Source of the DNA: Cupriavidus necator
Lineage (GTDB): Bacteria > Pseudomonadota > Gammaproteobacteria > Burkholderiales > Burkholderiaceae
Direction: 5' to 3'
DNA length: 32,000 bases
Assembly (NCBI RefSeq): GCF_016127575.1
Contig: NZ_CP066019.1
Span: 2,850,001-2,882,000 of the forward strand
The notes beneath the pieces were generated by a model. The model searched no databases. It was given only the letters and a program-made list of their open reading frames with translations, and was not told the origin of the DNA. The translations under genes were made by a program, and so were the position numbers. Positions 1-32,000 of the stretch are shown here, one piece after another; the first letter of the stretch is position 1, and each line of letters begins with the position of its first letter.

Positions 1-2214
1 AGCGTCGCCCAGATGCAGGGCCCGGCGGCCTTCGACGCAGGCCTGCTCAAGAGCCGCGCCGTGGTCGGTCCGGTGGTGGAGCGGCTGCGGCTCGATATCA
101 CCGCGCAGCCGCTGCGTGCGCCGCTGCTGGGCGCGCTGGTCCAGCGCTTTTCCACACCCGGCCAGCCGCGCGGCACCTGGCCTGCCAGCCTGGGCTATGC
201 CTGGGGCGGCGAGCGTCTGGTAATCGCCAGCATGACCGTGCCCGAGGCGCTGGTAGACCAGCCACTCACCTTCGAGGTGCGCAGCGACGGCCGCTACCGC
301 CTGATGCAGCAGGACACCTTGCTGCTGGAAGGGCGGGCCGGCGAGACTGCGATGGCCAACGGCATTGTGCTGCGCGTGGACAAGATCGAGGCCGGGCCCG
401 GTACGCGCTTCCAGCTCACGCGGCACGACCTGGCCCGCACCGCCGAGTCCGTGCGCCGCGGGCTCACGGTGGAAAGCGAACGCAGTGAAACCCCGGCGAG
501 CCTGGGCGGCGCGGCCGACCCCCTGACCGCGCCGGGCGGCACCGTGCGCGTGAGCTGGCAATACCCGGACCGCCAGCTTGCCGCCCAACTCGTCAACGGG
601 GTCACGCGCGCCTATATCGACGGCCAGACCGACAAGCGCCGCCAGGACGCGGCCGGCACGCTCGCGTTCCTCTCGGGCGAGCTGCCGCGCGTGCAGAGCG
701 AACTCACGCGCGCCGAAGAGGCGCTCACGCGCTACCGCGCGCGCACGGGTTCGCTGCAGCCCAGCCGCGACGCGCAGTCGTTCCTCAGCAACAGCATGGA
801 GTACCAGCGCCAGATCGCAGCGCTCAAGCTTGAGCGCACGCGGCTGCTCCAGCGCTTCACGCCCGAGGCCAACGAGGTCCGCACCGTCGACAGCCAGATC
901 CAGCAGATGACTCGCGAGCGCGCGGAGATCGACGCGCGTATGCAGACCCTGTCGGCCTCCGAGCGCGAATCGGTGGCGCTCACGCGTGACGTCAAGGTGG
1001 CCGAGGACATGTACATGTCCTTGCGCAGCAAGGTCGAGCAGCTGTCGCTGATGCTGTCCGACAGCTCTACCCAGATGCGCGTGGTCGATGCCGCGATCGC
1101 GCCGGTCACACCGGTCGGTCTCGGCGCGTGGCCGTTCGCCTCCGCCGGCGCCTTGCTCGGCCTGTGCCTGGGCGTGGCCGCGATCAACCTGCGCCAGCGC
1201 ATGCGCCCGTCGGTGGCCAGCGCCGCCGATGCGGAACAGCGCCTGGGCATGGCCATGCTGGGCGATATCGCCTTCAGCAACGAGCAGACCGAGCTGGAAC
1301 GGCTGGTCGAAGCCAAGCGCCGCCTGGGCATCGCTTCCGGCTTTGTGCTGCCGCCCAATGTGCGCCTCGGCCGGCCGGAGTCTGTCACCAGCGTGATCGA
1401 CGCCGCCACGGCCGCCGCGCCCGAGGACGAACGCGCGCGCGCCGAACGGCTGCTGCGCCAGGGCCTGCACGACCAGTTCCTGCTGGCGCGGCGCGCCCCG
1501 CATTCGCTTGCCGTGGAAGGCCTGCGCACGCTGCGGGCGGCGCTGCATTTCGCGTTGCGCGATGCACCCAACTGCGTGGTTGCGGTGACCAGCCCCGCCG
1601 CCAGCGCCGGCAAGACCTTCGCCGCGGTTAACCTCGCGGTGCTGTTCGCCGAAGCCGGCCAGCGCGTGCTGCTGGTCGACGCCGACCTGCGCCGCGGCCG
1701 CGTGGCGGACTGGTTCGACCTGCCTGCCGAGCCCGGGCTGGCAGAAGTGCTCGCTGGCCGCAGCGCGATCGCCGAAGCGGTCAAGCCGAGCGTGGTCAAT
1801 GGCCTGTTCCTGCTCAGCCGCGGCGCGGTGCCGGCCAATCCGTCCGAGCTGCTGATGCTGCCCGCGCTGGCGGAATCCCTGCGGCTGTGCGCGGGGCGCT
1901 TCGACCTGGTGCTGGTGGACACGCCGCCGGTGATGGCGGTGGCCGATGCCACGCTGGTGGCCAACTTGGCGGGTTCCACGCTGGTGGTGGTGCGCGCCGA
2001 TGTCACGGCGACGGCGCAGGTCGATGAAACCCTCAAGCGCCTGGCGCACGCCAATGCCAGGCTGGCCGGTGGCATCCTCAACGGTGTCATGCCCCGGCGC
2101 AGCAACCGGGCGGACTTCAATACCATCAATCCTTATCTGGGGATGCCGTTGCCACGAGCGGTAGCGAAGCCTCCCGCATTGGCCGGTCAAGCCGATCGGG
2201 TAGGGAAAAACTGA
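1..2214 (+). CDS. Polysaccharide co-polymerase / BY-type tyrosine autokinase family protein (Wzc/EpsB-like, paralog 1). 5' end cut by window edge; atypical C-terminus.
   Basis: The frame is open from nt 1 (ORF track 13..2214). LLKSRAVVGPVVERLRLDI aligns with LLRSRMVVGKAVDDLRLYI, roughly 100 residues into the other two Wzc-like proteins here, so the N-terminus is missing. Long coiled-coil periplasmic region, second TM (GAWPFASAGALLGLCLGVAAI), and a P-loop domain with Walker A SPAASAGKT, Walker A' VLLVDADLRRG and Walker B DLVLVDTPP. The last ~45 aa contain a single Tyr. Confidence 0.9.
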   Translation, partial: SVAQMQGPAAFDAGLLKSRAVVGPVVERLRLDITAQPLRAPLLGALVQRFSTPGQPRGTWPASLGYAWGGERLVIASMTVPEALVDQPLTFEVRSDGRYRLMQQDTLLLEGRAGETAMANGIVLRVDKIEAGPGTRFQLTRHDLARTAESVRRGLTVESERSETPASLGGAADPLTAPGGTVRVSWQYPDRQLAAQLVNGVTRAYIDGQTDKRRQDAAGTLAFLSGELPRVQSELTRAEEALTRYRARTGSLQPSRDAQSFLSNSMEYQRQIAALKLERTRLLQRFTPEANEVRTVDSQIQQMTRERAEIDARMQTLSASERESVALTRDVKVAEDMYMSLRSKVEQLSLMLSDSSTQMRVVDAAIAPVTPVGLGAWPFASAGALLGLCLGVAAINLRQRMRPSVASAADAEQRLGMAMLGDIAFSNEQTELERLVEAKRRLGIASGFVLPPNVRLGRPESVTSVIDAATAAAPEDERARAERLLRQGLHDQFLLARRAPHSLAVEGLRTLRAALHFALRDAPNCVVAVTSPAASAGKTFAAVNLAVLFAEAGQRVLLVDADLRRGRVADWFDLPAEPGLAEVLAGRSAIAEAVKPSVVNGLFLLSRGAVPANPSELLMLPALAESLRLCAGRFDLVLVDTPPVMAVADATLVANLAGSTLVVVRADVTATAQVDETLKRLAHANARLAGGILNGVMPRRSNRADFNTINPYLGMPLPRAVAKPPALAGQADRVGKN

Positions 2215-2387
2215 CGCATGCCAAAGCACGCCAGAAACCGCACCGCCATTTGTGTGGGTGTACCTGTTTCTGCGAGCGTTTGGCGGACGTTCTGAGCACA
2301 CGCATTGGTGTGAAAACGCACTGATGCGCGTGCGACGTTCAGGCTCAATAGGTCACCAAGGCGTTGTACCTCAACCTGGAGCCCACC

Positions 2388-2639
2388 ATGCGAGCAGCGA
2401 TACGCACCATACTTTTGGAAGTGGCCCGACTTGACGTACCAGTTGAATCGCTGGACGACCAGGCCGATCTATACGAAGCGGGACTGTCATCACTGGCAAC
2501 GGTGCAAGTCATGCTCGCGATCGAAAATACCTTCGGCATCGAGATACCTGACCGCATGCTGACTCGCCAGCTGTTCCGCAGCATCAGCACACTGGCTGCG
2601 GCGACCGAGCAGATCAAACAAGAGCAGGAGGCGGCATGA
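2388..2639 (+). CDS. Acyl/aminoacyl carrier protein (phosphopantetheine-binding, ACP-like), 83 aa
   Basis: Small acidic protein with a carrier-protein helix II motif, LYEAGLSSLATVQVMLAIENTFGIEIP (Ser in GLSSL is the putative 4'-PP site). ATG at 2388 is preceded by GGAG at 2378-2381; the track start at 2364 is a TTG. Its stop overlaps the next start (ATGA at 2636-2639). Confidence 0.8.
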   Translation: MRAAIRTILLEVARLDVPVESLDDQADLYEAGLSSLATVQVMLAIENTFGIEIPDRMLTRQLFRSISTLAAATEQIKQEQEAA

Positions 2640-3835
2640 GCCCGGTCCTCGCCAGCGTCGAGCAGGCCTTTCCGCGCGCAGAGACTGCTGACGCCGCACA
2701 CTTGCTGGCCGGAGCGCGCCTGGCCGCGGCAGAAGCAGCCAGGCATGCAGACCAGGTCGACGCCGATGCGTGTTTTCCGCACCAGGCGTTTGCAGTCTTG
2801 CGTGAGCAGAGGTTGCTGGGCGCCATGGTGCCGCCAGCCTGTGGCGGTGATGGCGCGTCGCTGGAAACGATCGCAGCGGTCTGCCGCGTGCTGGGCGGTG
2901 CCTGTGCCTCGACGGGAATGATCTACGCCATGCACCAGATACAGGTGGCATGCCTGGTCAATCATGCGAGCACCAGCTCGTGGCACGCGCAGCTATTGCA
3001 GCGCCTGGCCAGCGAACAATTGCTGCTGGCTTCGGCCACGTCCGAAGAGGCGATTGGCGGTGCCCTGCGCAGCAGCGGCTGCGCGGTCAACGCCGATGGC
3101 GGCAACCTGTACTTGCTCAAGATGGCTCCGACCATTTCCTATGGCGCCCATGCCGACGGGATCCTCGTCACGGCACGCCGCCATCCCGATGCCTCGCCAT
3201 CGGACCAGGTCATGGTAAGCGTGCTCAAGCCAGACTACGTACTGGAAAGTCTCTCCACCTGGGATACCCTGGGCATGCGCGGCACCTGCAGCAATGGATT
3301 CCGGCTGGAAGCCCGCGGGCATACCAATCAGATCCTGCCCGTGTCGTTCGGCGAGATTGCCGACGTCACCATGACCCCCGTGTCGCACATCTTGTGGTCT
3401 GCCTTGTGGACCGGTATCGCCGCGGATGCGGTTCAGCGCGCCAAGGTGCTGTTCCAGGGCCAGGCGCGCGCCCGGCCTGGCACGCTTCCGCCCTCGGCTA
3501 CGCGCGTGGCCGAAGCGGTTGCCATTATCCAGATGCTGGAGGGGCGGCTGGAACTGGCGTTGGCTCACCAACGCCAGCGTCATGCAAGCCAGAGTGTGTC
3601 GGCAATTTTCAACCTGGCGGCGGAAATGAACGGGCTCAAGACCAGCGTGTCGTCGCTGGCGCTCGAAGCGGTGCAAATCGCGATGCTGGTCTGCGGCATG
3701 GCGGGCTACAAGCATGGCACGCCGTTCAGCCTGGGACGCCACCTGCGGGATCTGTGGTCCGCCCCCTTGATGATCAACAACGATCGCATATTGACCAATA
3801 CCGCCAATCTGCTACTGGCGGACCGGTCCGCCTGA
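2636..3835 (+). CDS. Acyl-CoA dehydrogenase-fold flavoprotein, probably acting on a carrier-protein-bound substrate
   Basis: 399 aa. ACAD-like middle-domain motif WDTLGMRGTCSNGFRLE and a C-terminal helical domain ending GRHLRDLWSAPLMINNDRI (the counterpart of the RDa..i.eGt region). AGGAGG lies 6 nt upstream of the ATG. Translationally coupled to the carrier protein gene. Confidence 0.85.
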   Translation: MSPVLASVEQAFPRAETADAAHLLAGARLAAAEAARHADQVDADACFPHQAFAVLREQRLLGAMVPPACGGDGASLETIAAVCRVLGGACASTGMIYAMHQIQVACLVNHASTSSWHAQLLQRLASEQLLLASATSEEAIGGALRSSGCAVNADGGNLYLLKMAPTISYGAHADGILVTARRHPDASPSDQVMVSVLKPDYVLESLSTWDTLGMRGTCSNGFRLEARGHTNQILPVSFGEIADVTMTPVSHILWSALWTGIAADAVQRAKVLFQGQARARPGTLPPSATRVAEAVAIIQMLEGRLELALAHQRQRHASQSVSAIFNLAAEMNGLKTSVSSLALEAVQIAMLVCGMAGYKHGTPFSLGRHLRDLWSAPLMINNDRILTNTANLLLADRSA

Positions 3836-3845
3836 GGAGCCGTCC

Positions 3846-4850
3846 ATGGACGATACCAGCAACGCTTACGTGCCAGGCGACGACGCATCCGTTGCCCCGG
3901 GTGACCATTCTGCCATGGCCAGGCCGGCGCAGGATCCTGACACGGGCCGCCGTGCTTACCGGCAGGCGCTGATTGACGCCCGCGTGCTCTTTCCCTCGAC
4001 GGTCGATGGCATTTATGGCCGTAGCGGACTGTTCGAGAGTATTGCCGACGGCTTGAACTACGCCGTCAGCAAACTGGGCGCCGACCAGGACGCGGAGGTG
4101 ATGCGATTTCCTCCTGCCATGCCGCGCAAGGATTTCGAAGCGAGCGAGTATCTCAAGGGCTTTCCCCAACTGGCAGGGACGGTGCATTGCTTCTGTGGCG
4201 GCGATCGCGAACATCATCGACTCCTGGCGCGCCTGGAGCGCGGTGAGGAATGGGCCGATCAGCAGCAGCCCACCGATGTGGTGCTGGCGCCCGCGGCGTG
4301 CTATCCCGTCTACCCTGTGGTGGCCAGCCGCGGTCCGATGCCTCGGGAAGGGCTGGTGGTTGACGTGTTGACGTATTGCTTCCGTCATGAACCTTCGATC
4401 GACCCTGCACGCATGCAGATGTTCCGCCAGCGCGAATATGTCCGGCTCGGCACGGCCGAGCAGATCGTGGAATTCCGTCAACGTTGGATGGAACGTGGCA
4501 CGCAACTGGCCAGCCTGCTTGGCTTGCCGCATGAGGTTGACGTGGCGAACGATCCGTTCTTTGGGCGTGGCGGCAAGATCGTGGCCGACAGCCAGCGCGA
4601 GCTCAAGCTGAAGTTCGAGTTGCTGGTGCCGATCAATGATGGCGCGCCGCCCACGGCTTGCATGAGTTTCAACTACCACATGGACCATTTCGCGCACGCA
4701 TGGCCGTTGCGTACCGCGGACGGCGCGCCGGCGCACACCGGCTGCGTGGGCTTTGGCATCGAGCGCCTGACGCTGGCCTTGCTGCGTCACCACGGCTTCA
4801 AGCCGGCGAACTGGCCCCAGCGGGTGCGTGACGTGCTCGGAGGCATCTGA
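3846..4850 (+). CDS. Amino acid--[carrier protein] ligase: truncated SerRS-like class II aminoacyl-tRNA synthetase homolog without a tRNA-binding arm
   Basis: 334 aa. Class II aaRS motif 2 (YCFRHEPSIDPARMQMFRQREYVRLG) and motif 3 (GCVGFGIERLTLALLRHHG). The Cys in APAACYPVY could serve as an active-site Zn ligand as in methanogen-type SerRS. About 100 aa shorter than a bacterial SerRS, with no N-terminal coiled coil. GAGGAG RBS, 10 nt after the ACAD stop. Confidence 0.8.
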   Translation: MDDTSNAYVPGDDASVAPGDHSAMARPAQDPDTGRRAYRQALIDARVLFPSTVDGIYGRSGLFESIADGLNYAVSKLGADQDAEVMRFPPAMPRKDFEASEYLKGFPQLAGTVHCFCGGDREHHRLLARLERGEEWADQQQPTDVVLAPAACYPVYPVVASRGPMPREGLVVDVLTYCFRHEPSIDPARMQMFRQREYVRLGTAEQIVEFRQRWMERGTQLASLLGLPHEVDVANDPFFGRGGKIVADSQRELKLKFELLVPINDGAPPTACMSFNYHMDHFAHAWPLRTADGAPAHTGCVGFGIERLTLALLRHHGFKPANWPQRVRDVLGGI

Positions 4851-5031
4851 GACGGAGCGGCATTGAGACGTGAGCAGATGCCGCATCCATTCGGCCCATG
4901 CAGATGCAGTGCCGACCGATGCGCCTGGTGGTCCGCCCTGCATCGAACTTCTGCAGCCGCCCGGAGCAGCGAGGCATGCTCCGCGTGGCCAGCGTTCCAG
5001 CACGGGCAGGCTGTCACGGGAGAGGCAGTCC

Positions 5032-7599
5032 ATGAAGTCGCAAACTTATCCTGACACAAGCATTCTTGCGTCCGGTCAGCAAGCACTCCCCGGCGGCCGC
5101 CCGGGCGTTGCCATCGGCAGTACCGCGCTCGGCGGCGAGTGGACATGGGTGCAGACACCCGCCGGCGCGGCCGAAAGCCCCGCTGCATTGGATCCTGCCG
5201 CAGGCTGGCTGCCGGCCCCAGTGCCCGGCACGGTGGCCAGCGCGCTGCGCGCCGCCGGGCGATGGGACGACGCAATGCCGCCGCCATTGCACCAGTATGA
5301 CCATTGGTATCGTGTGAACTTTGCCGGCCGCGGCCGGCGCGTGCTGCGCTTTAACGGGCTCGCCACGGTGGTCGAAGCCTGGCTGAACGGAAAGCTTGTG
5401 CTGAGCGCGCGGCATATGTTTGTCGCTCATGAAGTCGAGGTCGACCTGGACGGCGACAACCTGATGCACCTCTGCTTCCGTGCGCTCCATCCGTGGTTGC
5501 GCAAGCAGCGCGGCCCGGTGCGGTGGAAGCCAAGAATGATCGTGCCACCAATCCTGCGGGCGATTCGCACGACCCTGCTTGGCCACATGCCGGGCTGGTG
5601 CCCGCCGGTCCATGCGGTTGGGCCCTGGCGGCCGGTGGAACTGCTTGACCCGGCCAGTGACGACATCCTGCATGGCGTGCGCGCTGATCTGTGGGGGCGG
5701 GTGCAAGGAGATCGCGGTGTGATTGGCCTGCACCTGCACTTCCCGGCATCCGCGCCAGCGTCTGGATCGTTCGAGGCCATCGACGGCGAGGGATGCATCT
5801 ATCCGGGCTCGCTGTCGCGTACCGACAGGTTCACACTCGAAGGCACAGTCTGCGTTGAACGTCCAAAGCTCTGGTGGCCGCATACGCACGGTGAACCCCA
5901 CCTCTACCGTGTGGATGCAACCATCGAGGGACGCGCCATCCACTGCGGACGGGTTGGCTTTCGCACCATATCATTGGATTGTTCAAGCGATGCCGGGGCC
6001 TTCGCACTGCGCATCAACGGAGAGCCGCTGTTCTGCCGGGGGGCGTGCATCTCCAGCAATGATCTGCACGGCCTTGCCGACACGGATGAAGCATCCCGGC
6101 ACTGGCTGGAGCTGGCGCGCCGGGGCGGGATGAACATGGTGCGGATCAGCGGCGTCACGTGCTATCCGGGCGCGGCCTTCTACCGGATATGTGACGAACT
6201 TGGCTTGCTGGTCTGGCACGATTTCATGTTCGCCAATTTTGATTATGGCAGCATCGGACCGGGCCTCGGCCTCACCGAGGACATCACGCGCGAAGTTGGC
6301 GACTGGCTAAGCGCCACCCTAACCCATCCGAGCATTGCCGTGCTGTGTGGCGGCAGCGAGGCAGAGCAGCAGGCGGCAATGATGGGCGTCTCGCGCAGCG
6401 ACTGGAAGCAGCCACTGTTCGACGAACTGATCCGGGGCTTGGTTGCCGCCAAGCGGCCGGACGTAGTGTATGTCGGCAATTCGCCAACTGGCGGCGCGTG
6501 GCCGTTCCAGCCGGACACTGGTGTGAGTCATTACTACGGCGTTGGAGCCTACCAGCGACCGTTGGCGGATGCGCGCTTGGCGCAAGTGCGCTTTGCTTCC
6601 GAATGTCTGGCATTTGCCAATGTGCCCTGCGAGCGCACGCTGGCGGAACACGGTTTGTCGCAGCCGCTGCATTCGCCCCGCTGGAAAGCCACAATACCCC
6701 GCGACGCGGGCGCACCGTGGGATTTCGAGGATGTACGTGAGTACTACCTGCGAACCTTGTACGAAGTGGATCCACCGCGCCTACGATATGAGCAGCCGCA
6801 GCGTTACCTGGTGCTGTCCCGTGCGGTGGTCGCGGAGGTGATGACAGAAGTCTTCAGCGAATGGCGCCGGGTCGGGTCAAGCTGTGCCGGCGGACTGATC
6901 TGGCAATTGCAGGATCTCGTGCCCGGAGCCGGCTGGGGCATCGTCGATGCGTGCGGGCGGCCAAAGTCGGCCTGGCATGCCCTGCGGCAGGTCTGGCAAC
7001 CGCTGCAGGTATTGATTACCGATGAAGGGCTCAACGGACTGCACGTGCATGCGATCAACGAAACGCCGCAACCGCACGCGCTGTCGCTGACGCTGCGCTG
7101 CCTGCGCGACGGCGAGACAGTTGTGGCCGAAGCCCGGCACAGCCTGTTATTGCCGGCGCGTGGCGCGGCGCGCATTGAAGCAGCGGCGCTGCTGGACCGC
7201 TTCTTCGACTTCACCTATGCGTATCGCTTCGGCCCGCCGACGCACGATGTGGTCGTGGTCACGCTGCATGCTGCCGACAGCGGCGAGCCGCTGAGCCAGG
7301 CCGTCTACCTTCCTGACCGCCGTGCCGCCGCGCTGAAGCCCCCCGGGTTGCGAGCCAGGCTCGAGCAAGTCGACGGTGACTGGTGGCTGACGGTATCCGC
7401 GCAGCGCTTCGCACGTTGGGTTCACATCGACGATCATGCCTTTCAAGCGACCGATAACTGGTTCCATCTCGCGCCCGGCAGCAGCCGGCGTCTGCGGTTG
7501 GTGCATGAGGCGGGGAAGGCTGGCGCGCACGCTCCCGCGATTCCTTCCGGCGAGATCCACGCGGTCAATGCGGAGCATCCACTTGGCTATGATGGCTGA
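5032..7599 (+). CDS. Glycoside hydrolase family 2, beta-mannosidase-like; no signal peptide
   Basis: 855 aa from ATG 5032 (GGGAGAGG upstream); the 54-codon extension to 4870 in the track is Arg/Pro-rich. GH2 beta-mannosidase-like blocks: PKLWWPHTHGEPHLYRV, GMNMVRISGV, LLVWHDFMFAN, VLCGGSEAEQ (acid/base region) and VRFASECLAFANVP (nucleophile region). Confidence 0.8.
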   Translation: MKSQTYPDTSILASGQQALPGGRPGVAIGSTALGGEWTWVQTPAGAAESPAALDPAAGWLPAPVPGTVASALRAAGRWDDAMPPPLHQYDHWYRVNFAGRGRRVLRFNGLATVVEAWLNGKLVLSARHMFVAHEVEVDLDGDNLMHLCFRALHPWLRKQRGPVRWKPRMIVPPILRAIRTTLLGHMPGWCPPVHAVGPWRPVELLDPASDDILHGVRADLWGRVQGDRGVIGLHLHFPASAPASGSFEAIDGEGCIYPGSLSRTDRFTLEGTVCVERPKLWWPHTHGEPHLYRVDATIEGRAIHCGRVGFRTISLDCSSDAGAFALRINGEPLFCRGACISSNDLHGLADTDEASRHWLELARRGGMNMVRISGVTCYPGAAFYRICDELGLLVWHDFMFANFDYGSIGPGLGLTEDITREVGDWLSATLTHPSIAVLCGGSEAEQQAAMMGVSRSDWKQPLFDELIRGLVAAKRPDVVYVGNSPTGGAWPFQPDTGVSHYYGVGAYQRPLADARLAQVRFASECLAFANVPCERTLAEHGLSQPLHSPRWKATIPRDAGAPWDFEDVREYYLRTLYEVDPPRLRYEQPQRYLVLSRAVVAEVMTEVFSEWRRVGSSCAGGLIWQLQDLVPGAGWGIVDACGRPKSAWHALRQVWQPLQVLITDEGLNGLHVHAINETPQPHALSLTLRCLRDGETVVAEARHSLLLPARGAARIEAAALLDRFFDFTYAYRFGPPTHDVVVVTLHAADSGEPLSQAVYLPDRRAAALKPPGLRARLEQVDGDWWLTVSAQRFARWVHIDDHAFQATDNWFHLAPGSSRRLRLVHEAGKAGAHAPAIPSGEIHAVNAEHPLGYDG

Positions 7600-7611
7600 C
7601 CGCCGAGCCGG

Positions 7612-7670
7612 GCGCCGTTGCTGTTGCGGCGCTCATGCCCCGGGATGCCCGCCGTAGAACATGGCGGGCA
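7612..7670. terminator. Two GC-rich hairpins in the 80-bp convergent gap; possible bidirectional terminator
   Basis: GCGCCG(7612-7617)/CGGCGC(7627-7632) with a 9-nt loop, and TGCCCGCC(7646-7653)/GGCGGGCA(7663-7670) with a 9-nt loop. They lie between the GH2 stop (7599) and the DUF1839-like stop (7680). No clear U-tract. Confidence 0.3.
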
Positions 7671-7679
7671 CCCCCGGCC

Positions 7680-8708
7680 CTATGCGCAGACTTGGTGGGA
7701 CGTGCCGAACGCCGACAGCAAGCCCTCCATGGTCCTGTCATAGCAGGACTCCAGCGTGTCCAGGCAATCCGTGCAGGAGTCCACCCGCCGGCGCGCGACC
7801 GCTCGAGCAAGCCGGAACTGCAAGACCTTACTCTCGGTCGCAATGCTGCGTGCGGCGTCAGCCACAGCCTTGGGCGCATTGTATTTTTGCTCGCTGAGCC
7901 AGGCCAGCCAGTGGTGCAGCATTTCGAAGTTGGCGCCGAGCTGACGCGGAAAATTGAAGGAGTACAGGTGGAAATAGGCGTCGTCACGCGCCAGCAGGGT
8001 ATCCATATGCTCGCCGAACACCTGTCGCCAGCAGGCCACCGGGTTGGCTGCAGGGCGTCTGCCCAGGTGGTAGCGCAGCAGGCCGACCGAAGCGTCGACC
8101 AATGCGGATGACGCGAGCGGCGGGCGCACGCGCTTAGCGCATTCGGCATAGGGGAACAAGATGTTGCCGTTGCCGCTGAGATCAGGGAGAAGCCGCAACA
8201 GGCCGCGATAGTTCTCCTCCTGCGCGCTGTGATAGCCGAGGCCGTGGTAGTACCAGAGGCGCTGCGCCTGGCCGTCAATGCGGTCAATGGCGACGGTGGT
8301 CTTGACGTGCTCGCGCCGGTACGCCGTGGCATGCGTGTCGGGCAGATAGTAGCTGTCGGCTTCGAGCAGCACGGTGTGACCGCGTTCGACCTGGGCCATG
8401 ACGTGCGCCTGGAGCGTGTCGTAGACCGCCATTTCTTGCACAACCGTCCCGTACAGCGTCTCCAGGTCCAACTGCGGATACTTGAAGAAGGTAAAGTGAT
8501 CACCCTCAAAGTCTTGCGCCACGGTAAAAGCCAGTCCCGCGCGCGGTTCGAGACCCCAGCGGTGGAGCAGTTCGACCCACAAGTCGATGTAGCAGTTGGT
8601 TTCCTGCCAGATGGCCTCGGCGCTATGCAGCGGGTGGGGATCCGCAATCGCCGGCAGGGTGGCGCCGAATCCGCCGCCGCCCTCGCTGCGTGCTGTGCTT
8701 GCCTTCAT
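7680..8708 (-). CDS. DUF1839-like protein (possible papain-fold / BtrH-like acyl-carrier-protein-dependent transferase)
   Basis: 342 aa from ATG 8708 (GGAGGA upstream); the longer track ORF to 8906 adds a junk-like extension. From memory, the N-terminal block AIWQETNCYIDLWVELLHRWGLEP...FTVAQDFEGDHFTFFKYP matches the DUF1839 family signature. No TM segment or signal peptide. Confidence 0.6.
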   Translation of the reverse strand: MKASTARSEGGGGFGATLPAIADPHPLHSAEAIWQETNCYIDLWVELLHRWGLEPRAGLAFTVAQDFEGDHFTFFKYPQLDLETLYGTVVQEMAVYDTLQAHVMAQVERGHTVLLEADSYYLPDTHATAYRREHVKTTVAIDRIDGQAQRLWYYHGLGYHSAQEENYRGLLRLLPDLSGNGNILFPYAECAKRVRPPLASSALVDASVGLLRYHLGRRPAANPVACWRQVFGEHMDTLLARDDAYFHLYSFNFPRQLGANFEMLHHWLAWLSEQKYNAPKAVADAARSIATESKVLQFRLARAVARRRVDSCTDCLDTLESCYDRTMEGLLSAFGTSHQVCA

Positions 8709-8996
8709 GTCCGGTCCTCCACATCTGTCATGTCCCAAGGCGTGGTCTGCCGGCCTGGGTGTGGACTCCAAATCTAGCGAGTTGGCCTTCGCTCTTCGGT
8801 GCGCTCTCCAACAGACTCGGAGGCCTTTCGGCTGGGTCGAGAGCGGTGCAGGGAGTGCTCCCTCGAGCGGCGGCCAAATGTGAGATAGCCAACGGTGCGA
8901 AGGCACACTTGCAGACAGAATTGCTCAAAGCTCCATCCGGATTCGCGTGCCAATGGATGGACAGCGGGCCGAAGAGCAACGCACCGGGAGCACGAC

Positions 8997-10112
8997 ATGG
9001 GGCAAAAGCTATCAACAGTGCAGTCGCTGCGCGCCATCGCGGCGACGGCGGTGGTCGCCTATCATTCGGCCGCCACGATAAGGATCTTCGGGTGGACGCC
9101 CGGTGCTCTCAGCCATGCGAGCGAGTGGGGATGGAGCGGCGTCGATATTTTCTTCTTCATTTCCGGGTTTGTGATGGTGGCCACGACCTCGGGCCGGCTT
9201 CGCGGAGCGCAGGCGGCAAAGGATTTCATGGTTGCCCGGCTCATGCGAATCGCACCGATGTACTGGATTCTCACCAGCCTGATGCTGGCAGTCGTGTGGG
9301 TGGTACCGAGTCTTAAGAATTCCGAGTTCACGGCGATGCAAATTGTGACCTCCTATCTCTTTATCCCATACGAGGTCAAAGAGCACGGTAACGCCTACCC
9401 GATTCTCTATGTCGGCTGGACGCTGGTCTATGAGATGTTCTTCTATGCGGTTTTCGCCATCTCGATCTGCTTCTCGGAGCGATGCATGCGTTGGGCCTTG
9501 CCCGCCTTCTTTGCAGGGCTTTCGGTACTGTCGCTCACCAGGCCAACGCTATATATCTTCAGGTTCCTGACCTCCCCCCTGCTGCTGGAATTCGTACTCG
9601 GCTGCCTGGTCGCCTGGCTCTACAAATTCGGCTATCGGATCTCCAGGCGGGCTTCTTTCTCCCTGATCGCGGCCGGAGTTTTCGGCTTCCTTGTGCTGAC
9701 CCCCGGTTCTTCGATGGAGGACAGAGTGGTCTTTGCGGGAATCCCCGCGGCGCTGCTGGTTTCCGGGATGGTGTTCTGGGAGAGCGCCGAGGGCTGGATA
9801 GGAGGTAGCTGGTTGCAGGGCATTGGCGATTCCTCATACTCGTTATATCTGTTGCAGGCCTTCACGGTTCCGGCATTTGCCCGGCTGTTCTCCGCGATGG
9901 ACAAGCACAGGGTCTTGCCAGGCGACATTGCATGCGTGTTGTTGGTGATTGCGACGATGATGGTTTCGTTGCTTACTTATCGACTTGTCGAGAAAAGAAT
10001 TGACGCAAAACTGGGCAAGCTTCGCCAGGGTCTTCGGAGAGTTCCTGCTTCCGGTAGCGGAAGACCGGAAGAGCCGGCGGCGCGGCCGGCAGGTCGAGAC
10101 CGAGGGGTATAG
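8997..10112 (+). CDS. Acyltransferase family 3 (OafA/YrhL-type) integral membrane O-acyltransferase
   Basis: 371 aa from ATG 8997 (GGGAG upstream). Typical N-terminus LRAIAATAVVAYHS...WSGVDIFFFISGFVM and about 10 predicted TM helices. Markedly lower GC than its neighbours. Confidence 0.85.
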   Translation: MGQKLSTVQSLRAIAATAVVAYHSAATIRIFGWTPGALSHASEWGWSGVDIFFFISGFVMVATTSGRLRGAQAAKDFMVARLMRIAPMYWILTSLMLAVVWVVPSLKNSEFTAMQIVTSYLFIPYEVKEHGNAYPILYVGWTLVYEMFFYAVFAISICFSERCMRWALPAFFAGLSVLSLTRPTLYIFRFLTSPLLLEFVLGCLVAWLYKFGYRISRRASFSLIAAGVFGFLVLTPGSSMEDRVVFAGIPAALLVSGMVFWESAEGWIGGSWLQGIGDSSYSLYLLQAFTVPAFARLFSAMDKHRVLPGDIACVLLVIATMMVSLLTYRLVEKRIDAKLGKLRQGLRRVPASGSGRPEEPAARPAGRDRGV

Positions 10113-10379
10113 CGGAGGTGGCGTGCGTTCTGTGGTCATCGCCACATAGCAGTGCAACGTTCGCTTTCCGCCGCAACTATACTGAGCCAGCGTGGCGTGT
10201 GGCGGCCACTAATGACTTGCCCGGCCCGGCAAGTGCCGGCGCGGCATGCAGGCTCCCTCCCCCATTCGACGCTTACCCCCTCTGGACCTACATGCCGGCC
10301 ATTCCAGGAAGGATGCCGCCTGCCGGTGGCGCTCCTTACGCCGCCGCCCTGACGGGCGGGATTTCTCGGAGCGAATGTG

Positions 10380-10997
10380 ATGAAGCGCATCTTTGACATC
10401 CTCCTGGCCGTGCTGGCCATCCTGCTGCTCGCCATTCCTCTCCTGTTCCTGATGGGCGCGGTGCGCCTGAGGCTGGGCAAACCGGTCTTCTTCCGGCAGG
10501 TGCGGCCGGGACTTCATGGCGAACCATTCCACATCGTCAAGTTTCGCACCATGACGGATGCTTGCGGCCCGGACGGCGAACTGCTGCCCGATCCGGAGCG
10601 GCTGACAGGATTCGGAGCATTGCTGCGCGCCACAAGCCTTGATGAATTACCGGAGCTCTGGAATGTCGTCAAAGGCGATATGAGTCTGGTCGGGCCGCGG
10701 CCACTGCTGATGGAATACCTGCCGCTCTACACACCGGAGCAGGCACGCCGCCATCTGGTCCGTCCCGGTATTACCGGACTCGCGCAGATCAGTGGACGCA
10801 ACGCTATCAGCTGGGAGGAGAAATTCCGGTTGGACGTCTGGTACGTCGACCATGTATCGGTATGGCTGGACATGGTGATCTTGTGGAAGACCGTCACCAA
10901 GGTCGTGGCGCGCGAGGGGATCAGTGCCGCGGGAGAATTCTCCGCCCCCCGCTTCAAGGGAAGCAAGCCGAGTGCCCCGGATGTCGATGCCGCATGA
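10380..10997 (+). CDS. Small monotopic phosphoglycosyl transferase (bacterial sugar transferase family, PglC/WbaP C-terminal type); priming enzyme
   Basis: 205 aa. KRIFDILLAVLAILLLAIPLLFLMGAVRL re-entrant helix, GKPVFFRQVRPGLHGEPFHIVKFRTM, DELPELWNVVKGDMSLVGPRP, and WYVDHVSVWLDMVIL. Confidence 0.9.
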   Translation: MKRIFDILLAVLAILLLAIPLLFLMGAVRLRLGKPVFFRQVRPGLHGEPFHIVKFRTMTDACGPDGELLPDPERLTGFGALLRATSLDELPELWNVVKGDMSLVGPRPLLMEYLPLYTPEQARRHLVRPGITGLAQISGRNAISWEEKFRLDVWYVDHVSVWLDMVILWKTVTKVVAREGISAAGEFSAPRFKGSKPSAPDVDAA

Positions 10998-11058
10998 CAT
11001 GTCGGATGCTCGCTCGAGACGCAAGGGCGAGTGACCATTCCATGATCTGGAGCCGCCA

Positions 11059-11748
11059 ATGCGATTGTCCTGGGTGCTGATCGTCCATATTGGCGGCGCT
11101 TCACTCACGTTCCCCCTTGCTGCCATGATTGCGCTGCGGCTGGTCTACCTGGGCTTTTGGAGGCAGGCATGCTATTGGCTCCTGTCGCTGGGGGCCGGCG
11201 TGGCCGTCATTCTTGCAGGGAAACTCGCGTTCGAAATTGGGGGATGGTCAATACCATCGGCGAACGTGTACAGCATAAGCGGGCACGCCATGCTTACGGC
11301 TTCGGTCTACCCGGTGCTCTGTGCGATGCTGGGATCGACATGGGGCAGGCGCACAGCCAGGTTCGGCCTGTTTGCCGGTGTATGGGTGGCGGTCGTGGTG
11401 GCGGTTGCCCTGATTGTCGGTCGCTATCATACGCTGGCGGAAACCCTGATCGGCATGGCTGTGGGGTTGACCGTGGCATGGCTCAACCTACATCCCTTTC
11501 GTCCGCTTGCGCGCGCCGGTCAGACGCCGATGCTTGCCCGGCTGGCACTTTGCGGCTTCCTGGTCCTTATTATGCCGGCCGCGCTGCATCCTATCAAAAC
11601 TCGCTTGTGGTCCCATGGGTTGCTTTGGTTCGGTGTCACCGAGCGCTATTTCAGATCCATCGACACCGATCCGGTTTCCGGCCGGACTGTGGTGAATGTC
11701 GAACAGTGCCGTTTGCCGTCTTACCGGGCATGTTCTGACACCTTCTGA
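11059..11748 (+). CDS. Integral membrane protein, degenerate PAP2-like (phosphatase type 2 superfamily?)
   Basis: 229 aa with 5-6 hydrophobic helices. SISGHAM resembles the PAP2 PSGH motif and GRYHTLAETLIG resembles SRx5Hx3D, but the R-H spacing and the terminal acid differ. No clear KxxxxxxRP motif. Confidence 0.5.
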   Translation: MRLSWVLIVHIGGASLTFPLAAMIALRLVYLGFWRQACYWLLSLGAGVAVILAGKLAFEIGGWSIPSANVYSISGHAMLTASVYPVLCAMLGSTWGRRTARFGLFAGVWVAVVVAVALIVGRYHTLAETLIGMAVGLTVAWLNLHPFRPLARAGQTPMLARLALCGFLVLIMPAALHPIKTRLWSHGLLWFGVTERYFRSIDTDPVSGRTVVNVEQCRLPSYRACSDTF

Positions 11749-11770
11749 GCTGCGACGATGGAGTTCACCA

Positions 11771-12439
11771 TCACTGATCACGGATCCGGCGTGCCGTAAT
11801 CTGGTAGGTACCGGCAGTGATGAACTGCCGGTCCTTGGCGTTGGCGGAGACGCCGGTGTGAGAGTCGACAACGCAATCGGCACCGATTGTCACGCCTGGG
11901 TAGAGCGTTGCACGTGTCCCCAGGAAACACCGCGGTCCGACGGTGGCGTTGCCATTGAGGACCGCGTGAGGTGACAGCACAGAGCATGCGCCCGCCCGGG
12001 AACCATGGCCGATCCCGCTGAAGACATTGGCCACCACGCCATCCTCCACCAATGCGCCCCGACTGACGACAGTGAATGGAAAGATCAGTGCACCCACGCC
12101 CAGGCGGGCGGAAGGCGAGACAAGGGCCGTGCTGTGTACATACAGCGGAACCTCGATCCCGATTTGCAAGAGCCAAGACAGTACGTCCTGCCGTGCCTGG
12201 GTGGCAGCTATCGCGACCAGCACTGCCTGGTGCGACGCGGGGCGGAACTGACGTATCGGTCCCAGATGCGGCAGATCTATGCCGTCCGGAACCTTGCCCG
12301 GCCTGTCATCGATGAAGCCCGCTACAACCGGTCCGCCGCACAATGCTTCTGCCTGCAGATAATCATAGAGTTCCACCCCGAGCCCGCCGGCGCCGGCGAT
12401 GACCACTGAAGAGACGGCAGACGCGTGAACGAGTGGCAT
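11771..12439 (-). CDS. NeuD/PglD-family sugar N/O-acetyltransferase (N-terminal Rossmann-like domain plus left-handed beta-helix)
   Basis: 222 aa from ATG 12439 (GGAGGG about 10 nt upstream); the track start at 12520 is a GTG. VVIAGAGGLGVELYDYL N-domain, then hexapeptide-repeat C-terminus (GIGHGSRAGACSVLSPHAVLNGNATVGPRCFLGTRATLYPGVTIGADCVV). Confidence 0.8.
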   Translation of the reverse strand: MPLVHASAVSSVVIAGAGGLGVELYDYLQAEALCGGPVVAGFIDDRPGKVPDGIDLPHLGPIRQFRPASHQAVLVAIAATQARQDVLSWLLQIGIEVPLYVHSTALVSPSARLGVGALIFPFTVVSRGALVEDGVVANVFSGIGHGSRAGACSVLSPHAVLNGNATVGPRCFLGTRATLYPGVTIGADCVVDSHTGVSANAKDRQFITAGTYQITARRIRDQ

Positions 12440-12535
12440 GGCTGATGGGCCCTCCGGTGAAGCCGTGTGAAAGTCGGCGGTGGTGGCGGCCGACGGCTGG
12501 GAGACAGCCGGGGACGACACCGACCGCCGCTTTAG

Positions 12536-14758
12536 CTAGGCCCGCTTGCTCTGTCCATTGCCGTATTCGGCGAGATAGCGATACTTGCCGAAGTAGTTGT
12601 GGGACCGGTACCAGCGTCCCTCGATCAGAAGGCCGTTGAAGAGCACGCCCTTGATGTCGGCGCCGGCCTGCTGGATGGCCCGTTGCGCCGCGATCAACTC
12701 GTCGGTGGTGGTCTTCTCGGCACGCGCGACGAGGAACACTACGCCAGCCTTGCTCGCCAGGATGCTCGCGTCGGCAGCGGCAAGCACTGGCGGGGTATCG
12801 ATCAGCACGAGGTCATAGCGCGATTTGAGTTGCTCAAGCAGGGAATCTATGCTGGAAGTCAGCAGCAAATCCGCCGCGTGTGGTGGTTGCGTGCCGGTCG
12901 AGATAAAGTCCAGGCCGGGCGCCACTTGCCGCTGCAAAACCTGTTCCAGCGGCGCGCCCATCAGCAGTTCGGTCAAGCCTGGCCCGCGCCTGGCATCAAA
13001 GAGGCTCTGCAGGCTGCCGCGGCGCAGGTCGGCATCGATAAGCACCACGCGGCTGCCAGCGGCGGCAATCGCGGCAAAGTTCGCGCAGACAAAGGATTTG
13101 CCGACGCCCGGGGCGGGCCCGGTGATCATCACCGTCCGACTATTGCTCCCAGCCATGGCGAAACGCAATGCCGTGCGGAAGCTGCGCAGACTCTCCACGG
13201 CCGGGTCGTCCGGCTGCTGTAGTGCCAGCAGGTTGCCGCCGGATGGCAGCTCTGACTGCTGCTTGCTGAAGGGGATGGTCGAATAGACGGTCATCCCTGT
13301 CTGCCTCTCGATCTCGTCCGCGTCGGCCACGCCGCCATCGAGCATATGGCGCATGAAGATCGCCAGCAGGCCGGCAAGCAAGCCCAGGGCCAGCGACATC
13401 CCCGCAATCATCGCCCGATCAGGCCGCACTGGTTTGAGCGGCACATCGGCCGGGTCGACAATCCTCGCGGTTCCCACTTTGCTTGCCTTGACCAGTTTCA
13501 GCTGCTGCACCTCGTTTAGCAGCGTCTGAAGCAACTCAGTGCTGACCTTGACGTCGCGCATCAGGCGAAGCACATTCTGTTCCACATCCGGCAGCTTCTG
13601 GATCCGCCCGGATACACCGTTCAGCTGGCCGTTCAGGCCGGCAATCTGGTTGTCGATGAGTGCGATCGCCGGGTGATTGGAGGTAAAGCGTGCAGCCAGC
13701 TCCTGGCGCTTCTGCTGCAATTCCTGAAGCTTGGTCTGGATCTGTACCGACTGGCCCAGGATCAGCTTGGACTCCTCGCTGAGGTCGATGGTGCCGCGTT
13801 GATTGCGCATCGCGTTATACCGGGTCTCGGCCACATCGACCTGCTGCCTGAGCAGCGGCAGTTGTCCCTCGAGAAAGGCCAGCGACTTCTCGGCTTCAGC
13901 GGCTTTGCGGCGGATGTTCTGGTCAACATAGGCGTTACCGATCTCGTTGAGGACAGCTGCCGTCATGTCCGGCGAGATTCCCTCCAGCGACACGCCGATC
14001 ACGCCGCTTTGCTTGCCACGCTCGCTGATCGCCAGCTTCTCCTGCAATCGCGTGATGGCCGCGCCGCGCGGCAGGCGACGGAGTACGAACTGGACACCGG
14101 GGCGTCCGTCGATCTGGCTGACCAGCATGGTGACCGTCCCGGTGGCCGTGCTGATCGTCAATGGCGATCCCACCTTGCCGGTAGCCTCGACATTGTCGCT
14201 GGCAAACCGCACCCTGTACGCGTCGTCACCCAGCGCGGTCAACGTGATCTTGCGTTCCTCCATGGGCGCTGGCACGTCGAGCTGGGCCACGGTGATCGAT
14301 TCATGGCCCCACGCGAAGCCGCCCCATCCAAACAGCCCCGGGTGCGACAGTTCAGGATTGAAATTGGCGATTGCCGGGCCAATCAGCGGGAAATAGCGCG
14401 GTGCGGCTTCGATATACAGACGCAGGTCGTCGACCGCCTTGCCGACTACCATCCGTGAGCGCAGGAGTTCGATCTCCGCAGAAGCCGCGGGTTTGACGTC
14501 GAAAGCCGGCGAGACGCCGGCTGCGAGCTTGCCTATCGAGTTACCGCTCGAGTCCTCCACTTGTACCGTCATGTCGGTGCGGTAGACCGGCTTTGCCAGG
14601 ATGGCGTAGATGAGACCGAGGCCGATGATGACTCCGGCGACGGACAGGAAGGTCCGTCGATAGCGGGCCAGCAAATCGAGATAGGAGGTGAGGTCCACTG
14701 CCGGCTCGCGCTCGTCCGCGCCAGCGGGGGCCTGGTATCGCGTACCGATCGGTTTCAT
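12536..14758 (-). CDS. wzc: Polysaccharide co-polymerase / tyrosine autokinase Wzc (EpsB-like), paralog 2, canonical
   Basis: 740 aa from ATG 14758, which overlaps the wzb stop (ATGA). Two TM segments flank a coiled-coil periplasmic domain. Walker A GPAPGVGKS, A' VVLIDADLRRG, B DLVLIDTPP. Tyr-rich tail: RWYRSHNYFGKYRYLAEYG. Confidence 0.95.
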   Translation of the reverse strand: MKPIGTRYQAPAGADEREPAVDLTSYLDLLARYRRTFLSVAGVIIGLGLIYAILAKPVYRTDMTVQVEDSSGNSIGKLAAGVSPAFDVKPAASAEIELLRSRMVVGKAVDDLRLYIEAAPRYFPLIGPAIANFNPELSHPGLFGWGGFAWGHESITVAQLDVPAPMEERKITLTALGDDAYRVRFASDNVEATGKVGSPLTISTATGTVTMLVSQIDGRPGVQFVLRRLPRGAAITRLQEKLAISERGKQSGVIGVSLEGISPDMTAAVLNEIGNAYVDQNIRRKAAEAEKSLAFLEGQLPLLRQQVDVAETRYNAMRNQRGTIDLSEESKLILGQSVQIQTKLQELQQKRQELAARFTSNHPAIALIDNQIAGLNGQLNGVSGRIQKLPDVEQNVLRLMRDVKVSTELLQTLLNEVQQLKLVKASKVGTARIVDPADVPLKPVRPDRAMIAGMSLALGLLAGLLAIFMRHMLDGGVADADEIERQTGMTVYSTIPFSKQQSELPSGGNLLALQQPDDPAVESLRSFRTALRFAMAGSNSRTVMITGPAPGVGKSFVCANFAAIAAAGSRVVLIDADLRRGSLQSLFDARRGPGLTELLMGAPLEQVLQRQVAPGLDFISTGTQPPHAADLLLTSSIDSLLEQLKSRYDLVLIDTPPVLAAADASILASKAGVVFLVARAEKTTTDELIAAQRAIQQAGADIKGVLFNGLLIEGRWYRSHNYFGKYRYLAEYGNGQSKRA

Positions 14759-15231
14759 GATGCCTCTCCTTGAACATGTGCGGGTGCAGCAGCAGCCCCC
14801 AGCCGTGTAGACCATGATGCGATGCCCTGCTTGATCAGTTCCAGCACGATGCCGAACATCTTCGGCGAGCATCCATACGGATCCGGCACATCCGTGTGCG
14901 TATATTCGCAAAGCCGGTGGGTTTTCCCGCGCGCGTGCGGGAAAACCCGCTCGAGCTCGTCGCGTTGCTCGCTGTCCATCACGAGGATCAGATCTGCCGC
15001 CGCCACCAGTGCGTCATCGACGGCGCGTGCGCGGTGACCGACGATATCGAACCCCTCGCGTGCAAGCAGCCTGACAGCGTTCGGATCAGCGGGGGCGCCG
15101 ACCGGCGGTGCGAGCCCGGCGGAAACCACCTCGCAAGCAGGCAGGACATGGCCCAGCAGGCAAGCCGCCATCGGGCTGCGACAGATGTTACCGATGCACA
15201 CCACCAGGATTGAGTGAACCATCTCTCGCAT
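14755..15231 (-). CDS. wzb: Low-molecular-weight protein-tyrosine phosphatase (Wzb/EpsP-like)
   Basis: 158 aa. Signature CX5R(S) P-loop (ILVVCIGNICRSPMA) and a DP loop (DVPDPYG). The start could also be the ATG at 15222. Confidence 0.95.
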   Translation of the reverse strand: MREMVHSILVVCIGNICRSPMAACLLGHVLPACEVVSAGLAPPVGAPADPNAVRLLAREGFDIVGHRARAVDDALVAAADLILVMDSEQRDELERVFPHARGKTHRLCEYTHTDVPDPYGCSPKMFGIVLELIKQGIASWSTRLGAAAAPAHVQGEAS

Positions 15232-15235
15232 CCCA

Positions 15236-16417
15236 CTATTTGAATGCCGTGGCCGAACTGAAAACGGGCTGTGTACTCGGCAGCAACTGGTTGATCACAC
15301 GGCTCCAGCGGACCACTTCGCGTGCATTCACATAAACCACGTCCTTCGGTTCCAGCTCGAAGCCCTCGGCGATAGCCAGCGCCGCCGGAGAGTTGCCATC
15401 CAGGTGGAAGACATTGGGCTCGCCATCCACCGCCTTCCGAATCACGTAGATCTGCTCCGCATTGCCGGAATTCGGATTGACCCCACCGGCATCGCCAAGT
15501 GCCTCGTTCAGTGTCATCCGCCCGTTGCGCATCAGCAAGGAAGCCGGACGCACCACTTCGCCGGTGACGAAGATCTTGTTGTCTTCGCGCTGTTCCACGC
15601 GGACGATGTCGCCGGAGCGCAGCAGAATGCGGGATGGATCGATGCCCTTGGCGAGCAGCGCGGGGATGTTGACATACCAGCTGCGCTCGCCTCGGGTGAT
15701 ACGGATGCGGCTGTTGTCACCGGTCAGATTCAGCACGCCGCCGGCGCGATTGAGCGCTTCCACCAGAGTCATGGGCGCGTCGTCGATGGGCTGCATGCCA
15801 GGCAGCTTGACCTCGCCGTCGACATAGACACGCTGGCTGCGAAAGCCAAGCACACGCACGGTCATCTGGGGATTCCTGACCACTCGCGATAGCACACGCG
15901 CCATCTGGTCGCGAACATCGTTTGCCGTCTTTCCGGCCACCTTCATGACACCGGCGTAGGGGAACTGAATATCGCCATGTGCGCTGACCACATAGCCAGG
16001 CACGTTGGCGCCACCGCTCGACGAAGGGATTTCGAAGGAGGCGCCGATGCTGTAAGTCTGCGTGGGAAAGACCAGTTCCGGATGGTCCCATACCACGACC
16101 GAGATGATGTCCCCCGGGCCGATACGATAAGGCTGCGGCGTTGCGAACAGTTCCTGGACCCGATCGTTGTCCGTACGGGCCTTGTTGCGTTGCGCTTTCA
16201 CCAGGTCCAGGGTGATCGGCGTGACCTTGGGCACGACTTCCGGCCCGATCGCGCTCACTACCGCCTTGTTATCGAAGTACATGCCGGGCGATGCGGCGCA
16301 AGCCGCAAGCAGGGCGGTGGCCACAAGTATTGTCAGACTGGTCCGAGATTGAATGCGCCAATTGACTGGTCTCACGGCGGTCTCCTTGCTGATAGCAGCG
16401 GACATCGCACCGCACAT
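15236..16417 (-). CDS. wza: Outer-membrane polysaccharide export lipoprotein (Wza/EpsA, OPX family)
   Basis: Lipobox LLAAC after a hydrophobic signal. Polysaccharide-export motif YRIGPGDIISVVVWDHPEL and repeated SLBB-like units (VYVDGEVKLPG, IFVTGEVVRPA). The start is set at ATG 16417 (GGGGGA upstream); ATG 16405 is also possible. The 5' part of the track ORF up to 16657 is Arg-rich junk. Confidence 0.9.
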   Translation of the reverse strand: MCGAMSAAISKETAVRPVNWRIQSRTSLTILVATALLAACAASPGMYFDNKAVVSAIGPEVVPKVTPITLDLVKAQRNKARTDNDRVQELFATPQPYRIGPGDIISVVVWDHPELVFPTQTYSIGASFEIPSSSGGANVPGYVVSAHGDIQFPYAGVMKVAGKTANDVRDQMARVLSRVVRNPQMTVRVLGFRSQRVYVDGEVKLPGMQPIDDAPMTLVEALNRAGGVLNLTGDNSRIRITRGERSWYVNIPALLAKGIDPSRILLRSGDIVRVEQREDNKIFVTGEVVRPASLLMRNGRMTLNEALGDAGGVNPNSGNAEQIYVIRKAVDGEPNVFHLDGNSPAALAIAEGFELEPKDVVYVNAREVVRWSRVINQLLPSTQPVFSSATAFK

Positions 16418-16638
16418 GCCATGTCCCCCGACGAATGCATAGTAGGAGCGGCTGCTCCATGCTTCGGTGCGGTTGCGCACAGTAAGTACATGCACGTGAG
16501 AGCCGCGCTTCTGCGAGCGCCAGGCCGCTCCGCGCCGGCTTGCACGCCGGTCTTCGCACACACCCCTTCCCGGTGATCGCGGCATGGCCATCCAACTCAA
16601 CCACGCCATTGCTTTTGCTCCTGGCGCTGACCCAATCA

Positions 16639-17871
16639 CTAAACTGTGGCTTCGCATGCTTCGTCCAGCACGACAGCCAGACGCTGCGCCAGCTGCTGGA
16701 AGCTGTGGTTGCGTTCGACGTACTCCCGCCCGGCGCGCCCCATGCGCAGGCGGGCCTCGAGCGGCGCCGCGGCGATGTTGATGATGGCATCGGCCAGTGC
16801 CCGAGGCTGCTCCGCGCCGACCGTCAGTCCGGCCGCCGAATCGGCCACCGGATTGTTGGCGGCATTGGAGGCGATGACGACGGGGCGGGCCGCAGCCAAG
16901 TAGTCAAACAACTTGTTCATGCTGATCCCGTACCGGTACAGCCGCGGCAGGTCGCGCACGGCGATGACAAAGGCATCCGCCTCCATCGCCACGGCAGGGA
17001 TGCGGAATTTCGGCACCGGGGGCTCAAAGCTGACATTGCTCAAGCCGAGCTGCCGCGCCTGCTCAATCAGTGCAGCCTTCATGCGGCCATCCCCCACCAG
17101 GCGCAGCACGATGTGCCGTCCCTCCGGACTCGATTGCACCAGCTTCATCGCCTGCAGCAAGTTGTCCAGGCCGTTGGCCTGCCCGTGGGCGCCGAAATAC
17201 ATCAGCGTGAATCGCCCGGATGGTTCCCCAGTGCGCTCAGGCGTGGGCGGGAACAGCGAAAGGTCCACGCCATTGGGTATCCAGGTGATGCGCTCCCTCG
17301 GGATGCCGAGCGGCGTGATGTACTCCCACGCATGCGGCAACAGCACAACGATGCGAGCGGCACGTCGGTACAACCACGTCTCCAGCTTGCGCAATGCCCA
17401 GGTCAGGAAGTCCCCTTCACGCAGACGGCCCATGTCCACCAGTGTTTGCGGCCACAGGTCGCGCACCTCGAATACGAATGGCACCTTGAAGCGGCGCGCC
17501 AGCAGGGCGCCCGCCGCCGCGGCAAAGGGATGGACGCTGGAGCCGATCACCACGTCCGGGCGCGGCAGGCCGTGCGTGGTGCGCCGACGCAATACACGCC
17601 AACTGTAGGCCAGCATGTTGAGCATTCGGCCGGCGCCATCGCCTTCGTATATGGGCGTGCGTACCCAGAGGAAGGGCACATCGCGAATACTGTCCAGGCG
17701 CGACAACTCGCCCGCCTCCAGCCGCTTCTCGCCGCTGCCGATCGCGGTGGCCGCGATGACGGTCGCCTGCCAGCCAGACGAGCTCAGGTGCTTTGCGAGA
17801 TGGAAGTGTCTCGTGCCGCCTGTGCCGCCGGGCTCCTGGGCATAGTGATTGAGAATCCAGACATGCTTCAT
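16639..17871 (-). CDS. Glycosyltransferase family 4 (WbuB/WcaI-like GT-B)
   Basis: 410 aa from ATG 17871. MKHVWILNHYAQEPGGTGGTRHFHLAKHL N-terminus, FEVRDLWPQTLV block, and a C-terminal donor-binding region (SMNKLFDYLAAARPVVIASN). Confidence 0.85.
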   Translation of the reverse strand: MKHVWILNHYAQEPGGTGGTRHFHLAKHLSSSGWQATVIAATAIGSGEKRLEAGELSRLDSIRDVPFLWVRTPIYEGDGAGRMLNMLAYSWRVLRRRTTHGLPRPDVVIGSSVHPFAAAAGALLARRFKVPFVFEVRDLWPQTLVDMGRLREGDFLTWALRKLETWLYRRAARIVVLLPHAWEYITPLGIPRERITWIPNGVDLSLFPPTPERTGEPSGRFTLMYFGAHGQANGLDNLLQAMKLVQSSPEGRHIVLRLVGDGRMKAALIEQARQLGLSNVSFEPPVPKFRIPAVAMEADAFVIAVRDLPRLYRYGISMNKLFDYLAAARPVVIASNAANNPVADSAAGLTVGAEQPRALADAIINIAAAPLEARLRMGRAGREYVERNHSFQQLAQRLAVVLDEACEATV

Positions 17872-18081
17872 GGATGGACGGGATCGTTGGATGCTGGCGC
17901 GGATGTCATCGGCAGAGCTCGTCCAGTTGCCCTCCCGGTCTGGTAGGTCAGCAGAGCAATGCGGGCCCGCCAAGGACCTCCCCCCTCGCGACCACTTGTC
18001 GCCGCACAAGGACATGGTCACGGGCCGGAAACTGGAATACCTTGCCGTCGTCTGCGGCGTACTTGCCAATCCGGTCAAATA

Positions 18082-18096
18082 CATCTAATCAAAGTC
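18082..18096. repeat. 15-nt motif CATCTAATCAAAGTC, copy 1, in the divergent leader about 211 nt upstream of the GT4-wza-wzb-wzc operon start
   Basis: Exact identity with 23020-23034. AT-rich within a GC-rich background. Intergenic. Confidence 0.5.
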
Positions 18097-18381
18097 CGCA
18101 GCTAAAGGGAAGCGCATAGCGTGGCCCGGCCCACACTGCTCGACGGCGCACCGTAGCAAGCTCAAGACAGCTGGTCCACCAGGTCAACGTATTCGCTTTG
18201 CGTTCGGCGTCGCACCCAGCGCCATTGTTAGTGCACTGCGAAGTCCCGATAATTTTCTCGACTGGCCCAATCCTGTGAGTATCGGCCATTCGGCTTGCGT
18301 GGCGCCGATCCAGGACCGGCTCGTGGAACTGACAGCCATCATTCCCATCGGAGCATTGGCATATTCACACTGGAAATCTGA

Positions 18382-19734
18382 ATGAGGCATATGACCCCGG
18401 AAGCCCTTTCCTGGCTACAGCGGATTCTGGCCGAGCGATTCGGCCATGGCTTTCACCTGCAAGCTGCTGGCGCGGACTTTGTCCACCTGTGCCTTGCTGG
18501 TTCCGGCCAGAGGTCGATTGAGATTGCCGCAGATCCCGGCACCTTCCGGCGCGCCGACTCTGAGCTCGCCTTCACGAGCTGGGACGCGCTTGCCGAGGGT
18601 TGGCAGCCGGCCCTCGGCAGTCCCTTGCCAGCGCCAGGCCTCGCGCGCGCACCGTCACCGCTGATCGAGGCGACCACTACCGGCTATCGCATCCACTATG
18701 ACGTTCTCGGTCTAAGCTACTGGATGCTGTCGCGCCAGGAGGAGGTCGGCCGCTCCGACCTCGACAGCTACGGTCGTTTCCCGGCCAGCGCGTCGCATGC
18801 CGGGAAACATGGCTATCTGGAGCGGCCGGTGGTGGACGAATGGCTGCATATCCTTGGCCAGGTGATCAGCCGGCTATGGCCCGAACTGCAGCTCAGGCAG
18901 CAGCGGGCCAGCATGAAGGTGTCGCATGACGTGGATGTGCCCAGCCGCTATGGCTTTGCCTCTGCGGCGAGAATCATCCGCCGCATGGCGGGCGACATAC
19001 TGATACGCCGGGACGTGAAAAGCGTGCTGCAGGCTCCCGTGATACGGCTTAAGACCCGGACCGCGCTGCATCCGACGGATCGGGTCAATACCTTCGACTG
19101 GATCATGGATGTTTCCGAGCGCCATGGACTGGTCAGCGCTTTCTACTTCATCTGTGGCTGTACCGACCCCAGCAAGGATGCCGACTACGAGCCCGAGCAT
19201 CCCGCCATATGTGGACTGATGCAGCGCATCCATGCCCGCGGCCACGAAATCGGCCTGCATCCGAGCTTCAATACCTATCGCGCCCCCGAAAAGCTCCAGG
19301 CGGAAGCAAAGCGGCTGCGGCGGATATGCGAGCAGGAGAATATCGAACAGGAAGCATGGGGCGGCCGCATGCATTACCTGCGCTGGGAACACCCCACCAC
19401 CATGCTTGGTTGGGAGCAGGCAGGCATGACCTACGACAGCACGCTCACCTACGCCGACCACGCCGGATTCCGCTGCGGAACCTGCTTCGAGTATCCGGCC
19501 TTCGACCCGGTCGCGGGAACGGCGCTGAACCTGCGCATCCGTCCGCTGATTGCGATGGAAGGCAGCGTCATTGGTTATATGGGGCTTGGAACCGGCGAAG
19601 CAGCCTGGAAGAAGTTCCGGGAACTGAAGGATACCTGCAAGGCGGTGAACGGCTGTTTCACGATGCTCTGGCATAACTCATCGCTCGGCAGTGCCGAAGA
19701 ACGGGATCTGTACCAGGCGGTGCTTGAGCACTGA
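18382..19734 (+). CDS. Polysaccharide deacetylase-like (CE4-fold) protein with an ~170-aa N-terminal extension
   Basis: 450 aa. MKVSHDVDVPS resembles CE4 motif 1 (metal/catalytic Asp pair), and GHEIGLHPSFNTY resembles the GHEIG.H motif 2 region. No signal peptide. The only + strand gene between two - strand operons. Confidence 0.5.
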   Translation: MRHMTPEALSWLQRILAERFGHGFHLQAAGADFVHLCLAGSGQRSIEIAADPGTFRRADSELAFTSWDALAEGWQPALGSPLPAPGLARAPSPLIEATTTGYRIHYDVLGLSYWMLSRQEEVGRSDLDSYGRFPASASHAGKHGYLERPVVDEWLHILGQVISRLWPELQLRQQRASMKVSHDVDVPSRYGFASAARIIRRMAGDILIRRDVKSVLQAPVIRLKTRTALHPTDRVNTFDWIMDVSERHGLVSAFYFICGCTDPSKDADYEPEHPAICGLMQRIHARGHEIGLHPSFNTYRAPEKLQAEAKRLRRICEQENIEQEAWGGRMHYLRWEHPTTMLGWEQAGMTYDSTLTYADHAGFRCGTCFEYPAFDPVAGTALNLRIRPLIAMEGSVIGYMGLGTGEAAWKKFRELKDTCKAVNGCFTMLWHNSSLGSAEERDLYQAVLEH

Positions 19735-19821
19735 CCAGCCATCGCATTGGCAAGCAGCCGGTCCGCACCCGCCAGGGCCGCCCTCGCCCGCAGGCGAACA
19801 GCGCCGCGATGCTTTTGTCCT

Positions 19822-21351
19822 TCAGCGCGAGCCGCCACGGCGAACCAGCGTAGGCCAGAACATCAGCTCGGCAATCATACGCTTGCTAGGACCGTAGCGC
19901 CCCATAAAGCTCGGAAAATACGCCGCGACGAAGTCCCGGTCGTCCACGCTTGCCGACTGCGTCAGTTCGTACAAGCGCACACCCAGCGCATGCAGTCCGG
20001 GCCATGTCGCATAGCCACCGGTAGGGAATGACTCCGCCTGGCCATAGGGTGGGTAGCCCTCCGAGCAATTGCCGGTGCCATTGTCGTAGTTCACCCGATA
20101 CCAGCCATTGGCGCCGCTGAAGTAATTGGTGAACAGCGGGCGGTTCCAGTCCTGGTTCCACACGTGAAGACGCAGCTGGCGCGCAAAAGCGACCATGCTG
20201 TCGTGCGAGGGCAGGCTCGACGGGGAGATGCCGTATACCCGCACCATCTCTGCGCGATTGCGCTCGATGGCTTCAAAGAAATGCACCAGCCGGCGCGCAT
20301 GGCTGATGTCCCAGCCGAGGTTGGCAACCGGCGCGAAGCGCTCGGCAGGGATTTGCGTCTGCGCCACGAAAACATCGGGCCTGGCCGGATCGCGCTTGCA
20401 CACCACCGGCTTGTCGCGCCCGGTGTAGCCCGCGTACCGGTTGTCGTCATAGAGCCGCCAGAATCCCGCGTCGAGGTCAGCCACCATGGCGCTCTTGCCG
20501 GCCTTACCGTTCGCTCCGGGAGGCACCTGTACAGTGATACGCGCCGCAACCAGGCCCAGCAGCAAGTCCAGGTGCGCCTTCATGGTGGCAAAGCCGGCAT
20601 CATCCTGGTCCAGGGCAAGCCCAGGCCGCACGGCCAGCATGCCGGCCAGATCCGCGTAGATGGAGATCTGCCAAAGCTCCTTGTCGGTCAGGAACAGCTC
20701 GGACGAGCCATTCTTCACATCTTCCGGCCGGGCGGCGATCTGCTTGCGCAACGCACCCTGCGCCGCAGGGGTACTCCACCGCACCAGGTGCTCGCGCGCG
20801 ATGCGCGCGGTCTGCTCGACAAAATCGCCGGGAGCCTCGGGCCGCGCCCGGCTCAAGCTGTTGGCAAGGCTGGTCGCGAATGCCAGGAACTGCGTGCTGC
20901 TGAGCATCACCTCGGTGTTGCGGAGCCGGATGTTGTGGCTGCACTCAGGACCGCCACGGCATATCCATGCTCGCCCCGGCCGGTTGCCGGGCGCAGGCTC
21001 CAGCTTCGCGTACGTGCTGGAGACGAGTTCGGCCAGCTGGTACAGCCGGTCGATCCGCTGGCAACGTTGCGCCATGGCCAGCAAGTTGTGAAAGTAGATC
21101 TCGAAATGGTATAGCGCGTAAGTATCGCCTGCTGCCAGTCGTTGCGCGATCAGCTCCTCTCGCACGAAGGCGAGGCCGCCTTGGTTCCAGCGGCGCCAGA
21201 CGGCGTACTCGATCGGGCCGTCGCAGTTCAGCGCGTCGGGCATCAGGCCGCCGGATTGAGCCTGCGCTGCCGGCACAGTGCTGGCCAGCAGTACAACAAG
21301 GCCGCAGGCGCCCAGTAGCGCTGACGCAAGACGGCGGCGGACGAGCCTCAT
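19822..21351 (-). CDS. Secreted protein of unknown function (cleavable signal peptide); last gene of the wbp-wzx-wzy operon
   Basis: 509 aa. AAGGAG RBS. Signal peptide MRLVRRRLASALLGACGLVVLLASTVPAAQA. Codon usage is typical of the genuine genes here. I recognise no family motif. Confidence 0.7.
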   Translation of the reverse strand: MRLVRRRLASALLGACGLVVLLASTVPAAQAQSGGLMPDALNCDGPIEYAVWRRWNQGGLAFVREELIAQRLAAGDTYALYHFEIYFHNLLAMAQRCQRIDRLYQLAELVSSTYAKLEPAPGNRPGRAWICRGGPECSHNIRLRNTEVMLSSTQFLAFATSLANSLSRARPEAPGDFVEQTARIAREHLVRWSTPAAQGALRKQIAARPEDVKNGSSELFLTDKELWQISIYADLAGMLAVRPGLALDQDDAGFATMKAHLDLLLGLVAARITVQVPPGANGKAGKSAMVADLDAGFWRLYDDNRYAGYTGRDKPVVCKRDPARPDVFVAQTQIPAERFAPVANLGWDISHARRLVHFFEAIERNRAEMVRVYGISPSSLPSHDSMVAFARQLRLHVWNQDWNRPLFTNYFSGANGWYRVNYDNGTGNCSEGYPPYGQAESFPTGGYATWPGLHALGVRLYELTQSASVDDRDFVAAYFPSFMGRYGPSKRMIAELMFWPTLVRRGGSR

Positions 21352-21600
21352 GCCAGCATCTCCTTGTGAACGCGCGGCTGTTCAGCGCCGATCGTGGCGA
21401 CCAGCCACCACGCCTGACTGGAAAAAGGGCAGAGCATTCGATCGCGCAGGGCTCTCTATACTTCTGCTGGTTGCACACCCGAATCGGCGGCCGAGAAGTG
21501 TCGGCATACCTGATTTCCGTTGTCCGTCTCCAGACTAGCGGATCCATGGCAGGCGCAACATCGTGCGGATGGCGATCAGCCGTCGGAAGGACGATATCGT

Positions 21601-22854
21601 TCAGAGGGATGGAGAGCGGACTTTTGTCAGCTCTGCTTCGCGGCTGCGCACCCCTGCCTGTGTCAGGGATGGCGTGCTTGTGCGCCGGCGCTTGTCTAGT
21701 GCGCAAGCCGTCGCGCCCCACGCCAGGGCGAAGATCGGGTCGTTGACGGATTTGGCGGTGGCCGCCAACGTCACTGCATAGAGGCTGAAGGCCAGCGCCA
21801 GTGCAACCTGCGGATCCGATGCGCCGCCCTTTTTGGCCAGCCAGGCCGACTGTACCAAGGCACAGCCCAGCAGGAGTACAAAGCCAAGAAAGCCCGCGAG
21901 CCCGTAGCTGACCCAGGCCGAAAGTGCGTTGTGCGCATAGCTTCCCATTTCGCCGATCTCCATCTCGGAAGCATAGCTTCCAAGCAGCGGATGCTCCATG
22001 ATTATCCTGACGGCGTACTGCATCAGTTCGCTTCTTGCCTGATAGGAAGCCGATTCCTTGATCGCCAGAAGCTGCAGAATGCGCGAGTTGCCCTCGAGGA
22101 TCTGGAAACTGATGGCGAGATAGGCGATACCAGCAACGCCCAGCGGAAGCCAGATCAGCGTGGTCCGCGACGCGCCTTCCCGAACCACCATGAGCATTGC
22201 GGCCACCACGAGGAATGCCATAAACTCGGACCTTGCCCCTAACAGGAACAATAGGGGTACGGCAATCACTGTAATCAGTGCTGCTCGCAATCCCGCATTC
22301 ATCGCGAGCAGGACCAGGGCGACAACGGCGGCAGAACGGGCCAGCCCCTGATAGCCCGAGACCCGCACCGCATCACCAGCAAGCCTTTCGGTATCGTAGA
22401 ACTGGCCATTCGATTGCCATGCGGCGATCGCCAGGAAGTAGACCAGTGAAAGGGAAAGTATCCAGCGCAGCCACTTCCCGTCCAGATCGAGGCTCCGTAC
22501 TGCCGCGTAGACCACCAGCCAAAGGAACATCGCGCCGAGGTTATACAAATAGACGGCGGGGGATCCCTGCGCCCCCATGCCGAGCAGGAAATGCAGGCTT
22601 GACCATGCCACGGCAAACAGCAAATACAGCATGAAAGCTTGATCGATAAAAAGCGACCGTTCGCGCCCGACTATCATCGCGCCGGCGCCGAGTGCCAGCA
22701 GCGGGACACCGAGCACGACCGACATCGGGCCGAAGAAGCCGCCCAGCACCGGCGGAAAGAAACCGCCAGCAACCGCGGTGTGATAGTAGAAGTAACCCGG
22801 AAAGAGGGTGACGAAGACCACGCCGGCGCAGAATGAGAGGTACCTGCGCTTCAT
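21601..22854 (-). CDS. O-antigen polymerase/ligase-family (Wzy-like) integral membrane protein
   Basis: 417 aa from ATG 22854 (the track start 22887 is a TTG). About 10-12 TM helices with a larger loop in the C-terminal half. Low GC. Position next to wzx and GT genes. Confidence 0.7.
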   Translation of the reverse strand: MKRRYLSFCAGVVFVTLFPGYFYYHTAVAGGFFPPVLGGFFGPMSVVLGVPLLALGAGAMIVGRERSLFIDQAFMLYLLFAVAWSSLHFLLGMGAQGSPAVYLYNLGAMFLWLVVYAAVRSLDLDGKWLRWILSLSLVYFLAIAAWQSNGQFYDTERLAGDAVRVSGYQGLARSAAVVALVLLAMNAGLRAALITVIAVPLLFLLGARSEFMAFLVVAAMLMVVREGASRTTLIWLPLGVAGIAYLAISFQILEGNSRILQLLAIKESASYQARSELMQYAVRIIMEHPLLGSYASEMEIGEMGSYAHNALSAWVSYGLAGFLGFVLLLGCALVQSAWLAKKGGASDPQVALALAFSLYAVTLAATAKSVNDPIFALAWGATACALDKRRRTSTPSLTQAGVRSREAELTKVRSPSL

Positions 22855-23019
22855 GATTGCCTTGTTGCCTCCCGTGTTGGTCGTCAATTCGGACGGAATT
22901 CCCGATCGCTATTGCATCCGTCGCGGTTTATCAGCCAGTGGAAGTCGCTGGCGTACAAGCCGCGGACAGTGCCTTTCCGCATGCAAGGCCCGGCCACGGA
23001 TGTCTGCTGCCGTCCTATC

Positions 23020-23034
23020 CATCTAATCAAAGTC
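23020..23034. repeat. 15-nt motif CATCTAATCAAAGTC, copy 2, about 166 nt upstream of the Wzy-like gene start in a 379-bp gap
   Basis: Exact identity with 18082-18096, in the same orientation relative to the downstream minus-strand genes. Confidence 0.5.
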
Positions 23035-23233
23035 GCCGCTACTTTTGTAGCGCAGTGCGTGTCCAACCCAACACACAGCGGTATGGCAGCCCGGACTGGA
23101 AGGGTTTGCTTCTGGCGGAAAATCCGGTCCGCTCTGGCGAGCGCGGTTGCGCAGGCGGGCAAGCCCGCTGGCACACGCAGGACGCGCCGCCCGGAGTGCA
23201 CACAGATGGGCAACGACGCGTCGGCGACGGACT

Positions 23234-24346
23234 TCACGCCAGAAGCCGTTCATAGAATTGCAGGAGCTTGTCTTGCTCGATCGCCCAGTTGTATTTCCTG
23301 ACCACGTTGCGGCGGCCGTTCTCACCCATGCGGCGCGCCTCATGCGGGTGCGTCACCAGATAGTCGACGGCGTCGGCAATCGCCTTCGGATCCAGCGGGT
23401 CCACGCATATGCCGCTGTCGCTCTGCTCGACAATCTCACGCCAGAGCGGAAAGTTGGAGGCAATGGGCGGAATACCAGCTGCCATGTACTCGAACATCTT
23501 CACCGGCAACGCATCGAGAAAATTGATGATCGGGTGGAGCGTCACCAGGCCGGCCACTGACCGCTCCAGCACGGCCCGCACCCCGGCCCGGTCCAGGTAC
23601 CCGAGGTCGTTGACGCTGGACCAGCCGGTGGTCGCCCTGACCTCGGACTCCAGGGCCCGGTCGCCGAACCGTCCCGCCAGATTCAGTCGGGCCCCGGATC
23701 GCATCAGCTCCAGCGCCATGAGGGTCTCGCGGATACCGCGACTTGAGTTTATGCCGCCGAGATAGCACACTTCTGCACGCTTATCTTCCCAGCGCACGGG
23801 ACCGCCCAGTTCGTCGAGTATGGGGAAATTGTTGATGTCGACCGTGCATGGATTAATCGGCAGGAACTTGTCCCTGATATAGGGTGTGGCTGCCACGATG
23901 CCGTCGAATCTGCGACAGACCTGCCTCTCATACATGGAAAAGGCACCCGCAAGCGCTCGTAAGCGCGTCGGTCCCAGGTAGGGCTTGCTGAGCAATTGCT
24001 TGGGCACATCTTCATGCGAATCATAGATGACACGCTTGCCCATGCTCTTCAGCCTCAAGCCAATGGGAATCAGCTCCGGGTCGTGCAGGTGGTAGATATC
24101 AGCATTCAGCTTGATCGCCCGGCGCAGAACGCGCGCGGTGGTCCTGAAGACGCGGTTCACACGCCCCGGCAAGGTGCCAACATCGGTGATGAGCACCCCA
24201 TCGCGGCTTTCGTCCCCGTTGCCGTCGGCCACCACCAGCGAGACCCGATAGCCATTGGCCGCCAGGCTACGGCAATGCTTGAGAAAGATGCGATCATCGT
24301 AGCGTGGATGAACGGAGGTGAGGTGGGCTACGTTAGGACTCTGCAC
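23234..24346 (-). CDS. Glycosyltransferase family 4 (GT-B fold)
   Basis: 370 aa. VAHLTSVHPRYDDRIFLKHCRSLAANGYRVSLVV N-terminus typical of this GT4 subgroup. C-terminal PVKMFEYMAAGIPPIASN donor-binding block. Confidence 0.85.
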   Translation of the reverse strand: MQSPNVAHLTSVHPRYDDRIFLKHCRSLAANGYRVSLVVADGNGDESRDGVLITDVGTLPGRVNRVFRTTARVLRRAIKLNADIYHLHDPELIPIGLRLKSMGKRVIYDSHEDVPKQLLSKPYLGPTRLRALAGAFSMYERQVCRRFDGIVAATPYIRDKFLPINPCTVDINNFPILDELGGPVRWEDKRAEVCYLGGINSSRGIRETLMALELMRSGARLNLAGRFGDRALESEVRATTGWSSVNDLGYLDRAGVRAVLERSVAGLVTLHPIINFLDALPVKMFEYMAAGIPPIASNFPLWREIVEQSDSGICVDPLDPKAIADAVDYLVTHPHEARRMGENGRRNVVRKYNWAIEQDKLLQFYERLLA

Positions 24347-24555
24347 TTCTTCTGCTCCGTTTTTACTCCGTTAACATCGCCACGACACCCTCTGAAAAAA
24401 GGGCGGCCGTTTTGCTCGCGGGTCGAGGCTTGACGCCGGCCATCGCCTACCCGAGAACAAACGGGCATGCTTGCCTGAAGATGGGAGCGTCGTCGCACTC
24501 ACTTGCATCCAGATCGCGTTGCGGCAATTGCCTTATGTCCATCGTTGTCGCCCTT

Positions 24556-26040
24556 TCATGCCCGACCGGTGCCGGCGTGCGGCGCGCGCAAGGCACGCCG
24601 CAGCCAGAGTGCCGAGAGCGCCAGGAAGTAAATCGCGCAAGCAAGGGAGCGCCAGTCGGGCGCGCCGCTGTACAGCAGTAACGACGGCAGCGCCAAGGCG
24701 CAGAAGATGAGGATCCGCTTCGTATCGTGCGCCACCATTGCCCTGAGACCTACCCCTACTCGCGACATGAACAAGGCCAGCATCCAGAGATAGGCCAAGG
24801 CGCTTACCACCGAGAACGCGGCGATGCTTTGATCCGCCGGAACGCTGAATCCGTAACACGCCGCCAGCGTGGCCAGACGAACTGCGAAGGTGCTGAACTG
24901 CGCGGTCAGCTCCAGCTTCTGCAGTTCCATCACATCAGGCAGGCACGACAGCGGGGAAAACTGGAACTGAAAATAGATCCAGGGTGCCATCCAGCGCGCA
25001 TAGTGGCCGGCCATGCGCCACCGTTCACCGAACACGGTGCCGAACAGGTCCGGTCCGGCGCAGATGAGCAGCACCAGCGCCGGGACACCGGCGTTGGCCA
25101 GCTTCCGGCGCAGTTCCTCGGCCACCTCCGGCAGGCGGCCTGCCCGCCTGGCGGCCGGGGCCTGGGCGAAGAAGACGCTGCCGATAGCGGCGCCGATCAG
25201 CGTGATCGGCGCTGACACCATGCGCAGTGCAAAGGCAAAGTGGCCCACCACGGCAGCACCGAACAATGCGGAGAAGATCAACGGGACCAGGTGTAGGCCC
25301 GCCACATTGAATACGGCCGTCCAGGTGGAATACAGCGGAAAGTCCTTGTAGCGGCGAGCCAGGGCAATGATTCGGACCAGCCTGATATTGCGGCCCTGCC
25401 TGCGCCGGACTTCCCTTATCAGGAAGAACAGTCCGCCGGTGCCATTGCCGATCACCGTTCCGCCCATCAAGGCAAGGACGCCGAGTCCGTGGCCGCCCAA
25501 CTGAACCAGATTCCCGATCAAGGACCGCAGCAGCCTGGTCTGCGCCAGCTGGCCGAAGTACTGCATCCTGACCATCCATCTCTCAATCACAGTGTAGAGG
25601 CCGGCCGAAGCAACGCCGAAGGGAAGCAGCCAGAGAACGTTGGTGTCGATCGACCAATTCAGGGCCAGGATCAGCGCATCGCCGAACCACAGCACGCCGA
25701 GCCCGCATAGCGCGGTAGTCGACGCAACGCATAGCAGGCACAACACCACCAGGTTCTCGGCATCGCGATCGTTGGCGGGTAGCGCGATCGACAAGTCGTA
25801 GCGCAGGCAGGCAACAACGCCGAAGAATGCCAGCAGGGCCGTGAAGACCGCCGCGGCGCCGAAATCCTGCGGTGCATAAAGGCGCGTCAGAATCGGCGCT
25901 GCCGCAAGGGTGAGTATCTGCGCGGTGGCCTGCCCGCCGACCAGCAGGCCAACGCTCCTGCCCACGCGCGGCTTCGCCGCCGCGTTGGGCTCAGTGGCAA
26001 GCGTTTGTTTGTTCAAGGCAAAACTCGCTCCGGCTGGCAC
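24556..26040 (-). CDS. wzx: Wzx-type oligosaccharide-unit flippase (MOP/PST family)
   Basis: 494 aa with about 12-14 TM helices. N-terminal GGQATAQILTLAAAPILTRLYAPQDFG block typical of polysaccharide biosynthesis (PST) proteins. The start overlaps the wbpE-like stop by 28 nt. Confidence 0.85.
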   Translation of the reverse strand: MPAGASFALNKQTLATEPNAAAKPRVGRSVGLLVGGQATAQILTLAAAPILTRLYAPQDFGAAAVFTALLAFFGVVACLRYDLSIALPANDRDAENLVVLCLLCVASTTALCGLGVLWFGDALILALNWSIDTNVLWLLPFGVASAGLYTVIERWMVRMQYFGQLAQTRLLRSLIGNLVQLGGHGLGVLALMGGTVIGNGTGGLFFLIREVRRRQGRNIRLVRIIALARRYKDFPLYSTWTAVFNVAGLHLVPLIFSALFGAAVVGHFAFALRMVSAPITLIGAAIGSVFFAQAPAARRAGRLPEVAEELRRKLANAGVPALVLLICAGPDLFGTVFGERWRMAGHYARWMAPWIYFQFQFSPLSCLPDVMELQKLELTAQFSTFAVRLATLAACYGFSVPADQSIAAFSVVSALAYLWMLALFMSRVGVGLRAMVAHDTKRILIFCALALPSLLLYSGAPDWRSLACAIYFLALSALWLRRALRAPHAGTGRA

Positions 26041-27128
26041 ATGACATGTTGGAGAATCGCCGAACAGATGGCCTGCTGGCTCGTCATGTCGAGGTAAGGA
26101 TGCATCGGCAGGCTCAACACCTGCCGCGCCAATGCGTCGCCGATCGGCAGGCGGGCATGGGGAGTGGCCACCGCGGGCTGTCGGTTCAGCGGCAGCGGAT
26201 AGTGCACGACGGTGGGGATCCCGGCGGCCCTCAGCCGGTCCTGCAAGGTTTCGCGATCGGGCACCCGGATCGTGTACTGCGCATACACGCTGATGTTGTG
26301 TGGTTCGATATGCGGCGTGGCCTCGATTCCCCCGCGGCGGAACAGCTCTCCGTACCGCGCCGCCACTTGCTGGCGCATCGCCACCTCCTCATCGAAGATT
26401 GACAGCTTCGCCAGCAGGATGGCCGCCTGCAATGTATCCAGGCGGCTGTTCACGCCAACGCGGACATGGTGGTAGCGCCGCTCCTGGCCGTGATGGGCGA
26501 TCTGGCGTATCCGCTTGCCCAGCTCGTGGTCGTTGGTAAAGATCGCCCCGCCGTCGCCATAGCAGCCCAGCGGCTTGCTGGGAAAGAAGCTGGTACAGGC
26601 GATCGTGGACAGATTGCAGCTGCTGCGGCCTTTGTAGGAGGCGCCGAAGCTCTGCGCGGCATCCTCGATGACCGGTACGCCGTGGCGCGCGGCAATGGCA
26701 TTGATGGGGTCGAAATCGGCGCATTGGCCATACAGGCTGACCGGGACGATGGCCCTGGTGCGTGGCGTAATAGCGGCTTCAAGTGCCGCCGGGTCCAGGT
26801 TACAGGTGCGCGGATCCACGTCTACATAGATCGGCTTTGCTCCCAGCAGCGCGACGGTTTCAGCGGTGGCAATATAGGTAAAGCCCGGCATGATGACCTC
26901 ATCGCCGGCGCCGATCCCTAGCGCCATCTGGGCGATCTGCAGCGCATCCGTACCGTTGGCGCAACTGATGCAATACCTGGCGCCGGTATAGTCCGCCAGC
27001 CGCTGCTCCAGTTCCTCGACCTCCGGGCCCAGGATGTATTGACCGTGCGCCAGCACCTGCTGGATGCCGGCGTCAATCCTGTACTTGATGCGGGCTTGCT
27101 GGGTTTTGAGGTCGATGAACTCGATCAT
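26013..27128 (-). CDS. wbpE: DegT/DnrJ/EryC1-family PLP aminotransferase, WbpE-like (UDP-2-acetamido-2-deoxy-3-oxo-glucuronate aminotransferase)
   Basis: 371 aa from ATG 27128 (GAGGAG RBS). GDEVIMPGFTYIATAE, and SFFPSKPLGCYGDGGAIFTND with the PLP lysine. Operon context with wbpA/B/D-like genes. Confidence 0.85.
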   Translation of the reverse strand: MIEFIDLKTQQARIKYRIDAGIQQVLAHGQYILGPEVEELEQRLADYTGARYCISCANGTDALQIAQMALGIGAGDEVIMPGFTYIATAETVALLGAKPIYVDVDPRTCNLDPAALEAAITPRTRAIVPVSLYGQCADFDPINAIAARHGVPVIEDAAQSFGASYKGRSSCNLSTIACTSFFPSKPLGCYGDGGAIFTNDHELGKRIRQIAHHGQERRYHHVRVGVNSRLDTLQAAILLAKLSIFDEEVAMRQQVAARYGELFRRGGIEATPHIEPHNISVYAQYTIRVPDRETLQDRLRAAGIPTVVHYPLPLNRQPAVATPHARLPIGDALARQVLSLPMHPYLDMTSQQAICSAILQHVMCQPERVLP

Positions 27129-27193
27129 TGCTGATCTCCTCTGCAGACGGCATTCGGGCAAGCCTGGCCACTGTCCCAGGCACCTCAGGCACC

Positions 27194-27775
27194 TCAGGCG
27201 GCAGCCTTGCGCAGCGTGGCGCCATCCAGGACGTAGCGTTGCCCGCTGTTCGGGCAGATGGCCTCACCCTCACCACGCACCGGCAGGTCGAGCTGCTCGC
27301 CGAATTCGCTCATCCAGCCGATCTGACGTGCCGGCACGCCGACCATCAGCGCGTAGGCGGGCACGTCCTTGTTGATGACAGCGCCGGCGCCGACGAAGGC
27401 ATATTCGCCAATCGCCACGCCGCAGACGATGGTGCAGTTGGCGCCCAGCGTCGCGCCCCGCTTCACCAGAGTGTCGCGGTACTCGCCCTTGCGCTCGATC
27501 AGCGAGCGAGGGTTATATACATTGGTGAACACCATGCTTGGACCGCAAAAGACGCCATCTTCCAGCGTGACGTTGTCGTAGACGGAGACGTTGTTCTGCA
27601 CCTTGACGTGGTCGCCGATGACGACACGGTTGCCAACGAACACGTTCTGGCCGAGCGAGCACTGCCTGCCGATGCGCGCGCCGGCGCAAACATGCGCAAA
27701 ATGCCAGACGCGCGATCCGTCTCCGATCTGTGCGCCCTCATCGATGACGGCAGATGGATGTATCTGGTAGGTCAT
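27194..27775 (-). CDS. wbpD: Hexapeptide-repeat N-acetyltransferase, WbpD-like (UDP-2-acetamido-3-amino-2,3-dideoxy-glucuronate N-acetyltransferase)
   Basis: 193 aa from ATG 27775. [36 protein letters not shown]... is a continuous left-handed beta-helix. Size and context match WbpD. Confidence 0.85.
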
Positions 27776-27782
27776 TAGAGCC

Positions 27783-30069
<2,287 letters not shown>

Positions 30070-30580
30070 GGTGGAATCTGCTTCGTTGTGGTGAATCGAA
30101 GAGGACGATAAGGTCGGACCGGCGACGAGATGACAGAGCTGGGCGGATGACCCGTGTTATCGATTGTAGGAGTCCGTATATCTCCAGACGGGTGAAGACT
30201 GTTGTGACCCACACATATGCGGGCAATTACATGAACCATTTCCTGTCGCTAATTCCGGCGTGCCCAGATGTCGCTGCCAACACTAATGGAATCGAAGTCG
30301 AAAGCGACATCGTTCTGACGGCTATCGTCCAATCGATGGAGCCGTGCCGCACCAGACTGCATGCGACGGGCCACTTCCAATCAATGTGCGAAGGCGCACC
30401 GATGCCGGCGACATGGCTTTCTAGGATGCGGCTATCGTGGGATGGGTGCTGCGGCGAATGCGTGAGCAGCTTGCATGACGCAATGCGCAGTAAACAAGAG
30501 CGCACCAGCGTCAGCGTGTATCCGTACTATCTGGTCAATGAGCAAAGGGGTAGTGCCAGCCATCGTCACAGGAAGGGAAC

Positions 30581-32000
30581 ATGAAAGTCGTTAACATGCA
30601 TGGCAGCGTTCCGGATGCCGGGGACGAGGGGCGCGACCCGCTCGATTTGACCGTCCATGTCGATGTGCTGTTGCGCTACCGCTGGACCTTTCTCGCTGTG
30701 GCAGGCATGTTCATCTGTGTCGGAATGCTCTATGCCCTCCTGGCGACGCCTCTCTATCGCACCGACATCCTGGTGCAAGTGGAAGACATCAATGGCGATG
30801 CCAGCGCTGGCAGGCTGGCAACCAACATCTCGCCGATATTCGACGCCAAGCTGGTTGCAGCGGCGGAGATTGAACTGCTGCGGTCCCGGATGGTGGTAGG
30901 AAAGGCGGTTGACGACCTGCGCCTCGATATCGAGGCCGCAGCACGCTATTTCCCCCTGATCGGCCGGGGCCTCGCAAGCTTCAGTTCCGGCCTGTCCACG
31001 CCCGGCCTGTTCGGCTGGGGCGGCTTCGCGTGGGGCAAGGAATCGATCAGCGTGGCCCGGCTCGAAGTACCGCCGCAGATGGAGGGGAGCAAGATCTACC
31101 TCACCGCGCTGGGGGGCAACCAGTTCCGTGTCACCTTTGACAGCGACGATACCAAGGTGACGGGCACCGTGGGCTTGCCCCTGAAGATTGCTACGGGACG
31201 CGGCACGGTTACCCTGCTGGTCAGCCATCTCGATGGCCGCGCCGGCTGCAAATTTGTGCTGCGCCGCCTGCCACGCGCCACCGCCATTGCCAGGCTGCAA
31301 GAACAGTTGATGATCTCTGAGCGCGGAAAGGAGAGCGGCGTGATCGGCGTATCGTTGAATGGCAATTCGCCGACGATGATCGCGGCCATCCTCAATGAGA
31401 TCGCCGGTGCGTACGTCGACCAGAACGTTCGCCGCAAAGCCGCCGAAGCGGAGAAGTCACTCGCCTTCCTGGAGCAGCAATTGCCGCAGCTTCGAGAGCA
31501 GGTCGAGGAAGCCGAAACCCGCTACAACGCGATGCGTAGCCAGCGCGGCACGATCGACCTGGGCGAGGAATCCAAGCTGGTCCTGGTTCAGTCGATGCAG
31601 ATCCAGACCAGGCTGCAGGAGCTGCACCGGCAGCGCCAGGAGCTGGCCACGCGCTTTACCAACGGCCACCCGGCACTTGAAGCCATCGATGGCCAGATCG
31701 GTCGTCTCAACGCACAGATCAATGCCATTGCCGGGCAGATCCAGAAGCTTCCCGACGTCGAGCAGCACGTGCTGCGCCTCATGCGCGATGTCAAGGTCAG
31801 CACTGAAATGCTGCAGTCCCTGCTCAATGACATCCAGCACCTCAAGCTGATCAAGGCCAGCAAGGTCGGTACCGCACGCCTGGTCGATCCCGCCGGCGTG
31901 CCGGTCAAGCCGGAGAGTCCCAACCGCCCACTGATCACCGGCCTATCCATAGTACTCGGCCTCTTTGCGGGTCTACTGGTGATCATTGCGCGCCACTCGC
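30581..32000 (+). CDS. Polysaccharide co-polymerase / tyrosine autokinase Wzc-like, paralog 3; 3' end runs off the window. Absent from the supplied ORF track.
   Basis: My own translation from ATG 30581 (AGGAAGGG RBS; in-frame TAG at 30551-30553) is open to nt 32000 (473 codons): MKVVNMHGSVPDAGDEGRDPLDLTVHVDVLLRYRWTFLAVAGMFICVGMLYALLATPLYRTDILVQVED...AAEIELLRSRMVVGKAVDDLRLDIEAAARYFPLIG...PGLFGWGGFAWGKESISVARLEVP...KLPDVEQHVLRLMRDVKVSTEMLQSLLNDIQHLKLIKASKVGTARLVDPA. By eye it is roughly 65-70% identical to the N-terminal ~470 aa of the wzc at 12536-14758. Confidence 0.9.
   Translation, partial: MKVVNMHGSVPDAGDEGRDPLDLTVHVDVLLRYRWTFLAVAGMFICVGMLYALLATPLYRTDILVQVEDINGDASAGRLATNISPIFDAKLVAAAEIELLRSRMVVGKAVDDLRLDIEAAARYFPLIGRGLASFSSGLSTPGLFGWGGFAWGKESISVARLEVPPQMEGSKIYLTALGGNQFRVTFDSDDTKVTGTVGLPLKIATGRGTVTLLVSHLDGRAGCKFVLRRLPRATAIARLQEQLMISERGKESGVIGVSLNGNSPTMIAAILNEIAGAYVDQNVRRKAAEAEKSLAFLEQQLPQLREQVEEAETRYNAMRSQRGTIDLGEESKLVLVQSMQIQTRLQELHRQRQELATRFTNGHPALEAIDGQIGRLNAQINAIAGQIQKLPDVEQHVLRLMRDVKVSTEMLQSLLNDIQHLKLIKASKVGTARLVDPAGVPVKPESPNRPLITGLSIVLGLFAGLLVIIARHS

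Follow-up and report, generated by a model that had tools for sequence, protein, structure and literature searches.

The three closely packed genes at 2388-4850 of the window, by which we mean the whole 32,000-nucleotide stretch of chromosome 2 of Cupriavidus necator H16 analysed here, are the front part of a conserved five-gene module that also contains a GH2 and a DUF1839 gene. The cassette is the H16 copy of a known gene set for the tRNA-independent loading of a small amino acid on a carrier protein. Our tentative reading, to which we give slightly less than even probability, is that it forms the loading end of a tRNA- and NRPS-independent acyl-transfer module that puts an amino-acid-derived substituent on a polysaccharide. 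Decoration of a polysaccharide had already been suggested in an earlier note on this DNA; locus context and predicted structures now support the idea, short of proof.

The five-gene module

The carrier protein ORF (83 aa, 2388..2639, plus strand) runs from the ATG at 2388 to the TGA at 2639, has a GGAG sited 5-6 nt before its ATG and is coupled by an ATGA overlap (2636-2639) to the 399-aa ORF of an ACAD-fold flavoenzyme (2636..3835, plus strand), whose start is preceded by AGGAGG. The stop codon of the latter (3833-3835) is followed by a 10-nt gap (3836-3845) that carries GAGGAG, and then by the 334-aa ORF of a SerRS-like ligase (3846..4850, plus strand). Directly upstream and on the same strand lies a gene for a Wzc-type tyrosine autokinase/co-polymerase (13..2214; WZC_N, GNVR and AAA_31, with TIGR01007 above cutoff), which is cut at the window start; the full gene encodes 812 aa and is preceded in H16 by a Crp-family regulator gene. 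The earlier note had described this arrangement, with its overlap, gap, ribosome-binding sites and upstream Wzc-like gene, correctly in every feature. Its family assignments agree with family scans (PP-binding, NF005480, Acyl-CoA_dh_N), and the region is indeed a Wzx/Wzy-type polysaccharide locus. The interval it delimited is right for the first three genes but omits the GH2 and DUF1839 genes, which also belong to the module.

In a comparison set of 80 species-level loci, each from a different species, the ACAD and ligase genes are present throughout (80/80 each), the carrier protein gene in 78, DUF1839 in 73 and GH2 in 68. The carrier protein, ACAD and ligase genes are co-linear and share a strand in 78 to 80 of the 80 loci, and because order and strand are kept in so many species the arrangement of the trio is not due to chance.

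Proposed loading and modification of the amino acid

The ligase scores 525 bits against NF005479 (cutoff 357), and PDB 4H2W/3MEY (Bll0957) matches its residues 16-332 of 334 (E 1e-93), in keeping with the earlier view of it as a truncated SerRS homologue of the Mocibob type. Searches against SerRS and amino acid:[carrier protein] ligase models place it in the latter family and reveal no N-terminal SerRS arm. As judged from these alignments the protein consists of a class II catalytic core of the SerRS type and lacks any counterpart to the N-terminal tRNA-binding region, because methanogen-type SerRS aligns only from about ligase residue 141 on, with its C-terminal part (about 308-506). The putative Zn ligands C152, E197 and C300, R180/E182 of motif 2 and G302-R307 of motif 3 are invariant across 14 ligase homologues. 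Gly302 is aligned to an Ala in Bll0957 (HTGCVGFG vs HTGCVAFG), which we take to be Ala281, the residue that restricts the pocket to glycine; since Gly302 replaces this pocket Ala, the preferred amino acid of the H16 ligase may be larger than glycine. Gly or Ala serves as substrate for the characterised homologues (PMC5370406), and by analogy one of these is likely in H16 as well. The earlier note gave the physiological role of such ligases as unresolved, and a 2022 review (PMC9437257) still described it as unknown.

The carrier protein matches PP-binding (E 6.5e-12) and NF005480 (125 bits, cutoff 72), and its phosphopantetheine site is probably Ser35 in a GLSSL motif. Its nearest relative is Atu2571 (PDB 2JQ4; full-length, E 1.4e-17), the carrier protein of PDB 4H2W also matches over the full length (E 1e-17), and profile and PDB comparison shows weak similarity to DltC.

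The ACAD-fold flavoenzyme (Acyl-CoA_dh_N, E 9e-13) is presumed to alter the aminoacyl group while this is bound to the carrier protein. Its top NCBIfam matches, Rv1679/FadE16, SfnB and DszC, are all far under their cutoffs. An AF2 model (pLDDT 82.5) finds TdsC/DszC, KijD3 and nitrososynthase at the top in Foldseek, only marginally ahead of SCAD, a comparison that barely tells monooxygenases from dehydrogenases as true acyl-CoA dehydrogenases score almost equally; the model thus places the enzyme marginally nearer the flavin monooxygenases. A PLMINND motif is invariant or nearly so, and in a gapless reading Ile380 falls where the catalytic Glu of MCAD and SCAD lies, so that the canonical catalytic residue appears to be missing.

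Proposed transfer and the glycan partner

The DUF1839 protein (342 aa, 7680..8708, minus strand; PF08893, E 1e-146) is the likely transferase of the module, a role that the earlier proposal had overlooked. The only significant full-length Foldseek matches of its AF2 model (pLDDT 87.4) are AziU3, CtaG and CcbD (E 2e-7 to 1e-4, TM 0.51-0.59). Among 110 diverse members, conservation of Cys39, His134, His155, Asp118 and Asp124 is 94% or higher, and Cys39 and His155 are spaced by 116 residues as compared to 117 in CtaG. CtaG and CcbD employ a Cys-His-acid triad in a ping-pong mechanism to transfer carrier-protein-bound acyl groups to amines, the acceptor of CcbD being an amino sugar (PMC12865890; PMC12945683). 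We propose from the modelled fold that DUF1839 is a papain-like, carrier-protein-dependent transacylase with Cys39 as the nucleophile.

The GH2 beta-mannosidase-like protein (855 aa, 5032..7599, plus strand; Pfam Glyco_hydro_2_N2, Ig_mannosidase and Glyco_hydro_2) aligns over its full length with the Xanthomonas beta-mannosidase 6BYE (E 4.5e-36) and has no evident signal peptide. E443 and E524 are invariant in 66/66 orthologues, and Ser442 takes the place of the usual Asn in 65 of them.

In the pathway that we envisage, the ligase would adenylate a small amino acid, likely Gly or Ala, and link it as a thioester to the carrier protein's phosphopantetheine arm, a step we infer because close homologues have been solved and, by the literature, biochemically characterised. 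The flavoenzyme would then oxidise the carrier-bound aminoacyl group, be it by N- or C-alpha-oxygenation in the manner of the DszC/nitrososynthase class or by dehydrogenation of the amine to a 2-oxoacyl group. Because of its fold, conserved residues and gene linkage, DUF1839 would accept the acyl group on Cys39, as do enzymes of the CtaG/CcbD type, and hand it to a sugar nucleophile, while the cytoplasmic GH2 enzyme would handle the glycan part. The outcome would be an exopolysaccharide repeat unit, or its nucleotide-sugar precursor, that bears a substituent derived from an amino acid.

The best candidate acceptor in H16 would be an amine on a Wbp-pathway diamino-uronic acid. Four genes at 26013..30069 (minus strand) match the enzyme families for synthesis of UDP-2,3-diacetamido-2,3-dideoxy-glucuronic acid: WbpA-like (UDP-sugar 6-dehydrogenase family), WbpB (3OA2, E 7.7e-170), WlbB/WbpD (3MQG, E 2.5e-96) and WbpE-like (DegT aminotransferase family). 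A VimE-like sugar N-deacetylase (18382..19734, plus strand; DUF7033, E 1.6e-29) could expose the free amine; NF053580, the family of the UDP-2,3-diacetamido-2,3-dideoxy-glucuronate deacetylase VimE, spans nearly the full protein (E 5.6e-42) but scores 144 bits, below the cutoff of 440. In those ORFs of the window that were scanned, no VimA-like (FemAB/GNAT-like) transferase was found. Diamino-uronic acids with a 2-N-glycyl or 2-N-seryl group do occur in nature (PMC7468200). Since Wbp and VimE-like genes were not found near the module in any other of the 80 loci, this acceptor would be specific to H16 rather than general.

Genomic setting and alternative explanations

The earlier note had named occurrence mostly outside polysaccharide loci as evidence against its proposal; this test does not refute it, as polysaccharide genes lie within 10 kb of the module in at least 52 of the 80 loci. 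They are by far its commonest neighbours, led by the sugar-phosphate transferase family (37 loci) and followed by GT4, Wza, ManC, GT2 and Wzy. The module of B. cenocepacia sits between berB and berA, adjoining the Bep cluster (PMC5552954), and is flanked by a VpsR-type and two Crp-type regulators. Also in favour of decoration, trios that lack DUF1839 occur within a Sphingomonas Wzx/WecG/Wza locus or next to a PglD-type amino-sugar N-acyltransferase gene. Against it, in the literature no such substituent is reported on a polysaccharide of any module-carrying organism. The Bep polymer is described as a plain Gal-Glc-Gal-Man repeat, but the 0.3 M NaOH used for its extraction and the NaOD used for NMR would strip esters (PMC7084887).

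It is a lesser but serious possibility that the product is no polysaccharide at all but a small glycoside or signal molecule, or that a protein, a membrane lipid or lipid A receives the aminoacyl group after the model of AlmEFG, the adjacency to polysaccharide genes then merely reflecting shared control by Crp-type or c-di-GMP regulators. Consistent with this, in about 28 of the 80 loci no polysaccharide gene can be recognised within 10 kb. Azospirillum is among them, and there the genes after the module encode a tandem alpha/beta hydrolase and two M20 peptidases. Crp-type regulators neighbour it in 34/80 loci, also where polysaccharide genes are absent, the five genes move as a self-contained block, and all five proteins are apparently cytoplasmic. 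However, the predominance of polysaccharide genes among the neighbours, the conserved glycoside hydrolase partner and the amino-sugar acylase among the closest structural relatives of DUF1839 argue for decoration of a polysaccharide, and the module has no linked acyltransferase for lipid A or other lipids.

Rather improbable, in our estimate, is the same pathway with another transferase, a PglD-type enzyme in H16 and the tandem alpha/beta hydrolase elsewhere, and with DUF1839 as a hydrolase, that is a proofreading thioesterase or an amidase that trims together with GH2. Most proteins with papain-like folds are hydrolases, and so is GH2, the companion of DUF1839. A trio without DUF1839 can have an alpha/beta hydrolase or a PglD-type amino-sugar N-acyltransferase as its partner. 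The window itself encodes a PglD/NeuD/VioB-type hexapeptide sugar N-acyltransferase (11771..12439, minus strand; PglD_N, Hexapep; TIGR03570, E 8e-38), a 55%-identical homologue of which lies, in other strains, directly beside a trio free of DUF1839 and GH2. The acyl-ACP-dependent LpxA and LpxD are weakly similar to the hexapeptide transferases of the window, and the PglD-type enzyme might use the loaded carrier protein instead. Against this, PglD-like genes accompany the module in just 2/80 loci as compared to 73/80 for DUF1839, whose significant full-length structural matches are all biosynthetic and none of them hydrolases.

Finally, the analogy drawn in the earlier note with ZmaJ/ZmaH/ZmaG-I, in which a seryl-carrier protein is oxidised by ACAD-type dehydrogenases to an aminomalonyl or hydroxymalonyl extender unit, shares the logic of an amino acid on a stand-alone carrier protein followed by an ACAD-fold enzyme and would suit a ligase derived from SerRS, but it is very improbable given a single ACAD-fold gene instead of two, Ile380 in place of the catalytic Glu in a gapless reading, a model marginally nearer DszC, KijD3 and nitrososynthase than true dehydrogenases, homologues that use Gly or Ala, and no PKS/NRPS gene either within the window or in the neighbour families that recur most often in the 80 loci.

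Comparison with known systems

The decoration pathway that we favour shares its logic with DltA/DltC, which serve D-alanylation of teichoic acids, and with AlmE/AlmF/AlmG, which serve addition of glycine to lipid A in Vibrio. In both, a small amino acid on a dedicated carrier protein is passed to a cell-surface glycopolymer. The H16 module differs in that its adenylating enzyme has a class II aaRS core instead of belonging to the ANL superfamily, in the absence of a DltB- or AlmG-type membrane transferase and in an extra flavoenzyme step. Ligase and carrier protein belong to the same family as the amino acid:[carrier protein] ligases Bll0957/Bll6282 (Bradyrhizobium) and Atu2573 (Agrobacterium) with the carrier proteins Bsr0959 and Atu2571, reportedly described by Mocibob et al. 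in 2010 and 2013; H16 retains the putative Zn ligands and the class II motifs, in a different host and genomic setting. The flavoenzyme resembles the ACAD-fold two-component flavin monooxygenases DszC/TdsC, KijD3 and the nitrososynthases ORF36 and DnmZ, its best Foldseek matches (TM 0.72-0.79), in its comparable profile scores and in that these lack the ACAD catalytic Glu, as it appears to do. Yet identity is only ~20%, no flavin reductase is linked and, different from this class, its substrate would be bound to a carrier protein.

DUF1839 finds its counterparts in the papain-like carrier-protein-dependent amide ligases CcbD/LmbD (lincosamides), CtaG (closthioamide), BtrH (butirosin) and AsbE (petrobactin), of which CcbD and BtrH acylate amino sugars (PMC12865890; PMC12945683). 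Its model matches the fold of CtaG and CcbD over the full length, the conserved Cys and His have CtaG-like spacing, and its gene is likewise linked to a stand-alone carrier protein; then again, TM-scores are only about 0.55, similarity in sequence to CtaG or CcbD is undetectable, and the acyl donor is loaded by an aaRS-like enzyme as opposed to an A-domain or ATP-grasp enzyme. With the Wbp/Vim pathway of Porphyromonas and Tannerella, whose 2-N-seryl or 2-N-glycyl 3-N-acetyl-hexuronic acids are of the class of amino sugars that carry Gly or Ser as an amide (PMC7468200), H16 shares WbpB, WlbB, WbpA-like, WbpE-like and VimE-like genes; its scanned window ORFs show no VimA-type transferase, its VimE-like protein stays below the equivalog cutoff and these genes are unlinked to the module elsewhere.

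The cassette is less novel than the earlier note implied. Ozhelvaci & Steczkiewicz 2023 (PMC10318531, supplement 3) noted a block of GH2, DUF1839, aa:ACP ligase, ACAD and ACP, the same five families adjacent in proteobacteria, and suggested a part in the processing of fatty acids or phospholipids, or else of glycans. They likewise saw DUF1839 as papain-like, with a rearranged C-(T/S)-H site, but did not tie it to CcbD/CtaG transacylases nor to Bep-type loci (PMC10318531). The order in H16 is ligase, GH2 and inverted DUF1839, as opposed to ligase, DUF1839 and GH2 in the published block. New here are the match of DUF1839 to CtaG and CcbD, the counts of polysaccharide loci, the position beside the Bep cluster, the apparent lack of the ACAD Glu and the Wbp and VimE-like genes of H16.

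Results

The ligase gene of the cassette encodes, securely on sequence grounds, a member of the amino acid:[carrier protein] ligase family (NF005479; Bll0957/Atu2573 type). Its product scores 525 bits against NCBIfam NF005479, where the cutoff is 357, but merely 57-75 bits against methanogen-type SerRS models, and it aligns with the solved B. japonicum enzyme Bll0957 at an E value of 1e-93 (residues 16-332). SerRS chains align with the ligase only from about residue 141 on, covering chain residues of about 308-506, and the ligase therefore lacks a counterpart of the SerRS N-terminal region; nor does it have a Pfam match to Seryl_tRNA_N. The class II core is itself well preserved, motif 2 (FRHE, 179-182) being invariant and motif 3 (GFGIER, 302-307) mostly invariant among 14 homologues, which bears out the view of an earlier note on this DNA that the protein is a class II core devoid of the tRNA-binding arm. 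C152, E197 and C300 are likewise invariant in the 14 homologues and align with identical residues in Bll0957, and we take them to be the equivalents of its zinc ligands C131, E176 and C279. Where module-type ligases carry Gly in the motif HTGCVGFG (about 80 of 87 loci), Bll0957 has Ala, presumably the specificity-position residue Ala281. An identical copy of the ligase sequence is present in Cupriavidus necator H16 chromosome 2 (AM260480.1), near the chromosome start.

The same note had placed the three genes exactly. Downstream of a Wzc-like gene that ends at 2214 (+), the carrier protein gene runs on the same strand from an ATG at 2388 to a TGA at 2639 (83 aa, GGAG upstream), the ORF of the ACAD-fold enzyme occupies 2636-3835 (399 aa, AGGAGG upstream, TGA at 3833-3835) with its ATGA at 2636-2639 overlapping the carrier-protein stop, and the ligase ORF (3846-4850, +, 334 aa) follows the ACAD stop after a 10-nt gap with GAGGAG. 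The ligase thus has a dedicated carrier protein encoded two genes upstream on the same strand. Scans of 2000-9100 yielded no promoter-like sites, and terminator-like sites in this region were no commoner than expected by chance. The 83-aa protein can be assigned with the same security as the ligase, to the aminoacyl carrier protein family (NF005480; Atu2571 type), as it reaches 125 bits against a cutoff of 72 for NF005480 and has as its closest relative, over its full length, the A. tumefaciens aminoacyl carrier protein Atu2571 (E 1.4e-17). Its GLSSL motif aligns with GLSSF in the carrier protein of 4H2W, and Ser35 within it is probably the phosphopantetheine site. The ligase is predicted to load its amino acid onto the phosphopantetheine thiol of this carrier protein rather than onto a tRNA.

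The middle gene encodes an enzyme whose chemistry is less easily named. Pfam recognises an ACAD N-terminal domain in the 399-aa protein, and no curated family cutoff is reached; the best NCBIfam matches are Rv1679/FadE16, SfnB and DszC. An AF2 model (pLDDT 82.5, pTM 0.85) shows the three-domain ACAD fold and finds TdsC/DszC, KijD3, nitrososynthase and DnmZ as its best Foldseek matches (TM 0.72-0.79), with TM values of 0.70-0.75 for SCAD and further acyl-CoA dehydrogenases. All of the top 13 matches are of the flavin monooxygenase class, yet at E 1.6e-15 as against about 1e-13 for SCAD the two groups are barely apart, and in profile searches the ranking is reversed, with SCAD 7P98 first at 1.3e-20 and DnmZ and DszC at 2e-17. 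The SCAD profile alignments stop at R371-D372, and a gapless count from there puts Ile380, which lies in the invariant or nearly invariant motif PLMINND, at the position of the catalytic Glu of MCAD and SCAD. In this gapless register the enzyme does not have the glutamate base of the MCAD/SCAD Y-E-G motif; since model confidence is low beyond residue 380, this result rests on the register of the sequence. With Ile380 in place of the catalytic Glu, canonical alpha,beta-dehydrogenation is unlikely, and on glycine it would be impossible. Neither the window nor the annotated conserved neighbour families contain a partner flavin reductase; the flavin reductases of such monooxygenases are often encoded elsewhere. 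The prolyl-carrier-protein dehydrogenases RedW, PigA and AnaB were considered as models of the enzyme and dropped, as their matches are weak and confined to the N-terminal domain, and for the full-length ACAD-type-2 matches PDB 5GJ7 and 5Z8T no linked paper was found.

To see how far the cassette is conserved, 80 loci from different species were fetched through the ligase alignment and searched with the proteins of the window. The ACAD-fold enzyme and the ligase occur in all 80 and the carrier protein in 78, and they are accompanied by DUF1839 in 73 loci and by the GH2 protein in 68. As these two recur so regularly, and as the commonest arrangement has carrier protein, ACAD, ligase, DUF1839 and GH2 in this order on one strand, the conserved unit consists of five genes and not of three. 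The order in H16 differs in that GH2 (5032-7599, +) precedes an inverted DUF1839 gene (7680-8708, -). The block as such has been noted before, in supplement 3 of Ozhelvaci & Steczkiewicz 2023, where DUF1839 is classed as papain-like (PMC10318531).

Variant architectures exist. In other C. necator strains (fetched loci L088, at 8526-11748, and L006) a paralogous trio without DUF1839 and GH2 adjoins the gene of a PglD/NeuD-type sugar N-acyltransferase, which shares 55% identity with the product of window 11771-12439. The ligase of this trio is about 70% identical to that of the window, with CAAFG replacing CVGFG; a P450-reductase fusion is adjacent and there are no polysaccharide genes nearby. 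In Sphingomonas (fetched loci L016, L017, L028 and L066) the gene directly after the trio encodes a tandem alpha/beta hydrolase of about 600 aa, which replaces DUF1839 and GH2, and the locus also holds Wza-like, Wzx, WecG and GMC oxidoreductase genes. The ligases of both variants have Ala where Bll0957 has Ala. The same hydrolase family is found after GH2 in 22 loci, among them those of B. pseudomallei and Azospirillum.

ORFs were also called in the 80 loci and clustered, and the representatives were annotated with Pfam. The recurring neighbours are an initiating sugar-phosphate transferase (37 loci), a Crp-family regulator (34), the tandem alpha/beta hydrolase (22), GNAT (20), GT4 (19), Wza (16), ManC and GT2 (15 each), a Wzy-like protein (13) and a VpsR-type sigma-54 activator (11). 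At least 52 of the 80 loci have a polysaccharide hallmark gene within 10 kb, and about 28, for example in Azospirillum, have none. The GNAT is a 181-aa acetyltransferase found near the module in Paraburkholderia, Caballeronia and Burkholderia (20/80 loci, including L019, L020 and L023); its gene is mostly divergent from the carrier-protein gene and in L019 lies about 300 bp upstream of it. The free amine of the aminoacyl group could be a target for acetylation by such an enzyme.

A further member of the module, DUF1839, is a candidate carrier-protein-dependent transacylase of the CcbD/CtaG kind. An AF2 model built from 39 homologues (mean pLDDT 87.4) has significant Foldseek matches in the PDB only to AziU3 (azinomycin), CtaG (closthioamide) and CcbD (celesticetin). 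These are full-length (328-380 aligned columns, E 2e-7 to 1e-4, TM 0.51-0.59), the next-best structures follow at an E value of about 0.1, and in the full-length alignments the modelled protein shares with CtaG and CcbD a bipartite fold of an N-terminal papain-like and a C-terminal helical domain. CtaG, a papain-like ligase with AsbE and BtrH as structural homologues, has a Cys11-His128-Asp144 triad and processes carrier-protein-bound substrates in a ping-pong mechanism (PMC12865890); CcbD/LmbD use a Cys-His-Glu triad and transfer a carrier-protein-bound prolyl group to the amine of an amino sugar (PMC12945683). Among 110 DUF1839 representatives with 29-50% identity to the window protein, Cys39, Asp42, Asp118, Asp124, His134 and His155 are at least 94% conserved. 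The spacing of the putative catalytic residues Cys39 and His155 is 116 as compared to 117 in CtaG; a published DUF1839 model proposes a rearranged C-(T/S)-H site (PMC10318531). A profile of 39 DUF1839 sequences found no CtaG, CcbD or AziU3 chain among PDB sequences at E values up to 10, and in a profile search of 1.84 billion representatives the best 150 of 991 matches were all plain DUF1839, with no bridge to AsbE, BtrH or DUF6005 among them. No sequence link having been found, the assignment rests on the fold, the conserved residues and the tight linkage to the carrier protein. A second DUF1839 gene lies just upstream of the window in AM260480.1 (3637-4620 of L001, a fetched locus), upstream of a Crp-family regulator and Wzc1; its product is 43% identical to the window copy and retains the cysteine of NC(H/Y)IDLW.

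The GH2 protein aligns end to end with the Xanthomonas beta-mannosidase 6BYE (E 4.5e-36). E443 and E524, its catalytic glutamates, are retained by all 66 orthologues and match the N-E and S-E-Y-G motifs of 6BYE. The Asn that precedes the acid/base in clan GH-A ('NE') is absent, with Ser442 in 65 of the 66, a hint that the substrate may bear an unusual substituent at C2; codons 442-443 are at window 6355-6360. The N-terminus of the protein shows no evident signal peptide.

Outside the module, the window forms a Wzx/Wzy-type polysaccharide locus comprising two Wzc, Wzb, Wza, Wzx and a Wzy-like gene as well as two GT4, a small sugar-phosphate transferase, Acyl_transf_3, PAP2 and two hexapeptide transferases, in line with the polysaccharide setting first proposed for the cassette. 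We found no mention of this locus in the C. necator EPS and biofilm literature. The two Wzc-type tyrosine kinase genes are on opposite strands (13-2214 and 12536-14758), and Wzb and Wza accompany only the second, as if two polysaccharide sub-clusters had been joined. The GC content falls to 0.57 at 9001-10000, over the Acyl_transf_3 gene (8997-10112), from about 0.63 on either side. Since no more than 3 of the 80 loci have this gene together with the module, a separate acquisition is possible.

The far end of the window points to a possible acceptor. WbpB (3OA2, E 7.7e-170) and WlbB/WbpD (3MQG, E 2.5e-96) are encoded there together with a DegT aminotransferase and a UDP-sugar 6-dehydrogenase, which are WbpE-like and WbpA-like at the family level, and the four families (26013-30069) correspond to the route to UDP-2,3-diacetamido-2,3-dideoxy-glucuronic acid. 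A VimE-like deacetylase (18382-19734) matches the VimE model over nearly its full length (E 5.6e-42), at 144 bits as against a cutoff of 440. Between its gene and the Wzy-like gene lies a 509-aa ORF (19822-21351, -) whose product has no match in Pfam or NCBIfam and begins with a hydrophobic, signal-like stretch. In Porphyromonas and Tannerella, Wbp enzymes together with VimE and VimA produce a 2-N-seryl or 2-N-glycyl 3-N-acetyl-hexuronic acid (PMC7468200). The window does not hold the full set of WbpA/B/E/D, VimE and VimA, as there is no VimA-like transferase among its scanned ORFs. The C. necator polysaccharide may accordingly contain a 2,3-diamino-uronic acid that is partly deacetylated or re-acylated, and the carrier-protein module could supply the acyl group in place of VimA. 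We have dropped the idea that the Wbp and VimE genes are general partners of the module: the other 80 loci have no DegT, WbpB or DUF7033 homologue within 10 kb, and the acceptor proposal is for this reason specific to H16.

The Burkholderia cenocepacia module (fetched locus L083, 4459-20975) has a VpsR-type activator on one side and two Crp-type regulators on the other, and adjoins ManC, beta-helix and Wzc genes. Bcam1342 encodes BerB, Bcam1349 encodes BerA, and bep comprises Bcam1330-1341 (PMC5552954). From the gene count we infer that the six positions between berB and berA are the five module genes and one Crp paralogue, the gene order being that of a different strain. A literature search found no paper on Bcam1343-1348 or on H16_B0014-19. 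The Bep polymer is reported to be neutral, with a Gal-Glc-Gal-Man repeat, after extraction in 0.3 M NaOH and NMR in NaOD (PMC7084887). Under such alkaline conditions, base-labile esters on Bep would escape notice.

Discussion

The cassette is a new instance of a known and structurally characterised family in an already described gene block. The enzymology and structures of amino acid:carrier protein ligases have been known since 2010. As to their purpose, a 2022 review calls the biological role of carrier-protein aminoacylation unknown (PMC9437257).

What, then, does the module make? The best-supported reading, which remains unproven and to which we give somewhat less than an even chance, is the one originally put forward, in which a polysaccharide receives an acyl group derived from an amino acid by a non-NRPS route. 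This reading draws its support from the likeness of DUF1839 to CcbD and CtaG and from the neighbour statistics. The main rival holds that the product of the module is not a polysaccharide. The loci that have no hallmark gene within reach are in keeping with it, the larger number that do have one speak against it, and on the whole we consider it unlikely, if by no means negligible. The least tenable proposal is the analogy with aminomalonyl-ACP formation by ZmaJ/H/G/I, which the earlier note had thought closest: that pathway needs two ACAD-fold enzymes acting on seryl-ACP where the module has a single such gene, whose product appears to lack the canonical base, and neither the window nor the annotated families of recurring neighbours include a PKS or NRPS.

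The ACAD-fold enzyme might act by N-oxygenation, by C-alpha-oxygenation, or by oxidation of the amine to a 2-oxoacyl thioester. All parts can be joined in a single proposal, which we advance tentatively and hold to be possible rather than probable. According to it, amino acid:carrier protein ligases would feed a c-di-GMP-regulated, carrier-protein-dependent decoration of biofilm exopolysaccharides with glycyl, alanyl or an oxidised form thereof, and the glycan transacylases of this route, CcbD/CtaG-like in kind, would form a new family, DUF1839. The H16 product would be an N-acylated 2,3-diamino-uronic acid formed without the VimA-type transferase of Bacteroidetes, and the Burkholderia product possibly a base-labile Bep substituent that is removed by alkaline extraction.

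Conclusions

The purpose of amino acid:carrier protein ligases has now become testable in C. necator H16 and B. cenocepacia H111, both of them tractable, with DUF1839 as the candidate transferase and the deacetylated Wbp sugar as the candidate acceptor, and the alkaline extraction of Bep offers a reason why a substituent may have been overlooked. Should the proposal prove true, it would provide a function for the DUF1839 family, which comprises about 1,000 clusters at 50% identity, and it would add a third route of cell-surface glycopolymer aminoacylation beside Dlt/Alm and FemAB/VimA.

Follow-up and report, generated by a model that had tools for sequence, protein, structure and literature searches.

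A DUF1839 protein of Cupriavidus necator H16 as a candidate off-loading transferase for an amino acid:carrier protein ligase cassette

Some homologues of seryl-tRNA synthetase load carrier proteins in place of tRNA. They were reportedly described in 2010, and Mocibob et al. are said to have characterised, in 2010 and 2013, the loading step alone of the Bll0957/Atu2573 systems. A 2022 review states the biological purpose of this charging to be unknown. Which enzyme takes the loaded group off its carrier? The question is raised by a 32,000-nucleotide stretch of C. necator DNA (hereafter, the window), which encodes such a ligase, its carrier protein and, convergent to them, a protein of the DUF1839 family. 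We think it fairly probable that this protein is a cytoplasmic, cysteine-dependent, papain-like acyl transferase that off-loads the ligase cassette. A sequence-only reading of the window had put it forward as the candidate off-loading transferase; its fold, the conservation of Cys39 and the co-occurrence with the cassette had been fixed beforehand as points on which the proposal could fall, and all three came out in its support.

The cassette lies on the forward strand. Its first gene (2388..2639) encodes an acyl/aminoacyl carrier protein of 83 residues (NF005480, E = 8.5e-37; score 125 bits, cut-off 72), presumably the donor of the transferred group. The next gene (2636..3835) encodes an ACAD-fold flavoenzyme (Acyl-CoA_dh_N, E = 9e-13), whose best NCBIfam matches do not reach their cut-offs (FadE16, SfnB, DszC, HsaA and prolyl-PCP dehydrogenase); it presumably modifies the carrier-bound amino-acyl group. 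The amino acid--[carrier protein] ligase (3846..4850; NF005479, E = 5.5e-158; score 524.9 bits, cut-off 357) is homologous to class II seryl-tRNA synthetase, matches PDB entries 4h2w and 3mey at E = 1e-93 to 1e-91 (1.4e-93 for 4h2w) and is an orthologue of Bradyrhizobium Bll0957. Both ligase and carrier protein score above the NCBIfam equivalog cut-offs, indicating a Bll0957-type system. The last gene (5029..7599) encodes a β-mannosidase-like protein with Pfam GH2 domains and without a signal peptide, which aligns over its full length with β-mannosidase 6bye. The catalytic Glu pair is intact in all 77 orthologous GH2 matches; a single additional match, local and aberrant, shows Pro in place of the second Glu.

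DUF1839 is encoded on the opposite strand, convergent to GH2. The 342-residue open reading frame claimed for it is real: it occupies 7680..8708 on the reverse strand, starts with ATG at 8708 about 8 nt downstream of a Shine-Dalgarno GGAGG, and has a GC3 of 0.80, similar to that of the neighbouring genes. A longer start, GTG at 8906, is possible; the public annotation of C. necator H16 chromosome 2 (source record AM260480.1) likewise gives a 342-residue product. The block described as conserved near the N-terminus, ETNCYIDLWVELLHRWGLEP, comprises residues 36-55 (window positions 8544-8603). The assignment to DUF1839 made by the sequence-only reading is right: PF08893 matches at E = 1e-146, with a score of 488.6 bits where 22.5 would suffice, and nearly over its full length, residues 19-331 aligning with profile positions 2-312 of 313. 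NCBIfam has no model for this protein, and our literature search, which included Atu2574/Bll0957 and the H16_B00xx locus tags, turned up no experimental study of a DUF1839 family member. The off-loading idea is not new: Atu2574, which adjoins Atu2573 and to judge from gene order is probably a DUF1839 protein, was predicted in 2010 to be an amide-forming enzyme (PMC2922099), and a survey of 2023 independently assigned a papain-like fold to DUF1839 (PMC10318531).

We examined the linkage between DUF1839 and the cassette in related loci, which were retrieved with an 18-member DUF1839 alignment and contain DUF1839 by construction. The expected co-occurrence is borne out: the ligase gene is present in 75 of 80 loci, and the carrier protein and flavoenzyme genes in 73 each. 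GH2 is a conserved fifth member of this module (71/80). The usual order, carrier protein-ACAD-ligase-DUF1839-GH2 on one strand, holds for 80 of 96 copies, and GH2, amino acid-[ACP] ligase, ACAD and ACP were also described as the DUF1839 neighbourhood in the supplement of PMC10318531. The window holds all four of these neighbours, but its DUF1839 gene is inverted and placed after GH2. On PLSDB replicons, ligase and DUF1839 genes occur in the same genera with almost identical reciprocal counts. Polysaccharide genes are frequent nearby (Bac_transf in 40, Wzc in 28 and Wza in 20 of the 80 loci), and a tandem α/β-hydrolase is found in 40 of 87 loci. Five loci that looked like independent contexts (L026, L028, L033, L044 and L083) were rejected as deletion relics of the same module. 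Two apparent fusions, ligase-DUF1839 (P0255) and DUF1839-GH2 (P0232), were also rejected, their junctions being frameshift-like and of low complexity and their assemblies fragmentary. Among Paraburkholderia in which the ACAD and ligase genes are deleted, one leftover DUF1839 carries C39G; we count this relic as support, as it would reflect decay once DUF1839 was uncoupled from the cassette. A plasmid operon of Bacillus mycoides combines a distant ligase homologue, an ACP and two BtrH_N proteins bearing an HNC or ADC cysteine motif. This operon is also counted as support, as an independent analogue of the cassette with DUF1839.

The AlphaFold model of the DUF1839 protein (pLDDT 92.9, pTM 0.90) comprises an α/β domain at the N-terminus and a helical domain at the C-terminus. 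A Foldseek search of the PDB gave 18 matches at E ≤ 1e-3, all of them to AziU3/U2, CtaG or CcbD. These matches are full-length (325-371 aligned columns), with E = 5e-8 to 6e-5, a probability of 1.00 and TM-scores of 0.53-0.65 under either normalisation. The suspected relationship to papain-fold transferases was thus found, namely to the BtrH-type two-domain family (PMC12865890), and the secondary-structure map agrees with Foldseek on the two-domain architecture of BtrH/CcbD/CtaG-type ligases. The next matches are classical papain-like proteins, and the weaker ones include GtgE, PeiR, phytochelatin synthase and calpain. In the model, Cys39 starts helix 39-50 and the β-sheet carries Thr137 and His155, as in a papain-like fold. 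At the sequence level, neither the protein nor a profile of 77 members found anything in the PDB beyond chance matches, to a kinase and designed coiled coils. By Pfam criteria DUF1839 is not a member of BtrH_N: this is the only other Pfam family that recurs among DUF1839 proteins (8/77), its best E-value of 0.031 is sub-threshold, and the window protein itself gives no match to it at E ≤ 10. The 2023 classification likewise places DUF1839 in a group of its own, I-8, apart from the BtrH_N group I-11; PMC10318531 also names Actinobacteria among the sources of distant DUF1839 members.

We aligned 77 diverse DUF1839 members (31-74% identical to the window protein; alignment A1). The window protein has the whole set of family-conserved residues, N38-C39, D42, D118, L122-P123-D124, Y130, H134, K136, T137, H155, R255, G258 and R302, which show 90-100% conservation across the alignment. 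The codons for Asn38-Cys39, the latter being the predicted nucleophile at the first position of helix 39-50, lie at 8592..8597 on the reverse strand. The cysteine suspected of being catalytic is indeed conserved among homologues, in 73 of 77 members, as is Asn38 in 71; both residues are present in all 70 ordinary in-operon copies. The resemblance of this Asn-Cys motif to that of BtrH-type enzymes also holds, since genuine BtrH_N proteins have it as HNC (alignment A3). The candidate general base or orienting residues His134, Lys136, Thr137 and His155 are encoded at 8244..8309 on the reverse strand. His134 and His155 are each conserved in 75 members and Lys136 in 73; position 137 is Thr in 71 and Ser in five, and Arg302 is invariant (77/77). 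Thr137 opens strand 136-145 of the model, and His155 closes strand 150-155. A Cys-(Thr/Ser)-His arrangement has been described for DUF1839 (PMC10318531), in which Thr/Ser occupies the position equated with the canonical His and His155 is the third position. With Thr137 at the canonical His position, the catalytic arrangement is therefore predicted to be unusual. Run against four BtrH_N proteins, hhalign instead pairs His134 with their conserved His, placing the 8244..8309 segment on the LP..Y..H motif of these proteins, with weak statistics (E = 4.4e-4, probability 34%, 39 columns). We note as a caveat that, judged from these alignments, the active site appears to differ from the canonical Cys-His-Asp triad.

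The analysis establishes the family of the protein, its fold class, the conserved residues and the gene linkage. From these we infer the chemistry, the transferred group and its acceptor, and the steps would be as follows. The Bll0957-type ligase would use ATP to place a small amino acid on the phosphopantetheine arm of the 83-residue carrier protein; characterised orthologues suggest Gly or Ala. The ACAD-fold flavoenzyme may then oxidise or oxygenate the tethered group. The acidic carrier protein (pI 4.4) could dock onto the basic C-terminal helical domain of DUF1839, whose pI is 8.1 (N-terminal domain, 5.5). From the start of helix 39-50, Cys39 would attack the thioester to give an acyl-S-enzyme. 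His155 and/or His134, placed with Thr137 and Lys136, would activate an acceptor group on a glycan precursor, an amine or perhaps a hydroxyl, and this group would resolve the acyl-S-enzyme into an amide or ester.

A cysteine in a papain-like fold could also serve hydrolysis, and DUF1839 might be a thioesterase that frees the amino acid, possibly in oxidised form, from the carrier protein or proofreads carrier that was mis-loaded; it might also cleave a glycan amide as an amidase or peptidase. The fold superfamily is classically hydrolytic, the weaker Foldseek matches are proteases and isopeptidases, and the acceptor for a transfer is still at the candidate level only. Moreover, the module contains other hydrolases, namely GH2 with its catalytic Glu intact and, in the 40 of 87 loci mentioned above, the tandem α/β-hydrolase; the conserved cytoplasmic GH2 and this α/β-hydrolase fit nowhere in an off-loading model, which counts against that model. 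However, the full-length structural neighbours are all biosynthetic proteins with the extra C-terminal helical domain, none of them a protease, and in CtaG an aromatic chamber keeps water out (PMC12865890). To spend ATP on loading and then simply hydrolyse the thioester would also be futile unless the product of the flavoenzyme is the goal, and the frequent polysaccharide-cluster setting (Bac_transf, Wzc, Wza) better fits decoration. We consider a hydrolase unlikely.

The Cupriavidus paralogues bear on another reading. This genus has two DUF1839 paralogues, an in-operon copy and a convergent copy, and the window gene is the convergent one; its position is explained by this paralogue history. 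In two-copy species, Cys39 of the in-operon copy is replaced by Arg or Gln in 7 of 8 cases. All 20 conserved positions examined are kept in 9 of 10 members of the convergent clade, the window gene included, and the remaining member has His247Gln. We count this contrast between the two copies as support for off-loading by the window protein. A second, degenerate DUF1839 gene lies in the same cluster just beyond the window, which counts against the off-loading model. This second H16 paralogue, whose N-terminus lies outside locus L088, probably lacks the cysteine, as a 74% identical homologue has Ser there, and within the sequenced stretch of the H16 cluster only one Cys-bearing copy was seen. 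DUF1839 might act on the carrier-bound substrate without delivery to a sugar, either by AziU3/U2-like non-transfer chemistry such as cyclisation or elimination or by handing the group, as CtaG does, to another carrier or to a protein, possibly as a heteromer with the Cys-less paralogue. The best Foldseek match, AziU3/U2 (E = 4.5e-8), is a two-subunit complex of U2 and U3, the Cys-less Cupriavidus paralogue is retained under purifying selection (dN/dS 0.19), and the acceptor of CtaG is another carrier protein (PMC12865890). On the other hand, the module has just one carrier-protein gene, most genomes have a single DUF1839, and a Cys that hardly ever varies speaks for covalent acyl transfer. Chemistry of this kind seems to us quite improbable here.

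The sequence-only reading had also held that no other acyltransferase is encoded beside the cassette. This is wrong for the window, which encodes three others close by: an Acyl_transf_3 protein (8997-10112, divergent from the DUF1839 gene), a NeuD/PglD-type hexapeptide transferase (11771-12520) and WbpD (27194-27775, reverse strand; WlbB/WbpD 3mqg, E = 2.5e-96). A further rival reading is off-loading by the hexapeptide transferase or the Acyl_transf_3 protein, with DUF1839 as an accessory. The acyl-ACP-dependent LpxA and LpxD are left-handed β-helix transferases, and both are matched weakly by the 11771-12520 protein; the Acyl_transf_3 gene is divergent from DUF1839 not only in the window but also in locus L001. 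Acetyl-CoA is, however, the normal donor of the NeuD/PglD and Acyl_transf_3 families. These nearby acyltransferases do not travel with the cassette in other genomes, such genes accompanying it in just 1-2 of the 80 loci compared with 75 for the ligase, and we regard off-loading by either of them as very improbable. That DUF1839 is functionally unrelated to the cassette, as its opposite strand and the GH2 gene between it and the ligase could suggest, is scarcely credible, being already contradicted by the comparative data: DUF1839 and ligase are mostly adjacent on the same strand where they co-occur, their genus distributions agree on plasmids and chromids, and the paralogue history accounts for the convergent position.

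Off-loading by DUF1839 itself remains our preferred reading, and the window offers a specific candidate for its acceptor. The wbpE, wbpD, wbpB and wbpA orthologues at 26013..30069 (reverse strand) specify a pathway to UDP-GlcNAc(3NAc)A (WbpE, 3nyu, E = 4.5e-187; WbpB, 3oa2, E = 7.7e-170; the WbpA step, nucleotide-sugar dehydrogenase TIGR03026, E = 2e-126). A VimE-like sugar-nucleotide deacetylase with a DUF7033 and a deacetylase domain (PF23019, E = 1.6e-29) is encoded at 18382..19734 on the forward strand. It matches NF053580 nearly over its full length (E = 5.6e-42), and its 143.8 bits lie under the 440-bit cut-off, so that by sequence it is a VimE homologue, not an equivalog. This deacetylase could expose the acceptor amine. 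In the Wbp/Vim precedent, diamino-uronic acids carry 2-N-seryl or 2-N-glycyl groups, and VimA of Porphyromonas gingivalis and Tannerella forsythia is proposed to transfer Ser or Gly to the 2-amino group after deacetylation by VimE (PMC7468200). No FemAB/GNAT-type match, and hence no VimA, was found in the 21 Pfam-scanned window proteins, a set that covers the longer ORFs up to position 30100. Because WbpA/B/D/E and a VimE-like deacetylase are encoded and no VimA was found in this set, UDP-GlcN(3NAc)A is the most specific acceptor candidate in this window, to which the evidence points weakly.

The same acceptor failed as a general one for DUF1839. None of the 87 comparison loci has Wbp/VimE genes within 10 kb of DUF1839 (for two, 20 kb), no DUF1839-carrying PLSDB replicon has a VimE-like gene, and the genes accompany DUF1839 only in this window; UDP-GlcN(3NAc)A is therefore not the family's general acceptor. 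Within the window, the acceptor would be the UDP-GlcN(3NAc)A made by WbpA/B/E/D and the VimE-like deacetylase, and DUF1839 with its cassette would take over, drawing on a carrier protein, the part proposed for VimA in the Wbp/Vim pathway. The fullest version of this proposal, which we offer as possible though doubtful, is that DUF1839 is the missing enzyme downstream of the ligase. Its rearranged Cys/Thr/His site would N-acylate UDP-GlcN(3NAc)A with a carrier-borne, Gly- or Ala-derived and possibly flavin-oxidised group, this thiotemplated route would replace VimA and lead to an amino-acyl-decorated exopolysaccharide in C. necator H16, and the Cys-less paralogue would be a non-catalytic partner. 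The H16 cluster offers a concrete acceptor hypothesis and, if the off-loading role is true, would make the ligase pathway testable end to end in this strain, which is well studied in the laboratory.

Among known systems, the Bll0957/Atu2573 ligase systems have orthologues in the window ligase and carrier protein. VimA is proposed to act on a Wbp-derived diamino-uronic acid after VimE, and the window combines Wbp genes with a VimE-like gene, but VimA is a FemAB/GNAT-type protein without homology to DUF1839, and the likeness is functional and confined to this window. BtrH of butirosin biosynthesis shares the two-domain architecture with DUF1839 (PMC12865890), and the BtrH_N (PF14399)/DUF4872 proteins share the local motif (V/I)D.F(Y/F)LP...Y...H together with the Asn-Cys nucleophile motif. 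AziU3/U2, although the top structural match, is not a transferase (PMC12865890). CtaG, the papain-like ligase of closthioamide biosynthesis (PDB 9quz and others; E = 6e-7, TM-score up to 0.60 by query and 0.65 by target), carries out a ping-pong PCP-to-amine transfer with Cys11-His128-Asp144 through a covalent acyl-Cys intermediate from which water is excluded, in an architecture shared by BtrH and AsbE (PMC12865890). It differs from DUF1839 in its acceptor, a second carrier protein, in its canonical Cys-His-Asp triad and in its sequence (10-12% identity).

The lincosamide condensation enzymes CcbD/LmbD (PDB 7yn1, 7yn2 and 9dkr) match over the full length (E = 6e-6 to 6.5e-5, 353-371 columns), and the reaction type of CcbD is the one proposed here for DUF1839. 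CcbD has a Cys-His-Glu triad and follows a ping-pong mechanism in which the prolyl group of prolyl-S-carrier protein passes to the amine of an amino sugar; it binds the carrier protein via Arg residues of its C-terminal helices (PMC12945683). The sequences are only 12-14% identical and give no HMMER match. The triad of CcbD is canonical; in DUF1839, Thr stands where the canonical His would be, and His134 and His155 are conserved. The carrier protein that serves CcbD as donor is described as part of an NRPS-type system, whereas the presumed donor of DUF1839 is loaded by a tRNA-synthetase homologue, and CcbD serves Streptomyces secondary metabolism, whereas DUF1839 is found in proteobacterial polysaccharide loci. 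If our proposal is true, the protease-like, thiotemplated amide-forming class represented by BtrH, CcbD and CtaG would gain an altered catalytic arrangement and would reach from Gram-positive antibiotic biosynthesis to the decoration of surface polysaccharides in soil- and plant-associated proteobacteria.

The DUF1839 gene (7680-8708, minus strand) encodes a 342-aa protein from an ATG at 8708, which is preceded by a GGAGG Shine-Dalgarno sequence about 8 nt on its 5' side. The GC3 of the gene (0.80) matches that of the adjoining genes, and the annotation of C. necator H16 chromosome 2 (AM260480.1) places a 342-aa DUF1839 protein at the same gene. Thus, the open reading frame and the family, both proposed in a sequence-only reading, are real: Pfam DUF1839 (PF08893) matches the protein end to end (E 1e-146, profile positions 2-312 of 313). 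With 2854 proteins in 90%-identity clusters (E <= 1e-5) and 762 representatives at 50% identity, DUF1839 is a moderately sized family. Residues 36-55 form the block ETNCYIDLWVELLHRWGLEP. We aligned 77 full-length members with 31-74% identity to the window protein. Arg302 is invariant (77/77), His134 and His155 are each present in 75 members, Lys136 in 73 and Asn38 in 71, while position 137 is Thr in 71 members and Ser in five. Cys39, the Cys of the Asn-Cys motif, is conserved as had been expected (73/77; three Ser and one Gly in the rest).

An AlphaFold2 model based on this alignment is confident (pLDDT 92.9, pTM 0.90). It consists of an alpha/beta N-terminal domain, with Cys39 opening a helix (residues 39-50), and an all-helical C-terminal domain (about residues 200-334). 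In a Foldseek search of the PDB, the 18 matches with E <= 1e-3 were solely AziU3/U2, CtaG and CcbD, aligned over 325-371 columns with probability 1.00, and classical papain-like proteins came next with E > 0.05. The full-length matches to CtaG and CcbD bear out the suspected relationship to papain-fold transferases. HMMER searches of PDB sequences with DUF1839 gave no match, and the sequence-level relationship to BtrH_N-type enzymes is sub-threshold only. BtrH_N is the sole other Pfam family recurring among the DUF1839 members (8/77, best E 0.031), and an hhalign match between DUF1839 and four genuine BtrH_N proteins (E 4.4e-4, probability 34%) covers a common motif, (V/I)D.F(Y/F)LP...Y...H. 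These BtrH_N proteins have an HNC nucleophile motif, corroborating the proposed resemblance of the Asn-Cys motif to BtrH-type enzymes. We classify the DUF1839 gene as a putative divergent branch of the carrier-protein-dependent papain-like transferases.

The cassette convergent to this gene lies on the plus strand and encodes an 83-aa carrier protein (CP; 2388-2639; NF005480, above cut-off), an acyl-CoA-dehydrogenase (ACAD)-fold flavoenzyme (2636-3835), an amino acid--[carrier protein] ligase (3846-4850; NF005479, 524.9 bits versus a 357-bit cut-off) and a GH2 beta-mannosidase-like protein that lacks a signal peptide (5029-7599). The ligase is orthologous to Bradyrhizobium Bll0957, an enzyme with crystal structures (PDB 4h2w/3mey, E about 1e-92). 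In the HTGCVGFG motif of the window ligase near the C-terminus, Gly replaces the Bll0957 Ala two residues past the HTGCV Cys. This Cys is a zinc ligand, and the Gly/Ala difference may bear on which amino acid is preferred (Gly versus Ala/Ser). Both catalytic Glu residues of GH2 are kept in 77/77 orthologous matches. The carrier protein is acidic (pI 4.4), and DUF1839 has a basic C-terminal domain (pI 8.1) beside an N-terminal domain of pI 5.5.

Our observations concern family membership, fold class, residue conservation and gene linkage; all of the chemistry is inferred, and the following order of events is most likely. The ligase, by orthology with Bll0957-type enzymes, would load Gly or Ala onto the carrier, and the flavoenzyme would optionally alter the tethered group. 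The basic helical domain of DUF1839 would then dock the carrier, the acyl group would pass to Cys39 as a thioester, and an acceptor amine, with His155 and/or His134 as its activating residues, would resolve the thioester into an amide. The Gly/Ala specificity of Bll0957-type ligases was reportedly established by Mocibob et al. It also appears in the summary table of a review (PMC9437257). The main alternative is that DUF1839 is a hydrolase, either a thioesterase or an amidase. The second is that it performs AziU-like chemistry or CtaG-like carrier-to-carrier transfer, perhaps partnered by a Cys-less paralogue.

We examined co-occurrence in 80 DUF1839 loci from GTDB species representatives with 10-kb flanks each. 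The ligase is present in 75, the carrier protein and the flavoenzyme in 73 each and GH2 in 71, usually in the order CP-flavoenzyme-ligase-DUF1839-GH2 on one strand, with DUF1839 directly 3' of the ligase. The reciprocal test on PLSDB replicons also holds: 70 ligase records and 65 DUF1839 records are spread over the same genera in matching numbers (Azospirillum 11/11, Burkholderia 10/10, Mycetohabitans 9/9, Caballeronia 7/7, Cupriavidus 4/4). The expected genomic link to ligase and carrier genes was therefore found. The loci that depart from this pattern are remnants of deletions at the same site in the chromosome. The ligase is deleted in all five relic modules, L026, L028, L033 and L044 of Paraburkholderia and L083 of Paracidovorax citrulli, and the four Paraburkholderia relics have lost the flavoenzyme and GH2 too. 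A CP or its remnant abuts DUF1839 in L026, L028 and L033; L033 resembles a CP-DUF1839 deletion fusion, and the L028 protein carries Cys39Gly. Distant ligase homologues without DUF1839 adjoin other off-loading enzymes: an NRPS condensation-domain protein in Streptomyces clavuligerus, and a pair of BtrH_N proteins with an ACP in Bacillus mycoides.

Other genes also recur in these neighbourhoods. A protein of about 600 aa with two tandem alpha/beta-hydrolase domains is encoded near DUF1839 in 40/87 loci (within 10 kb, or 20 kb for two loci; for example, L085 15403-17181, L081 2697-4559 and L087 21079-22566). It directly follows a convergent DUF1839 in C. campinensis and is absent from the window. 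In Paraburkholderia atlantica, a flavin reductase is encoded some 6 kb away from the module (L081 684-1247), and homologues occur in 10/87 loci. Such a gene nearby would be consistent with a role of the ACAD-fold enzyme as a two-component flavin monooxygenase instead of a dehydrogenase. The GH2 hydrolase is a conserved member of a seemingly biosynthetic cassette.

A Wzx/Wzy-type polysaccharide cluster makes up the remainder of the window, with Wza, two GT4 glycosyltransferases, a small phosphoglycosyl transferase, a flippase, a polymerase and three Wzc-like tyrosine-kinase/co-polymerase genes (13-2214, plus strand, encoding the last 733 residues of an 812-aa protein; 12536-14911, minus strand; 30542-31996, plus strand, continuing beyond the window end). 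Three Wzc-like genes in 32 kb suggest two or three adjoining polysaccharide loci. The earlier claim that no other acyltransferase lies nearby was wrong, as an Acyl_transf_3 gene (8997-10112), a NeuD/PglD-type transferase gene (11771-12520) and WbpD are all in the window. None of them is a regular companion of the cassette in other genomes (the NeuD/PglD-type and Acyl_transf_3 genes occur in 1-2 of 80 loci), and owing to this lack of conservation the neighbouring hexapeptide or Acyl_transf_3 enzymes are unlikely to off-load the carrier.

We then compared DUF1839 paralogues. Each of eight Cupriavidus loci has two DUF1839 genes. The copy at the standard position between the ligase and GH2 (L086 24744-25673, L087 28403-29332 and equivalents in L002-L006 and L076) is 44-45% identical to the window protein and has Cys39 replaced by Arg or Gln in 7/8, with further changes at Asp124 (Gln/His/Tyr), Lys136Arg, Thr137 (Ser/Ala) and His247Gln. 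The convergent copies form a clade of ten including the window protein and keep nearly all examined conserved residues (His247Gln in one member). The Cys-less copies are intact, and purifying selection acts on them (median pairwise dN/dS 0.19, versus 0.23 in Cys-bearing copies); by analogy with the AziU2/U3 complex they may be pseudoenzyme partners. C. necator H16 and C. yeoncheonensis lack a DUF1839 gene at the standard position; in the window, no DUF1839 lies between the ligase end (4850) and the GH2 start (5029). A degenerate H16 paralogue lies immediately before window position 1, upstream of Crp-like and Wzc genes (L088 20244-21029), with Asp124Pro, His134Cys and Lys136Pro; a 74%-identical homologue of this paralogue has Ser in place of Cys39. 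Thus, the window gene is the sole DUF1839 seen in the cluster with an intact catalytic-type signature. The active/degenerate pair explains its convergent position, and the odd orientation leaves the cassette link unweakened; a coincidental placement is excluded by the comparative data.

For this window only, we propose UDP-GlcN(3NAc)A, which Wbp enzymes and a VimE-like deacetylase would make, as a candidate acceptor by analogy. P. gingivalis and T. forsythia attach Ser or Gly to the same amine in their Wbp/Vim pathway, presumably through VimA (PMC7468200). The window has the complete WbpA/B/D/E set within 26013-30069 on the minus strand, comprising nucleotide-sugar 6-dehydrogenase (WbpA) and orthologues of WbpB (3oa2, E 8e-170), WbpE (3nyu, E 5e-187) and WlbB/WbpD (3mqg, E 3e-96), as well as the VimE-like deacetylase (18382-19734, plus strand; E 5.6e-42, below the equivalog cut-off), whereas the window proteins scanned include no VimA homologue. 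This gene content predicts an H16 polysaccharide with a 2,3-diamino-uronic acid that is deacetylated in part and may be re-acylated. Between the VimE-like and Wzy-like genes, a 509-aa protein (19822-21351, minus strand) has an N-terminal signal-like hydrophobic segment and matches nothing in Pfam or NCBIfam. The acceptor idea has three weaknesses: VimE/Wbp genes adjoin DUF1839 nowhere else among the comparison loci tested and the PLSDB replicons with DUF1839, and the idea accounts neither for the conserved cytoplasmic GH2 with both catalytic Glu residues nor for the tandem alpha/beta-hydrolase.

The core idea, DUF1839-type off-loading to a sugar amine, is already published as a prediction. A 2010 note added in proof from the Aravind group predicted that a conserved uncharacterised ORF by the ligase (Atu2574) forms an amide bond with a cell-surface sugar amino group (PMC2922099). 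A 2023 survey described the DUF1839 neighbourhood anew and put DUF1839 in a group of its own within the papain-like superfamily, with 'fatty acid/phospholipid processing' as a guess (PMC10318531). The role of aa:CP ligases was still called unknown in a 2022 review (PMC9437257), and we found no experimental work on DUF1839 in the literature. New here are the DUF1839/ligase co-occurrence quantified in both directions, the paralogue pair accounting for the gene position, the window-specific acceptor hypothesis, a Bacillus BtrH_N analogue of the cassette and the structural match over the full length to CcbD and CtaG, both characterised by experiment (structures from 2022-2025).

CtaG transfers a PCP-bound acyl group to an amine by a ping-pong mechanism and shares its two-domain architecture with BtrH and AsbE (PMC12865890). 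CcbD condenses prolyl-S-CP with an amino-sugar amine and binds the carrier via arginines in its C-terminal helices (PMC12945683). Both match DUF1839 over the full length, but their triads are Cys11-His128-Asp144 (CtaG) and Cys-His-Glu (CcbD), whereas DUF1839 has been assigned a Cys-(Thr/Ser)-His arrangement (PMC10318531). A Bacillus mycoides plasmid (NZ_CP092834.1; L090 4153-8621) has an operon for an ACP, a distant homologue of the tRNA-synthetase-like ligase and two BtrH_N proteins encoded in tandem, close to KAS III and ACAD genes. This operon is an independent analogue of the proposed ligase/transferase pairing and a Gram-positive counterpart of the cassette.
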